Assembly (NCBI GenBank): GCA_964603585.1
Contig: CAZRVK010000003.1
Span: 67,693-131,692 of the forward strand
Reading direction: 5' to 3'
Length of the DNA: 64,000 bases
DNA from: an uncultured Planctomycetales bacterium
Lineage (GTDB): Bacteria; Omnitrophota; Gorgyraeia; Gygaellales; Profunditerraquicolaceae
Shown here: in pieces, positions 1 through 64,000 of the stretch
How the letters are laid out: each line of letters opens with the position of its first letter
How positions within the stretch are numbered: the stretch's first letter is position 1
The notes under the pieces: model-generated
Told to the model about the DNA's origin: nothing
The model's database searches: none
The model's input: only the letters and a program-made list of their open reading frames with translations
Translations under genes and position numbers: made by a program

Positions 1-15
1 ACCAAAAGTAAGGCT

Positions 16-3000
16 TTGCGAAAGCTGCGGTCTACGGCTATAAAGCTGGGTTTGCCTGTTAATCCGCGTGGCTTTGGTTCATTCTCGTTCTTGCCTCTTT
101 GTATCATGCATAACTTTGGGTTGTTTGTGGCCTGTATACTTGTGCTGGCAGGGGTATTTTCTGTTCTTCTGTCGCATGGCCCTCCTGATGCAGGGAGGAT
201 ACATCCTTTTGTGCATCCTGGCCGCGACAAACAAAGAGAGTTTATCCTTTCCCAGGCGTTTTTCCGTGGTGAAACCAAGGTAAATGAATTATTACGCCGG
301 GCCTGTGGTTTTATGGATCTTCAGGTTTTCCTTTCCATTTTTCTCCGCGATCGCAGGAAAATAAAGATTATTGATACGAATTTAGTAGTTTTTAAAGGTA
401 GAGAAGAAGAGTTCTTTCGCGTAACCGTTGATTTTGCCTATGGTCTCCAGGCTAAACGTTATTGTTTGTTGATCGGATTCTCGGATCATTTGATGCGCTG
501 CATGTATATTGAAATACTCGATAATTGTTTTGCCCATCTGCCTTTGCATCGGATCCCTAATGCCAAAGAGATGTTTTCCCAGCGTAATTCCATGATTAGT
601 TATTCCCGTATTGCCAGAGCCTGGGTTGCGCAAGAAGCCAAACAAACTAAGCCTGTTCAGGAAATAGGGGTATACAATTATATTAAAGATAAAGCGGCGC
701 ATGGCAATGTCAACGGGGCGATGATAGGCGCATTTGATGAATTGACATCAAGGATCGTTGCCGGACTGGTTTCGAAGAACCCAAGGGTTTTTATGAGTAA
801 TTATGCCAGCCAACTATCGGACACCTGGGAAGCATATGTCAGTATCGGTACTTATCCGGATCATTTAAAAGCATGGATAGGGGATGATATCCTTGCCCAT
901 CAGGTCGCAACAGGCGTCTTACAATTTACCGGCCGGATAGTTATTTTACGCAATCTGGCAGTTGACGCCTCGGTTTGCGCTATGGCGATGACCGGTTTTC
1001 ATAGGTACGGCTTAGTTGTATCTGCACATCAGCCTTGGAGTGAGGCCTCCCGGGAATTTAATATCTCGACCGCTGCCCATGAAAATAACCACCATCTTTT
1101 CCCCGGGAAATGGAGAAAATTAAGCGTCTTGGAACAGGGGGAATTGTTAAATCGTTTTTCTTTGCGCCATCCTGCATTTTTTGCCTGTCTCCTGGATAAA
1201 CGCGATAGTTGCAGCGAAGCGATCGTTTATGAAGACGCAATGGATCTTATCAATTTTGGGCTTCTTCCGGAGTCTTTGGCGTATCCCAGAAAAGATATTT
1301 TTGTCCGGCGTAATGAAAGTAAACTTGATCCGCCGAGAGTGAATTTATCGGAACGCTCAAGAGCGCGTCTGCACCGAAAAGAGCGCATTGAGCAAAAAAG
1401 AAGTCGCCAGGGATTTGAAGGTGTAAACGAAAACCAGGATCTCTCATTCGCTTTAGCGATGGTTGTTCCGCTTCCTCTTACAGGCATTATTTTGCTTTTT
1501 GCTTTAACTGTCTTTGCCCTTGCAGTGCCTTTCAAATCTAAGGCTGCCAATGTAATCCTTATCTTAGCCAGTCTTCCAGCAAAGCTTTTGACTAAAACCT
1601 GGATCCGCAATAATGCTCTTTTTGTTGCGGCATCGCTTTTTGGCTTTGGCGTGGTTATGGTTTTTGTCCTGTGGTTAGTATTGGATAACTTCCGAGTTTC
1701 CGCGCTTATCGGGATTGTTTATCTCATTGGCTGCTTAATGGTCGTTAAACAGCTTAAACAGGATAGCATTAACCAGTCATTGGAGCAGGATAGACAAGAG
1801 GCGCGGTTAAGGCAGGTCCAGGCTAAAGAAGAGCAAAAAAGAAGAAAAGAAAAAAGAAGGGAAAGGAATTCCGTCGCCAGGGAAAAAGCGAATAGGTTAA
1901 GGCAGAAAGTCACTGTTGTTCAAGAACCTGTTAAACAAACGGTTCCGGCGAGATTACCGCCAGAGTCGGTTAAAAGCGCCAGGCAGCTTTTTGAAGAACG
2001 ATTGTTTGCATTTGCTGGAGGAAATCCTGATCAGGAGGCAATGGCGAGGATCAAGCATTTTGTTTCTTTCATTGATTTGACAGGAGTTTCGCCTATTTGG
2101 GCTTCGATATGCTCGGTATTTCTTAGCCGAGACCTTCAGGGGCGGCATGTATTCAGCGAAAGAGCCATAGCCACTTTTTTAAGGCAGATCGCCTCATCTC
2201 AATTGTCGATTTCTGTGGGATGGATTAAGGATTTCCTGAAAAAAGTCGAAAGCACGGAAGGTTTAGAAAACAGCAATGATTCAGCCAGGTTAAAGCGTAA
2301 TTATTTAGCTGCGCTTGTAATTATAGATAGTTTAGAGCTTCATCGCCCGCATTTGCTGCTGGCTGATAGCAGAGGAATAGATTTTGAACGCTTGCGTTCT
2401 TTTAAACAAAGAGGCTCTATCGAAGGGGAGTGCAGCCTTATTCGTTTACGTAGCGTGCTTGCCCAGGTGATTATGGGGCATCATGCCAGGCAGATATGTT
2501 GTGAAATAGCATTAATTTCTCCTGATTTAGCACAGCAATTAGTTTCAGAATTCCCATACAATGATAAATTGGCAAAAAAAGATAAAAAAGCGCTTCATCG
2601 GCAGCTCGATGCCGGCCTGGGCATGGGGTTTGCGGCATTAAAATCCGGCATTACCCCGGAAGATTATCTTGCCAATGCGGATTATATCGGTTTACCGTTA
2701 ATCGCTGCTTTGTATCAGACAAGAGAAGAGATGGCTGATTGTGCCTCCAGGCGAATTGCCGGGCTTTATGATTTATCAGGGATTAAGAAAGAATATTCTG
2801 AATACAGCGATACTCTTACCATAATTGATCGACTGCTTTTGCGTGTTCCCGTGACCGCGCAGGTTGTAAAAGAACATTTAAACATTTTTGGGCAGTCTGC
2901 ACAGAGAAACAGGCAGTCGACAGCGTTTACTGATAGAAACTCAAGGGATAATAAACTTATACTCGAGGCAATTGCTGCAGATAAATCCGCCGAAGATTAC

Positions 3001-6000
3001 ATAAGAAGAGAAGAAGGAGTTAAAAGAGCCCGGGCGCAAGAGTTGTTAGATGGGATTTATTTGTTAGTCAGCCAAGGCCGATATAATGAGGCAAAACCTT
3101 TGGCTGTCGAGGCATATAATCAGGATAATATATTAAAACCAGTCGTGGCGTTGGTCAATAGCCCGATCGAACGGGGTGTATTTGAGGCAAGGCTTAGAGC
3201 CTTAGCGCAAGGGCTTAAAAGCCAAAGTAAAGACGATATCGAGGCTTCTTGCGGATATTTTATGAATCTTATCGGAGAATTCCCTCAAGCAGTAAGTTTG
3301 CTGTGTTCAAGGCTTGTATTCTCTATAGATACTACTTCTATCCAGGCAGATGAGGATATATCAGTCCTTTATCTTTTTTCCCGCCTGCCTTATGGGGCTA
3401 AGTCCCAAGATATGGTGGAGAGGGCTGTAGGGTTCATGAATTACGAAGGTTATCGCCAAGAGGATGTCCTTTCGGCAGGAAGGGAATTTTTCGAGTCTCC
3501 TTTTAGCGACGGCCTGATATATATGAATCAAAAACATGTAGCCCGGGCAACTTTTGAGGATAATAAATGGTCGATGTTGGCAAAATATTTAAACGAGATT
3601 GCCGCCTTCCCGTTATTAACCCGGTTAGGTGAAATTGTCTTAGGGGTAAGGGCAAGGTTTGCCAGAGAAGCATTGAAAAACGATGCTAAAAGAAGTCTGA
3701 TTGAATCTAATTTGAGGCTTGTAATAAGCTGTGCTAAGAAATATCGCTGGTCAGGATTGCCTCTTTTAGACCTGATCGGTAACGGTAATACCGGGCTTGT
3801 GAGTGCAGTAAACGATGAAAAATGGGATCCCAGCGAGGGGAAAAGATTCTCTACTTATATATACTGGTGGATCCGTCAAGCAATTTCAAGGTTTGTTGAT
3901 AATAACAAAGACCAAATCCGGCTTCCTCCGGATAAAGTCAGGGAGATAAATTTCCTGAAAAGCTCATGTGCCCGAAATGGCTTAGACCCTTTAAATAGGA
4001 AAGTTAGTACGGATGAGATCGCAGAAGCTATCGGCATGGATCCTAAAAAGGTAAAAGCTATTCGAAGAAATATGTTCTTGACGATCTCCCTGGACCAACC
4101 CCGGGGTCATAACAATGAGGATGGGCGAGAATCAAGTATTGCCGGTATTTTAGCAAGTAATGATGATGAGGTTGGCAGGATCCCTGATTTGCGTAGTGCT
4201 TTAATTAAAGTAGTTGAGACTACGGAGAGGCGTTTACGCCAGCGTTGGATGGCGGCTGCCGAGGAGAATATAGAAAGGGATCTTAAAATATTCAGGATAA
4301 GATTAGCCTCTTTATTAGGGCTGGGAGAACGCCAGACTTTAGAGGTTTTAGGCAAGGCTACAGGAGTTACCAGGGAAAGAGTTAGGCAAATCGAGGCTAA
4401 AGCTAAGCCGGTTTTTACCGAGGAGCTGCTTGCTTCCGGTATTACCCCGGAAGAGATCGAGCTGGTGCGCAGCGATTATCATGGAAAGTATTCTAAAGGT
4501 AAAAAAGGGGACGTTTCTAATTATTCAAGCCTAGTTTTAGCCGCGTCTACTACAGTCAGTTTAAACTTTTTACTTTTGATTATACTCGTGATATGCCTTA
4601 TGGCGCAATCCCCTCGTGGACCGCCTCAGGATAAAGTTGCGCAGGGATTTCCCTTAAGCGGCTTAACTCCAATTCCTAAGTTTCATCGTGAAGGCCTCGA
4701 TGCGAGCTTTTTTCCCATAGCAGAAATTTCCGAAGTTTTAAGATCACAAGACAAAAAAGGGTCCCTCGAAGTTACTATTACTGCGCATGAAGAAGGGAAT
4801 CTGCATATCTGTCTTGTTCTCATGCCGGTTAATGAGATCCTGGCAAAGATAGAAATGAGCAGGCAGGATTATATTGTAGTGACTAGGAAGAATCCAACGC
4901 TGCCGCGCGATATTACGGATATCATTATGAAGGATGATAGCGCTGTTAGAGAGAGTGAACCTTTTTGGGTGGGAGACGTAGTTGTTACCCGGAAGTATTA
5001 TACTGATCTAAATTGGATGGCCGCTGTTACGCATTTTTGGATTCATCCATTGCTTCGGCAAAAAGGGATTGGCGATTTGTGGTATAGAGGATTTGTCGAG
5101 CCATATATCCGGGAATGCGGTTTCGATATTGTTTTGGTCAGAGGAACATGCTTGGATGATTTATATATCAGTAATTTCTGGATCGACCAAGGTTTTTCTG
5201 ACACTGCTCCGTTAACCCAGTTGATCGGAGGCGAAACATTAATGGAATATGCTTCGGTAAAGAAAATTAATTCTTCTTCGCAAGCGCAGGATCTTGGAAT
5301 AATAAGTGGAACGGATGGACAGGGATCTTCGTTTTCCATTGGTACTCCATGGATTAGTACCCCGTTTCTATTCTTGTGCACTTTTGCTTTTCTTCTCTCG
5401 GTATTGTGGGCAACTGGGAATCCGCGCGGCCCGCCGTTTGCCAATCTATATATAGAAGAAGCGACATTAAATGATGTCGAAGAAATCGGAGGTATATTTG
5501 AGAGAGAGTTATTGCCTCTTTATGAGAACGATGTAGATGGCAGTCCATTATGGACAAGGAAACAATATGCATGCAGTATCCGTGATTCTATCTCTGGGAT
5601 AAGTGAAGGGCAGAAAACCAAAGGTATTGTATTGGTGGCTAGGGTGGACGGTCGCATTGCAGGATATGTGTCTGCATGTTTTTATCCTGGAAATAACTTC
5701 GGGGAAATAGATGAGATGGCGGTTGAGAAGGCTTATCAAAAACGTGGGATAGGTACAGCGTTGCTTAGCGGGGCGGTCTTTGCTCTTAGATCTATTCCAG
5801 GAATAGAAAGGGTTGTATTAACTGCGGATATATCTAAGGGCGGGAAAACAAGTAAAATTGCCCGTAAATTAGGGTTTCGCGCTAAAAATGACGCCATGAC
5901 ATTACGGCTTGATATGCCTGATGAGAAGGAGAAACGCAGTTCTCCGGTCGGCGGAGTAGTCGCAACAGAGAATATAGCCGAACCGAAGGTATTATTCCCG

Positions 6001-9000
6001 GTCTCAGAAATAGTAAAGCTTGATGCGAGCCTTCGCGAAGAAGCCTTTAATGTCGAGACGGTGCAAGGGGATCCGTTATTAAGCGCCAAAGATATCATTG
6101 GCTTCAATTTTGAGAGAATAATAGATAAATTCCGCACCTTTATCTTAAGGCATGACAAAGAAGAATTATCCAGTTTAACGCTTTGTCAAACAGGTGATGC
6201 AATATATTTTCGGATCCGTTTATCCGAGAGATTGAGGAACAAAGGTATCGGTAGGGTGTGGTTTTATCATATCCTTTTGCCTTATTTTTCAAGCCTTGCC
6301 GATTCAGGGATACAAGATATACGTACTTATTGGTACTGTTCGGAAGGCGGCTATGGCGATTTTATTATGGAGAAGTTGCATTTTCCTCATAAAAGAGCGA
6401 TACAGCTAGATACCTACGAAATAGTCTATTTTTGCGCATCAATGGTAAATCGAAATATACAGTCCCGACAAAGCACAGAAGATGGCCAGCGAACTCATTC
6501 TAATTACGCGTTCGCCGCGCCGCTTTTAGTTTTAAATGGACCTTGGGTGCCGAATATTCCGATAATTCCCTTGGGCATTATTATAGCCGGCTTGTTCTTA
6601 TTTTTAACGATCAAGCGTTTACCTGCAGGGGAGGATACATCCGTTTCAGTTCTTTCACGTTTTCTATCCCCGCAGAATGAACTTTTAGTGCTCATAAGTA
6701 ACGCGGACCGCTGGGCAAATTTTTATGACAAAATCGCCTTCCATACTCTTGTCAGGTTGTATTGGCGATTAAAAGGTTACAGGATCAAAATAATCAATGG
6801 GGCAACAAGGCGTAATCTGCGTGATGCCTTAAAAGATAACGGCGTAAAAAATATTGCTTTGACCGGACACGGGTCCTGGTCAAGCTGGGAGGCTTCTGAT
6901 GGGATTGTCAGTGAAGCGGACATCATCCGCTGGATGGGACCTGGCGTGGCGAAGAAGGAACTGTTTACAAAGTATTTCTGTGGCATCGGCGGAGATATTC
7001 CTCTAGGCTATCATGCGGTTAATGATCCAGAAGGCCAACTGTTTGGGACTATGCATGAGGCTAGTCAAAGTTGGTGGTTCGATAAACCAGGGCTATTTTC
7101 CTTAAGACAGCTCAAAGAGAATAAAGGCTTCTGGCTTTCATTCCTGCCGTCAAAATTATATGAGCGCTTGCAACGGACCGTTTTCGTTTTTATATTTCTT
7201 GAGACAGTTTCAGCTGTCATTGCCGCTGGCCTCATAAAGTATACTGATGCAACTATCCTTGCAAGTATATGGACAGGTTCATTGTGGGCGTTAATGGTAT
7301 TTGCGCCGGCTTTTATCGCTGCCTGGATATATCGCAACTGGGAATATTCAATAAGAGTTGGATTTGGGATATCCGCGATTGTTGCGGCTGGTCTTTTAAT
7401 GGCAAGCAGTTGGGTCTTTCCCGGGGTTGCGTTAATAAGCATCTTGGTTGAGAGGCATGGCATTGGTATGATTTTGGCTGTTCAATCATTGATTTTAATT
7501 GCCGGGATACTCTTATTGCCGTGTTTCTTCGGGAAAATCAAGGATAATGGTAAGCGGCAAGAAAGAGAAGAAAATAGGGTTAACAATGAGAAAAAAAGAT
7601 GGGCGCTATATGTCTTGCCAGCGATTGCTTTAGTAGCCGCGATAGCAGTTATTGTTGCACAACTTGTTTTGCCATCCTATTTCCTGCCTGTGGGCGCAGG
7701 CGCTGTTTTATCAGCCGAATTCCTTTACATTGCAATAGCGGCGCCTATCCTTGAAGAGATCGCCTTCCGGAATTTACTGTATAAACAAACGTTACGCAAG
7801 TTTTTCGGGGTGATTGTCTCTACAGCCATTTCCTCGTTTTTATTCTCGCTTACACATTTTGTATGTGAACGCGGGCTCGGCCTTTTGGATTTCGCCGTCA
7901 TGGTTACCTATGGAGTTGTTTTTGCCGTTTGTTACGAGAAAACAAAAAGACTGTGGGTACCCATGCTTTTGCATATGGCGAATAATTGCATACTTTATTT
8001 TGTCATTACATTCGGTTTGATAAACGGAGGGAATGTTTATGCGAGTTTATTGGGTTTACGGATAGTTCTTATCGGCCTTGTCAGCGCATGGCTTTTTGCG
8101 GGGAGAAAGAATTTTGTTTCTATCTTTGATCAACAGAGTAAACTCGACCGTGCTTTGGTTAAGGGGTATGAGTGGCTTGATGATAAAGTCTCGGCTTTTC
8201 TTAAATTGTTTACTTGTGCGTCTTTTTCGGTGCTCTCGGTATTGCGGGGAAGTCAAAATCCGCGCGGCCCTCCGCAGGATAAATCCGCTTCTCATCTATC
8301 TGCTTCTGCACGCCTTGATCTGGATAATGCGGTTAAAAAAGATGATTCTTATTCAATCCTTTCTGGGGTTTCATTGCCTACGCTTCTTGGCATTTTAAGT
8401 GTTTTTATGGTTACTATTTTGGTCCTTGGAATCATCGGATTGCGGGGAGCTTCTTGTAAACAAATTGTTAGATATAATGCAGGCAAACGGCCTTTGTCTT
8501 ATTCTGGGGATGATGCCCGCCCCTGCCGTGCATTAGTTCTTGATGACCGCAGGTCGAGGTTAGAAGAAGTTGAGCAAAACCTCGCTCGTTACGGATATCG
8601 CGGGGAGCAGTTTTATACCTTGCCTCGGGCAATGGCGGCTATGCGTAAGGCGCAACGCGAAGGCGTGCCTTACAAATTAGTAGTTACTGACCTTGATTTA
8701 GGGTGGAGCATTTTAAAGCCCCAGCTTGTGGTAGAAGGGTTACGGTTTGCAATATGGGTAAGGCAGGTTTATCCGCAAACCGAAGTTATCTTGAATTCTA
8801 CGCTTTTTAACCGGGGGAGTTATGCAGTAATGCTCCCTCTTGCCTTGGGTTTTCCTCGGAAAATTGAGATTTCCGGGATCAGTATTTTAGGTAAAGATAA
8901 TATATTCGCAGCATTTCGTGGCTTGGGAATGGATGAGTTCCATCAAAAATGGCTTATCCAGAAATGCCGGGAGCTTGCGGATTTGGGATATACTTTAGCA

Positions 9001-12000
9001 TACGAAAAATTTGAAGATGAAAGTAAGGGGTTTGTACATATTTGCCAGGTAAAGCAAAATGGAATTCTTCGCGGGGCATTGAGGATCGTTGAAACAGGCG
9101 ATACTTTAGGGATCCGCGATATTTATCCTAATTTGCCTGTCGGCCATGGATATGGCCGGGCGGTTTTATTACTTATGTTGATACGGCAAAACCGCTGGCA
9201 GGGGCGAGAATTTAATTCTTTGACCAGCAGTATCGTTGCCTGCCGGATGTTCCAGAGGATGCGCCGTTTTCGCATCGATATTAAGGAAATTGGGGATAAT
9301 TTCTGGCAGGTTAACGGGAGGGTTCCATATTTTAACCAGGGTGCTTTTGATGAAATAAAGAGTTCTGGTATCTATGAAAGCCACCAGGATGCAAAAAACC
9401 TGGCTTTTGCGCCTTTATTAGGCATGGAGTTATTGGCGCAGACAGGGTTAGGCTTCTTCGCCGGGAGTATGCTTTTGTTGTTTGGATGCCTACTTTTTGC
9501 TTATAATGTGCCGCAGGAGTTTTCTTTCAGCGGCTTAACTCCGGACCAGATATATCCGGCGTATGTCTCTCGTGTGGTTTCTGCTTTAGAGAGTATGGCA
9601 GAAAATCCTGCCGGAGGCAGGGGGCTGGATTTTCTTTTAAAATGGCCCGGTAAGTTAAGGGTTGGGGAGAGGATAGCTTTTCCTGTACATATCATTATCG
9701 GGCATCTGGATGAAAAGGAATTTTACCCCCGGCACAAAAAAGAGATCGCCCGTTATTTTCTTGCACGGGAAGATATTATGCGTTCTGCTTTATTGGTCAT
9801 GGCAAAAACCATAAAGTGTGCGGGCCAGCGAAACCGGCAAAGGGTTTTTGATATTTTCGCGGAAATGTTATATTCGGCCAACTTCCGGCAGCTGCGTAAC
9901 ATCCGCCGGATTTTGAGCCGGAAGATCTTCGAATCCCGCCGGGATATTGAATATAAGCGTGCGATCTTAGAGATGATGGCAAAAATGGATTATGGGTTTG
10001 CCAGCGCTGGCGGCGAGTCTTTTTCTTCTTTTGCACCGCTTGCTATGGCAACACCGGGTATCGGCATATTGTTTTTACTCTTATTGGCGGTAGTTATGTT
10101 TGCAGAGACGGGTATTTCTTTCGCGGATCAGGCTAAAGCATTTGGATTTTTTCCTGGAGAGTCCGAAGAAAATCATCTTTCTGGCAATGCCGCCAATATA
10201 TACGAGAGCTGTCTCACTTTTACTCATTCCAACAAAATTGCCCCGCAGCTTATGTTAAAGAATCCGGATATCCAGGATCATTGTCCGGAGCCTTCAAATT
10301 TCGTTATTCCTTCGATCATTTGGAATGAGACTTTTGAGTTAGCGGCATTATTTATAGTGATTGGTATTATCGGCGCAATATGGTTGTGGAAGAAACACAG
10401 GGACCATTCTATTTATTTGTCCTCTAACCTGGATGCTCCGTATATGCCGCAGGTTTCGACTAAATTTACTTCTTCAGAAAGAGAGGATATCGCCCAATCC
10501 GCTAAAAGAGTGTACGATCTATTTTCCGAGCGGCTTAATTTCAAAGATTCCCTAATGCTGAAAAGAAAACTACAGCAGGTTAAAGTAAGGCCTTTGCCTC
10601 AAAGACTGCATTTGCGGATGGCTTATTTATTATGGGCCGCCTGCGGGTTATTCTTGTTGTGCGGAATTATTTCTGCAGATAAACAAATAATATGGTATTC
10701 GGCGGGGATTGTATTCTTTGGCAATATCGTTGCTATGATTACATACCGTTTTGGATTTCCTCCGGGAGAAAAGCAGAGATCATGGTCAAATCGATATATA
10801 TATCTTGATCGAAATGACGCAAATTCATGGGATCTGGATTATGAGCTGATCAAATATATCTTCAGCCAATTCTATTATAGCCGGGACCCCTTGGTCTCTA
10901 CGGCTATAGCACATTCATTAATTCACCTGGATAGGCCCGGGATCGCCTCTTTAATGGATCTTTCAGGGTTTAAAGAGGATATTGCCGAAGGATTATTCTC
11001 GCCCGAGGCGGTAGTTAGTAATCTGGAGGTATTCTTGGCAGGCAAATGCAGCCAAGAAGAAAGCGTGCGCAGGCAGTGCCAGCGTTATTGCGATGCAATG
11101 CGTAAAGAAAATTATATTAGCGGACATGCGGCAGAGGCAGCCGCTACAACACTTGTCCTTTGGGATCTGTATGGGGTTGAGGTTGCGAAAAGTTTTATCC
11201 TTCAATATGCGGTTAGTAATTCTGTCAGCGAGGCATTATTCCTGGCTTTGTCCTTAGGAAAGCCATGGCAGCATAAAATGATGGCTTTTTATCGTCCGTC
11301 ATTGAGGTTAATATTAGAGTTATCGGTTTCAAGTGCTTTATCTGTAATTATGCTTATCCAGAATGAATATGCCCCAGCGTTATTGTTTGCGGCATATTCC
11401 TTGTATCGTCTTGTAGGTATATTCTTCCACAAACGGATTGATTTAATAGAGTTTTGCCAGGGGATTAATGAAGATAAAGCCAAGGCTATTGAGTTTCTTG
11501 CGCCAGGAAATGTATTGAGGATGATAAAGATAAATTATGATCAGGAGCATATGCCGTGGTGCAAAAAGGTGTTGGAAGAGTTCCAGACATTTATCGCAGA
11601 AAAAGGTGACTCCTTGTCTCCACCGGATATTCAATCAAAGGCGGCAGTGGATGAAGTGCTTAGGCGTATAGAGGCATCTTACGCCGCTAAGAGCGGCAGG
11701 AATTCCAGCTCTAATCATACATTCGCGGTTTTTCCGGTGGGGGCTGGTTTATTTATTCTTTTGCTGATAGCGGCAGCTATTTTGGCGATAACGCTAATAG
11801 CCAAAAGGGCAATAACCGGACTGCATTTATCGCGAGCCCCGCCCCAGGCTGGCAATTTGCATCATCAAATCTCTAAAAGGATACGTAATGTTGTAATTGT
11901 TACTTTGGTTTGTGCTCTCGGTATATCTGTAGTGTATTCATTAGGTGGGTTTAGCGCGTATTTTGCAGTAAAGAATTCACAGCCCGCGCACTCGCTGTTC

Positions 12001-15000
12001 TATTTACCTGCTGCGCTACTTGATATTGGTTTTGGCGTGATCACCTGGTTTAGCTGTGACGCCGCCGGACAATATCTTAATGAAGGCCGTATGATCCGCA
12101 AGAAACAAAGTTTGATCGTCGGTTTATGCGGGGTCTTTCAGGGAACACTTGCGCATGTTAATTTGAATATCCCCGACCTCTTGCCTGTATTGCCGAATCA
12201 TTTTGCGCAAATGATCTTTAGGACTTTTGTCGTGCTTGCCGGAGGGGTGATAGTTTCATTTATCTTTGCCCGCGCTACATCTTTCGGCAGGCAGATCACC
12301 TCGGCACCGCAATTCTCCCGGGAAAAAGAGTGGGGTAAAACCGGGGACCTGTTTTTGGCTAAATTTATTTTAGCCCCCTTAAAATCATTCATTGTGATCA
12401 ATCTATTCCCGCCTTCGGTCAGGGTCATCAGTATGCAGGCATGGGATTACTTAATGACGATCTTCTTTGCCTATCTTATGAACCGTAAAGAGCCGTTATT
12501 CCTGCCATTCTTTAGAAAGTTGTTTTCCTTTAGAAGCATTTCTGCTTTATCTATAGGTGCTGTAAGTGTATCTTTGCAGCCGGGATGCGGAGTGATGCAG
12601 GATTTAGGCGTTTTTCCCCTGTCCCACCCCGCGGTGGAATGCAATCAAAGGGATCCTTCCTATATAAATGTAAACGGCATAAACACCCGTTATTGCTCGT
12701 TCGGGCAGGGCCAGACGGTTATTTTTATCCATGGTTTCAATTCATCGCTTGAGGAATGGTTTTGTGTGGTTAATGGGATGGAGGATTCTTATCGGATTAT
12801 TCTTATAGACCTCCCGGGATTTGGAGATACACAGTTACCTCAAGGGTTTGGCTGTAATACCTCCGATTATACTGTTTTCCTTGATTCATTTATGCGGGCG
12901 CTTGGTTTAGAGAAAGCTTCGATTGTCGGTTTTTCTATGGGGGGAAAAATCGCCTGGAGTTTTGCTGTTAGTTATCCGGAGCGCGTAGAAAAACTTGTTA
13001 TTTTGGATGCCGCCGGATACAGCGATAAGATAGATGAGGCGCGGCTGCTTTTATGGCTTAGCGGTCGTATGGATTCTGCCGGTGCATGTATTTTGACATC
13101 AGATGTGTTGGATCCCAGCGCCAGTGGCCAGATATCCGAGATTTCTGTTCCCAGTTTGATCATCTGGGGTAGTGGTGATGTAGTGATACCTTTGAGTGAA
13201 GGCTTTCGCTTTGACCGGGATATCGCTTGTTCCGAACTCAAGATCCTTTTTGGCGCCGGGCATGGTGTTCTTTGGGAAAGGCCAGTTCAGATCAGGCAGG
13301 AGCTGTTAAGGTTCCTTCCTGTATATCCTGAAGCGATATGCAGCCCGGGGATGATGTATGCCTGCGGTGCAGGGGTCTTTGGCTCTTCGGTTATAATTAT
13401 TTTTATCTTTGTGCTGATGACAGCGGTTTGGGCCGTTGACCCGAAGGGCTCCGGGCAGGTTACGGGCCTTGATTTAGGGGTTAAAGAAAAAATGGTCTTA
13501 AGAGTGTTCGGGTTTTGGTTATCCCAGCCCAATGATACCAGTTGTGTTACTATACCGGCTTTACTAAGATTTGCTGGTTACCAGGACGAGATCCTTAATG
13601 ATGAAGCCGGCAACGCATTTTTAAGATTGTCACGGCAATGCCAATTGATCAAGGTTTGCGGCAAAGATATTTATTATCCGGCAGGCAAGAGTAAAGACGC
13701 GGAAGAAAAACGAGGATTGATCGTCAAGACAATCGCTTCCCTTGCCGGAGAATATACGGATACTCCCCGGGAACTGAATAGATTAGCGAAGTTAAAAGAT
13801 GCGTTATATGAAATTACTGTTGTGCGCGTCCTGGTGCGAGACGGCAGTATTTCAGGGTTTAGGGTGGCATATAAGGATAGTTTTGGTTTTGTGCCGTTTA
13901 CTCTGCGGCCTCGGTATGGAGAGTATGTTTTTAATCAATGGCAGGTCAAGGAATGGGAAGTCTTGATAACCGGAAAATCTTTTTCTGCCCGCCTGCATGA
14001 ATTAGGAGAATATGCCGGCAGGAAAAATCCGGTATTTAATATAAAAAATGAGCCGGTTAAAGAGGCTGATGTTCCTAAGAGGGATGATTTTAAGGGGGGG
14101 GTGGCTTTTGCCAGAAGTCCCGGTAATGCAAGGCATACATGGGATGATGAAGCATCTCAAACTGCATCGTCCGGCAACGTGTTATTGGCGGCATTAAGGG
14201 ATAATGATCCTAAAAAGATTCTCAATATATTAAGGCGGTTACTGCCGCTTGATTATGGCGCTGGATGGATCGAACAAATCTTTAACGCAGAACATGGTCT
14301 TCAAAGGCAAGTTGAGCTGATAAATATTTTTAAGGATCTCCTGCGGAATATCAAGCTCCAGGAACAGGAGATCCTTGTATTCGCCAGATTATTCTACCGG
14401 GTTCGTCCCTTGCAGGCAATAGAGGAGCTTCAAGAAGTAATATCCTCATCGGCTGACCCTTGCGCGCGCCTTATTGCCGCAGAGGCGATATTTAATTTGG
14501 ACCTCCAGGGCCGGGAAGAGATTTTCTTGCGCCTGTTTAATCAGCCGGAGATGTGTTTACAGGCCAGGGCTTTAGCCGCAAAGATGTATGCGCAAACCAG
14601 CGGCCGGGCGCGGGAATATCTGGGGCATTTTATTGCGCATGACAGCCGTGATCAGATGCGCCGGGCAGCCGTGATCGGTTTATATGATGCCGGAGGCCGT
14701 GCGCGCAGGATCTTGGAAAAAAGCCTGAAGATTTCATATGATCCCGCAAGCGGTGTTATCCAAGGAAAAGGGTTTACAGACGGTTTTGTCCAGCCATCTA
14801 ACGAGCCGGGGACAAACCGGCCAGACTGTTCTTATTGTTTTGTGCCTGAAGGGATGACGGTCGCCATGGGATTTGTCATAACATCATTGTTTTTGTTTGC
14901 GTTATGCATATTTATGATGGCAGATCGTTCTGGAGGCCTGCCGTTTACTTTTTCACAAGAGGAAGCGGAGGATTTAGCGGATTTAGAGGAGAAGATCAAT

Positions 15001-18000
15001 CGAGCTCCGGAAGGCGTAAGGCATAAGCTTAAACTGCTGGTAAGAGAGCTTTTTAAAGACAGTTACGGCATATCTTTTGTCAGGTATTTTGTTGATATTG
15101 TAATCGATAATAATCTTGTGGATTCGATCCCTAAAATCGAAGAGGCCCTGCCTTGCATAAAGGAGTTCAGGCAAAGGTTTGAAGCCGCTCAAATAGAGGA
15201 ACACTTCATTCGTTCAATACTAAAAATGATATTGGCCTCTAAAGATATTGTGGGGCGCCTGCAGATCGCTTTAGATGCGGCAGGGTCATTGATGGCAGCA
15301 GGTTTGAGCAATGTTCAGTCAGCCAATATTATTAATTTGCGTATAGGAGAAAATGATGCAGAAAAGCTAAAGGCCAAGTTTGAGGCAATAGCCGTTGAGA
15401 TGAAAATGCTTAGGCAAGCCTTGCAGGCCAAAGGGTTAGGGGATTATTTTATGGATTTTGCCGGGATCATCGTTATGCAGAATGATGTGCTTGCTAAGGC
15501 ACAAGCCATAAGGGATTCTGCAGATGAGCTAAAGGATCTGATCGATTCCTTGAAAAAGATAAAAATGGAAGATAACGGCGCATTCGTGATCTTGAGGGAG
15601 GTGATCTTGCAGCCAGATATAGGGGCTGCAGCGCAAAAAATAATCCTGGACGCAGTGAGTATAGGAGATCTTTACAGGCTTAAAGAGGAAGGAGCTTTTT
15701 CTCGCAGCGTTGTAAGGGTTGTTTTGCCTGACAATAGCAGTGCCTCTGCTTTTTTCGCAAGTATCGATCGCGGTTATTATTTTCTTTTGACTAATACGCA
15801 TGTGGTTGGCCGAGACCGGGAAGTTATGCTTTTAACCAATGAGAAGACTCCGCGAAAGATAGGAACCGCGCACGTTGTCCTGCGCAATAAGGTCATTCCC
15901 AGGTTTGATTTCTTTGAGAATTCCGATTTTAACGCAACATTCGAAGAGAATGAATTTACCGATATCGCGGTCCTTGCTATTTCTGTCAAGGATGTAGAGG
16001 ATAATTTAGTCGGTGCTTTAAAGGTGATTCCGTTCTCTACAAAGATTGCCGAGCATTCTTTTTGCGCTGCTTTAAGCGGTGCTAAGGATTATTTGGGGAT
16101 TGGGATGCTGGCTTGCGCAGACAAGACCATCATGCTTAACGGCGTAAAGAATACCCCGGGTGATTCTGGCTCTCCGGTAATCGATCAGGATGGAAACGCT
16201 GTGGCAGTTATCGCCAAACGCAACGGGGGAGCGTATCTTATTACCGAGAGCGTAAAAAAAGGGCTTATCGATGCCGTTTTCGGCAGGGAATCAGAATTTA
16301 TCCCGGTAGCTGACGACCCGGATGAGCTTTTAGCCGTCCGGGAATTTGTTTTGAATATCCCTGCCATTGAAAATGAGGACATTTTAACCGGTGGGCAAAG
16401 GACGCCTGTTTCATTCATGGCTGCGCCGGTAGAGATCCTTACTAATCTGGCTTTAAGCTGGTGGATAGGATGGGGATTTTTGAATGCGGAGGTCTTACGC
16501 GCGGTAGGGATCCAGGTATCTCATGTGATAGATGTCACGCGTATTTTTATCCCGGATGTTTCAAGCCATGAAGATAGAGGCCTGAAGATCTTGCCCGGGG
16601 ATGATCTGGCCAGAGTGTTTGCCGATAACCAAAATCCGATTGTGATCGAAGTCGGGTTCGGCCGGGGGTTATTACTTGTCGAAATGGCTAAATCTAACCC
16701 CGGGATCAATTACGTTGGGGTCGAGTCCCAATTGTGTTTTGTCGAATTATTGAACCTGGAAGCTAAGCGTGCACAGGCGGCAATCGGCAATTTAAGATTA
16801 ATTGCCGCAAATGATATTACCACATTCCTGGAACAAAGGCGCCGCAATATCGTTTCCGAGATTTATTATATTGCGCTTAATCCGCGCCATGATGCGAATG
16901 CGATAAATACCCCGGCAGGTTTTAAGGCGATGGCAAGCTTATTAAAACCAGGGGGCAGGATATATATATCCACTGATACGCCGTTGTGTGAAGAGGCCTT
17001 ACGGTTATTCCATGAAGGATGTTTTAAAGATGTGACAATGGATCATAAGTTTCCCCATGCTTCAGAAGATTACGATGGTTGCGAGAACTTTAAATACGTT
17101 TTTGAGCGTAAAAAATCCGAAGAGGATAAGGTTTCTTTTATCCTCGGAGCCTTTGGCGCAGGCCAGGCCAGTGAGTTGCCGATAATGTCGGTAGTAAGTT
17201 TATTTATTCTTGCCGCAGCAATTTTATTTATCATTCAGTATGCCGTAGATTATAAAGGCACAAATCGTTTCGGCGAAGAGGCTGCAATGAATGAAGAAGT
17301 GGCTGGCTTTATCCGCAGTATAGAGGATGATTTCTTCCGCATTCTCGAAGAAGAAGGGCTGAATGATCATCCGAGATACCGCTGTATTATTGCCTCTAAA
17401 CTGCTGGCCTTCATTCTTACCGGGCATTTTGGCCTTCCGATCGGAGGCAATAATCCGGACCGCATTGAGGTGGTTCCCGGGTTTTACCGGATAAGGGATC
17501 AAGGCGGCCGTTATCATCACTGGATCGCCATTTATTTTAAGAATAAACCGGCACTTTATATTGATGCTGCGTATGGACAGTTTGATGAAGCCTGCCAATC
17601 TAAGATTATCGTGGGCCTATATCAGGATGCGGTATCCCGGTATGAGCTTACGGAGTCAAAGGATAAATTTGCGCAGATCCTTAAAGAAGAGGGGCTGGAC
17701 CCGGAATATGCTCCTTTAGCCGTTACAATACGCCCCGAGTATTGCGAGTTCTTGCGTGATACCCGCATCCGAAAAGGGGAATTGACCAATCTTGGCCGGG
17801 AAATAGAGACAAAGATCGAAAAAGCCTGCGCCGCATTTAAGGCTAAAACCAAAGAAATTAAAGAGCGGCAGAGGCAAATGGTTTCGCATGAATTAGCGGG
17901 TTGTTATCTGCATCGGTATAAAGGTCGGGTTATTCTGATCGGCGGATCCACCGGCAGCCTTGAGCCGATCAAAACTATCCTCAATAAACTGAAAGTGCCT

Positions 18001-21000
18001 TTTCCTCCGGTTATTGTCGTTAAACATTGTGTTGAACCTGATGTTGCTTTGGGCATGATCAAAGATCTTCATCTGTCTGCGCAGATAATTAAAGGCGGTG
18101 AATTGATCCTGCCGTCAAAGGTATATTTTGCCGTTTCCGGCAGGCAGCTAAATTTCGCAGAAGACGATTATGGGTACCGCCTGCGGTTGTTAAGAGCTTC
18201 AAGCAGTAAGCTCGGGTTTGTTCCGTCTATTGACAAATGCTTTAAGTCAGCGGCGAGAATTATTGGTTCGGATACAGTTGGAATAATCTTAAGCGGGTGG
18301 GGTGATGATGGGGCAAAAGGGATCGTAGATATCTATGAGGCAGGAGGGTTGACGATTGCGCAGTATCCGGAAACCTGTTTAAGGCCGGATATGCCGCTAT
18401 CGGCTATTCAGACCGGAGAGGTTAGCCATATTTTAGTCCCGGAGGCGATCGGAGATCTTATTGCTCAAAATAAAGAGCGGCCCGGGGAATTTGCATATTG
18501 TCTTATGTTTCTGCCTATCACGGCCTTTATTATTGCTTTGTTTTATTTGTTGCTGGATCCGTTTAAGTTTGCACAAGGAGTGGGGATTTCTTCGCAAGGT
18601 TTAATTAATGATAGTAATGAAAACATGGTTTGGCGGATAAAATTTTTAATGAAAAAGCGAGGTTGGAACGCATCCGGGCTTGTACGTGAAATTCATCGTA
18701 AGGCAATAGCCTTAGGCCAACTTCCGGAAACCACTCCGGAGGCGGTATGGCGCTGGCTTACTGGAGAGCACCATCCGGATATAAAGATAATCCCTGTATT
18801 AGCTGCGGCATTAAAGGTTGATCCTTGTTGGTTGGTTTCGGGCCTGCCTTTAGCGGCTGCGATGCGCCAGGAGGTTTTGCTTCCTAATGAGAAGGAAAAA
18901 GCCGGTTCAAGCTTGGGCAGGCGGGTGTTAATTTTACGCTGGGTGCGCGGGATGACATCGGTAGAACTTGCCAGGCGGGTTGGGATGAGCCTGGGTAACC
19001 TCAATAATATCGAACAGCATCTTAAAACCTATCCGCGTCCTGTATATATAGGTAAGATTGCCCAGGCCCTGGGGGTAAGTCCGGCATTGATCCTGACAGG
19101 CTTTGAACGGAACCACGTGATCGCAAACCTTAAATATCCAAAGGACAGATTTTTATTTTTGCGATTATGTGCCTGTATGACCCAGGATGAGCTTTGGGAG
19201 AAATTAGTTGATCAATATGGAGCGGATATCGAAGGCCGGCCAACCGTGGCGCAATGGGAACGGGGCGTTGTTCCAGACGCGCCGCATATAAGAAAAGCGC
19301 TTAGCAGGCTGTATGGGGTATCTTGGTCCAGGTTGAGTGCGGTTAACCAAAACGGTAAAAGGCTTAGTGAATTCATGGAACTGGAGGCGGTTGCAAAGAC
19401 GCGTAATTATTTCGCCAAGATCATTGATTCTAATCTGCCGGATTCCTCGATTGTAGTACGTTTCCCAGCGATTGTAAGCGATATTATCATGGCCGATCAA
19501 ATCGGTTATGATATTGGCCCGGTAGTCAATATACTCTTTGATCTGGTGAATAAAGATGTAAATGGCAAAAGGGCAGTCCGTATGAAGAAAATACTCCATG
19601 CCCTGGATTTTTACCAAAAACTTTTTCTTCTGCGGGCAGGGACATGGAGGGCCAGGGATGAACGGGCAAAATATTTTGCCAGCGTTGTACTCAAAGATCT
19701 TTTGAAAAAGATAAACGATTCTGGTTTAGGCAATAACCAGACGGCAAAGATAGCCCGGCAGGTTTTTTGGTGCGACATCGTAGATTTTTTAAGCGGCAAT
19801 CGCGGTAGAGAAAGTGCGGTTAAGTTCATTGAAGCGCAAAAAGATGCAGCCGTAGGTTTAAGTAGGGGACAATTGAATGGTTGTCCGGGTATCTGCCGCA
19901 GTCTTATGAATAGATATGGATTTATCAATATCGCTTTACGCCTGGGTTGGCCGATAGAGGGGATAAATTCTGGTCCCGGAGAGTTTGAAAATAACGCACA
20001 AGGATTTAAGAAACGGGTATTTGATTTTTACATTCGTAATCAACGTTTTCCTAAAGTAGAAAAAGGGGGATTAAAGGAGTCTGATGTTTGGGTGATCGAG
20101 CTTTCTAAATCGCTTCTTGGCGGCAGTCTTGCGATGTTCAAGCTAAGGTTTTTCGAAGAATTCTCCGATCAGATCAAAACATTGATACGGCGCTCTACTC
20201 CTACGGTCAAGAAACGCATGTATGCAGAATTGTTGAGCGTTTTGCCTTTTGACCGCGATGCACTGGAATTTGTATCGCAAGATGCCGTGGAACGCGCAAA
20301 AGATGAGGCGCGCATGCGTAAGATCGTGCGCGATTTTGATACTAACGTCAGGGTTTATCATTGGTATGATTACAACCTTGAAAATGATGAAAGGATATCC
20401 GAGGCGAAAGCCTCGGCTGATATGATCGTAAGTTACTCTGATTTCGGCTTGCTTTCTTCGGCGCAGCTTGTGGGTTTGTGGAGTGAAATGAAAAGAGGGA
20501 ATTCGATTGCCCGCAATTTCATTATGGATTCAAATACCGGGCTTATCGTTTCTTCAGCCCGGGATATCGCAAGGCGGCCGTTAGCGCGGAATATCAGCGT
20601 CGCGGAACTGCGCAATGAAGGGTGGTTTGGCCTGCGTATTGCCGCAGAAAGGTTTGATCCGGCACGCGGGAATAAATTTTCTACCTATGCGATGTGGTGG
20701 GTGATGCAGGCGCAGACACGGATGTGCCTGTACGGCGGCAGGACGATACGTGCGGATCCTGCCAAGGTCGCGCGTTTTTATCGTCTGCGGCAGAAATTAG
20801 CTGAACTTGATGGTGCGGGTTTCGAACAAAGGGCCAAGAAGAGTTATGCCATTATTTACGATAAGACTAAAAGGGAAGCCGATAAATTACGGGAACTTTT
20901 GGCAGGCGCGCTGAACACGAAGTCTCTAAGCGATAAAGTAGGTGCAGATGACGATGGTGCTATATTCTCGGAGTTTGTCGAGGATGTAAAATCCGAGGAT

Positions 21001-24000
21001 CCGGAAACTGCCGCAGGGATTTTCGATGAACGTGAATTTGTCAGGGATTGCCTCAAGCAAATGCCTAACGAAAGGGAAAGAAGGATACTGGAACTGCGCT
21101 ATGGCATTAACCCGCCTACTTTGGAAGAGTGGGGGATATTAAAAGGCCAAAAGCTCGGGCTTACGCGTAATCCTCTTAACGGATGGCCTAAAGGCAGGGA
21201 CCATTTAACTTTAGAAGAAGCAGGTTTGATTTACGGCATTACGCGTGAGCGTATCAGGCAGGTTGGCAAAAAAGCAGAAGAGCATTTTGCCGCGATCGTT
21301 CAGGTTTGCCGGCCTAAGGTTTGCGCTGGCCAAGGATCCGATCCGCATCGGAAAAAACCCGGGCAAACTCCCACAGAGGTTGATATGCAGGAAGATCTGC
21401 TTAGTTCCGGTTCACCTGTTGATAAGGATCCGTATCTTATAGAAGCAATCGATGAAGCACAGAGCCGCGTAGGCAGTAAAGATAGTAAAGTAATGATTGC
21501 ATTGCAGCAGTTACGGGATACTCTTGTTATTCGCGCAGGGCCGTTTAAATACATCTGGGGCGCATTTCGCGGACAAACCCTTTTTCTGGAAGAAACCCTT
21601 TTAAATGATCCTGCCTTACGTTTTGATCTTCTCGTAACTTTGATCCATGAGGCGCGCGTTATCGCTTATCCTTTAGCCAAAGATGAAGAAAATGAGACTT
21701 TTGCCCAGGATTGCATGAATTGGCTGCGTGAAGGGCTGGGGTTGGAATTTGTAGTCAAGGACCACGGGGCAAAGGATCTTGGTCCGGTGATTTATAAAGG
21801 GACTTTTTGCGATATCGCTTTGGATATTCCCGGTTATGCAAAACGCGGCATTAGTGTCCCGTTTATTTTGGATGTTACCCAGCACATGCCGCAGGGGATA
21901 TTTGAAATTATAAACCCCTTTGAGGTTAATAGCGATTGCGGCGGCAAAGGAGGTCTTAAGGAACTATTACAGGTTTGCCATCAGTACGGAATGCATCCGG
22001 TGGCGCCTGCGATCTTCAATCATATTTCTCGCTTTAGCCCTCTTTGCCGGGATCAACCCGGGTGGTTCATTCGTGACCGCCATGGTAAGATCATGTCTGC
22101 TACTGACCGGCGCCATGACGGGGTCTATTCCTGGGAGTGGCGGAACCTTGCGCAATTAGATTTAACTAACCCAAAAGTCCGGGAGTTTATTTTACAGATA
22201 GCGCGGCATCTTATTAACCTTGGTTTTGACGGTCTTTGGTTGGATGCCGCAGGTGCTTTATTAAATAGGAACATCAAGCGCAACTGGACAGATCTTTTAA
22301 GCCCGGGCGTCGGCTCTGTGATGCAGGAAGAGTTGATCCCGCAAATCTTACGCCAGATCCGCAAAATTAAACCAGAGGCCAGGCTGGTTGCCGAATCTTT
22401 TGACCCCCAGGATCGTAAAGAACTGGAGGGTATGGGGGTTGATTTAACCATGGATTGGGAGGCGATCGAAGCCATAAGCGATACATTCAAATGGCCAAAC
22501 TCTTCCAAACTTCGAGATGTCTTAAATAGCGCTTATCGGCTGAACCTGGAGAGACGGATACTCCATCGGCTTAATCATGATAAATCGGATTCCCGTACTC
22601 ATTCTGTTCATTTCTCGAGAGAAGAAGTGTCATTTACCGCGGCATTTATGGCGGCTTTGCCGGGAGCTTTCTGGTGGTTCGAAGGCGAATTGGAGGGCCG
22701 GGATTATTTTTATCATCGCAGAGGTGTAATTCCTGTTTCTTCATCGGATGATGATAAAGAATTAGCAGGTTTTTATGACGGGTTTTTAAGGTTGGTTTCA
22801 CGCCCGGTATTCCGCAGAGGTGAGTTTTATATCCTTCAGGCGAAAAACCCGGGGGATTTGATTTCTCCTGTTTGTGCCTTTGCCCGTAAACTAAAAGATG
22901 AATTGGTTATAGTGGCAGCTAATCCCAGCGTCTTTAAAGGCAATGACGGATTGTCCTGGGCAACTTTTAATCTGGAAGGCCTTATTGGTTCTGAAGATTG
23001 CGATTTTCTGGTTGAAGATTTATTGACCCAAGAACGATTCCCAGGGGTTTCCTCCCAGGTTATCCGCCGCCATGGTTTGCCGGTAGGGGTTAAGCCTAAG
23101 GGGGTGCAATATCTTAAATTGACCAGGAAGGACACCTTTGGTACAAGTAATGTTTCTTCTTTTACTTTGGGCTTATTTGCCGGGCAGGTCCTTTCAGGGC
23201 CTTTTTTAGCCTTTGCCTTTGCGATCATTTGCTTAATGTTGATAATGCCCCAATATGCGGTTGGAGTATCGGGTAAGGTTATTAATTCAGCAAATATGGG
23301 GGGAGAAAAAGAAAATGACTATTTATCTTCTCCGCATCTGCCGTATCGGTATGTTACTTTTAAATCGGATCATTTCTATGCCATTACAGCGCTTTGCGGG
23401 ATTAAATCCCTTCCTATGGATATCCAGCCTGCCTGCGGCGGGGTGGTGTTTAGAGAATATCCCGGGTGTGATCTTTGCGAGCAGGCGGTGGTCAGTTCTG
23501 CGAAAGAAGAAGCCAAAATATTAGCAGCGGAAACTGACCGGATATCCGCATTGTGGAATATTTATTTAAGAGGCGCGGCAACCGTGATCATTTCAGACGG
23601 AAAAATAAGCAAAAAAAATGTTTTATCTGTTTGGGCGCGGTATTTAGCGGCAAGAAAAATGCTGGGGTGGCGCTATATAGTTACCTCCGATCTGGGGACA
23701 ACCGAGCAGGATATGAATGTTATCCGAGATAGTGCTTATGAATCGGCCCTGCAGGGATATCTTGGCCGCGGGCATATTAAACGTTATGCTAAATCCCGGA
23801 TAAAAAGGATTTTACGCCAAAAGGATTGGGAAAAGCTTGACCATGGTCTTTCCTGGAGGTTAAAGTTGATCAATCCGGCTGCCGGAGCAACCGAGGACAG
23901 GGGGGGGTATCCGCCTTTTGCTTGGTTATTGGGAGGGATCAGTTTAGTCTCGGTGATCAGGATGGTGTTAGGTCTGAAGGATTATTCCGAAGTCACGAAC

Positions 24001-27000
24001 ATTATTGTAGATGGTTTTGGCCGAACGGGTCAGATGATTACCAGGGCTTTGATCACTAATCTTCCGGAAGATATACGGTTTATCGGTATTTCCGGCAAAG
24101 GAGCGCTTGCAAAAGGTATTTATAGCAGTGTCGGTATCGATAAGATTGACCTTTTAAAATGTATCCCGGAAGTTGAAAAGGGCCAGGATGTGAGTTTAGT
24201 CCCGATTTTTGCCGATAAATGCCGTATCCTGGATAAAGAAGAAATGCTGGCGCAGGAAACAGGTATTGTTATCCTTGCTGACCGCGATCGTAAACTGGGA
24301 TTGGATGAGCTTGGTAGAATTAAAGCGGCGGTTGTAGTGGAAGCCATTCCCGGGATATTGTCGCGCCGCCAGATCGAATGGCTGCGCAGCCAGGGCAAGT
24401 TATATGTTTCCCCAGTCTGGGTAAATGGAGGGATACTTTTTGGCGCTCGAGAGGAGATCCTGCACCGGCTCTCAACCAAGGAGAATAAACATATTTCCGA
24501 TATGCATTGGCATGTGCAAAGCGGGGCAAGTGAATTTGCTTTTGCCACCGTATTCGAAGAATTTATCCGGTGTGAACGGGAAGGTTTTCCCAACACCGTA
24601 AATCCAGGGGCGTGGCATATGGGCCGGGAAATGGCGGCTCTTATCCGCAGGCGGGAATATTTATTTTGGATGAAGGTTCAAGCAATGTCGAAGAGAATCC
24701 ATAAAAATGGGTTGCAGGGTCTTGTGGATACAAAAGATGGATGGCGGGCAGGCATGAAATTGATGCCATACTCTGAAAACGAGTTTATTCCGGTGATAAA
24801 CCTGGCGATCATGAATTATTTTAAAGGCAGGAATTGCGCCTTTTCTTTTAGCAGTGCGATAGCCGAAATCGCCCGCCAAGAGATCATCTTTAATGATGCT
24901 TCCGCAGAGGATGCGGTTGGTGCCTTAAAAATTGACCGGAATGAGCTGTTTAATTCTGTTTTCGACCTGTGGAAGCTAAACCAACGACTCACGGTACAAC
25001 AGGCAATGGATATCCTGGGGTTGACTGGCCGGTATAAAGCCGAGTTGATCCATTACGCTCTGTTGAGGATTAACCGGATCAGCCAGGCAGGAGACTTTTC
25101 GATAGATGATAAAGATAAGGTTTTAGAACAACTCTTGGTCATTGATGAACGGATAAAGCGAGTAGCGGCTTTTAATTTGAGCCGGCTGTCCCGCTCTCTG
25201 GATAAATTGGATTTGATCGATGATGCTGTGGATGGATTATTAAAACAATTGAAAGACGGCAGTTCTTTCCATATCCGGGCTAATTCTGCTCATGCCCTGG
25301 GATTTATTTATCCATATATACACCGGGATGAACAGAGGAATGCCGTGGCCAGAGGCCTGCTAAGCGCATTTTCCGACCGTAATGAAGAAGTTTCGAGTTG
25401 GGCTTATTGGGCTATTTCGGTAAATGATATTGATCTTAAGGCGATGATCGGGCAGGTTTGCCTGGAAATAAAGTCTCTGCGCAGGGTGATTGCGGCTAAA
25501 CCCGGGCATATAGAAGTTTATTTGACCCGGTTAGGTAATTTATATCAGCTCAAAGCCAATATCCATGATTTCAATGGATCAAAGAAAAAGGCCCTGCATT
25601 GCCGTTTGCTGGCGCAAGAAGCATATAAAAAAGCGGAAAAAAGGCATGGGCCGCTGGCGTTGGAATATGCGCTTGTGTTAGCCAGGAGCTATCAGCAGTC
25701 AGGGAATATTCCGGCGGCAATCCGTGAATATCTTCATTTGGTTAACCCGTCATTGTTTAAAATAAGGGCAGGGTATCTTTATTCCGGGGATTTGGCGGAA
25801 CAGTCCCGCCTGTTGGCTTTAGAGGGGATCCTGCATATATATTGCCCGCTTTATTCGGATGCGAACATTCTTATTGCCGCCAGATTAAGTGATATTATGA
25901 CCAGCGTTAATTCTGGAAACATGCCCGGCCTTGATGCAGGATCGTGGCAGGCCAGGTTATTCAAGGCGGTGATACTTACCAATACGGATTTATCGGGATA
26001 TCAGATACCTTATCTGGGCTTACTGCTTGTTTATGGCACAGAGATCTTTCGTCAGCCAGATCAAATGCGGATACAGAATCTTTTAAGGGATATTTTGATG
26101 TTCCGGGGATTTTCTACTAAAAAAGGTAATACCAGATCAGAGTTTAAAATAAAACAAATGCTGCGTGCCCGGATCCGTTCAATGGGGCTTACGGCAGAAG
26201 AGGGCAGTCAGATAATGACCCTTTTTGAAGATTTGAATATTTTGGGAGGGCACAATGACTCTTTCCCGCAGCTTGCCGGCCCGGCCATACATCCTATCAC
26301 TGCCGGTGCAATGTTTAAGGCAGCCAAGGTTTATAAGAACGTTAAGGGTATAGCGGATAGATTTAAAAGGCTGGGGAATATTTTTTTAATGCTGGCTGTT
26401 GTATATACAAATGCCGGGCAGATGAAATATGCGGTGGATTCCGGTAAATTAACCGGCCCGCCGGCGCGGCAGGCAATAGAAGAATATATTATGGCTTTAA
26501 ATGATAACCAGTTAGAAGCCCTTCGGAATTATCCATTGGCGACAAATCTTACCTGGGATCTTGCGCTTAAACGAAAGACCCGGGCAATACTTAAGAAATT
26601 AGGCTATTCAAGCCAAGAAACGGATTTTTGTATAGAGCAGATCGATATCCATGAAGCATCCCGGTTTGAAGAACAAGCTATAAAGGCGCAGGCCTGTTCT
26701 TTGGCCAGATCTAAAAAGACGTTTGCCGAACCTGCCGTGGATGTGTGTTTAGATAAAAATGGTTTTAAGGAGATAAGGGTACCGCAGCTTCGTGGTAATT
26801 TGTTGATAACCGATGTTTCTTTCTCTCCGGTTGATGGTCGTATTTTGGAACTGACGCGTTGTGTTCTGGAAGAGGTCATTCGCCCCGGATACAAAGTCCT
26901 TGATCTGGGCACTGGCCCCGGGACAAATGGCATCATTGCCGGACAGGTGTTTAAACAGCAGGGCGATAAAGGTGAAATATTCCTTAGTGATATCGTTGCC

Positions 27001-27435
27001 TCTAACCTTAAATTGGCAAGAAAAAACTTAGCAAGGTTCGGTTTGGAACATTTTGCCAGGTTTTTCGTTCCGGGGGATCTTTTTGATCCGGCAATTGAAA
27101 ACGGGGTTAAATTCAATGTGGTTATTTTTAATCCTCCTTGGTGGAAAGGTCTGCCGGCCAATGACGCACAACGCGCCCGGATTGACCCCGGAGAGCTTAT
27201 CCACAGGTTTTTCCAGCAGGTGATGCGGGTCGCGGATAAAGATGATTTCCACATCGTTTTCATTTATGGAACGCGCCGCAGCCGTATCCCGGCTGTTAGT
27301 ATGGCTGAACTGGGGCATCTTATTGAAAAAAACGGTTTTGTATTTGCAAAAACACATTTTCATTTTCCGGATAATGGATATAAGACCTGTGTTTACGTGC
27401 ATCAATTACGCCCGAAGGAACAGGCCCAGAGATAA
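16..27435 (+). CDS. Giant multidomain, membrane-associated mosaic protein (>=9139 aa). The reading frame is open to nt 1, so the 5' end is probably outside the window
   Basis: Stop-free frame of 27.4 kb (chance expectation is about one stop per 21 codons at this GC). The same frame contains many recognisable domains (sigma-70 r2/r4, GNAT, CPBP, alpha/beta hydrolase, trypsin-like, TrmB-like, transglutaminase-like, CheB-like, HTH-XRE, GH13-like, ELFV-dehydrogenase-like, NPPW methyltransferase). Flanking genes use TAA/TAG/TGA as stops. The first codon listed (TTG at 16) is only the first start-like codon; codons 1..15 in this frame contain no stop. The frame terminates with TAA at 27433..27435. 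Confidence 0.85.
   Translation: [9139 protein letters not shown]
1440..1920 (+). other. Cluster of about 4 predicted TM helices followed by a highly charged K/R/E-rich (coiled-coil-like) segment within the giant ORF
   Basis: Hydrophobic stretches [47 protein letters not shown] and [16 protein letters not shown], then [43 protein letters not shown]. Confidence 0.5.
3525..4410 (+). other. Sigma-70-like module 1 (regions 1.2/2-4) embedded in the giant ORF
   Basis: [16 protein letters not shown]...[44 protein letters not shown] matches sigma-70 region 2 (the FSTYAxWWIRQAI hallmark). [22 protein letters not shown] matches the region 4.2 HTH. Confidence 0.8.
4540..4690 (+). repeat. Copy 1 of a protein-level repeat module: hydrophobic helix + (Q)SPRGPPQDK + GFPLSGLTP
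   Basis: [51 protein letters not shown]. The SPRGPP codons lie at 4609..4626. Confidence 0.6.
4766..5160 (+). other. GNAT-like acetyltransferase domain 1
   Basis: [36 protein letters not shown] resembles the GNAT motif A (R/Q-x-x-G-x-G/A) followed by the C-terminal helix. Confidence 0.5.
5350..5440 (+). repeat. Copy 2 of the TM-helix + NPRGPP module
   Basis: [29 protein letters not shown]. The NPRGPP codons lie at 5419..5436 and match copy 3 at 17/18 nt. Confidence 0.6.
5560..5900 (+). other. GNAT acetyltransferase domain 2
   Basis: [84 protein letters not shown] is a classic GNAT motif A/B arrangement. Confidence 0.7.
6190..6390 (+). other. Possible third, degenerate GNAT-like segment
   Basis: [26 protein letters not shown]. 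Only motif-A-like similarity. Confidence 0.3.
7700..8000 (+). other. CPBP/CAAX-protease (Abi) family intramembrane metalloprotease domain
   Basis: All three CPBP motifs are present in order: EEIAFR (EExxxR), FSLTHF (FxxxH) and HMANN (HxxxN), within hydrophobic helices. Confidence 0.75.
8190..8285 (+). repeat. Copy 3 of the TM-helix + NPRGPP(QDK) module
   Basis: [33 protein letters not shown]. The NPRGPP codons lie at 8257..8274. Confidence 0.6.
8525..8830 (+). other. Response-regulator receiver (REC)-like domain
   Basis: [61 protein letters not shown] follows the pattern of beta1 acidic pair (LVLDD) ... phospho-acceptor-like D in VVTDLDL. Confidence 0.45.
8830..12600 (+). other. Long polytopic membrane region (more than 12 predicted TM helices). 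It contains a 4th, partial copy of the repeat module ([29 protein letters not shown], about 9440..9560)
   Basis: Numerous 18-24 aa hydrophobic stretches, e.g. [114 protein letters not shown]. Confidence 0.5.
12672..13320 (+). other. Alpha/beta-hydrolase fold domain
   Basis: [10 protein letters not shown] (oxyanion HG), [11 protein letters not shown] (G-x-S-x-G nucleophile elbow), ...GSGDVVIP (acid) ...[10 protein letters not shown] (His). Confidence 0.8.
14461..14730 (+). other. HEAT/PBS-lyase-like repeats
   Basis: [15 protein letters not shown] ... [14 protein letters not shown] ... [14 protein letters not shown] show a repeated (R/A)xAAxxALgxxg pattern. Confidence 0.4.
15775..16260 (+). 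other. Trypsin-like (chymotrypsin-fold, DegS/HtrA-like) serine protease domain
   Basis: LLTNTHVV (His), FTDIAVLAI (Asp), [21 protein letters not shown] (GDSGSP serine motif). The triad is complete and in canonical order. Confidence 0.8.
16525..17040 (+). other. TrmB-like (tRNA m7G46-type) class I SAM methyltransferase domain
   Basis: [31 protein letters not shown] aligns with TrmB [42 protein letters not shown] aligns with [25 protein letters not shown] aligns with LQLGGVFHMATDW. The FPDPWHK motif is degenerate here (ALNPRHD), so the domain may be catalytically altered. Confidence 0.7.
17368..17590 (+). other. Transglutaminase-like / papain-like cysteine protease core
   Basis: [23 protein letters not shown] (Cys + GIPAR-like segment) ... 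[12 protein letters not shown] (His) ... ALYIDAAYG (Asp) has the spacing of the Transglut_core C-H-D triad. Confidence 0.55.
17923..18470 (+). other. CheB-like methylesterase domain
   Basis: [15 protein letters not shown] aligns with CheB IAIGASTGGTEAI (Ser). VIVVKHC aligns with LLITQHMP (His). [34 protein letters not shown] aligns with [34 protein letters not shown] (Asp). Confidence 0.75.
18640..19100 (+). other. Two tandem HTH-XRE (Cro/C1-type) DNA-binding domains
   Basis: [28 protein letters not shown]...[14 protein letters not shown] and [30 protein letters not shown]...[16 protein letters not shown]. A possible third lies at about 19150..19330 ([16 protein letters not shown]...[15 protein letters not shown]). 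Confidence 0.6.
20430..21290 (+). other. Sigma-70-like module 2 (regions 1.2/2-4, with an insertion of about 25 aa in region 4)
   Basis: [47 protein letters not shown]...[39 protein letters not shown] (region 2) and [11 protein letters not shown]...[25 protein letters not shown] (region 4.2). Confidence 0.8.
21913..22470 (+). other. GH13 (alpha-amylase family) catalytic-core-like domain
   Basis: [39 protein letters not shown] (GG..L.e.ldyl. + region I DAVFNH-like), [17 protein letters not shown] (region II GFDGFRxDAA with the nucleophile Asp), [10 protein letters not shown] (region III, acid/base Glu). Confidence 0.6.
23990..24460 (+). other. Glu/Leu/Phe/Val-dehydrogenase-like NAD(P)-binding (Rossmann) domain
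   Basis: [13 protein letters not shown] aligns with [54 protein letters not shown] aligns with [39 protein letters not shown]. No convincing N-terminal catalytic half. Confidence 0.55.
26840..27300 (+). other. C-terminal class I SAM methyltransferase domain of the N6-adenine / HemK (PrmC)-like type with NPPW motif
   Basis: [17 protein letters not shown] (motif I) ... [11 protein letters not shown] (motif IV, NPPW). Confidence 0.75.
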
Positions 27436-27539
27436 GGCCGGAGCCCCGGGTTGGAAGAAATAAATAACAGGGCATTTAATTCAGGATAGTTTATGATACA
27501 TTAGATTATGAGATAAGGATTACTAAAAAGGAGGCGCAA

Positions 27540-28244
27540 ATGCAAGAACAGCGGAAATTATCGAGGTTGATCACTAAACGCAAAGTCAAGGTTCTGCTTA
27601 ATGGCGCGCATGCCTATGTCAGCGGCTATCTGATCGATCTTAACCTGAAGGGCGGTCAGCTTGCTTTACCGATCAAATTGCCGGTAGATACTTTTTTGAA
27701 AATGTCTTTGGTGCTTTGCGATGATTTTGTCCTGGATATCGAAGTTTGGATCGTCTGGAACAGTTTGAGGCACGGGCTTAATGTTTACGGCCTGTATTTC
27801 AGCCGGATAAAAGATGAGGATAAGGAGAAAATATATAAATTGCTGTTAAGGGATTATTCCAGCCAATTAAACCAGAGATGGTGGGGGGCTAATAGAAAAG
27901 GAGGGCATGAAATGAAAATCGAAGCATATAATGACAAAAGGACTTTTGCCCGATTCCCGGTCCAGTTTTCCGCAAGGTTGTTGTCAGCGCAGTTGGATAA
28001 AGAAGTCCTTGCCCAGGTGCGGGATATCAGTGCCAAAGGGGTAGGTTTAGCCGCAAAGGTAAGATTGCCTGCTCGTACTGCCCTGGAATTATGGCTGGAT
28101 ATTCCGGATGATGCGGAACCGCTTTACTCCCGCGGGGAGGTTGCTTGGTGTGGGGAAGGTGCGGCCGATGAGTACCGGATGGGGGTATCTTTAGAAAAAG
28201 CGGATTTTATGGGATTGGCAAGGGTCTTAAGAGTAAAACAGTAG
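27540..28244 (+). CDS. Tandem PilZ-domain protein (putative c-di-GMP receptor)
   Basis: RBS AAAGGAGG at 7 nt upstream. The second half has canonical RTFAR (RxxxR) + DISAKG (DxSxxG). The first half has RKLSR + DLNLKGG (S->N variant). Stop codon is TAG. Confidence 0.7.
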   Translation: MQEQRKLSRLITKRKVKVLLNGAHAYVSGYLIDLNLKGGQLALPIKLPVDTFLKMSLVLCDDFVLDIEVWIVWNSLRHGLNVYGLYFSRIKDEDKEKIYKLLLRDYSSQLNQRWWGANRKGGHEMKIEAYNDKRTFARFPVQFSARLLSAQLDKEVLAQVRDISAKGVGLAAKVRLPARTALELWLDIPDDAEPLYSRGEVAWCGEGAADEYRMGVSLEKADFMGLARVLRVKQ

Positions 28245-28366
28245 GGGATGGTTTTTGAAGAAAAAACCTTGAAATATTGATAAATGTATGTTAAATTTTA
28301 GTATTGTCTTTACTGCCTAAAAACGGCTTTTTGCATACCTATACTAATGTAATCTGGAGAGGATAA

Positions 28367-29671
28367 ATGCTAAAATTGAGAAAATACCCGGGGTTTGTGT
28401 TACTATTCATGGTTTTTAATATGCTGGGTTGTAATTCGGAGCCGGTAAGCAAGGTTTCCAGTATAACCATTTGGCACTGGATGACTGACCGGGAACCGGC
28501 ATTCCGGGAATTAGCCAGAAGATACGAAGAAAAATCAGGGGTAAAAATAAACTTTGAGCTTTACGCTCCATCAGATGCTTATTCACAGAAAGTCCGTGCA
28601 GCAGCTCAAGGTTCAACCCTGCCGGATATATTTGGTTTATTAGGGGAGAAAAGGGATTTTGCTTCTTTTGTCAAATCCGGGCATATCTTGAATTTATCAA
28701 CTTATATGGATGAAGCCGGAGGATCATGGAAAAATAGGTTTTTTGCTAAAGCCTTAGCAGTAAATGAATTTAGCTCCGGAAATATTTACGGGGCTCCGGC
28801 CGGGATTTACGGGGCGCCGATTGATATTATGACCATCCAGATGATTTACAATAAAGACCTTTTTAAGGAGTTAGGGCTTAATCCTAATAAGCCCCCGGTG
28901 ACTTTTGCGGAATTCATAAGTATCGGTAATAAGATAAAAGCCAAGAATATGCAAGGGTTAGTTTCCGGCTGGGGTGAAGTTTGGATGATTGATTGCCTGG
29001 CTAATAATTTCGCTTTTAATCTTATGGGGAAAGATAAGGTATTGGCTACGATTAAAGGGGATTTGCCGTATACCGATCCGGACTGGATCAGGGTCTTTAC
29101 TTTATTTAAAGAGATGCAAGAGTCGGGAGTGTTGGCCAGCGGGGTGGTGACAATGGTGAACAAGACAGCGGAACAGCTTTTTGCTAACGGTAAGGCGGTA
29201 TTTGCCTTTAATGGCTCATGGTGCGTAAATGTTTATAAGGGGATGAACCCTGGTTTAAATTATGCCCCAATGCTTCCACCCAAAGTATCTGAAAAGTATC
29301 CTGTAAGTATTTGGGGCGGGGCAGGGTCGTCTTTTATGGTGAATGCCAATTCAAAGAACCGGGAAGAAGCGGTTAAATTCCTTAAATGGCTGACTGATAA
29401 GGATCAACAGGCGTATTTAGCGGATGCAACTTCTAACTTACCTGCGAACAAGGATTGTTTGAACAAGATTTCCCCGTTATTAGCACAATTTGCGGACGAT
29501 ATAGATAATACTACTCATCCTAACGTTTGGGGAGTATCTGAATTCCCTGCGGTTATCGAGGCTCTGGATAGGGGCTTACAGTCTATAATTATTGGTGAAA
29601 AAACCCCCGAGGCCGTGGCCCAGGCAGTGCAAAAAATAAAAGAAAGGGAATTAGCAAAGAAAAGGAACTAA
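28367..29671 (+). CDS. ABC transporter substrate-binding lipoprotein, CUT1 (sugar/oligosaccharide) family
   Basis: Signal peptide with lipobox (LLFMVFNMLGC|N). Family-1 SBP-like composition. Directly upstream of two MalF/MalG-type permeases. Confidence 0.75.
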   Translation: MLKLRKYPGFVLLFMVFNMLGCNSEPVSKVSSITIWHWMTDREPAFRELARRYEEKSGVKINFELYAPSDAYSQKVRAAAQGSTLPDIFGLLGEKRDFASFVKSGHILNLSTYMDEAGGSWKNRFFAKALAVNEFSSGNIYGAPAGIYGAPIDIMTIQMIYNKDLFKELGLNPNKPPVTFAEFISIGNKIKAKNMQGLVSGWGEVWMIDCLANNFAFNLMGKDKVLATIKGDLPYTDPDWIRVFTLFKEMQESGVLASGVVTMVNKTAEQLFANGKAVFAFNGSWCVNVYKGMNPGLNYAPMLPPKVSEKYPVSIWGGAGSSFMVNANSKNREEAVKFLKWLTDKDQQAYLADATSNLPANKDCLNKISPLLAQFADDIDNTTHPNVWGVSEFPAVIEALDRGLQSIIIGEKTPEAVAQAVQKIKERELAKKRN

Positions 29672-29689
29672 TTCGGATTATCACTGCAC

Positions 29690-30571
29690 ATGAAAATAAA
29701 ATCCACTTTTGAGAATTATATTTTTGTCCTGCCGGCTTTACTGATCTTCTCTATATTTTATATCTTTCCTTTTTTAAATGTTCTTACTTTGAGTTTCTAT
29801 GACTGGGATGGGATCTCGCGTAACCCCGGATTTATCGGATTTTGGAATTTTAAAGAGATATTTCTCCAGGATAAGAACTGGTGGCAGGCGATGTGGAATG
29901 CAAGCTATATAACTTTGATCGCTTTGACCTTCCAGAACATCCTGGCTTTTTTGCTGGCTTGGGCCTGTGACCGGGAAATCCGGATGAAGAATTTTTACCG
30001 GGTAATATTTTTTATTCCTCCGATTTTATCCGAGATAGTGGTGGGTATGGCTTGGCGGTTCATTATTAACGATATCGATGGCGCAAATATGATCAACCGC
30101 GCCTTGACAACTATGGGTTTTCCTAATTTAGTTAATAATTGGCTTTCTAATCCTAAGACGGCTTTGACTACCGTGGCTTTGGTGCATTGCTGGAAAGGGT
30201 TTGGCTGGGGATTTTTGATATTTCTGGCCGGGCTACAAACTATTCCCCGTGAGCTTTATGAAGCGGCGCGCGTGGATGGGGCTAATGCCTGGGATTCGTT
30301 CAAGAAAATAACTGTGCCTTTGATGATACCGGTCACAGTGGTGGTAATGATACTTACGGTATTGGGGTCTATGCAGGTGTTCGCTTTAATTATTGGCCTT
30401 GTCGGAGGGGAATTCGCCGGGCACACCTCGGTCCCGGTGTTGAGGATACTGGCTTCAATGCGCGGTTCATCGCGTTTTGGTTATGCCTGCGCGCAAGGGA
30501 TCACCTTTGGCGTGATCCTGGTGATCATTTCATTTATTCAAGACCGTTTCTCCAAGAAAGCAAAAACATAA
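29690..30571 (+). CDS. Sugar ABC transporter permease (MalF/UgpA-like)
   Basis: Six TM segments. EAA loop ELYEAARVDGANAWDSFKKITVPLM. Confidence 0.8.
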   Translation: MKIKSTFENYIFVLPALLIFSIFYIFPFLNVLTLSFYDWDGISRNPGFIGFWNFKEIFLQDKNWWQAMWNASYITLIALTFQNILAFLLAWACDREIRMKNFYRVIFFIPPILSEIVVGMAWRFIINDIDGANMINRALTTMGFPNLVNNWLSNPKTALTTVALVHCWKGFGWGFLIFLAGLQTIPRELYEAARVDGANAWDSFKKITVPLMIPVTVVVMILTVLGSMQVFALIIGLVGGEFAGHTSVPVLRILASMRGSSRFGYACAQGITFGVILVIISFIQDRFSKKAKT

Positions 30572-30573
30572 AA

Positions 30574-31422
30574 ATGAAGACATCGGCGTATTACAAAACA
30601 AAAAAGATTGTTGTTAATCTGTTGATCCATCTTTTCCTGATCAGTGTGGCAATCACCTGCCTTTATCCGGTATTCTGGATGATTTCTTCAAGCCTGAAAA
30701 CCCAGGATACGGTGTTTAATGATATTTCCCTTATCCCGCACCAGTTTCATTTTGAGAATTATAGCGATGCCTGGCGTGAGGGTGGATTTGGAGGGAATTT
30801 CTTAAATAGCATATTTTATACGGTTTCTGTGGTTTTGGGGATTGTAATCATTTCCTCCATGGCGGCATATGCCTTTGCCCGGCTGCGTTTTCCAGGCAGG
30901 AATATTATGTTTTTTATTTTTATGGCGGCGATGATGATCCCTATACCGGGGAGTTTCGTCGCATTATATGTTTTGTTGAACAAACTTCATTTAAGGAATA
31001 CCCCTATAGGATATATCTTATGCATGATCAATGTGGGGCTGTCCACCAGTATTTTCCTTTTGAAGACATTCTTTGATAAAATGCCAAAGGAGTTGGAGGA
31101 CGCCGCCCGTATTGACGGTTGTTCAAAGATCGGTATCTGGTGGCATGTGGCATTGCCTTTAGCTAAGCCGGTTTTGGCGGTTGTCGTGGTATTTAATGCC
31201 TTGAATGTCTGGAATGAATATATACTTGCATTGATCATTTTTGATTCAAGGAAATATATGCCTTTACAGGTAGCGCTTCAGACTTTTCAAGGGGAGTTTG
31301 TTACTAATTATCCTCTTTTAATGGCCGGGTTAACCATTACCGCCTTACCTATTATATTAGTCTATCTGTTAATGCAGAAGTATATTATTAAAGGCGTTAC
31401 AGCCGGGGCGATTGTCGGATGA
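30574..31422 (+). CDS. Sugar ABC transporter permease (MalG/UgpE-like)
   Basis: EAA loop ELEDAARIDGCSKIGIWWHVALPLAKP. 3 nt after the upstream permease. Confidence 0.8.
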   Translation: MKTSAYYKTKKIVVNLLIHLFLISVAITCLYPVFWMISSSLKTQDTVFNDISLIPHQFHFENYSDAWREGGFGGNFLNSIFYTVSVVLGIVIISSMAAYAFARLRFPGRNIMFFIFMAAMMIPIPGSFVALYVLLNKLHLRNTPIGYILCMINVGLSTSIFLLKTFFDKMPKELEDAARIDGCSKIGIWWHVALPLAKPVLAVVVVFNALNVWNEYILALIIFDSRKYMPLQVALQTFQGEFVTNYPLLMAGLTITALPIILVYLLMQKYIIKGVTAGAIVG

Positions 31423-33731
31423 TGAATTTAACAGGTGAGAACTCCTTAGGATTAAATACGCATTGGCTTAAATGCCTGGTGTTGATACCTTGTTTTATCG
31501 TATGCCTGGTATTTAATGCCGAGGCGCAGGATAAGCCTTCTTCTTCAGAACTTGTCAATAAGGCCTGGGGGGAGAAAGATGTGGAGTCCAAGTTCAAATA
31601 TACCCAGCAGTGTATTGATTTGTATGAGGATGAGGCCAGAAGACAGCAGGGTTCTTTAAAGGTTTTACCAAAGGGGAAAGATGAGATTGCCTCGGTGCAG
31701 ATATTGAATGATGTCGCTACCGCTTATTTTATTCAAGCGGAATCTTATATGAACCAGGGCAGGAAGGATGAGGCGATAAGGTTGTTTAAGATTTGTATCG
31801 AACAGTATCCTTTTGGCCAGGCATGGGATCCCCGCGGATGGTTTTGGCAGATAGCCAAGGCTTCCCAGGAAAGTATTGATAAGTTGGAGGGCCGGGCTAA
31901 GCCGGTTGCGCCTCCGAAACCGTCGGTTTCCATGACCCCGACCAAAATAGTCCTTTATGACTCCGGCAAAGAGGATATTGTCAATTATGAGCAATATGGC
32001 GAGTTCCAGAATGTCGGTACTAAAGATTATAAGTATGTTGTTAAAGACCAGGAAGGTTTAAGTGCAGCTGTTGGTGAGGGGATTTATCCTAATACCACTT
32101 CGATACGCTGGGACCCGGAGTTTAAAAAAGCTCAAAAGGAAAAAAGGCTGGAAGGCAGCCAGTGGGATTTCGTTCATTCTCCGGACCTGCAAGCGGCATT
32201 TTTAAAATGGGTGACTACTTCCGAGCCGCAGCCGGTAAAAATGTTTTACACGGCTTTGATGCTGGAGAAATCCGGATTGATCAAACATGCGATCAAATGC
32301 TATTATGCGATAGTAGTACATTACCCAGGTAGTTACGGCTGGACTTATTGGCATACCCCGTGGTATCTGGCTCAAGCAGCGATCTCTAAGATAAATTTTC
32401 TTTTACGCCAAAACCCCAGTATCGGATACCGGTTAGATAATGCCGATATCCAGATCATTAACGGTTTTGATAATGATATTTCCAATGATATTGTCGTTAC
32501 CAATCCCGGCAAGTTTGTTAAAGGAAGGCCTACGGCAAAGTTTAAATCCCGGGTTCCTGTAGATCTCTTGAGTATTAAGAAGCGCCGCGGTAAGGGCAAG
32601 GTGAATTTGATTCAGTATGAGACCGGTGATTGGCAATTAATGGTTAACTCCAAGCCTTATATCATTAAGGGAGTAACTTATGCCCCGACTAAAGTAGGGG
32701 AATCCCCGGACAATGGGACCCAGACCAATTGGATGGAAAACGATTTTAACCATAATGGCTTGATTGACGGACCTTATGATGCGTTTGTAGATAAGAACCG
32801 TAATAACCTCCAGGATCGTTTCGAACCGAGTGTGGGAGATTTTAAATTGATGAAAGATATGGGGGTTAATACGATCCGGCTTTACCATCAGCCATTTAAA
32901 GTAAATAAAGAACTGCTTAGAGATTTATATGATAAATACGGGATCATGGTGATCATGGGTGATTTCTTCGGTAAATACGCTATTGGCTCAAAGGCCCCCT
33001 GGAACCCCGGGACGGATTATAATAACCAGGAACAGAAAAATAACATGCTTGAGTCGGTTACTGCGATGGTCAAGGAATTTAAGGATGAGCCGTATATATT
33101 ATTCTGGCTTTTAGGAAATGAGAATGTCTATGGTTACGGTTGTAATGCAGACAGCCAGCCGGATGCCTTCTTTAAGTTTGCCAATGAGGCGGCCCTTGCC
33201 ATAAAGGCTATCGACCCGGAACATCCGGTGGCGATTTGTAACGGTGATGTGGTATTCCTGGATAAATTCGCGCAAAATGCCCCGGATATAGATATCTTCG
33301 GGACTAATGCTTATCGCGGCGATTATGGTTTTGGGTTTATCTGGAGGCAGTTAAAACAGATGGCAGACCGCCCGGTATTTATTACCGAGTTCGGCTGTCC
33401 GGCTTATGCCGATGGAAAGAACCCGTATGAATCAGAAAAATTACAAGCCGAGTATCATCGCGCCGCATGGATGGATATAGAGGATAATATGGCGTTTTCT
33501 TTAGGTTCAGGCAATTCGATCGGCGGAGTGGTTTTTGAATGGCTGGATGAGTGGTGGAAAGGTTACGAACCGGCATTGCACGACACTAAAGGTTTATGGG
33601 CGGGGCCGTTTCCTGATGGATATATGCATGAAGAGTGGCTTGGAGTTTGTTCCCAGGGGGACGGCAACTCCAGCCCATTTTTACGGCAATTGCGTCAAAC
33701 ATATTTTACATATAAAAAGTTATGGCGTTAG
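31419..33731 (+). CDS. Secreted TPR-like + clan GH-A (TIM-barrel, GH5/GH2-like) glycoside-hydrolase-like protein, 770 aa
   Basis: Start overlaps the upstream stop (ATGATGA). Signal-peptide-like N-terminus. C-terminal half has YIIKGVTYAP (strand 1), LFWLLGNENVYGY (NE acid/base) and VFITEFGCPAY (nucleophile Glu). Paralogue of 34956..36269. Confidence 0.6.
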   Translation: MMNLTGENSLGLNTHWLKCLVLIPCFIVCLVFNAEAQDKPSSSELVNKAWGEKDVESKFKYTQQCIDLYEDEARRQQGSLKVLPKGKDEIASVQILNDVATAYFIQAESYMNQGRKDEAIRLFKICIEQYPFGQAWDPRGWFWQIAKASQESIDKLEGRAKPVAPPKPSVSMTPTKIVLYDSGKEDIVNYEQYGEFQNVGTKDYKYVVKDQEGLSAAVGEGIYPNTTSIRWDPEFKKAQKEKRLEGSQWDFVHSPDLQAAFLKWVTTSEPQPVKMFYTALMLEKSGLIKHAIKCYYAIVVHYPGSYGWTYWHTPWYLAQAAISKINFLLRQNPSIGYRLDNADIQIINGFDNDISNDIVVTNPGKFVKGRPTAKFKSRVPVDLLSIKKRRGKGKVNLIQYETGDWQLMVNSKPYIIKGVTYAPTKVGESPDNGTQTNWMENDFNHNGLIDGPYDAFVDKNRNNLQDRFEPSVGDFKLMKDMGVNTIRLYHQPFKVNKELLRDLYDKYGIMVIMGDFFGKYAIGSKAPWNPGTDYNNQEQKNNMLESVTAMVKEFKDEPYILFWLLGNENVYGYGCNADSQPDAFFKFANEAALAIKAIDPEHPVAICNGDVVFLDKFAQNAPDIDIFGTNAYRGDYGFGFIWRQLKQMADRPVFITEFGCPAYADGKNPYESEKLQAEYHRAAWMDIEDNMAFSLGSGNSIGGVVFEWLDEWWKGYEPALHDTKGLWAGPFPDGYMHEEWLGVCSQGDGNSSPFLRQLRQTYFTYKKLWR

Positions 33732-33808
33732 AAAGGAGGCAGCAAATTAAACCTAAATATAGAAATCCAATATTAGTAATAGCAACTAAATACAAGGAGG
33801 TTGTAGCG

Positions 33809-34975
33809 ATGAAGAAATGGTTAATGGTTTTGTTGGCATTGTTTTTGGCAATCCCGGTCTGTGGATTTGCCCAGGAAGCGGCACAGACGTCAGCGCCTGC
33901 TTCTGCAGGCAAGACTTTTGTAGTCTATGCAGATAAAAAGTCCGCAGAAAATCATTTCATCCCTTCAGGATGGATGGGGGACACCGGAGATATCAAAATG
34001 AACGACGCGGCCGCGGATAATCCTTATACCGGGACTACCGCCATACAGTTCGAATACTCCGGTAAAAAAGCCCAGGGTCAGGGTTGGGCAGGGGTGTATT
34101 GGCAGAATCCCGCTAATAACTGGGGTTCTAAAAAAGGCGGTTTTGATTTAACGGGTATGACTAAAGTTACTTTTTGGGCGCGCGGTGCAAAAGGCGGAGA
34201 GGTGATACAAAAGTTTGTAGTCGGCGGCGTAAAAGGCACATATCCTGATTCGGCCAATGTGGAGATGGGCCCGGTGGAATTGACGGATACTTGGAAAGAA
34301 TACACAATTAACCTTGCCGGCAAGGATCTTTCTTATGTAAGCGGTGGTTTTGGGTGGGTAACTACTTCTGATCTAAATCCCAATGGAGCAGTTTTTTACA
34401 TCGATGAAATAAAATATGTTGCTGATGATTCCATGAAGCCGGAAGGCAAAAAGGTGGAAAACATGCCTTTTTATGTTTACTCCGACCGGTCGAGCCCCAA
34501 GAACCATTTTATCCCTTCGGGATGGATGGGTGATTACAGTGATATAAAATATGACGGTGCTGCCAAAGATGACCCTTATTTAGGGGATACCTGCATCAAA
34601 GTTGTTTACAATAATAAAGCTACCCAGGGGTCACGTTGGGCAGGGATGTATTGGCAGAATCCTGCTAATAATTGGGGAAACACTGATGGTGGGTATGATC
34701 TTTCCAAAGCCACGAAAGTCACTTTCTGGGCTAAAGGAGTAAACGGTGGAGAAAGGGTCGAGGAGTTCAAGATCGGAGGGATCATGGGTGAATATTCCGA
34801 TTCTGATATGGCCAGTATCGGACCGGTGGTCTTGAATAAGGAGTGGACCCAATATACCATTGATCTTAAAGGAAAAGATATTTCCTATATTATTGGAGGT
34901 TTTTGTTGGGCGACCAACTTAGACGCGAATCCAGAAGGGGCAACTTTTTATTTGGATGAGATCAAGTACGAATAA
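33809..34975 (+). CDS. Secreted protein with two tandem carbohydrate-binding-module-like domains of about 190 aa
   Basis: RBS AAGGAGG at 33794..33800, ATG at 33809, signal peptide MKKWLMVLLALFLAIPVCGFAQEA. Internal tandem duplication: HFIPSGWMGD...WAGVYWQNPANNWG...TKVTFWARG // HFIPSGWMGDYSD...WAGMYWQNPANNWG...TKVTFWAKG. Confidence 0.65.
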   Translation: MKKWLMVLLALFLAIPVCGFAQEAAQTSAPASAGKTFVVYADKKSAENHFIPSGWMGDTGDIKMNDAAADNPYTGTTAIQFEYSGKKAQGQGWAGVYWQNPANNWGSKKGGFDLTGMTKVTFWARGAKGGEVIQKFVVGGVKGTYPDSANVEMGPVELTDTWKEYTINLAGKDLSYVSGGFGWVTTSDLNPNGAVFYIDEIKYVADDSMKPEGKKVENMPFYVYSDRSSPKNHFIPSGWMGDYSDIKYDGAAKDDPYLGDTCIKVVYNNKATQGSRWAGMYWQNPANNWGNTDGGYDLSKATKVTFWAKGVNGGERVEEFKIGGIMGEYSDSDMASIGPVVLNKEWTQYTIDLKGKDISYIIGGFCWATNLDANPEGATFYLDEIKYE

Positions 34976-36269
34976 TAAAACAGAACTAAGAGCTAAGAGC
35001 TCAGAACTAAGAAAACTTAGGACAGGGGCATTTATTGCCTCTGTCCTAAGTTTTGTTTTTACCTGTACGTTTTTCTTTAATGCATTTGCTAAGCCCAATC
35101 CTAAAGTCTATATTAAAAAACTCAAGAATTCCCATTATCAGTTGATGGTCCAAGGCAAGCCCTATATCGTCAAAGGTGTCTGTTATAATCCTATTCCTAT
35201 TGGGCAGAATCATGAATATGACTGGTGGGCTGATCCAGCTAAGCCATGGCTGGCTGATGGTAAACTAATGAAGGAAATGGGCATCAATTCTGTAAGGATA
35301 TACCAAACCGGAGAGAATCCTGAACAGGTCAAGATGGTCATTCGGGATTTATATGAACAATTCGGTATCCGGGTGGCATTGGGTAGTTGGCTGGGGTTTT
35401 GGGAGTATCCTTGCCCTTTATATGGTAGTAAGGCCTTTCAGGAAAAGGTTAAAAAGGAAGTCCTGGATATGGTTAATTTATATAAGGATGAACCAGGCGT
35501 GCTTTTCTGGATCTTAGGCAATGAGAATAACTATTCCTGCCTGGGCCGGGTAAATCCCTGGTCTTCGCCAGAGGTGGAGAAGGAGCCGGACCCTCAAACA
35601 CAGAATTTTATCCGGGCCAAGATCTATTATTCTTATGTCAATGATATTGCCCGCGAAATACATAAGATCGACCCTAATCATCCGGTAGCCTTAGGTAATG
35701 GAGAGTTGGTGGGATTAGATGCAGCGGCTAAATTCGCTCCGGATATAGACCTTATTGCCTGTATTATTTATCGCGGCAGGAGTTTCGGTAATTTATTTAA
35801 CTCCCTGCGTAATACGTTTGACAGGCCGATAGTATTAAGTGAATTCGGTGCGGACGCGTATGATTCCTTACTGGCTAAAGAAGACCAGAATCACCAGGCA
35901 TTCTTCCTGGAATGGCAGTGGAGGCAAATTTACGATAATCTTGCCAATAAAAAGAAAGGCGCAGGAAATTGTTTAGGGGGATTTATTTTTGAATGGACCG
36001 ATGAATGGTGGAAGCATAACGAATATGACCCGGCAGGTTGGAATATCCACGATACAGCTTCTGGTTGGGGTAATGGCAGTTATTATTTTGATGCTGCGGT
36101 AAAAGGCGGCAAGAATATGACTGAAGAGTGGTTTGGGATAGTTTCGTTATCCCCTGGGACAGACGGATTGGATAAGCGTATTCCCCGCAAGGCATATTAT
36201 GTTATCAGGGAATTCTGGAAGAATCCTGTTCCAGTCAAACAGGATAAAAAGGCAAAGGACAGCAAATGA
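34956..36269 (+). CDS. Clan GH-A glycoside-hydrolase-like protein, 437 aa (paralogue of the 770 aa protein)
   Basis: YIVKGVCYNP, VLFWILGNENNYS, IVLSEFGADAYD. Hydrophobic signal-like segment after about 22 aa. The start overlaps the upstream gene by 20 nt, so start choice is uncertain. Confidence 0.55.
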   Translation: MRSSTNNKTELRAKSSELRKLRTGAFIASVLSFVFTCTFFFNAFAKPNPKVYIKKLKNSHYQLMVQGKPYIVKGVCYNPIPIGQNHEYDWWADPAKPWLADGKLMKEMGINSVRIYQTGENPEQVKMVIRDLYEQFGIRVALGSWLGFWEYPCPLYGSKAFQEKVKKEVLDMVNLYKDEPGVLFWILGNENNYSCLGRVNPWSSPEVEKEPDPQTQNFIRAKIYYSYVNDIAREIHKIDPNHPVALGNGELVGLDAAAKFAPDIDLIACIIYRGRSFGNLFNSLRNTFDRPIVLSEFGADAYDSLLAKEDQNHQAFFLEWQWRQIYDNLANKKKGAGNCLGGFIFEWTDEWWKHNEYDPAGWNIHDTASGWGNGSYYFDAAVKGGKNMTEEWFGIVSLSPGTDGLDKRIPRKAYYVIREFWKNPVPVKQDKKAKDSK

Positions 36270-37891
36270 TTATAACTCGGATTAAAATCTTCTGGAATAT
36301 TGTTTTCGCGGTTTGCATTATGTCAGGGAATATCCCTTTTCTTTCTGCCCAAGAGGATAACACGAAAATATCTGTTTTAAACCGGCAGATCATTGAAGCC
36401 AAATCGGCAAATGAGTTGTACGGTTTTTTTGAGGAGTTAAAGAACTATTATTTCCAAAACAATAAATATAATGATTTCGCGGTTTTCTTAAGATCGCTTG
36501 AAGGCAAAAACGATCCCGCCAGGCCTTTTGTCAGCTACTATATGGCACTTAATCGTTATTATCAGCTAAAACACCTGGAGAAAAACGAGGATTGGGATGA
36601 ATATTTTTCCAAAGGCAATGCTTATCGTGATGAGCTCAACCAGCATGCTCTGGATGCTATAGCTTTGACTGCAACGAACAGCCCGTTGCATTTACAGGCC
36701 CGTCTGCTTATCTGGCAATTCCATAAAGATCAGGAGGATACATTTACCTTAGAGGCATTGCAGGAACTGATAGAGGCGGCTAAGCAATATTCTAAAGATG
36801 CTCAAGATCTGCTTGTTTTAAAAGAAGTTGCCGACAGGCTCAATCTTAATCAGGAGAAAGCCAAGGCAAAAGAGGTATACCAGCTTTATCTGGATAATAT
36901 GATCAATGCAGAAATGTCTGAACAGGAAATCAAGGCAGTCGCGGAAGGATTCTATAAGGATGGTAACCTGGATCTGTCTGAACAGGTTTTCGATATTTAT
37001 ATTGAGCGGGCCCAGGATTCCTTATCCAAGGAAGAACTAACACTTGTTCTTATAAATATCGCCAAGGATTTTTCCTCCAGTGCCTCAAGCGGGCAGCTTT
37101 ATGCCGAAAAGATCTTTAAGAAAATAGAGGAAATCGCCGGCCTGGACTCTTTTGATGAGGAATTGATTTATTTGCGCGCCTTTAACTTAGAAAAGACCGG
37201 GGAGTATCCCCCGGCAAAAAATTATTATGATGAATTGATCAAACGCTATCCTGCAAGTTTACATCGCAATGAAGCTTGTTTCAAATCAGGGGTTATTGCC
37301 GCGTATGCTTTGGCGGATATAAAAGCGGCAAGGGGTTATTTTGAGGATATGCTTTCTTCCTTGGATCTACCTTCCGGAGCAAATGGCAAACATATCTCCA
37401 GTCTTTATCAGCTGGGGATCTTAAGCCAGTGGGAGAATGATTTTGTTGCGGCAAATAAATATTTTACCCGACTAGTGGAATTGGCAAACGGTAATTTCTC
37501 CCAGAAAACCTCTCAAGCTCAACAGCGTCTTAAAGAGATTGCTGAAGAAAGACCCATGGAGCATAACCTTAAAAGTTTCTTGGATATTGCTTTAGCTAAA
37601 AAGGCATCTTTGGATCCAAGTGTCCAGTCTGCTGATTTAAGGGTATCTCCGGCCAGGGTGAAAAAAGGGCTCCCGGTTGAGGTTGTTTCTAATTTTTATC
37701 TGGCTGCCAGCGGCTGTTTGCCTCAAGAGATACAATATTCTTGGTCTGGAGATACCGGTACCAGCCAGGACTTTGAGCAAACAACTTTCTTGACCCAATA
37801 TCCTGAACCCGGTATTTGGGTCCTCAATTTGGTCGTAGTTTCTTCATCTGTTCCCCAGGCCCGCGGTTTTGTGATGGTGGACGTAGAGTAA
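36266..37891 (+). CDS. Secreted alpha-helical (TPR-like) repeat protein
   Basis: N-terminal signal peptide (IFWNIVFAVCIMSGNIPFLSAQE). Helical repeat composition. Overlaps the upstream stop (ATGA). Confidence 0.5.
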   Translation: MIITRIKIFWNIVFAVCIMSGNIPFLSAQEDNTKISVLNRQIIEAKSANELYGFFEELKNYYFQNNKYNDFAVFLRSLEGKNDPARPFVSYYMALNRYYQLKHLEKNEDWDEYFSKGNAYRDELNQHALDAIALTATNSPLHLQARLLIWQFHKDQEDTFTLEALQELIEAAKQYSKDAQDLLVLKEVADRLNLNQEKAKAKEVYQLYLDNMINAEMSEQEIKAVAEGFYKDGNLDLSEQVFDIYIERAQDSLSKEELTLVLINIAKDFSSSASSGQLYAEKIFKKIEEIAGLDSFDEELIYLRAFNLEKTGEYPPAKNYYDELIKRYPASLHRNEACFKSGVIAAYALADIKAARGYFEDMLSSLDLPSGANGKHISSLYQLGILSQWENDFVAANKYFTRLVELANGNFSQKTSQAQQRLKEIAEERPMEHNLKSFLDIALAKKASLDPSVQSADLRVSPARVKKGLPVEVVSNFYLAASGCLPQEIQYSWSGDTGTSQDFEQTTFLTQYPEPGIWVLNLVVVSSSVPQARGFVMVDVE

Positions 37892-37913
37892 TCCCTCCGC
37901 TTCAAAACATCCC

Positions 37914-37942
37914 TTGACTTATAATCAGCTATTCGTTATAAT
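37914..37942 (+). promoter_or_regulatory. Near-consensus sigma-70-type promoter upstream of the first PilB-like gene
   Basis: TTGACT (37914..37919), 17-nt spacer, TATAAT (37937..37942). Flanked by an imperfect inverted repeat TTGACTTATAA ... TTATAAcacAAGTCAA. Confidence 0.5.
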
Positions 37943-37965
37943 TTTTTATAACACAAGTCAAAACA

Positions 37966-39669
37966 ATGATTTATTCCAAGCGCCAGATCATACAATTGTT
38001 GGTTCAAAAAGGCTTGCTGACCCTTCAGAAGACCGCGGAATTATTAAGTATGCATAAGCGCGGAAGTGGCCGGTTAAGTTTTTTGTTGGTTGAAAAAGGT
38101 TTTGTCCCAAAAGAGTCATTGTTAAGATTCATCAATGAAAATTTCCGCCTTCCCACTTTTGATGTTTCCCAGCTTACGATAACCCCCGAAGCTCTTAGTT
38201 CGATCCCCGAAGGGATTGCCCAGGAATACGGTATTTTCCCTCTGATGAAGAGTGATTCCGGACTCACGATTGGTTTAAGTGACCCTTTGGCTGTTTTTGA
38301 TCTGGAAGAGGTCAAAGAATTAAAGGATCAGAAGGTCAATCCTGTATTGGTGCCGGTGACAGAAATGGCGAAATTAGTGAAGAAACATTATGCCCGGCAG
38401 GGTTCTTCAGATGACAAAACGCAAGGTAGTGAACCGCTTAAAGGAAATAACGAAGAACAAAGCATGGAGGAGATTTTAGGCACTACTTTTTCCGATGTTT
38501 CTGTAAAGACGGAAGCCGAAATAGCGACTGCCGAACTGGTGCAGATAACCCAGGAGATGCCGATTGTCAAGGCCACTAACTTTATCCTGGATAAAGCCAT
38601 TGCCGCCAAGGCAAGCGATGTTTTGATTGAACCTCTTGAGACTTCAACCCGCATACGTTTACGCGTGGATGGGATATATCATAAGGTAGAAAGTTTACCC
38701 CGGTCATTCCACCCCTTTATTATCTCAAGGATCAAGGTTCTCTCTGATCTTGATATCGCTGAACATCGTTTCCCGCAGGACGGGCAATTCAAGATAAAAT
38801 TAAGGGATAAGGATGTTGATTTCCGCGTTTCAGTTTTTCCGACTATTACCGGGGAAAAGGTTGCCATAAGGATCCTTGATAAATCGCTGGGACTTTTGGA
38901 TATCGATAACCTGGGTTTAAGCCCGGAGGTGATAGAAGGTTTAAAGAAGGCATCTGCTTCTCCGCATGGGATGATGCTGGTTTGCGGGCCTACCGGTTCA
39001 GGGAAGACTTCTACGCTTTATTCGATACTTAAATATGTGCACAGCCCGGAAAAAAATATCATTACAGTCGAGGACCCTGTGGAGTACCAAATAAAAGGGA
39101 TCAATCAGGTCTCGGTAAATATCAAGACCGGCTTGAATTTTGCGCGATGTTTGCGGTCGATCTTAAGGCAGGATCCGGATATTATCATGATCGGGGAGAT
39201 CAGGGATTTTGAGACGGTTGATATTGCAATTAAGGCTGCGCTTACCGGACACTTGGTGTTAAGTACTTTGCACACCACTACAGCGGCCGGCACGATCGTC
39301 AGGCTTGTGGATATGGGGGTAGAGCCTTTTTTGATCAATGCCTCTTTATTGAGCATTGTTTCACAAAGGCTGGCGCGGAGGATTTGCCTGCAATGCAAGG
39401 AGCAGATTACCGGACAGGTGTATTTCCGCGGGCGCGGGTGTAAGGAATGTTTAAATACCGGGTACAAGGGCAGGGTGCTTTTGACCGAGGTTTTGCATAT
39501 GAGCCCGGCTATTCGCGATGAGATAGTTTCTGGCAAGTTGGAAGAAAAAAAGATCAAGGAGTTGTCACGCAAGGAAGGGATGAAAACTTTGCGCGAAGCC
39601 GGGGAGGAGCTGGCCCGTCAAGGCATTACCAGTATGGAAGAAGTATTCAGGGTTACCCCGATCGATTAA
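37966..39669 (+). CDS. pilB: Type IV pilus assembly / type II secretion ATPase (PilB/GspE family), paralogue 1
   Basis: N-terminal GspE_N-type domains. Walker A GPTGSGKTS. Asp/His boxes. Tetracysteine motif CLQC...CKEC. Confidence 0.8.
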   Translation: MIYSKRQIIQLLVQKGLLTLQKTAELLSMHKRGSGRLSFLLVEKGFVPKESLLRFINENFRLPTFDVSQLTITPEALSSIPEGIAQEYGIFPLMKSDSGLTIGLSDPLAVFDLEEVKELKDQKVNPVLVPVTEMAKLVKKHYARQGSSDDKTQGSEPLKGNNEEQSMEEILGTTFSDVSVKTEAEIATAELVQITQEMPIVKATNFILDKAIAAKASDVLIEPLETSTRIRLRVDGIYHKVESLPRSFHPFIISRIKVLSDLDIAEHRFPQDGQFKIKLRDKDVDFRVSVFPTITGEKVAIRILDKSLGLLDIDNLGLSPEVIEGLKKASASPHGMMLVCGPTGSGKTSTLYSILKYVHSPEKNIITVEDPVEYQIKGINQVSVNIKTGLNFARCLRSILRQDPDIIMIGEIRDFETVDIAIKAALTGHLVLSTLHTTTAAGTIVRLVDMGVEPFLINASLLSIVSQRLARRICLQCKEQITGQVYFRGRGCKECLNTGYKGRVLLTEVLHMSPAIRDEIVSGKLEEKKIKELSRKEGMKTLREAGEELARQGITSMEEVFRVTPID

Positions 39670-39689
39670 CCTTAAAGAGAAATTTATAT

Positions 39690-41396
39690 ATGGCTAAGAC
39701 CAAGATCAATTTAACTAAGATCCTTCTGGACTCCAAGAAGATATCTTCAGAGGACCTGGCAAAAGCGATATCAATCCAGAAAAAAACTGGACGTGAACTT
39801 AAACAGATATTGATAAGCGAGAACCTTCTCAATGAAGATGAGATCCTTTCTTTGATTGCCTACCATCTGAATGTCCCTTTTATCGACCCGACTAAATATG
39901 ATATTGATCCTCACGTGGTTACTTTGATCCCGGAGAGCCTGGCCCGCCGGTATGCCTTTTTCCCTCTATACAGAATAGGCGATACTTTACTGATTGTGGT
40001 TGCCGAACCTTTGGATATCCTTACACTGGATAATCTTCGTCTTTCTATTGGGTATGAGATCAAACAGGTTTTGGCTAAAGAAAAAATAATCGCTGATTGC
40101 ACGGATAATCTTTATGGGCAGGCCAAGTCACAGAGTTTGCCCGATATCCTTAAGTATGAAGAGTCTTTAGAGGTTGTGCGCATAAAAAAGCCTGAAGAAA
40201 GTGAATCTGCCGATTTGATCGAGGAAAGCCAGAAGGAGCCGATCATTCAGGCGGTTAATCATATTGTAGGAGAGGCCATAACCAAGCGCGCTTCCGATAT
40301 ACATCTTGAGCCTACCGAAGAAGATTTGACTATCCGTTACCGCATTGACGGCATATTGCATAAGGTTTATTCCTTGCCGAAAAAAACCCAGAGAGGCATA
40401 TGCGCACGGCTTAAAATACTTGCTAACCTGGATATTACCAAATTCTATTTACCTCAAGACGGCAGGTTTCAGCTCTCAAGCCACGGTAAACAAATAGATT
40501 TTCGTGTTTCTTCACTGCCGACTATTTTTGGGGAAAAGTTTGTTTTAAGGATATTGGACAAATCCAACGCCATGGTCAAACTTACTGATCTGGGGTTTTC
40601 GGAGCATTCGCTTCGCCTGCTTAAAGAGGGGATCGCTAAAGACCATGGGATGATCCTGGTCACCGGGCCTACCGGCAGCGGGAAATCCACGACCTTGTAT
40701 TCCATACTGACAGAGTTAAATACCGAATCCAGGCATATCGTTACTATCGAGGATCCTGTAGAGTATCAGCTCGAAGGGGTGGCGCAGACACCCATCCGTT
40801 CGGAGATAGATTTTACCTTTGCCCTTGCGCTTCGCGGACTTTTAAGGCAAAGCCCGGATGTAGTTATGTTAGGGGAGATCCGGGATGCCGAAACCGCTGA
40901 TATCGCCATTAAGGCTTCCTTGATTGGCCAGTTGATCTTAAGCACCTTGCATACTAATGATGCGATCACTGCCTTTGCCAGGCTTATTGATATGGGAGTA
41001 GAACGTTATTTGGTGGCTTCTTCCCTGGTTTTAATTTGTGCCCAGAGGCTTTGCCGTAAGATATGCCCGAAATGCAAAGAGCCTTTTATGAATGTTCCGG
41101 ATTATATGCTGCATGAATTGGGTATCCCTCCTAGCAAAGAGGTAAAATTCTATCAGGGTAAAGGCTGCAGTAATTGTTACAATACCGGGTATAAAGGCAG
41201 GGTGGCTTTATTGGAGGCGTTGGCGGTAGATGATTATATAAAGAGCCTGGTAATTAAAGAAGAACCTTTTGATCAGATCAAGGAATTTGCCATAAAAGAC
41301 GGCCGCCTGATCACTTTACGAAATGACGGGATCGCCAAGGCGCTTGCAGGCGTGACCACTATCGAGGAAGTATACAGGGTAACCGCAAAGGATTAA
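39690..41396 (+). CDS. pilB: Type IV pilus assembly ATPase (PilB/GspE/MshE family), paralogue 2
   Basis: Walker A GPTGSGKST. CPKC...CSNC. N-terminal GspE_N domains. 568 aa, so not a PilT-type retraction ATPase. Confidence 0.8.
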   Translation: MAKTKINLTKILLDSKKISSEDLAKAISIQKKTGRELKQILISENLLNEDEILSLIAYHLNVPFIDPTKYDIDPHVVTLIPESLARRYAFFPLYRIGDTLLIVVAEPLDILTLDNLRLSIGYEIKQVLAKEKIIADCTDNLYGQAKSQSLPDILKYEESLEVVRIKKPEESESADLIEESQKEPIIQAVNHIVGEAITKRASDIHLEPTEEDLTIRYRIDGILHKVYSLPKKTQRGICARLKILANLDITKFYLPQDGRFQLSSHGKQIDFRVSSLPTIFGEKFVLRILDKSNAMVKLTDLGFSEHSLRLLKEGIAKDHGMILVTGPTGSGKSTTLYSILTELNTESRHIVTIEDPVEYQLEGVAQTPIRSEIDFTFALALRGLLRQSPDVVMLGEIRDAETADIAIKASLIGQLILSTLHTNDAITAFARLIDMGVERYLVASSLVLICAQRLCRKICPKCKEPFMNVPDYMLHELGIPPSKEVKFYQGKGCSNCYNTGYKGRVALLEALAVDDYIKSLVIKEEPFDQIKEFAIKDGRLITLRNDGIAKALAGVTTIEEVYRVTAKD

Positions 41397-41401
41397 ATAT
41401 T

Positions 41402-44400
41402 ATGCCAGATTCGCAGGAAAATCTTATTTTCATCGATGACCTTACCGGATTATTCAACCGGCGGTATCTTTATTCACAATTGCCTAAAGATCTTGAAGAG
41501 GCGCGTATCAATAAACAGAACCTCTGGGTGTTCATGCTGGATATGGATGGCTTTAAAATGATAAATGACAGTTATGGCCATCTTAGCGGAGATGAGATAA
41601 TAAAAGACCTCTCGCTGATCATTAAAGAAAATACCAAGGTCAGTGATAAAAAGATACGTTATGCCGGAGATGAATTCACGATCATTATCCCGAATATCGA
41701 TGCCAAGGATGTTTTAGCTATTGCCGGCAGGTTAATTTCAAAGGTAGATACCCATCGTTTCCGGGAGAAGCATTCCGGGAAAGAGATACATGTTACTATT
41801 AGTGTCGGTATTGCCGGGTATCCTCAAGACAGCTCGGACCCTGTAGAATTGATCAATCTTGCCGATAAAGCCCTCTATATTTCGAAACAAAAAGGTAAGA
41901 ATTGCGCCTCTACTGTATCAGAGATCACTACGGATCTATTCTGGAAAAAAGGCCTTTTAGAAAGGTTTCCTTGTCCGGTTTTGGTCGGCAGGGAACATGA
42001 ATTTGAGGTGTTAAATGGCGCTTTAAAACAGGCATTTCTTTCTACGGCTTCATTTGTATTGATCAATGGCCCGCTTGGTGTGGGTAAAAGCCGCCTGCTG
42101 CATGAATTCGAAAGGTCTATTCGGCCTCAAGAAGCGTTGATCTTCTCCGCGAAATGCGAAGATAAGTTCCTGCTTCAGCCGTTTTATACCTTAGGGAGGC
42201 TTTTGAATGATTATTTCTTGAGCCTGGAAAAGATACCTTCGGATCTGTTCGAAGGACTGACTGGCACAGAAGCCAATGCCTTAACCGTTTTTATGCCTGT
42301 ATTAAAAGAGCCCCTTAAAAGCATTTCCAAGGCAACTGTTGATAAATATGAGGACACGGATTTGATCGAGGCTTTTATAAAGGTGCTGCATAATATTGCC
42401 AAAAAACTGCCTCTTTGTATGGTTTTTGATGATCTGCATTATCTGGATGTTCAAAGTTTGACTGTATTGGAACGTTTTTCACAATCCAGCCGGAAAGAAG
42501 CGGTTCTATTGTTAGCCGCTTTTTCCGATCAAGGGTTATCCATCGCAGGGATTGGGGAATCGCCTTTAGCTGATCTATTGAAAAAAGAACCATTCCAGGC
42601 GAACATCGAGGACCTTAATTTGTCCGCATTGAGCGAGCAACATGTCGAAAAAATGGTTTCAAGCATATTCTCCAACATTTTAGTGACTAAGGACCTGGCC
42701 GGCATAATTTATCAAAGGACAAAAGGTAACCCTCTTTTTGTGGAGGAGCTGTTGAAATACCTGATCGAGAAAGAATTTATATATTATAAGAATGGCAATT
42801 GGGCAATAAAACCTTTTACCGGAGAAAATTTGCCATCCTCCTTTGAAGAGGCGATCAAAAGCCGGCTTGCAGATTTAGATGATGAAACAAAATCCATGAT
42901 CGCTAAGGCCGCGGTTATTGGAGATGATTTTCAGGTCGACCTGCTGCATAAGATCGATAGTGATGACCGGGGATATGTCCTTGATCTTATGGAATCCGCC
43001 AAGAAGATAGGGTTGATCTATCAAAAAGGTGCATCCGGAAAAGATGAGTTCAGTTTCGCTACAGCAGAGATCAGGAATATACTTTTGAACGCTATCGGCA
43101 GTGAACAAACCAAACATCTTTATTCCCAGCTGGGAGATTTAAAAGAGCGCATCAATCCGGATAAACTTAATAGTATCGCCGGCGAGCTGTATTATAATTT
43201 CAAGAAGGCTCAAGACCAGGTGCGGGCTGATCAATACGCCATGGTCGCTAAAGAGGGTAAAGGTGCACTCTATGACCGGACGATGAGCTATGCACAATCG
43301 TTGATGGAAAGCTCTTCCCAGGAAAAAATGCTGGTGTCTTTGGATAAGAAGGTCTGGGGCCTTGTTCCGGCGGTGATAAAAGGGATATATATGGCCGGGG
43401 TCAATCTTATGCTTTATCCTCCTAATAATAAAATGTGCATTCAATCGGTTGAAGATGCGCATAAGAAACTTTCGGAGGTTTTTAGCGATGTGGATCTTTT
43501 AAATATCGCGGTGGTCGGACAGACGATTATTGTAAATAAAAAGAAAGTCGGCAAGGAACTGGCAAGTTTCTTTCTGGATTCATTTATTTCGGTCTTGCGG
43601 AATTTAGGGGTAGAGAGCATTTCCTTTCAAAAAGGTGTTGAGGTCGATGAGTTGGCTTCTTTTATCATGATCTTGAATACTCAAGGCAAAAGCGAAGCCA
43701 GTATTTCGGATATGTTAAAGGAAAAGAATGTCAGGCATATCCAGGTTAATGAAGTAACCTATGATATCGCAAAGAAAAAGACAAAGGAAAAAGAAAGCCT
43801 TGAAGAGATCATGCTGGTGGATTATCTTTTAGGCAAACTCCCTGCATCAGGGGATAAAATGGATCTGCCTGGGCAAGTCTCTGGGCATGCCAAGGAGATC
43901 GCCCAGGCTTTAGATAAGCTGGGCGAAGAAGCCAGTAAAAGCTCCGGAAAGAATAAGGAGGCAGTTAAAGCCGAGATTATGGCTAAAAGCATAGAGCGGC
44001 TTGGGCAGAAGGCGATTGAAAAAGGCCAGGATTTTGCCAAATATAAAGAAGACCTGGCTAAAACCATATTGTCCATGGAGCCTGCGTTAAGGGCGAATAT
44101 CTTTTCTCAAGAAGGTGCAGAGATCATCGGTAAGGATGATAAAAGAATCAATATTATGCATGAGTTAAGCCGTGAGCTCCCGGAAGACGTGATAGTGGAT
44201 GTATTAAAGAACCAGTATCTGCAAAAAGATACGGATATCTTAAAGATGAAGAATATGGTGGACAGGTTTTTATCCGATCCGGCAAAAAGAGAGAAAATCG
44301 CCCCTCTCTTGAAGAAAGAACTGAAGCAGTTAGGGGCAGAGCCGGAGGAGTGCGAGTGGATCCTGGATAGTTCTTCATGGGATAGTTTATCCGCAAGCGA

Positions 44401-45418
44401 TAAGGCAAAAAAGATCGTTGATCTGCCGATGAAGACATTGATCAAATTATTGCCTTTAGTAAATTTCGGTCAATTGATGAAAGAATTATTATCGCTGGGC
44501 GCTGATTCACAGATGGAGGCAGTTTGGGAAAAATTAATTAAGGCTTTTAAGGAAGAGCAGATCAATCCGGAAGTATTTGTAGGGTATTGCCGTGAGATCT
44601 TAGAAGTCCTGATGCAGCATCCGCAAAACAAGATGCTACCTCAATTCCTTTCCCGGCTGTTAAAGCTTTATGATGAAAAGGCGCAGAACCAGCAGGCGCT
44701 ATTTGCTGTGGTGACACCTTTTCTGGTAAAAATAACCGACATTTTCTTAAAAATAGAGAATTTCGCTTCAATAAAAGACATTTTGCGGGTTTACACGGAG
44801 AATCCTGCCGGTATCCAGGAGTATTCAAGAATTATCGAGATAGTCGCTGTTAACCTGGTAGATGACTTGGTAAAGAGGATTGATCTTGGCCATGATTGGC
44901 AGGGCGTAGCGCTTTGTGCAGGTTTATTAAGGCCTATTACCATAAAATTATTACTGGATAAGGCTTTATTCGAAACCGGTGTCCCGGAAGGTAAATATTT
45001 CGAAGCTTATTTACGAAGAAGGATGGTGGGAAAAGTCCTGGAGAACATGCCTGTTGCAGATCTTTTAGCTGTTATTAACGAAGGAATGTTCGATAACTCC
45101 AAGCCGTATATTGTCAAGAACCTGATTGAGATTATCGGGGCGATGGATAATCCCGAGGTGATCAAAGTTTTAAGTATTCCGCTTAAGAACCCCGATGCCA
45201 CGATCCGCAGAAAGGTAGTTTTTACTTTAAGCCGGATGCGGGATATAGAAAGCACCCGGCTTTTAGGATTAGCCCTGAAAGACGGGGATACGGCTTTACG
45301 CCAGGAGGCATTGCAGTATTTAAAAGCAAGAAAAGACGATTATAGTGTTAATTTGTTGCAGTCGTGTTTGCAGGATGAGAGTTTACCCGAGGATATCCGC
45401 GATGGGTTATCTAAATAA
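41402..45418 (+). CDS. GGDEF-domain (AGDEF variant) - STAND/AAA ATPase - HEAT-repeat protein, 1338 aa
   Basis: N-terminus LTGLFNRRY...DMDGFKMINDSYGH...RYAGDEFTIII (diguanylate-cyclase fold, A-site AGDEF). Walker A INGPLGVGKS. C-terminal PBS-lyase/HEAT repeats (EVIKVLSIPLKNPDATIRRKVVFTL...). Confidence 0.7.
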   Translation: MPDSQENLIFIDDLTGLFNRRYLYSQLPKDLEEARINKQNLWVFMLDMDGFKMINDSYGHLSGDEIIKDLSLIIKENTKVSDKKIRYAGDEFTIIIPNIDAKDVLAIAGRLISKVDTHRFREKHSGKEIHVTISVGIAGYPQDSSDPVELINLADKALYISKQKGKNCASTVSEITTDLFWKKGLLERFPCPVLVGREHEFEVLNGALKQAFLSTASFVLINGPLGVGKSRLLHEFERSIRPQEALIFSAKCEDKFLLQPFYTLGRLLNDYFLSLEKIPSDLFEGLTGTEANALTVFMPVLKEPLKSISKATVDKYEDTDLIEAFIKVLHNIAKKLPLCMVFDDLHYLDVQSLTVLERFSQSSRKEAVLLLAAFSDQGLSIAGIGESPLADLLKKEPFQANIEDLNLSALSEQHVEKMVSSIFSNILVTKDLAGIIYQRTKGNPLFVEELLKYLIEKEFIYYKNGNWAIKPFTGENLPSSFEEAIKSRLADLDDETKSMIAKAAVIGDDFQVDLLHKIDSDDRGYVLDLMESAKKIGLIYQKGASGKDEFSFATAEIRNILLNAIGSEQTKHLYSQLGDLKERINPDKLNSIAGELYYNFKKAQDQVRADQYAMVAKEGKGALYDRTMSYAQSLMESSSQEKMLVSLDKKVWGLVPAVIKGIYMAGVNLMLYPPNNKMCIQSVEDAHKKLSEVFSDVDLLNIAVVGQTIIVNKKKVGKELASFFLDSFISVLRNLGVESISFQKGVEVDELASFIMILNTQGKSEASISDMLKEKNVRHIQVNEVTYDIAKKKTKEKESLEEIMLVDYLLGKLPASGDKMDLPGQVSGHAKEIAQALDKLGEEASKSSGKNKEAVKAEIMAKSIERLGQKAIEKGQDFAKYKEDLAKTILSMEPALRANIFSQEGAEIIGKDDKRINIMHELSRELPEDVIVDVLKNQYLQKDTDILKMKNMVDRFLSDPAKREKIAPLLKKELKQLGAEPEECEWILDSSSWDSLSASDKAKKIVDLPMKTLIKLLPLVNFGQLMKELLSLGADSQMEAVWEKLIKAFKEEQINPEVFVGYCREILEVLMQHPQNKMLPQFLSRLLKLYDEKAQNQQALFAVVTPFLVKITDIFLKIENFASIKDILRVYTENPAGIQEYSRIIEIVAVNLVDDLVKRIDLGHDWQGVALCAGLLRPITIKLLLDKALFETGVPEGKYFEAYLRRRMVGKVLENMPVADLLAVINEGMFDNSKPYIVKNLIEIIGAMDNPEVIKVLSIPLKNPDATIRRKVVFTLSRMRDIESTRLLGLALKDGDTALRQEALQYLKARKDDYSVNLLQSCLQDESLPEDIRDGLSK

Positions 45419-45472
45419 AAGTGGTTTTTAACGCCGGGATGATTAAAACAGGAAACTTAAGCCAAATTAATC

Positions 45473-45500
45473 TTGTGATTATATTGTTTGCAGATATAAT
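45473..45500 (+). promoter_or_regulatory. Candidate promoter upstream of the MshEN-like gene
   Basis: TTGTGA (45473..45478), 16-nt spacer, TATAAT (45495..45500). RBS AAGAGG at 45506. Confidence 0.35.
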
Positions 45501-45519
45501 AAAGTAAAGAGGACATCAT

Positions 45520-46035
45520 ATGGGGAATGAGCGCCATAGCGAAAGAATAGTAGCCAAGAAGAACCTGATCGGTCAGATGCTGATCAGGCGCGGCTTAATT
45601 ACGGAAAAACAGCTTGAAGAGGCGTTAAATATACAGAAAAAGAACGGGGGTTTTTTAGGGGATATCCTGACCGAGAATAAGTTCGTTTCCCAGGAGATAT
45701 TGAGCCTGGTTTTAGCCAGCCAGACAGAAGTGGTTTATTTACCGATCGAGAAATATAAGATATCAAAAGAGGTTTTAGGTCTGATCCCCAGAGAGATAGC
45801 TTACAAATACCATTGTGTCCCCTTGGAGAAAATGGGTGATGTCCTGGCTATCGCCATGGTTAATCCTTTAGATAAGGCGGCGACGCTTGAGATAGAGAAA
45901 GTGTCCCATTATAAACTGGTTTCGATGATCGGGACCAAGGAGCAGATCGAGAAGGCCTTGCAGGATAACTATCCAGTATCAGGAGATGTCGAGGACAGCT
46001 CTATTGTAAAATCAAAGGAGAATCCGGATGCCTAA
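45520..46035 (+). CDS. Stand-alone GspE/MshE N-terminal-domain (MshEN-like) protein, candidate c-di-GMP receptor
   Basis: LIGQMLIRRGLITEKQLEEALNIQKKNGGFLGDIL matches the MshEN RLGxxLxxxGxIxxxQLxxAL signature. Confidence 0.55.
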   Translation: MGNERHSERIVAKKNLIGQMLIRRGLITEKQLEEALNIQKKNGGFLGDILTENKFVSQEILSLVLASQTEVVYLPIEKYKISKEVLGLIPREIAYKYHCVPLEKMGDVLAIAMVNPLDKAATLEIEKVSHYKLVSMIGTKEQIEKALQDNYPVSGDVEDSSIVKSKENPDA

Positions 46036-47251
46036 GTTTATTTATACTGCAAAAGATAAAGAATCACGCCCGATCAACGGAACCATGGATGCCCAGGATA
46101 AAGCCAGTGTTATCCATGAACTAAAAAAGAATAATTTAACCATTATTGATGTAGTTTTGGAAGAAACCCAGAAGAAGTCTGCCCCGGGCCTGCATCCAAA
46201 ACAGCCTAAAGGCAAGGTAAAGCCGATGGACCTGGTGGTTTTATCCCGCCAGTTAGCGACGTTGATCGATTCGGGGGTTTCTCTTATTACCGGGTTGAAC
46301 ATACTCCATGACCAGGTAGAAAACCCCTATCTTAAGAAAATCGTGGTGAATATTAAAAGTGATATTGAGGCCGGGAACAGTTTATCCGCTTCTTTTGCAA
46401 AATACCCTGATGCCTTTCCCAGTATATTCGAGAATATGATAAGAGCCGGGGAATCCAGCGGCAGTTTGAATGAGATCCTTGAGAGGGTGGCGGATTATCT
46501 TGAACGGACAGAGAACCTTCGGCGTAAAATAACCTCAAGCCTTACCTATCCGATACTGATTTTGAGCATGGCCGGGATTATTGTAGCATTCTTGCTGCTT
46601 AAGGTTGTCCCGACATTCAAGAGTATTTTTACCAGCCTTGGAGGAGACCTGCCTGCCCCGACACAGTTATTGGTGACTATAAGCGATGTGGGGGTAAAAT
46701 TCTTCCCGTTTGTTGTGGTTATCGGGGTAGTTGCTTATATTTCTTTTGTGAAGTTCATTAACAGCCCAAAAGGCAGGATCAAATTCGATGCCTTTAAGCT
46801 GGATATGCCGGTGTTTGGCCAGATAGTCAAAAAGATCGCGATCAGCAAGTTTGCCCGGACCCTGGCTACTTTAGTAAAAAGCGGGGTAAGTATTTTAGAG
46901 GCATTTGAGATCGCCGGTAAAGTCTCCGGCAATAAGGTGATCGAGTTGGCTACGGAACAGATCCGGACTAATATGCGCGCAGGAGAGACGATCTCTGCCC
47001 CTATGGAGCAAACAGGGAAGTTTCCTCCGTTTGTCGTAAAAATGATCGCGGTAGGAGAACAAACCGGCGAGTTGGAAAGAATGCTTACGAAGATCTCGGA
47101 TTATTATGAAGTGCAGGTTACCGATTCCCTTAATGAGCTTACCTCGTTGATCGAGCCGCTGGTAATTTCATTTATGGGTGTTACTATAGGTTTTATTGTT
47201 GTGGCGATGTTTATGCCAATATTTAATCTGACTAAGCTCATCAATAAATGA
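46028..47251 (+). CDS. pilC: Type IV pilus inner-membrane platform protein PilC/GspF
   Basis: Two T2SSF repeats (…GSLNEILERVADYLE… / …GELERMLTKISDYYE…). Three TM segments. Confidence 0.8.
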   Translation: MPKFIYTAKDKESRPINGTMDAQDKASVIHELKKNNLTIIDVVLEETQKKSAPGLHPKQPKGKVKPMDLVVLSRQLATLIDSGVSLITGLNILHDQVENPYLKKIVVNIKSDIEAGNSLSASFAKYPDAFPSIFENMIRAGESSGSLNEILERVADYLERTENLRRKITSSLTYPILILSMAGIIVAFLLLKVVPTFKSIFTSLGGDLPAPTQLLVTISDVGVKFFPFVVVIGVVAYISFVKFINSPKGRIKFDAFKLDMPVFGQIVKKIAISKFARTLATLVKSGVSILEAFEIAGKVSGNKVIELATEQIRTNMRAGETISAPMEQTGKFPPFVVKMIAVGEQTGELERMLTKISDYYEVQVTDSLNELTSLIEPLVISFMGVTIGFIVVAMFMPIFNLTKLINK

Positions 47252-47700
47252 GAAAAAAGGCGTTTACCCTTTTTGAGATCATGGTTTCTTCGATCATCCT
47301 TGTGGGGGTATTATTAGGGATATTCAGCCTTTTAATTTATTGCAATGGATTAGAGGAGACGTCGGTTAATATCTCTACCGCGATTTCGCAGGTGCGGACA
47401 AAATTCGAAGAGATAAAGGCCACGCCTTTCGATAATATTATCGGCAGTTTCAATAATCAGGAATCCGCGATAACCGGCATTATTAACGGCAAGATCCTTA
47501 CCACTGCATCTTATGCCGCAGGCAGTAATAACCGCCTGATTAATATCCGGATCGTTGCCGCCTGGCCGCAGCACGGCAACCGGATTATCGGCGAAGGCCG
47601 GTGGGACCAGGGGGTGTTCTCTTTCTTTGATCAAAATAACAATTCCCGGATAGATTCTCCGGTTGAGATATCCACGGCAATAGCAAAAAAACAAGAATGA
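47248..47700 (+). CDS. Prepilin-type N-terminal-domain protein (pilin/pseudopilin), Ala at -1
   Basis: MRKKAFTLFEIMVSSIILVGVLLGIF matches the class III signal F-T-L-x-E, but with KAFTL instead of GFTL. Confidence 0.65.
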   Translation: MRKKAFTLFEIMVSSIILVGVLLGIFSLLIYCNGLEETSVNISTAISQVRTKFEEIKATPFDNIIGSFNNQESAITGIINGKILTTASYAAGSNNRLINIRIVAAWPQHGNRIIGEGRWDQGVFSFFDQNNNSRIDSPVEISTAIAKKQE

Positions 47701-48224
47701 GAAAAAAGGCCTTTACTCTTATTGAGGTCATGATCTCTCTGGTGCTGTTCGGGGCGATATTAGGCACGGTGTTTCTGGTTTTAAACAGCAATAAACAGAT
47801 GCTTGATCTTGGTTTTGCAAAGCAGGAAATTGAAAACCAGGCCCGCCAGGCATTGGAGCAGATGATCAATGACCTTTACGGGACCAATGCCGGAAAAGTG
47901 CAAATCTCTGCCGGAAACATAATCTTTCAGGTCCCGGTTGGCTATGATGCCAGCGGTAATATGCTTTGGGGCGCAGAATCCCAGGCCGGTAATAAGATCC
48001 AGTTTATCTTAGATACAAACAGCCGAAGTGTCTTGCGCAGGATCCTGGATTCCTCTAATAACCCCATAGCAAATTCCCCGATAAGGGTTTTATCAACTAA
48101 TACTCAAAATCTGGCATTTACTGTCTCCGGAAGCACATTGGATATTTCGATAACTAACCAGAAGAATGCGCGGCGGGGGCCTTTATCCCATACGCAGTCG
48201 TCCAAAGTAAACTTCAGGAATTAG
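47697..48224 (+). CDS. Prepilin-type N-terminal-domain protein (pilin/pseudopilin), Ala at -1
   Basis: MRKKAFTLIEVMISLVLFGAILGTVF. The 5' 50 nt are near-identical to the upstream gene, indicating tandem duplication. Confidence 0.65.
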   Translation: MRKKAFTLIEVMISLVLFGAILGTVFLVLNSNKQMLDLGFAKQEIENQARQALEQMINDLYGTNAGKVQISAGNIIFQVPVGYDASGNMLWGAESQAGNKIQFILDTNSRSVLRRILDSSNNPIANSPIRVLSTNTQNLAFTVSGSTLDISITNQKNARRGPLSHTQSSKVNFRN

Positions 48225-48287
48225 CCGAAAATGCCCTTTGGAATTACAAGATGAGTGCATGCTATACTTTTTCTAAGGAGTTAGCAG

Positions 48288-50738
48288 ATGGTTAATCTCA
48301 AAGATAATAAGACAGGAATGATCTTAATTGCCACGCTTTTAGTGGCAATGGTTGTTTTTATCCTCTCCGGCGCCTATGTTACAAGCTCTCTTGTGCATAA
48401 TCAGTCTGTGCAAAGGCAGAGGGATGCGATTCGCGCCTTTTATTTGGCGGAAAAAGGCACGGAATATGCCTTTGTTGAGTCGCGTAATAACGCCTGGAAC
48501 TGGCGGACCCATGAGATCGCGGCAACCGATATAGATAGCAATGGTTTAGTCGATGACCTGCAATTGGTTGCAACTCCGCAGGCTGTCAGTATTACTGATC
48601 CGGGTGTGCAGTATAATAGCGCCACCGGGTGGGTTTATACAATCGTTAATCCGCAAAACCCCGCGGAGCGGGTTGAAATAAAGACTTATACTGATCCGGC
48701 TCAACCAGGGGAAACTTGGGTATTAAGCCGGGCGGTTGTCAATGGCGCGCAAAAGCTGGTGCGGTATAAGATCAGCCGCAACTCAATGTTCAAGTGTTTC
48801 TTTTATTATCCCGGCAGTACTACTTTATCCAACAGGACTTTTGATGGTAAAGGTGTCGGGAAGATATTCGTTAACGGCAATATTTATCTGCACAATGTCA
48901 ATTTTATTGATATGGCAGAGATATCGACAAATAGTTCCGGGTATATCTCAAAACATTCTTTTTCTTATGAGGCGCCGTATCAATTAGATGATATGGATGG
49001 ATCCCGTGACGGCAGGGTGTTCCTGCCAGAGCTGGCTAATCCGCATATATACAGTCCATCCAATCCTTATCCCTGGAAAAGCAGTTCTTTTCCCCCCAGT
49101 GCCTGGCCGCCGTATCCTCTCTGGAATGTCAACCGGCATTTTTACTATGATCCGCCTTCCGGTTATACGTACAAAACTGCAACTTTTAATGGAGTGGATC
49201 TGCCGGTGAGTTTGGCTCAAAGCTGGACCTGGAGTAAATATAATTACGGGGTTCCTTCTACCGGAGGCCCGGAGCAGGATGTAGAGTTTTATGATGCCAA
49301 TGGCAATATCGCCGATAACCTGTATTGGAATCAGCTGATTGCGGCATACAACTATATTGATCCCGATTTCTTAACTAACAAGAAGTATCAGCGGACTAAT
49401 GCTACGGCAACGGTTAATTTTTTAAACACTGCTTATCAAGCAAGCGATTGGAACGCCTGGTTAAATGCAAACAGCCTGTCGGGCAAGATCAAAGAATACA
49501 GTTCCGGGGCAAAGGATATGGCCCCGCAGCAGATCCCGGGATATTATTCGGATTTAGCTCAAAACAACGGGCTTTATATCGACGGAAATATTTCTGGCGG
49601 CAGTTCGCCGCAAATCCTGCTTAACGGGGGTGTGATCGGGGATTTGAATAATTTGCCCTCCTGGCTCACGATCAAGCAGTTTGTCAATCCTTTATACTCC
49701 GGATATTCTTCTCCGACGCCGTCAGAGGTCCAGCCGTCTTTACAAAAAGTAATAGAGATCGATGTCGCACAACTGAAGGCGTCCGGGGTTCTTATCAATA
49801 ATAATGTGATCTATGTCAGGGTAGATGAGGCGGCTAATAACGCTAAATATGGAATTAAACTGGTTAATGCCCAGGAATTGCCGGATGCCGGTCTTGCCGG
49901 AAACAGTAATGGCTTGGTAGTAGTTTCCCCATACAATGTTTTTCTGCAAGGGTCTTTTAATCATAACCCCAGTAATCCTAATTATACTTCAAAACCTTCT
50001 GCGGTGATAACTAACAGCCGGTTTTATACCTTATCCGCACAATTCAACGATCCGCAGTATCCCACGATGTCATTATATCCTCCAGGATACCCGTATGAAC
50101 TGAATTATATCAGTGCGGAATTAACTACCTATCTGAATGCAGTTACCCAGGCCGATAAACAGGCGGCATTGCTGGCTTTGGAACAAAAGTGCCAGGAGCA
50201 GTTTATTTTGCCTAATTCTTTTAATATCCATTCTGCCCCTCCGGCTAACCTGACGGATTTACAGAGTGTTATTCGTTACGCATATAATGCGTATAACCAG
50301 CAATATATGCCCAATAAAGTTACAAGCGAGACGGTTTATAATGTAGCCGTAGCTACTCCGGAGGCTCCGCAAGGGATAGTGCTGGAACGCTGGCAGAATG
50401 AATCTTTTGGCACTGCCCCGGCTTGGTCGTATCAGCCAAAGATCATCGGTGCGTTTGTGCAGTTAAAAAACAAATGGTCGGCTATGTATGATACCCCGGA
50501 TTTTTATGGTTTCAAAAGGTTCCGTCCTAATGGAACAGGTATATATTCAAAATACACCTTTAGCCCGGGGACTTCTACAAGTTATCATGCTACGTCCCCG
50601 TCAGCTTTTCTTGAATATAATACCATTTTCGGCTCGGCAGGACAAGGCGGGTTGGGGGCTGCGGATTTGCTTGCCGGTACTCAATCCCTTTGGGAGGAGA
50701 TAAGCCCTACGGATTTTAATTTTAATCATCATATTTAA
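48288..50738 (+). CDS. Large PilX_N-domain pilus-associated protein (816 aa)
   Basis: RBS AAGGAG. N-terminus KTGMILIATLLVAMVVFILSGAYVTSSLVHNQSVQRQRDAIRAFYLAEKGTEYA matches the PilX N-terminal domain. The large C-terminal region shares VIEIDVAQLK and other motifs with the next protein. Confidence 0.6.
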   Translation: MVNLKDNKTGMILIATLLVAMVVFILSGAYVTSSLVHNQSVQRQRDAIRAFYLAEKGTEYAFVESRNNAWNWRTHEIAATDIDSNGLVDDLQLVATPQAVSITDPGVQYNSATGWVYTIVNPQNPAERVEIKTYTDPAQPGETWVLSRAVVNGAQKLVRYKISRNSMFKCFFYYPGSTTLSNRTFDGKGVGKIFVNGNIYLHNVNFIDMAEISTNSSGYISKHSFSYEAPYQLDDMDGSRDGRVFLPELANPHIYSPSNPYPWKSSSFPPSAWPPYPLWNVNRHFYYDPPSGYTYKTATFNGVDLPVSLAQSWTWSKYNYGVPSTGGPEQDVEFYDANGNIADNLYWNQLIAAYNYIDPDFLTNKKYQRTNATATVNFLNTAYQASDWNAWLNANSLSGKIKEYSSGAKDMAPQQIPGYYSDLAQNNGLYIDGNISGGSSPQILLNGGVIGDLNNLPSWLTIKQFVNPLYSGYSSPTPSEVQPSLQKVIEIDVAQLKASGVLINNNVIYVRVDEAANNAKYGIKLVNAQELPDAGLAGNSNGLVVVSPYNVFLQGSFNHNPSNPNYTSKPSAVITNSRFYTLSAQFNDPQYPTMSLYPPGYPYELNYISAELTTYLNAVTQADKQAALLALEQKCQEQFILPNSFNIHSAPPANLTDLQSVIRYAYNAYNQQYMPNKVTSETVYNVAVATPEAPQGIVLERWQNESFGTAPAWSYQPKIIGAFVQLKNKWSAMYDTPDFYGFKRFRPNGTGIYSKYTFSPGTSTSYHATSPSAFLEYNTIFGSAGQGGLGAADLLAGTQSLWEEISPTDFNFNHHI

Positions 50739-50914
50739 CTTTTCTCAAGCTTTATTTTATCCTGATACTTCAATCATACGAACATCTTAGAAGATTGTTT
50801 TTGCCTCTAAAATGTGGTATGCTTTAAATAAGACAGGAAAACATACTTTTAGTGCGCTGTTTTGCATGAAATGTGTAGGCAGCGGGTTCCGCAAAAAGAG
50901 GTTCTATAGGGTAT

Positions 50915-53857
50915 ATGTCAGCTAAGCCGTTCACAGGATCAGCTGGTTTAAAAGATCAAAGAGGTTTTGTTCTCATCTTTTCTTTACTGGTCATGGTGAT
51001 GCTTATGGGCGTGTCGGCGGTGGTTGTTTTGCGGACAATAAATGAAACTAACCTTGCCCGCCGCCGGAACAATTCAATGCAAGCCTTGTATGAAGCCGAA
51101 CGCGGTATTGCTTATGCTTATGCTGAAGAAGCCGCCGTAGGTTTTACCTGGTTTACCCATAAGGACAGGAATACACCGGTAACCAGTAATGAGAATGTTA
51201 CAAAAGGAAGTATTACTGTAGAGTTTGTCGCTCCAGTCCCGATTACTGCCACCGGCGCTCAATTAGATGGTGCAGGCAATTACTTTGCCAACGGCCGGTC
51301 TTTTTTGGTCAAGGCGTACCCGGAAGAGATAAATAACTCCTATACCGGAGTGGTTGTCATTCATTCCCAGGCAACAGTAAACGGCGTGACCCGGGTGATC
51401 GAATACCGCCTGGGCCAGGTTTCCCCGTACCAGTATTTCTTTTTCTATCCTACAGACCATACCTTTGGTTCCGAGGTTTATGACGGCCGTAATTACGGCG
51501 GGATACATGCTAATGGAGATATCCTTTTAACCAATAACCCCGGTTTCTACTTCCTGACCGAGCTTACCTCTGGGTCCAATGTCCCAGGGAAAGGATTTAT
51601 AAAACGGGTCTTTAACACTACTTATGCCACTTATCAGGGTGATCAAAGCACTCCTCTTGTTTGGTCGGATTTAAGGCGTATGTATAACAACTCACAGTAT
51701 CATGTAAGTACCGGTAATGTGACTTTTAAATATGGGAATTTGAGTTCTGCATCTACAAAGATCCTGCCATATTATCTTTTAGATAATGCCGGCACTGCCG
51801 CCTGGAATACTAATAATTATCCGGTCAATGGGCTTAACCCCGCCTATTGGAACATTACTAACGCTAATTTAGTTAATCAGGCAATCACTGAATTAGCGGG
51901 TAACTCTTTGCCAGTAAAGTTGCTATCCACCACTAAAAACATTACCGGGTTAGCTGGGATTGACGACGGTAATGAAGAGTATGTCTTTAGGCAGATGTAC
52001 AGCAAATACGGCACGGATATGGCTAATGGGGTATGGCAGCAGTTTTGGCAGAAATGGAAGGCCAATTATGACGGCACTTATCCGGCTCTTTCTGAACGTT
52101 ATGGTGATTGGGAGCGGCAGTATCTTCTTGCGACCAATGATTGGGCGATGAATGCCTCTAATATGATCGATGGGATCAACCGGGAGTGGTGGGAGGATTT
52201 GCAATACGGAGATGACGCCAAAAACCCTGCCCAGGCCGATGATACTGTTACTGGTTTAGCTACCCAGGGGTATATTTTAAATACTTCAAATCAAAGTGCC
52301 GCCTGGCAGGCATGGCTGGCAGAGCAGGATGGTAATGGGCTCACCCTTAATGCCAGAGGCCAAGATAGGACCTTTATCCAGGATGCCTCCCAGGGAGGAA
52401 GTTTTATTGATCCGGGCAAAATAGTCAGTTCACAAACAAGCAATGCTGAAATCAAGAAAAAGGCTAAGAACGGGGGGATATATATTGGCCCGGAAGGCCC
52501 GCTTCTTGGTGATGTGAACGGGGATTTACAAGTTGATTGGCAGGATGAGCAAATATTCTGGGATCAACTGGATTCTTGCGGCCCGGGGTTGTCCGCAGAC
52601 CTTACTGGTGATGGTTGTGTTGATTGGGACGATGCAGATATATTGTACACTAATTATGGCGCAGTTGCCCCGATTGTCAATCCGATCTCTGACTGTACAA
52701 CCGATAAGAGTTTTTATAATGCGCTTCATCCTGCCCGTTGGGGTTTACGTTATAGCCCCAGTAAGGTTTTGGAGATCGACATCGCACAGCTTAAACAGAA
52801 GATCGAGAATGAGATGCCGAATTTTAATGGAGTGCTTTATATCGACCTGGCGGGTTATAATCCGAATGATTGGTCCGGCAGTACCGGGGTCATGTTAGTT
52901 AACGGACAACGTCTCCCTGATGGGGGGTTAAGTGTCGCCAGTTCCAATAATATATATATAAAAGGCGATTATAATCTTGATCCTGACGGAGATAGCGATA
53001 AGAACCGTGTTCAAGATGATGTGGCTGTTACCAGTAAATACACCGGTTTAGAGTGGCAGCCGGCGGAGATCATTACACAACGGGCAGTGTACACAGTTTC
53101 CAGCAGTTTTTCCGAGCCGCAAGTTATGCCGTTACTTAGCCACCAGTACTATCAGTATTATGATGAGCATTATAATTATACTAATGCCGATGTGGTTACG
53201 GACCCGCGATGGGGTAAGCCAGGGGCGAGTTGGATGCCTTCAGAGAGTGATACTTCCTGGTCAGCCAAGATAACCAGCTGGTTGACTTTGTCAGGAACAA
53301 CTTTGGACCTGTCAAGTAAGTCCGCGATAGAGGGTATGTCTTATAATGGGATTTCCTGGGGTGTGTACGACCCCAGTGACCCCTATGTGTATTTTTATGA
53401 TAAGGGGACTGCAGATATTGCCGATGACGTCTATATCCTGCGCCGGGATTTAAAAACTGATCTTGAAAGTAAAGTGCGCACTAATTATAATGCCAAGTAT
53501 ACCTATGACCCGGCGCGCGAGGCAGATGAATATCAAAAAGCAAATCCGGTAAGCGTAAAGCATATATATAATGCCGCCATAGTTACCCCGTATTCTACCG
53601 ACCCGTATGTTTTAGAGAATTGGGGGTCTACCCAAAGGGTAGTAAACGGAGCTTTTATCCAACTGCCGGATTCGTCTAAATTAAATATTCCAAGTTTATC
53701 TTATTGCGGTAGTGATTACAGGGTTTCTAATCCTTCCAAGGTCTTTAATTATGAAACGCGTTTCGGTAGAGGTGCCAATAGCTCTGACCGTCCGAGAGTC
53801 GGGTTGGTTTTCGCCGGTGATTCATCCTGGCGGACGATCGGCCTATCGGATTTTTAA
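50915..53857 (+). CDS. Large PilX_N-domain pilus-associated protein (980 aa) with dockerin-like Ca-binding repeats
   Basis: QRGFVLIFSLLVMVMLMGVSAVVVLRTINETNLARRRNNSMQALYEAERGIAYA (PilX_N). DVNGDLQVDWQDEQIFWDQL...DLTGDGCVDWDDADILYTNYG is a dockerin type-I-like duplicated D-x-N/D-x-D-G loop. Confidence 0.6.
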   Translation: MSAKPFTGSAGLKDQRGFVLIFSLLVMVMLMGVSAVVVLRTINETNLARRRNNSMQALYEAERGIAYAYAEEAAVGFTWFTHKDRNTPVTSNENVTKGSITVEFVAPVPITATGAQLDGAGNYFANGRSFLVKAYPEEINNSYTGVVVIHSQATVNGVTRVIEYRLGQVSPYQYFFFYPTDHTFGSEVYDGRNYGGIHANGDILLTNNPGFYFLTELTSGSNVPGKGFIKRVFNTTYATYQGDQSTPLVWSDLRRMYNNSQYHVSTGNVTFKYGNLSSASTKILPYYLLDNAGTAAWNTNNYPVNGLNPAYWNITNANLVNQAITELAGNSLPVKLLSTTKNITGLAGIDDGNEEYVFRQMYSKYGTDMANGVWQQFWQKWKANYDGTYPALSERYGDWERQYLLATNDWAMNASNMIDGINREWWEDLQYGDDAKNPAQADDTVTGLATQGYILNTSNQSAAWQAWLAEQDGNGLTLNARGQDRTFIQDASQGGSFIDPGKIVSSQTSNAEIKKKAKNGGIYIGPEGPLLGDVNGDLQVDWQDEQIFWDQLDSCGPGLSADLTGDGCVDWDDADILYTNYGAVAPIVNPISDCTTDKSFYNALHPARWGLRYSPSKVLEIDIAQLKQKIENEMPNFNGVLYIDLAGYNPNDWSGSTGVMLVNGQRLPDGGLSVASSNNIYIKGDYNLDPDGDSDKNRVQDDVAVTSKYTGLEWQPAEIITQRAVYTVSSSFSEPQVMPLLSHQYYQYYDEHYNYTNADVVTDPRWGKPGASWMPSESDTSWSAKITSWLTLSGTTLDLSSKSAIEGMSYNGISWGVYDPSDPYVYFYDKGTADIADDVYILRRDLKTDLESKVRTNYNAKYTYDPAREADEYQKANPVSVKHIYNAAIVTPYSTDPYVLENWGSTQRVVNGAFIQLPDSSKLNIPSLSYCGSDYRVSNPSKVFNYETRFGRGANSSDRPRVGLVFAGDSSWRTIGLSDF

Positions 53858-53864
53858 GGATAGT

Positions 53865-54269
53865 ATGAAAAAAGCTACTAAGAATAATCCGTTTTCCAGA
53901 GGGTTCAGTTTATTGGAAGTATTGGTTGCGGCTGCTATTTTAACCACGGCCGCGGGGATTTATTTGGGTGTTTTAGTCCAGACTTCAGTGCTTTCAGAAA
54001 CTAACCAGATGGAGGATCTTGCGCTTAATGCGGCACAGTCTAAGATAGAGGAGATCTCCCAATCCAATATTAGTATGATCATGACGAATTATCACAATAA
54101 GACTTTTCCTGTTGCAGGGTTAGTGCCTCCGGCAGGGCAGGCGAATCCTTTGTTAGTTACGGTTACGGGGTCAAATCAGTTGTTCCATGTCACAGTAACC
54201 GTAAGATGGCTGCAAAGAGGCAGGGTTATCCAAAGATCGGTCTCTACCACCGTAGTGAATAAAGGTTAA
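53865..54269 (+). CDS. Prepilin-type N-terminal-domain minor pilin
   Basis: Internal ATG at 53865 with AAGGA RBS. MKKATKNNPFSRGFSLLEVLVAAAILTTAAG has canonical G-F-S-L-L-E. The longer frame listed at 53712 overlaps the upstream gene. Confidence 0.65.
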   Translation: MKKATKNNPFSRGFSLLEVLVAAAILTTAAGIYLGVLVQTSVLSETNQMEDLALNAAQSKIEEISQSNISMIMTNYHNKTFPVAGLVPPAGQANPLLVTVTGSNQLFHVTVTVRWLQRGRVIQRSVSTTVVNKG

Positions 54270-54274
54270 ACCTT

Positions 54275-54886
54275 ATGCTAAAGGATGTATTGCGGTTTAG
54301 ATTATCCGGGGGATTCACTTTACTTGAGCTTATGGCGGTGGTGGGGGTATTTGGGCTGACGGTTGCAGTTTCCGGCGTCCTGTTAACTACCTCCAGGAAC
54401 TACGGCGATTTTAATGAGGCTAAACTTCAGGCAAAGGAATCTGCACGTATTGCCTTGGAGCGGATAAATCAGGAACTGCGCCTTTCCAGCCCCAGCAAGG
54501 TCAGTATTTCCAATCTTGTTAGCTGGGCCCCCTCTTCTAATGAGCCTCAACCCGGAAGCGTGATCAATTTCCAGATCCCGGTAGGGATATACAGCAATCT
54601 TGATTTAACCTCCAGCAATGAGCTTAAGTGGGGTTCAGCCTTTAATGAGGGTTCTTATTTAGCTTATTCTGTTAATGGGAATTCGCAGCTGGTGAAATCT
54701 ACTTATACTTCTGCCTCCGGGGCTAATCCCACAACTGAATTAGTATCTAATCATATTGGAAGCATAACTTTTAGCCGGACGGATACCTCTTCTTCGTTAA
54801 TACGTGTTGTAATTACCGCAATTGCCATCTTTAGGCAAAATCCGATTTCAGAAAGTTTAACTGTTGATATTAAATTGAGGAATTGA
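54275..54886 (+). CDS. Prepilin-type N-terminal-domain minor pilin
   Basis: LSGGFTLLELMAVVGVFGLTVAV. Confidence 0.65.
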   Translation: MLKDVLRFRLSGGFTLLELMAVVGVFGLTVAVSGVLLTTSRNYGDFNEAKLQAKESARIALERINQELRLSSPSKVSISNLVSWAPSSNEPQPGSVINFQIPVGIYSNLDLTSSNELKWGSAFNEGSYLAYSVNGNSQLVKSTYTSASGANPTTELVSNHIGSITFSRTDTSSSLIRVVITAIAIFRQNPISESLTVDIKLRN

Positions 54887-54898
54887 ACCTGTTTATTT

Positions 54899-55927
54899 TT
54901 ACTCTTCCAGGGCAAGGCCTATGGCAACGGCAAGGTAAGGGGAGAGTTTGGTGACATTTTCCGCAGGGATATTCGGAGAAATGGATAAATTCTTTAATGG
55001 GTCAAGAGTTACGATCTCAAGCCCTAAATATCCGCCTAAGAATTCTTTCAGTCCGTAGAGCTGGGATGAGCCTCCGGTTATATACATCTCCTGGATCTTT
55101 TGTTCGGTTAAATTCTCGAAAAAATCAATAGAAACAAAGATCTCATTCAGTAGTGTTGCCAGGGTGGTTTTGATGATCTTTGAAACATCCTCGTGGGCAT
55201 TCTTTAAATTGAATTTCAGATCCTCGGCAGCTTTGCGGTCTAATTCCAGTTTGGTTTGCAACAAAGAAGTTACGGATTCTCCTCCAAAACGGGTGTCCCG
55301 GACAAAATAGGGGATCTTCTCCCGCATAATTACCAGATTAGTTATCTTGTCCCCGATATTCAGGAAGGTAATATTGGTTTGGTTCTTTGCCGGGTAGTTG
55401 AAATAAAGGGTGTTCATCATGGTCAATGCATCCATGGTGATCAGATGCGGTTCAAGCCCGGCCTTACGGATCAAATCTATGCGCATATCGATCATTTCTT
55501 TGCGTGTGGCGACTAAGAAAACCCGCATCCGGTTAGCGGAATTAGGTTCATCTCCTACAATATGAAAGTCAAAATATACTTCTTCCGGCTTAAAAGGTAT
55601 ATGATCTTCAAGCTCGAACAGGATCGCCTTTCTTAATTCATCCTCGCTCATTTTAGGTAGTGATAAATGCCGGGCAACTACGCTTTCTCCGGACAAGGAG
55701 ATATTGGCTTCTTTAGTGTGGATGTGCGCTTCATCAAGGATTTGTTTTATCTCAAGGGAGAGATCTTTGGTTTCCCGGATATCTTTCATTGCGGCAGCGG
55801 TAATAAGACTGTTTGAACCGGATTTCTCGATTTCCACCACCTTGAGATTACAACTGCCGATATCCAGGCCGACAGATTTTTTATTTTTTTCTTTTGTACC
55901 AAAAGAGAATAGGTTTTTTATGTTCAT
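54899..55927 (-). CDS. pilM: Type IV pilus assembly ATPase-fold protein PilM
   Basis: Actin-like fold motifs VGLDIGSCNLKVVEI and MYITGGSSQLYGLKEFL. Confidence 0.75.
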   Translation of the reverse strand: MNIKNLFSFGTKEKNKKSVGLDIGSCNLKVVEIEKSGSNSLITAAAMKDIRETKDLSLEIKQILDEAHIHTKEANISLSGESVVARHLSLPKMSEDELRKAILFELEDHIPFKPEEVYFDFHIVGDEPNSANRMRVFLVATRKEMIDMRIDLIRKAGLEPHLITMDALTMMNTLYFNYPAKNQTNITFLNIGDKITNLVIMREKIPYFVRDTRFGGESVTSLLQTKLELDRKAAEDLKFNLKNAHEDVSKIIKTTLATLLNEIFVSIDFFENLTEQKIQEMYITGGSSQLYGLKEFLGGYLGLEIVTLDPLKNLSISPNIPAENVTKLSPYLAVAIGLALEE

Positions 55928-55941
55928 TCAGCGGATTTGGG

Positions 55942-57393
55942 TTATTTTTTCGCCGGAAGGGGCGTTTTATTTAAAGCATCGGCAATGATGAAATTTCTTA
56001 GATGTTCTTTTTTCGCTTTGGTTAAGCCGGCGAGTTCTTCGTTTGAATCTGTAAAGTTGCGTTTTTCCCTTTTTGTCATGAGCATGCCGTCCATGATATG
56101 CGGGGTGATAAAAATTATCAGCTCTTGGTCGGTGGTGGTATTTTTTATTTTACTAAAAAGGATCTTTCCCAGAAAGGGGATATCCCCTAAAAGAGGGATT
56201 TTCTCAACCGTTGTAGAAATATCCTTTTTCTTTAACCCCCCGATTACCGCGGTATATCCGTCTTGGAGCATAAAATTGGTGGATACTTTACGGGAATCAA
56301 TAGAAGGTTCGTTAGTGGTGCCTACGAAGGCCGCGGCGAAACTTTGTTCACCCTGGACATTTAAGGAGATGGTTTGATCCTGGGTTATATGGGGAGTAAC
56401 ATTTAATTTTATCCCCACATCCTTAAATTGTGTGCTGGTGACTGAAGATGAGCTCTGGGTGCTGGTGGAAACATAAGTATAAGGCACTTGTTCATTGATC
56501 TCGATCTGTGCCGGAAGGTTATCTAAAGTAAGGACCCGTGGGTTAGCCAGGATGCTTACACGGTCATCCGAAGCAAAGGCAGTAATCTCGGCGTCTAACT
56601 GCCATGTAGGCAGGATGCTTTTGCGGGTAATAAGATCAAGCGCGGTCCCGGCGGTGGATTTGAGCACTTGTTTGACGGATCTATCGGCACGGTTTTTATT
56701 TTGTGCTGTCCAGTTTACGCCGTAACCTAAAAGATCGGTGCGTTTAACGCTGATGATCAAGGCTTCTACCATTACCTGGGGAGTGCGCCTGTCTAAATTG
56801 GTGATAATATCATGCATTTTCAAGATTATATCCGGGGAATCATTTATGATCAGGGAATTTGTCGGGATGTTTACTTCTATACTGCCTCTGGGCGAGAGCA
56901 TTTTAGTCAGTGATTTCTGGATTTCCTCTGCTTTGGCAAAGTTAAGCGTAATGATCTTTGTGGATAAAGGCAGTGTTTCATCCTCTTTTTTCACGGTAGC
57001 CAATGTCATGACACGGATGATATTATCCTGTGTCCGGTAAGTAAACTCATTTGTCTTTAAGATGTTGTCTAAGGCGGTTTGCCAGGACACGTCTTTTAGG
57101 GTTACATTTATCTTTGCTTTGACATCCTTATCCAGGATGATATTCATGCCGCTTGCCTCTGAAATAATTTTTAATGCATCCTCGATATTCACGTCTTTGA
57201 GGTTAAGGCTGATAAGATTTGCTGCCGGGGATGTTTTTGTTTGCGGAGCGGGTTTCTCCTGTGAATAAATCAATTCCGATGATGAAAGAGTAAAGACCAG
57301 GAGTAAGATCGATACAAGCGGTTTATTTATTCTCATCATTTTTATTGGCATTTTTATCTGCTTCCCATTTAATTTCAAATAGGGTTCCTCCAT
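55942..57393 (-). CDS. pilQ: Type IV pilus secretin PilQ (the true start is probably the internal MMRINKP, about 57339)
   Basis: Signal peptide LVSILLLVFTLSSSELIYSQE. Secretin C-domain VIGGLKKKDISTTVEKIPLLGDIPFLGKILF. Confidence 0.75.
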   Translation of the reverse strand: MEEPYLKLNGKQIKMPIKMMRINKPLVSILLLVFTLSSSELIYSQEKPAPQTKTSPAANLISLNLKDVNIEDALKIISEASGMNIILDKDVKAKINVTLKDVSWQTALDNILKTNEFTYRTQDNIIRVMTLATVKKEDETLPLSTKIITLNFAKAEEIQKSLTKMLSPRGSIEVNIPTNSLIINDSPDIILKMHDIITNLDRRTPQVMVEALIISVKRTDLLGYGVNWTAQNKNRADRSVKQVLKSTAGTALDLITRKSILPTWQLDAEITAFASDDRVSILANPRVLTLDNLPAQIEINEQVPYTYVSTSTQSSSSVTSTQFKDVGIKLNVTPHITQDQTISLNVQGEQSFAAAFVGTTNEPSIDSRKVSTNFMLQDGYTAVIGGLKKKDISTTVEKIPLLGDIPFLGKILFSKIKNTTTDQELIIFITPHIMDGMLMTKREKRNFTDSNEELAGLTKAKKEHLRNFIIADALNKTPLPAKK

Positions 57394-57733
57394 AAGTTAC
57401 GACCACCATATCCGGGGTAATCTTTTCGATCGTCATTTCTTTGAAGACTTCGCCTTCTTTTACCAGTTCTCCATCAATCAAGGCGTAAAACTTATCTTTG
57501 AGCTTGCTTATCCCCATCAATGTTACCTTTGGGGCGGCTTTTTCTATGGTCGGTTTTTTGAAGTCCCTTCTTAATTCACCCTTTGCATCCACCAGCGGAA
57601 GAAAAGGGTCATGTTTATCCAGTTCATTATAAACAAATTCTTCGTTTTGTGCAAATGTAATTATAGAAAAATTAATACTGTATATTAATATAAGAAATAA
57701 TATATGTAATACCCTTGAGTTATATCTTTTCAT
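57323..57733 (-). CDS. pilP: PilP-like pilus assembly lipoprotein
   Basis: Small signal-anchored protein. C-terminal beta-domain ALIDGELVKEGEVFKEMTIEKITPDMVVV. Its position lies between the pilO-like gene and pilQ. Confidence 0.5.
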   Translation of the reverse strand: MKRYNSRVLHILFLILIYSINFSIITFAQNEEFVYNELDKHDPFLPLVDAKGELRRDFKKPTIEKAAPKVTLMGISKLKDKFYALIDGELVKEGEVFKEMTIEKITPDMVVVTYGGTLFEIKWEADKNANKNDENK

Positions 57734-58314
57734 TGTCCCTTTGCATAAATTAGTAAAGGTATCCTAAATTTCAGTTGCACCTCGTGGTTCCAGATATCTT
57801 GAGGGTTATTTTGTATCCGGATGTCATTTATAATGATCAGCTTATCGAAGTTCTCTATTTTGCTTAAGAACACCAGGAGTTGTTTGTAATCACAGTTTAA
57901 CCTTATTTCAAGGGAAAGCATTTCCAGTGATATATCCTTTCGCCCGGATATTTCCATTCGCACCCTTTCTGCAGGGGTGATGCTTCGGATGCTGATGTCG
58001 GATGTTTGCGCAAAGCGGTTCATCCTGGTTAATACCTCTTCAATGTCCGTGAAGAATTTCTTCTCGTTTTCTTTTGATTCCTGGGTTAGTTTGCCGCTTT
58101 CTTTATCCAAAGCCGCCTGCATTACTGCCAGATTCCCGGCATTGGCGATCTCTGCCTTTATCTTGTTTATTTCTTTGTTAAGGCTGGAATTCTTAATCCA
58201 AAGGCCTGCGGCCAGTTTTAAGAACCCAGCCACAATAAGTATCAGCACAAGTATTATTAGTGCGGATTTTATTCTTGGATCTTTGGATAGTTGATTGAAG
58301 TTTATCGCGGCCAT
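57730..58314 (-). CDS. pilO: PilO-like inner-membrane pilus assembly protein
   Basis: N-terminal TM helix, then coiled coil, then alpha/beta domain. Overlaps pilP by 4 nt (ATGA). Confidence 0.55.
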   Translation of the reverse strand: MAAINFNQLSKDPRIKSALIILVLILIVAGFLKLAAGLWIKNSSLNKEINKIKAEIANAGNLAVMQAALDKESGKLTQESKENEKKFFTDIEEVLTRMNRFAQTSDISIRSITPAERVRMEISGRKDISLEMLSLEIRLNCDYKQLLVFLSKIENFDKLIIINDIRIQNNPQDIWNHEVQLKFRIPLLIYAKGQ

Positions 58315-58318
58315 ATAC

Positions 58319-58975
58319 TTAGGATTTGCAGTAAATCACAAAACTCATGATTATTAAATTGCCTCTTTTATCAGATTGCAACGAACCAAGTTTAATATCC
58401 GGGAACTCTTTAACAAAATCCGCGTCTTTTTTCAGCGCTTCCACGAATTGGGTGATCGAAGAGATTATCTCTGGTTCAACAAGAGATGTAGCCGAGCCTT
58501 TTATAGTCAATATCGTATTTGTCTGCGGTTTTGCCTTAAGGTCGGCCTTTGAACTATCCGGCTTTGTAGTTTTTGATTCCAGGTTTATATTGGTTAGCCA
58601 TACTTGCGCCGGAAGAAGTTTGTGGATCAGGTAAAGTTTTTGTGTCCAGATGGTCTTGTTTTGAGAATTTTCTTTTAAGAATGCGATCGAGCCTTCGATT
58701 TCTTTTTTCTTGGCAGTGAGTTCATCCAGTTTCTTCCTGCCGGTCTTTAATTCAGTGCTTTTTTTGTTCAATTCGGCAAGTTTCTTTTCGTTGCCGTTTA
58801 CCTGCACGAACAGGCCGCCGAGGATCAGCAGGAATAAAGGGACGATGATAACTAAAGGTAATTTAAAAGGTATTTCTGGCGACAATTGGGGGATAACGGG
58901 GGCTTTAGTATCCTTTTTGGTAGGATGCGGTGATTTCTTTACGGTTTCCGGAAGTAAATTTATCAGTGGCATCAA
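58319..58975 (-). CDS. pilN: PilN-like inner-membrane pilus assembly protein
   Basis: N-terminal PINLLPE (the PilN INLLP motif), TM helix, coiled coil. Confidence 0.6.
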   Translation of the reverse strand: MMPLINLLPETVKKSPHPTKKDTKAPVIPQLSPEIPFKLPLVIIVPLFLLILGGLFVQVNGNEKKLAELNKKSTELKTGRKKLDELTAKKKEIEGSIAFLKENSQNKTIWTQKLYLIHKLLPAQVWLTNINLESKTTKPDSSKADLKAKPQTNTILTIKGSATSLVEPEIISSITQFVEALKKDADFVKEFPDIKLGSLQSDKRGNLIIMSFVIYCKS

Positions 58976-59027
58976 GGTATCCTGCCCGGCCTTTTGTATC
59001 GCAATGCCGCAAAAGGGGAAGGCATCT

Positions 59028-59216
59028 TTATGGAAGAATCAACTTGTTTTTATAATGCAAGATATTTTCTATGTCTTTTTTAGTGAATATCCTGTGCCCG
59101 TTACGGTCTCTTTTGACTTCCGGGATCTTTTTATTCCAGAACCATAAAAAAAGCGTGGTACGAGAGATGCCTATTTTTTTAAGAACATCTTTGGTTTTTA
59201 AATATTTGTTTTCCAT
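59028..59216 (-). CDS. AlpA/MerR-like HTH (excisionase-family) small DNA-binding protein, 62 aa
   Basis: YLKTKDVLKKIGISRTTLFLWFWNKKIPEVKRDRNGHRIFTKKDIENIL fits the AlpA-type winged HTH pattern. First gene upstream of pilN on the minus strand. Confidence 0.5.
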   Translation of the reverse strand: MENKYLKTKDVLKKIGISRTTLFLWFWNKKIPEVKRDRNGHRIFTKKDIENILHYKNKLILP

Positions 59217-59318
59217 TTTTTGGGATCACTGGCTATTTTTTATATACCTTAATATAGTTAAGCATAGACTACTATGATTAATAAGTATTGTCAAGCAGTT
59301 TTTTTCAATTAAAAATAC

Positions 59319-59347
59319 TTGACTTGTGCGGGCTTTAGTAGTATAAA
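59319..59347 (+). promoter_or_regulatory. Candidate sigma-70-type promoter for the ROK-family gene, in a divergent intergenic region
   Basis: TTGACT (59319..59324), 17-nt spacer, TATAAA (59342..59347). Partial inverted repeat ATTGTCAAG / CTTGACttg nearby. Confidence 0.45.
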
Positions 59348-59411
59348 TTAAAATAACAAAAAATATATGGACTGATGTGCCGGTATACCTAAACCTAAGG
59401 GAATCAAATAA

Positions 59412-60647
59412 ATGCAAACCTTGGATTTTAAGAAAGAAGAATTGAACGAAAAGGAAAAACGTAATATTACCATCCTTGATATCTTAAGAAGGCGCGGCCC
59501 CATCAGCCGCCCTGATATTTCACGCTCAATGGGGATCAATGTCGTTACCATCTCCAATTATATCGATGATTTCATAAAACATAATCTGGTGTATGAAAAA
59601 GAACTGGATGTCTCCGAGGGTGGGAGGCGTCCGACTTTGCTTGACCTGAATAACCAGGCCGGTTATATTATCGGCGTGGGGCTGAACTTAATGAATATGG
59701 TGGGGATCCTGGTGGATCTCAAAGGTAATATTGTTACTAAAACCCAGATCGCCCGTCCACGTCCTTCGGTCAAGGATATTACCGAATGCGTGCTGGAGAT
59801 CATCCGTGAAATACTCCGCCGTTCGAAGGAGTATACCGGCAGTATAAAAGGCGTAGGCGTGGGGATAGCCGGTTTAGTCAATAAAAGGGATGGCTCTATA
59901 CACTGGCCACAGAAAATGGACCATTATTACACCTATGCTTCAGTAGATCTTCCTTTGCGTAATCTTATTGAAAAAGAATTTAATCTGCCGACGATGATCG
60001 AGAATGACGCGACCTGCGCCTGTTTCGGCGAGCATTGGCTTGATTTAGCCCGTGAGTTAAAGAATGTCATTTATATGTTCTCTGGTGTAGGCTGCGGGAT
60101 CATGATCAACGGTGAGATCTATACCGGTGCCCGCGGATACGCGGGAGAAATCTCCATTTATAATTTTATGGAACAGGATTCTCTTAAATGCCAGATGGAT
60201 CAAGGTTGTTTCATGAAAAGGTGGGAGATGGATATAGGTATTCTTGATGATGCCCGGTCAATGTTGAACCGGGATAAAATTGCCGCCGAGAAATTCTTCC
60301 GGCTTACCTCCAGCAATATAAATAATGTTGACCTGAAAAGTGTGTTTATTGCTAACCGCGCCAATGACCCGATAGCCCGTTCGGCTTTGAATTTGGCTGC
60401 CAAGCGCCTGGGGATGAAGATCGCATTCCTGGTGAATTTGTTGAACCCAGAAGTTGTAATTATCGGAGGCGGTTTGGAGGATGCCGGAGAGGAATTCTTA
60501 AGCACTGTAAATTCCACTGTTAAAGAATGGTCGTTTCGAGAAACTACCGAGGGCTTGGGAATAGTTTATTCCGAACTTAGGGAGAATGCGGTGGCCCAAG
60601 GCGCGGCAAGTTTGGTGATGCAAAAAGTATTTGCCCAATTGCTTTGA
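59412..60647 (+). CDS. ROK-family protein (NagC/XylR-type repressor or sugar kinase) with N-terminal winged HTH
   Basis: N-terminal HTH ILDILRRRGPISRPDISRSMGINVVTISNYI. ROK signatures GVGLNL..., ENDATCACFGEHW, FSGVGCGIMINGEIYTGARGYAGEI. Confidence 0.75.
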   Translation: MQTLDFKKEELNEKEKRNITILDILRRRGPISRPDISRSMGINVVTISNYIDDFIKHNLVYEKELDVSEGGRRPTLLDLNNQAGYIIGVGLNLMNMVGILVDLKGNIVTKTQIARPRPSVKDITECVLEIIREILRRSKEYTGSIKGVGVGIAGLVNKRDGSIHWPQKMDHYYTYASVDLPLRNLIEKEFNLPTMIENDATCACFGEHWLDLARELKNVIYMFSGVGCGIMINGEIYTGARGYAGEISIYNFMEQDSLKCQMDQGCFMKRWEMDIGILDDARSMLNRDKIAAEKFFRLTSSNINNVDLKSVFIANRANDPIARSALNLAAKRLGMKIAFLVNLLNPEVVIIGGGLEDAGEEFLSTVNSTVKEWSFRETTEGLGIVYSELRENAVAQGAASLVMQKVFAQLL

Positions 60648-60718
60648 TAGATAAGTTAAGCGGAATAGTTATTTTAATCAGGCATATTTTATAAGCCACT
60701 GATCATTATCAAGGAGGA

Positions 60719-61894
60719 ATGATGGAGCAGAAAGCCAAGATTGTCATAATTGCACTTGCAGGGCTTTTAGTAATAAGCGTCTTCTTTGCTATACAATTAT
60801 ATGCTTCAGGGCAAAGGTTATTAAAAGAAAATATGAGTTTAACCAGCGAAAAAACGGCTTTAGATGAAAAGTTGAATAAAGTAGTTAAGGATTACCGCAA
60901 GTTAGAGGAAAAAGCTAATTCCCTGAATCAACATGTGGAGCGCGTTACTAAGGAAAAAGATCAATTGCAGACCCAGTTCGATCTGGTCAATAAGGCCAAC
61001 CAGGATTTGGTTGAACGCTTAAAGTCGGTTAAAGAAAAAGTCGAAACACAGGCAGAAGCGGTTGCTGCCGCTCCCGCGCTGGGTTCCAACGATGCCTATT
61101 GGGCAGGGATCCTTAAGGCTAAGGCTAATCTCGAGATGCAGTTGGAAACGTTACGCAGCCAGTTGAAGACCGCACAGATCAATGCGGAGCAGTTGCAGAG
61201 GGAAAAGAGTGCGTTGAGCTTAGAACTCAATAATCTGAATCTTGAAAAACAGAATTTGAACAGGCAATTGGAGTATAGCCAGAAGCAGTTGGGTTACAGC
61301 CAAAAAGCCATTGATAATATTACTTTAGAGCTGGTTGGAGAGAAAAACGATAAATTGCAGATCGATGAGAATTTAAAGACGGTCAAGAATGAGAGTGCGC
61401 TTTTAAGAAGGCAATTAAAGAGTTTAAACGCCCGCAAGGTCGCCTTAGAAAGGAAGATCCAGGAGTTACAAGAGGAAAACAAGAAGTTTGACCGCAGATT
61501 CACCGATATGGATATCCTGCTTAAGGATAAAGCGATCCAGATAGAATCTTTGAAAAAAAGCCTGGCTTTGGGTGGTGTCGTAGAACAAAAAAGCGGGCAA
61601 AGTCAGGATTCATCTGTCGAGTTGCCTACGATAGTGGTACGTCCGCAATCAGAAACCTCTTTGCAGCAGCCTTTATCTGCCACAGCTAAGGTGGTGGCGG
61701 TAAATAAGGACAATAATTTCGTGATTATTGACCTTGGGGAAGACTCCGGAGTGAGAATAGGAGATACCTTCAGGGTGTTTAAGAATGAGGCGGTTATCGC
61801 TAATCTCGAAGTTATGCAGGTTCGTAAAGGTATCTCTGCTTGTGATATTAAGAAGGAAAGCGCTCCTATTAGTGTAGGTGATGCAGTCAGGTAA
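60719..61894 (+). CDS. Membrane-anchored long coiled-coil protein with a small C-terminal beta-domain (NfeD/OB-like?)
   Basis: RBS AAGGAGG. One N-terminal TM helix. About 270 aa of heptad-rich sequence with an internal LEYSQKQLGYSQKA repeat. C-terminal VVAVNKDNNFVIIDLGEDSGVRIGDTFRVF. Confidence 0.45.
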   Translation: MMEQKAKIVIIALAGLLVISVFFAIQLYASGQRLLKENMSLTSEKTALDEKLNKVVKDYRKLEEKANSLNQHVERVTKEKDQLQTQFDLVNKANQDLVERLKSVKEKVETQAEAVAAAPALGSNDAYWAGILKAKANLEMQLETLRSQLKTAQINAEQLQREKSALSLELNNLNLEKQNLNRQLEYSQKQLGYSQKAIDNITLELVGEKNDKLQIDENLKTVKNESALLRRQLKSLNARKVALERKIQELQEENKKFDRRFTDMDILLKDKAIQIESLKKSLALGGVVEQKSGQSQDSSVELPTIVVRPQSETSLQQPLSATAKVVAVNKDNNFVIIDLGEDSGVRIGDTFRVFKNEAVIANLEVMQVRKGISACDIKKESAPISVGDAVR

Positions 61895-61936
61895 TTTGTA
61901 ATTCGCTGTCTTCTATCTTATATTAAACAGGGTTTT

Positions 61937-61962
61937 GCCGGAGTAATATCCGGCTTATTCTT
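61937..61962 (+). terminator. Candidate rho-independent terminator after the coiled-coil gene
   Basis: GCCGGAgtaataTCCGGC hairpin (6-bp stem) followed by the T-rich ttattcttcg. Confidence 0.35.
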
Positions 61963-61994
61963 CGTCAGAAATATAAACCGTCTTTATATTAATT

Positions 61995-63020
61995 GTGCGT
62001 AAAAAGATCTCTCCCTCCCAGAGTATTTCTATTGAAGATGTTGCTCGCGCTTCAGGTGTTTCGGTAGCTACAGTTTCCCGGGTCATCAATAAACTCTCTT
62101 CAGTTAAAGACAAGAACCGGATTAAGGTGTTGGAGGCAGTAAAGAAGCTGAATTTTCATCCTTCGGTATTTGCGCAACGCCTGGCTACCGGTAAAACCAA
62201 TACTATTGCCCTGGTAATTCCGCGTTATGAGGGGATGTTCTATTCTTTTTATGTGTTAGAGCTTATTCGTGGTATCGGGACTCTATGCGAAGTTTTAAAA
62301 CTGGATTTGTTGCTTCATTTAGCTGATGCACACCTGCCGTTTAATTTAACCGGCACCGGAGGAGTGATCTTTGCCGATATTATCGCTAATCGCCAGCAGC
62401 TTGATGAAGCCATCGCCAGCGGTATTCCTTGCGTTGTGATCAATAATTATGTCGAGGACCTGGATGTGAATTGTATTGCCGTGGATAATGTCGGCGGGGC
62501 GGAAACCGCGGTTGATTACCTCATAAGCCTGGGGCATAAAAAGATCGGGCATATCGCCGGGGATTTGATCACACAGGCTGCTTCTCAACGTCTCGAGGGT
62601 TATCGGCGGTCACTGAAGAAGAATAATATCCCTTTGAATGAAGATTATATAATTAAAACTGACTACTCACGAGGTCAGGCTCGTCAGGCAGCAGAACGTT
62701 TGATCTCTATGCCGGATGCGCCTACCGCATTTTTTGTGGCCTCGGACTCTATGGCACTTGAGGCAATGGCGGTTGCCAGGGAAAAAGGCAGGAATATCCC
62801 GGCGGATATTTCGATTGTGGGATTTGATGATAATCCTTCCGGGCTTTACGGCCCAGTGGCTTTGACGACTGTCAGGCAGCCTTTAGTGAGGATGGCCCAG
62901 ATGAGTGTAGAGCAGTTGAACCTTATTATTGGGCAGAAGAAAATTCCTAAAGCAAAAAAAATTGTATTACCCGCAGAGTTGGTTATAAGAGAATCTTGCC
63001 GGGCATTAGGTGCGGTTTAA
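61995..63020 (+). CDS. LacI-family transcriptional regulator (GTG start)
   Basis: N-terminal HTH SIEDVARASGVSVATVSRVIN. Periplasmic-binding-protein-like sugar-binding core. Confidence 0.8.
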   Translation: MRKKISPSQSISIEDVARASGVSVATVSRVINKLSSVKDKNRIKVLEAVKKLNFHPSVFAQRLATGKTNTIALVIPRYEGMFYSFYVLELIRGIGTLCEVLKLDLLLHLADAHLPFNLTGTGGVIFADIIANRQQLDEAIASGIPCVVINNYVEDLDVNCIAVDNVGGAETAVDYLISLGHKKIGHIAGDLITQAASQRLEGYRRSLKKNNIPLNEDYIIKTDYSRGQARQAAERLISMPDAPTAFFVASDSMALEAMAVAREKGRNIPADISIVGFDDNPSGLYGPVALTTVRQPLVRMAQMSVEQLNLIIGQKKIPKAKKIVLPAELVIRESCRALGAV

Positions 63021-63094
63021 AAGGCGTTCCTCGACTCGTGATACAATATGTGGTAGATGGTCTGGCTCTTGGCACCATGGGTTGTATTTTTTTG

Positions 63095-63123
63095 TTGACA
63101 GCAATTTGAGCGGATGATATACT
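63095..63123 (+). promoter_or_regulatory. Near-consensus sigma-70-type promoter upstream of nrdJ
   Basis: TTGACA (63095..63100), 17-nt spacer, TATACT (63118..63123). GAGGTG RBS at 63158, ATG at 63168. Confidence 0.5.
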
Positions 63124-63167
63124 TCAATACAATTAATCTAACTTCCCTTTAACTTGCGAGGTGAAAG

Positions 63168-64000
63168 ATGGCGTTAAAATTATCGGACAATGCTTTAAAG
63201 GTGCTAAAGAGGCGGTATTTAAAGAAGGACCAGTTCGGCAATGTTGTAGAAACGCCCGAAGAGATGTTCCGCCGGGTGGCCTCTGCTGTAGCTTTGGCAG
63301 ATAAGTCTTACGGACGTACCGAAAGGGATATACGGGAGACGGAGGAGGCATTTTATCAGATCATGACTGCATTGGAATTTATCCCTAACTCTCCGTGTCT
63401 TATGAATGCTGGACGGGACCTTGGGCAGTTAAGCGCCTGTTTTACCCTTCCGATCGACGATTCCATGGAATCTATCTTCGAGACTTTAAAGGCTACGGCG
63501 ATGATCCATAAGTCCGGCGGCGGGACAGGGTTTTCTTTTTCCCGCCTGCGCCCGAAAAACTCCGTGGTCAAGACTACCGGCGGGGTTGCTTCAGGGCCGG
63601 TGTCTTTTATGAAGGTGTATGATTCTGCAACGGAGGCGGTAAAACAAGGAGGAACGCGCCGCGGGGCGAATATGGGGATCTTAAGGGTGGATCATCCAGA
63701 TATTATCGAGTTCATCGGCTGTAAAGAGAACAATAAACAAATCAATAATTTCAATATTTCTGTTGCGATTACCGACGAGTTCATGGAGAAAGTGAAAAAC
63801 GGCGGTGATTATGATTTGATCGAGCCGCATTCCGGCGAGGTAGTGGAGAAGCTTAATGCTAAAGAAGTATTTGATCTTATCGTAAAGCAGGCGCATAAAA
63901 ATGGAGAGCCGGGGGTTATTTTTATTGACCGTATTAATCAATATAATCCTACCCCTAAGCTTGGCAAGATCGAAAGTACCAACCCTTGCGGAGAGCAGCC
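63168..64000 (+). CDS. nrdJ: Class II (adenosylcobalamin-dependent) ribonucleotide reductase, N-terminal part (continues beyond window)
   Basis: [18 protein letters not shown]..., [33 protein letters not shown]. These are hallmark RNR class II/I active-site segments in order. No stop before the window end. Confidence 0.8.

Follow-up and report, generated by a model that had tools for sequence, protein, structure and literature searches.

Two copies of a three-gene set for a probable pilus tip, each with a giant putative cap protein, in an uncultured Omnitrophota bacterium

Introduction

Six consecutive genes (A to F) on the plus strand of a 64-kb window, the whole stretch of DNA analysed here, carry two copies of a probable three-gene pilus-tip set in an uncultured Omnitrophota bacterium, each with an unusually large putative cap protein (816 or 980 aa). 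Sequence comparison indicates that the block consists of two paralogous three-gene modules, A-B-C and D-E-F. They probably serve a T4aP-like machine under c-di-GMP control as its "core minor pilin" modules, with the giant K-type pilin displayed at the filament tip as a binding head. The giants form a new family, as yet without a name, within a class of pilus-tip proteins previously described in Thermus and cyanobacteria.

Organization of the two modules

All six reading frames are genuine, and their coordinates in the initial annotation hold except for the start of the fifth gene, E. A start of E inside D was considered and rejected; E begins at the ATG at 53865, with a ribosome-binding site (AAGGATAG) ahead of it. 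The first module has the order I-J-K: a small GspI/PilV-type pilin (A, 47248..47700, 150 aa), whose start overlaps the stop of pilC (ATGA), a mid-size pilin (B, 47697..48224, 175 aa) and a giant GspK/PilX-type pilin (C, 48288..50738, 816 aa). The second has the same three pilin types in the order K-I-J (D, 50915..53857, 980 aa; E, 53865..54269, 134 aa; F, 54275..54886, 203 aa). Paralogues pair across the modules: A with E (27% identity, E 1e-9), B with F (25% identity over the full length, E 1e-13) and C with D, which share three collinear BLASTP blocks of 25-31% identity (best E 1e-19), as expected from the earlier description of the two giants as paralogues. A and B had been read as a tandem duplication, but their likeness is confined to the N-terminal 33 aa and, in the DNA, to about 40 nt, and they belong to two different pilin families. 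The placement of a minor-pilin block within a type IV filament machine is retained, whereas the proposed layout of duplicated prepilins, two giants and two further pilins is replaced by two I-J-K modules.

The small pilins match known models to different degrees. A alone matches N_methyl only, under the cut-off (14.5 bits); its I-type family (n = 23) matches ComGE in 20 members, GspI in 12, PilV in 10, XpsI in five and the HpsC model in five (best E 7e-7). E exceeds the N_methyl cut-off (25.3 bits) and matches XpsI over almost the whole model (E 2.5e-6) and GspI (E 8e-4). B is over the cut-offs of both N_methyl (27.8 bits) and TIGR02532 (22.1 bits). The J-type family of B and F has generic, N-terminus-driven pilin matches only, and B and F are candidates for the GspJ/PilW or the GspH position. 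Orthologues of F occupy the same position in five related loci. No fourth minor pilin of the FimU/GspH type was found.

E (RGFSLLE) and F (GGFTLLE) have Gly at -1, in keeping with their earlier description as canonical (GFSLLE and GFTLLE). A (MRKKAFTLFE) and B (MRKKAFTLIE) share the leader MRKKA, with Ala at -1 and Glu at +5. The presence of this Ala had been recorded correctly; that it is rarely compatible with PilD processing was an overstatement, because every leader of the pneumococcal Com pilins ends in Ala and yet is processed (PMC8727766), and because Ala at -1 recurs in small pilins of Omnitrophota (4/23 I-type and 5/19 J-type, 9/42 in all). We infer by analogy that the leaders of A and B are processed.

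Giant K-type pilins

C and D (90-110 kDa) had been introduced as PilX_N-domain proteins. At full length they have zero Pfam matches, and neither attains the cut-off of PilX_N or of any other Pfam/NCBIfam model; the first 100 aa of C reach 13.2 bits against PilX_N (E 0.088; cut-off 25.5) and those of D have no match. With D unmatched and C sub-threshold, PilX_N family membership is therefore not claimed for either, and the part of the description that survives is a pilin anchor of the PilX/GspK class. The leaders of C (NKTG followed by MILIA) and D (DQRG followed by FVLIF) both lack Glu at +5. Across the K-type family (n = 68), Gly is found at -1 in 63 members, Lys or Arg at -2 in 56 and Leu at +3 in 62, and Glu never occurs at +5 (0/68). 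PilX_N is the top Pfam family for these proteins (four members, best E 8e-6), and the best match of their N-terminal profile among PDB sequences is the type IV pilin Geopilin (E 0.004). The conserved Gly, the missing Glu, the rank of PilX_N and the ComZ fold match of C described below support the view that C and D are pilin-anchored paralogous proteins of the PilX/GspK class.

Homologues were drawn from NCBI, JGI, ENA and Logan assemblies. Eleven D-type homologues are full-length (934-1061 aa), four of five C-type homologues span 98-100% of C (the fifth 56%), and a profile search with D returned 687 clusters. Because full-length homologues exist in independent assemblies, the giants are neither merged reading frames nor assembly artefacts, and the sequencing-error merger considered in the initial annotation is ruled out.

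AF2 models of medium confidence, built from 16 sequences only, give C (pLDDT 70.9, pTM 0.67) a helix at residues 3-67, a beta-sheet at 107-166 and short regular strands at 172-222 and 507-582, and D (pLDDT 70.6) a helix at 15-75 and beta rungs at pLDDT >90. The ~60-residue N-terminal helix, the beta-sheet and the runs of short regular strands (pLDDT up to 94) are common to both, and the ectodomains are predicted to contain beta-solenoid-like rungs. Among PDB folds, the sole significant match of C is ComZ (6qvi; E 4e-6, probability 1.0), with TM-scores so low (0.19/0.27; 9-13% identity in the structural alignment) that the domain topology of C is not established by it. Neither giant matches ComZ by sequence profile, and D has no significant match among PDB or BFVD (viral) folds.

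Beta-solenoids are typical of polysaccharide lyases and tailspikes (PMC6561018), and GH genes lie nearby. Together with the failure of curated pilin models to reach their cut-offs on C or D, this might suggest that the giants are not filament subunits at all but membrane-anchored surface or periplasmic proteins, for instance polysaccharide-active beta-helix enzymes, whose N-terminal helix is a signal anchor only and whose position among pilin genes reflects co-regulation. Such a reading is highly improbable, however, given that Gly at -1 after Lys/Arg is kept while Glu at +5 is systematically absent, as in PilX and GspK, that PilX_N matches occur inside the K-type family, and that at about 30 loci K-type genes show strict linkage to those for I- and J-type pilins; no lyase or hydrolase family matches C or D, and no viral tailspike match was obtained.

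The duplicated dockerin-like Ca-loops first described in D were both located. The insert (residues 533-573; 52511..52633, plus strand) contains two 12-residue Ca-loop motifs, DVNGDLQVDWQD (residue 533) and DLTGDGCVDWDD (residue 562), with a predicted helix after each. Inserts at the same site in three relatives score 28.3-32.7 bits against Dockerin_1, over the cut-off of 22.9, and the dockerin-like segment is a genuine recurrent insert. D's own insert is sub-threshold (15.1 bits, E 0.027) and has pLDDT <50 in the AF2 model, and it is missing in the ten closest homologues of D.

Filament machine and distribution

Ahead of the modules, on the plus strand, lie genes for two PilB/GspE-type assembly ATPases (37966..41396; 567 and 568 aa long, both having an MshEN domain at the N-terminus; T2SSE E 1e-129 and 1e-124), a 1338-aa GGDEF-AAA(STAND)-HEAT protein (41402..45418; GGDEF E 5.5e-43, AAA_16, HEAT_2), a stand-alone MshEN-domain protein (45520..46035; E 1.8e-14) and the PilC/GspF platform protein (46028..47251; T2SSF E 8e-67). 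The GGDEF-AAA-HEAT gene is syntenic in seven related loci, and its product is likely a diguanylate cyclase regulator of the filament machine. The stand-alone MshEN protein, whose gene position is conserved in related loci, scores 64.4 bits for the c-di-GMP motif NF053729 (cut-off 38) and is likely a c-di-GMP receptor. Beyond F, the minus strand encodes an alignment and outer-membrane subcomplex (54899..58975) comprising PilM (54899-55927; PilM_2 E 9e-53, TIGR01175 over cut-off), the 483-aa secretin PilQ (55942-57393; Secretin E 6e-46, TIGR02515 over cut-off), a PilP-like protein (57323-57733), PilO (57730-58314; E 3e-6) and a PilN-like protein (58319-58975). Since the PilM and PilQ models are exceeded and PilB is the best model for both ATPases (TIGR02538; 563 and 591 bits, under the cut-off of 675.65), the machine is classed as T4aP-like on its gene content.

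West-Roberts et al. name such Omnitrophota loci T2SS-like (10.1101/2023.11.21.568195). Under this reading, A to F would provide the tip complexes for a pseudopilus that is short, lies in the periplasm and drives substrates, such as the neighbouring glycoside hydrolases or fragments of the giant protein, through the secretin, K being a substrate-recognition cap as proposed for GspK. GspF is the top-scoring model for the platform protein (382 bits, against 362 for PilC, each under its cut-off), the PilO-like protein also matches GspM, a giant gene, a PilZ gene, a sugar ABC importer and GH2-like genes lie upstream of the locus, and the 64-kb window contains no major pilin or PilT gene. However, the alignment complex is of the PilM-N-O-P-Q type rather than GspC-L-M, with PilB as the best ATPase model, ATPases of PilT size and tandem genes resembling those of major pilins are present in related loci, and neither C nor D matches T2SSK or GspK. 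We regard the pseudopilus as doubtful, and favor the T4aP-like machine.

One to three copies of the triplet, ordered I-J-K or K-I-J, adjoin MshEN, PilB, PilC and PilMNOPQ genes at about 30 loci (metagenome loci L001-L006 and 27 GTDB loci). All 27 GTDB loci are from Omnitrophota or mislabelled PVC/Planctomycetia MAGs, and the window's order I-J-K-K is repeated in one related locus. The giant pilin family is a conserved feature of the phylum Omnitrophota. The initial annotation had overlooked both this conservation and the two I-J-K modules.

Comparison with known systems

In ComZ of Thermus thermophilus (PDB 6QVI; Salleh et al., 2019, PMC6561018), a beta-solenoid is inserted into a pilin fold like that of GspK; the protein binds its neighbour, the pilin PilA2, and steric arguments have been put forward for a position at the pilus tip (PMC6561018). 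Like the giants, ComZ is large and pilin-like, has a hydrophobic helix at its N-terminus and lies in a group of small minor-pilin genes, and it is the only PDB fold matched significantly by C. However, ComZ is shorter (554 aa; C and D have 816 and 980 aa), is linked to them by no profile match and is missed by the fold search with D. The giants have extra mixed alpha/beta regions and the dockerin insert. ComZ serves a competence pilus as DNA receptor and occurs once per locus, whereas the Omnitrophota loci have two or three modules. A competence (DNA-uptake) pilus with K as a tip DNA receptor would agree with the ComZ match, with matches of the small pilins to ComGE, ComGF and ComGD models, and with one of the two cyanobacterial minor-pilin sets priming competence pili (bioRxiv 10.64898/2026.02.12.705559). 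This role is unlikely, because the Com matches are N-terminus-driven and under cut-offs, the ComZ likeness is at fold level only, no ComEA-, ComEC- or DprA-type family occurs among the Pfam/NCBIfam matches of the scanned window ORFs, and the dockerin insert and the sugar-uptake and glycosidase neighbours point to surface or polysaccharide interactions.

Every cyanobacterial PilX carries a solenoid and has been proposed to take the place of PilY1 as plug and adhesin at the tip, and within a single genome two minor-pilin sets prime two distinct, specialised pili (Schuergers et al., 2026, bioRxiv 10.64898/2026.02.12.705559). Like the giants, these proteins, including the HpsA-like PilX-EPS type, are minor pilins that lack Glu5 and belong to two sets; a terminal position and a bulky solenoid set into the pilin fold are probable further shared features, and the HpsC matches of the I-type pilins are a further likeness. 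On the other hand, they belong to another phylum, C and D have no detectable sequence relationship to any named model, the cyanobacterial sets comprise four core pilin types including FimU where three were found here, and the Omnitrophota modules are adjacent, head to head at the K genes.

In the PilX/PilY1 systems of P. aeruginosa and of M. xanthus clusters 1-3, minor pilins act as primers of pilus extension and remain at the tip afterwards (Treuner-Lange et al., 2020, PMC7541494). PilX also lacks Glu5 and touches a large adhesin, several alternative clusters can occur per genome, and PilX_N is the top family here, although not significant on C or D. However, PilY1 is a separate non-pilin, whereas in C and D the large domain seems to be joined to the PilX-type pilin itself; no PilY1-type family was seen among the Pfam annotations of genes in the six metagenome loci. 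The GspI-GspJ-GspK complex (PDB 3CI0; PMC7541494, PMC6561018) likewise has a small I, a mid-size J and a large K without Glu5 that caps the fibre; E resembles XpsI/GspI over almost the whole model, and the K-I-J or I-J-K order is conserved. GspK, at about 330 aa, has an alpha-helical insert, whereas C and D are 2.5-3 times larger, beta-rich and without a T2SSK match, and the machine is of the PilMNOPQ type, not GspC/L/M.

Type IV pilins of modular build occur widely, and for many of the modules there is no signature in databases (Raynaud et al., 2021, 10.1101/2021.01.27.428410). In the examples PilB and PilC of Streptococcus sanguinis, CofB and TcpB, a functional module grafted on a pilin is displayed at the tip, as proposed for the giants; unlike the K-type pilins here, they have canonical class III peptides with Glu5, and their modules (vWA, lectin) are appended at the C-terminus. 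By analogy with ComZ, the module of C and D is probably inserted in the pilin fold rather than appended. Verru_Chthon cassettes contain several prepilin-type proteins and also one very large protein. These cassettes (A-D; TIGR02596, TIGR02598-TIGR02600; Verrucomicrobia, Chthoniobacter), described in TIGRFAMs, share the PVC superphylum; cassette protein C is matched by 9/19 J-type and 7/23 I-type members, but these matches are N-terminus-driven and far under the 256-bit cut-off, and C and D have no match to cassette protein D at E <= 0.1.

Proposed mechanism

The role of the modules as tip complexes of a T4aP-like filament is supported by the three paralogue pairs, the recurrent triplet, the K N-terminus with its PilX_N matches, the AF2 features, the ComZ match of C, the GspI, PilV, ComGE, XpsI and HpsC matches of the I-type family, the cyanobacterial PilX precedent, the machine type and the absence of PilY1-type families from the annotated metagenome loci. 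It is weakened by the sub-threshold scores of C and D, the missing fold match of D, the low ComZ TM-scores, the medium confidence of the AF2 models, the ambiguity of B and F between J and H types, the missing fourth minor pilin, the lack of major pilin, PilT and prepilin peptidase genes in the window and the size of a 90-110 kDa cap that would have to pass a 483-aa secretin. The mechanism is drawn by analogy with GspI-J-K, FimU-PilV-W-X-PilY1, ComZ-PilA2 and the cyanobacterial PilX sets. Class III-type N-terminal helices would insert the three pilins of a module into the inner membrane, where a prepilin peptidase encoded elsewhere would trim them. The three would then assemble into a trimeric primer on the PilC platform, and PilB-type ATPases would polymerise a major pilin, also encoded elsewhere, beneath it. 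Because K lacks Glu at +5, no subunit could be added above it and it would end as the cap, with its beta-solenoid-containing ectodomain of 700-900 aa shown at the filament tip as plug and binding head. Trimer formation and tip location of A-B-C and D-E-F are suggested by these analogous systems.

The giant cap proteins probably act as the binding head of the pilus, and the ligand would most likely be a prey, host or polysaccharide surface; judged from the analogous ComZ and cyanobacterial PilX, the pilus-tip adhesin role suggested in the initial annotation is the most reasonable one. With two modules, the machine would have a choice of two tips, that of D with an additional dockerin-type Ca2+ module.

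Two Three-Gene Modules of Minor Pilins

Six ORFs, all in the forward direction, occupy positions 47248-54886: A (47248-47700, 150 aa), B (47697-48224, 175 aa), C (48288-50738, 816 aa), D (50915-53857, 980 aa), E (53865-54269, 134 aa), and F (54275-54886, 203 aa). The initial annotation grouped them as a tandem duplication (A and B), two giants (C and D), and two downstream minor pilins (E and F). The genes are all present and the initial observation largely holds, but pairwise comparison arranges them differently: C is paralogous to D (three collinear blocks, E 1e-19), A to E (27% identity across 116 aa, E 1e-9), and B to F (25% identity over the full length, E 1e-13). Because of these three paralogue pairs, the block is two three-gene modules, A-B-C and D-E-F, each with a small GspI/PilV-like pilin (I-type; A and E), a mid-size pilin (J-type; B and F), and a giant PilX/GspK-like pilin (K-type; C and D). 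The proposed tandem duplication of A and B is rejected, as the likeness of the two proteins is confined to their first 33 residues. At their 5' ends (47248-47290 and 47697-47739) about 40 nt are near-identical (ATGAGAAAAAAGGC.TTTAC.CTT.TTGAG.TCATG), beyond which the genes are unrelated at the DNA level. This suggests a shared or converted leader, not gene duplication; the near-identity may stem from gene conversion, or from a constraint on the MRKKAFTL leader, translational or signal-related, that both genes share.

The start of A overlaps the stop of the platform gene and the start of B overlaps the stop of A, with ATGA at both junctions, so the run from 45520 onward looks like one operon. 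A scan for consensus promoters and terminators across 45.4-55.1 kb was uninformative, with site counts not above those of shuffled sequence. The start of E is placed at ATG 53865, 8 bases 3' of the D stop and preceded by AAGGATAG, in preference to a GTG inside D that a mechanical ORF list gives. In the protein collection, E appears as an NCBI gene call of 118 aa (P0164) and a Logan call of 134 aa. The shorter call is probably a start-codon mis-annotation, because it would begin past the cleavage site (Gly-Phe) and so lose the class III signal peptide.

According to gene maps, the triplet recurs in one to three copies, in the order small-mid-giant or giant-small-mid, in six metagenome and 27 GTDB loci (L001-L006 and L007-L033). 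In 17 of these 33 related loci, the I-J-K or K-I-J triplet adjoins PilB and PilC genes and usually also MshEN and PilMNOPQ genes; the others are short or carry only pilin genes, the context being read where the contig reaches far enough. On long contigs the neighbors are a GGDEF-AAA-HEAT protein, a stand-alone MshEN protein, two PilB/GspE-type ATPases, PilC, PilN, PilO, a secretin, and PilM. The gene order is I-J-K-K in L008, as in the window, I-J-K-I-J-K in L021, and I-J-K-K-I-J-K in L005. All 27 genome loci belong to MAGs or SAGs of Candidatus Omnitrophota, three of them labeled 'uncultured Planctomycetia' and one 'PVC group', and the best of the GTDB relatives is 44% identical.

In L027 (8837 and 12122) and L029 (8858 and 12135), prepilin-type genes flanking the K-type genes encode 328-410 aa past the cleavage site, far more than the usual I- and J-type pilins, which suggests a further modular expansion of other tip subunits. 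In L001-L004, a two-component system is inserted between pilC and the pilin genes, and a gene for a retropepsin-like aspartic protease (Asp_protease_2/gag-asp_proteas, 363-373 aa, with a coiled-coil N-terminal part) directly adjoins the minor-pilin block (minus strand; L001 13888-14979, L003 13033-14154). It was considered as an unusual leader peptidase and rejected, being a soluble coiled-coil protein with no counterpart in the window.

Small and Mid-Size Pilins and Their Leaders

Only four canonical prepilin N-termini occur in the 64 kb window, those of A, B, E, and F. N_methyl (PF07963, cut-off 21.2 bits) and TIGR02532 (cut-off 16.3 bits) match B (27.8 and 22.1 bits) and E (25.3 and 23.6 bits) above the cut-offs; F (16.0 and 15.3 bits) and A (14.5 bits with N_methyl, none with TIGR02532) score below them and are full-length paralogues of B and E, respectively. 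The family of A and E (n = 23) is matched by ComGE (20/23), GspI (12/23), PilV (10/23), XpsI (5/23), and HpsC (5/23), and E alone matches XpsI over nearly the whole model (E 2.5e-6). By these matches the family is assigned to I-type minor pilins. The family of B and F (n = 19) gives only generic matches (ComGE, Verru_Chthon cassette protein C, GspH, ComGF, and GspJ), which are driven by the N-terminus and do not discriminate between GspJ and GspH; the J-type label, in these proteins as in the triplet generally, is taken from size and position only, the I-type label being backed by the GspI, PilV, and ComGE matches. Glu at +5 is invariant in both families, and against the PDB both match only the pilin α1 helix. 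Of the 23 aligned I-type pilins, the 14 of the longer subfamily have a C-terminal loop whose consensus, 'GEDxNxNGxxDSPC', resembles a Ca2+-binding loop. A weaker copy, FFDQNNNSRIDSPVE, is present at the C-terminus of A (47590-47690), and the paralogue E and the short E-type subfamily are devoid of it.

E and F are canonical, as annotated, with Gly at -1, Phe or Met at +1, and Glu at +5. The leader sequences likewise confirm Ala at -1 in A and B, combined with Phe at +1 and Glu at +5. Strom and Lory (1991) reportedly found Ala to be the single partly tolerated -1 substitution in P. aeruginosa. Among pilin-like genes of the related loci, the -1 residue is Gly in 55 and Ala in 11, and in curated Omnitrophota families Ala occupies this position in 4/23 I-type, 5/19 J-type, and 4/68 K-type proteins. 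[quoted passage not shown] According to a major review, bacterial leaders 'invariably' terminate in Gly (PMC4471445). The leaders of the pneumococcal Com pilins, however, all end in Ala as the natural -1 residue and are recognized by PilD (PMC8727766), so that the initial view of Ala as rarely compatible with PilD is overstated. Because Ala recurs at -1 in relatives and the Com pilins are recognized by PilD, processing of the A and B leaders is plausible.

Giant Pilins of the PilX/GspK Class

D has 11 homologues of 934-1061 aa, which align with 98-100% of it; nine share 38-41% identity and two 31-32%. For C there are five, of which four (P0012-P0015) span 98-100% and one (P0016) 56% of it. These homologues come from NCBI, JGI, ENA, and Logan assemblies, and full-length relatives of both giants in independent assemblies rule out a merging of ORFs by sequencing error, an artefact raised in the initial annotation. 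A profile of the D group retrieved 687 clusters at E <= 1e-3 from 1.84 billion representatives, 93 of them at E <= 1e-30 and most 700-1100 aa long. No sequence-level relative of the giant family was found in the PDB.

No Pfam or NCBIfam model matches C or D significantly. PilX_N membership, claimed initially for both, is not established by its HMM: with PilX_N (PF14341, gathering score 25.5 bits) the full-length proteins give no match, the first 100 aa of C reach 13.2 bits (E 0.088), and those of D are not matched. The evidence for a class assignment comes from the wider family. PilX_N is the model most often matched among 68 diverse family N-termini (4/68 at E <= 0.01, best 8e-6), and in the PDB the K-type N-terminal profile best matches Geopilin, a type IV pilin, with the leader included in the match (E 0.004); only pilin α1 matches were found for this region in the PDB. 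The leader ends in NKTG, followed by MILIATLLVAMVVFIL, in C, and in DQRG, followed by FVLIFSLLVMVMLMGV, in D. Both are of class III type with a terminal Gly and are followed by about 20 hydrophobic residues without Glu at +5. Across the K-type family (n = 68), the -1 residue is Gly in 63, Ala in 4, and Ser in 1, with Lys or Arg at -2 in 56/68, Leu at +3 in 62/68, and Glu at +5 in none. The absence of Glu5 is a hallmark of PilX and GspK (PMC7541494). Because PilX_N is the top family, Geopilin is matched, and Gly at -1 occurs without Glu at +5, the wider-family sequences place C and D in the PilX/GspK class. They are also encoded with I- and J-type pilins beside an assembly machine, a setting that makes a membrane-anchored β-helix protein outside any filament highly improbable. 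GspK itself is not indicated: T2SSK/GspK models in Pfam and NCBIfam gave no match to C or D at E <= 0.1, and the predicted ectodomains are mainly β or mixed, whereas GspK has an α-helical insert domain.

Predicted Structure and the ComZ Architecture

Structure prediction for C and D with AlphaFold2, on alignments of 16 sequences, gave models of medium quality (pLDDT 70.9 and 70.6, pTM 0.67 and 0.65). Both have a helix of about 60 residues at the N-terminus, a sheet of 4-5 strands, and a conserved C-terminal strand. In both, short strands also follow one another at regular spacing, in stretches with pLDDT up to 94, a pattern expected for a β-solenoid; regions of mixed α/β structure break these stretches. 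A Foldseek search of the PDB with C returned a single significant family, that of Thermus thermophilus ComZ (6qvi; E 4e-6, probability 1.0), with low TM-scores of 0.19/0.27. D gave no significant match among PDB or viral structures.

ComZ has a GspK-like pilin fold with a β-solenoid of about 380 residues inserted ahead of the last strand; it binds the adjacent pilin PilA2 and has been argued to be the tip pilin (PMC6561018). In a 2026 preprint, every cyanobacterial PilX homologue is reported to have this architecture (pilin α1 and a β-sheet, with the β-solenoid between the penultimate and last strands), with an HpsA-like subfamily that is greatly expanded; the solenoid is proposed to replace PilY1 as tip plug, and two minor-pilin sets prime two specialized pili in cyanobacteria (bioRxiv 10.64898/2026.02.12.705559). 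The family N-termini and the ComZ match uphold the giants as candidate tip pilins, the part of the initial interpretation that survives without its PilX_N membership, tandem duplication, and incompatibility of Ala with PilD. A DNA receptor of a competence pilus, the role that the likeness to ComZ would also recall, appears improbable. The candidate tip pilin is the reading followed below.

A Dockerin-Like Segment in D

Residues 533-573 of D contain two 12-residue loops, DVNGDLQVDWQD (533) and DLTGDGCVDWDD (562), each with Asp, Asn, or Thr at positions 1, 3, 5, 9, and 12 and a helix behind it, as in dockerin type I loops; the helices (543-553 and 571-579) are predicted with pLDDT below 50. The dockerin-like loops noted in the initial annotation are thus seen as motifs, but D stays below the gathering score of Dockerin_1 (PF00404, 22.9 bits), the insert alone reaching 15.1 bits (E 0.027) and the full protein 11 bits. 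The insert is missing from the ten closest D homologues. Equivalent inserts in three relatives (P0021, P0023, and P0027) score 28.8, 28.3, and 32.7 bits, above the cut-off, and lie at the same site, between the conserved motifs 'NGGIYIG' and 'NPI(S/A)DCT'. Since these inserts exceed the cut-off at one common site, a dockerin-type Ca2+ module is indicated by the sequences as a recurrent accessory of the giant K-type family. It may bind Ca2+ for structural reasons or dock a partner. Pfam scans of the window ORFs found no Cohesin family, and neither cohesin nor dockerin was found in the giant ORF at the window start or its neighbors.

Assembly Machine and Genomic Context

Upstream of the minor pilins are two PilB/GspE-type ATPases (567-568 aa) with MshEN N-domains, whose best-scoring model is PilB (563 and 591 bits, below the cut-off), followed by a GGDEF-AAA-HEAT protein of 1338 aa, a stand-alone MshEN protein with a c-di-GMP motif (64 bits, cut-off 38), and PilC/GspF. 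PilM and a PilQ-type secretin, both above NCBIfam cut-offs, are encoded downstream on the minus strand together with PilP-like, PilO, and PilN-like proteins. PilB, PilC, PilM, PilN, PilO, PilP, and PilQ of a type IVa machine are thus all represented, PilB and PilC as best models below cut-off and PilN and PilP by weak assignments. The machine, as read from these genes, has a T4aP-type architecture and is probably under c-di-GMP control. The dense c-di-GMP signaling layer around the machine (37966-46035 and 27540-28244, plus strand) comprises the GGDEF-STAND-HEAT protein, the stand-alone MshEN protein, the MshEN N-domains of the ATPases (at 25 and 37 bits slightly under the motif cut-off of 38), and a PilZ protein. 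The two adjacent ATPases are both full-length PilB-type, whereas most related loci pair a short ATPase of ~415 aa that lacks MshEN with a long one. The secretin ORF (55942-57393, minus strand) overlaps the PilP-like ORF (57323-57733) by 71 nt (57323-57393), and its start is probably a downstream Met (MPIKMMRINKP...).

Genes for the major pilin, PilD, and PilT are often encoded apart from such loci, and none was found within the 64 kb window. A motif search for a prepilin peptidase found no G.GD.K motif in the window or in L001-L033, and no ATPase ORF of PilT size is listed in the window, both ATPases being PilB-type. Other Omnitrophota loci have PilT-size ATPases and tandem major-pilin-like genes close to the modules. 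In L019, L021, L022, L023, L031, and L033, one to three tandem genes of ~150 aa with the N-terminus GFTLVEIMIVVAIIALLAAIAI (e.g., L033 16324-17570) lie within ~10 kb of module genes, and 6-10 kb from the K-type gene if both are on the contig; none occurs in the window.

The window opens inside an ORF of at least 9139 aa (16-27435, plus strand) that runs off its start and matches the 'Archaeovorin'-type giant proteins of Omnitrophota. Its domains are a mosaic of unrelated enzymes and regulators, with an alpha/beta hydrolase, an Rce1-like protease, GNAT, sigma-70 regions 2/3/4 (twice), a CheB methylesterase, several methyltransferases, and an HTH. At 27540-37891 (plus strand) follow the PilZ protein and a sugar ABC importer made up of a solute-binding protein and two permeases. 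Two GH2-type TIM-barrel proteins, one of them with TPR, and two ORFs without a family match (417 and 541 aa) also lie in this stretch. The order 'giant gene - pilZ - sugar import - glycosidase' is that of West-Roberts et al. (10.1101/2023.11.21.568195), who linked the 'Archaeovorin' genes to predation and to T2SS-like loci in their vicinity that hold 'many small genes with class III signal peptides'. T4aP genes are nearly universal in Omnitrophota (PMC10066038). That the giants instead form a T2SS-like pseudopilus cap acting in secretion is rather unlikely: the T2SS-like loci speak for such a cap, and the T4aP-type machine and the missing GspK matches against it.

A Putative Solenoid-Bearing Pilus Tip in Omnitrophota

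As the most likely mechanism, by analogy with known minor-pilin sets, each I-J-K set would form a priming complex on PilC, below which the major pilin would be polymerized, and the giant K subunit, devoid of Glu5, would remain on top as plug and binding head. Two I-J-K sets would then provide two alternative tips. As a distant speculation, the dockerin module would turn the tip of a retractable filament into a docking platform and load cargo onto it in a Ca2+-dependent manner, a 'cellulosome on a pilus' for prey wall attachment and digestion by ultra-small Omnitrophota, with two to three I-J-K modules switching tip specificity. Possible cargoes are a glycoside hydrolase, a module of cohesin-like type, and a portion of the neighboring 'Archaeovorin'-type giant protein.

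The literature on Omnitrophota notes T4aP/T2SS-like loci and small class III genes near giant genes, and the putative cap proteins are absent from it. A literature search pairing Omnitrophota with pseudopilins found no paper, and the giant cap pilins appear to have been undescribed before. They reveal no new mechanism and are probably an unannotated, phylum-wide addition to the known class of solenoid-bearing terminal minor pilins, the dockerin accessory and the modular duplication being the most distinctive traits of the family. The idea of a solenoid-bearing PilX replacing PilY1, drawn from ComZ and cyanobacterial PilX, would thereby extend to the PVC-related phylum Omnitrophota. These are uncultured, mostly ultra-small bacteria that are suspected to be predators or parasites. 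A phylum-wide K-type pilin family (700-1100 aa, 687 clusters, no Pfam/NCBIfam model), organized in I-J-K modules, is now defined for them; from it come specific candidates for the filament end that makes contact, and a family on which annotation models can be built.
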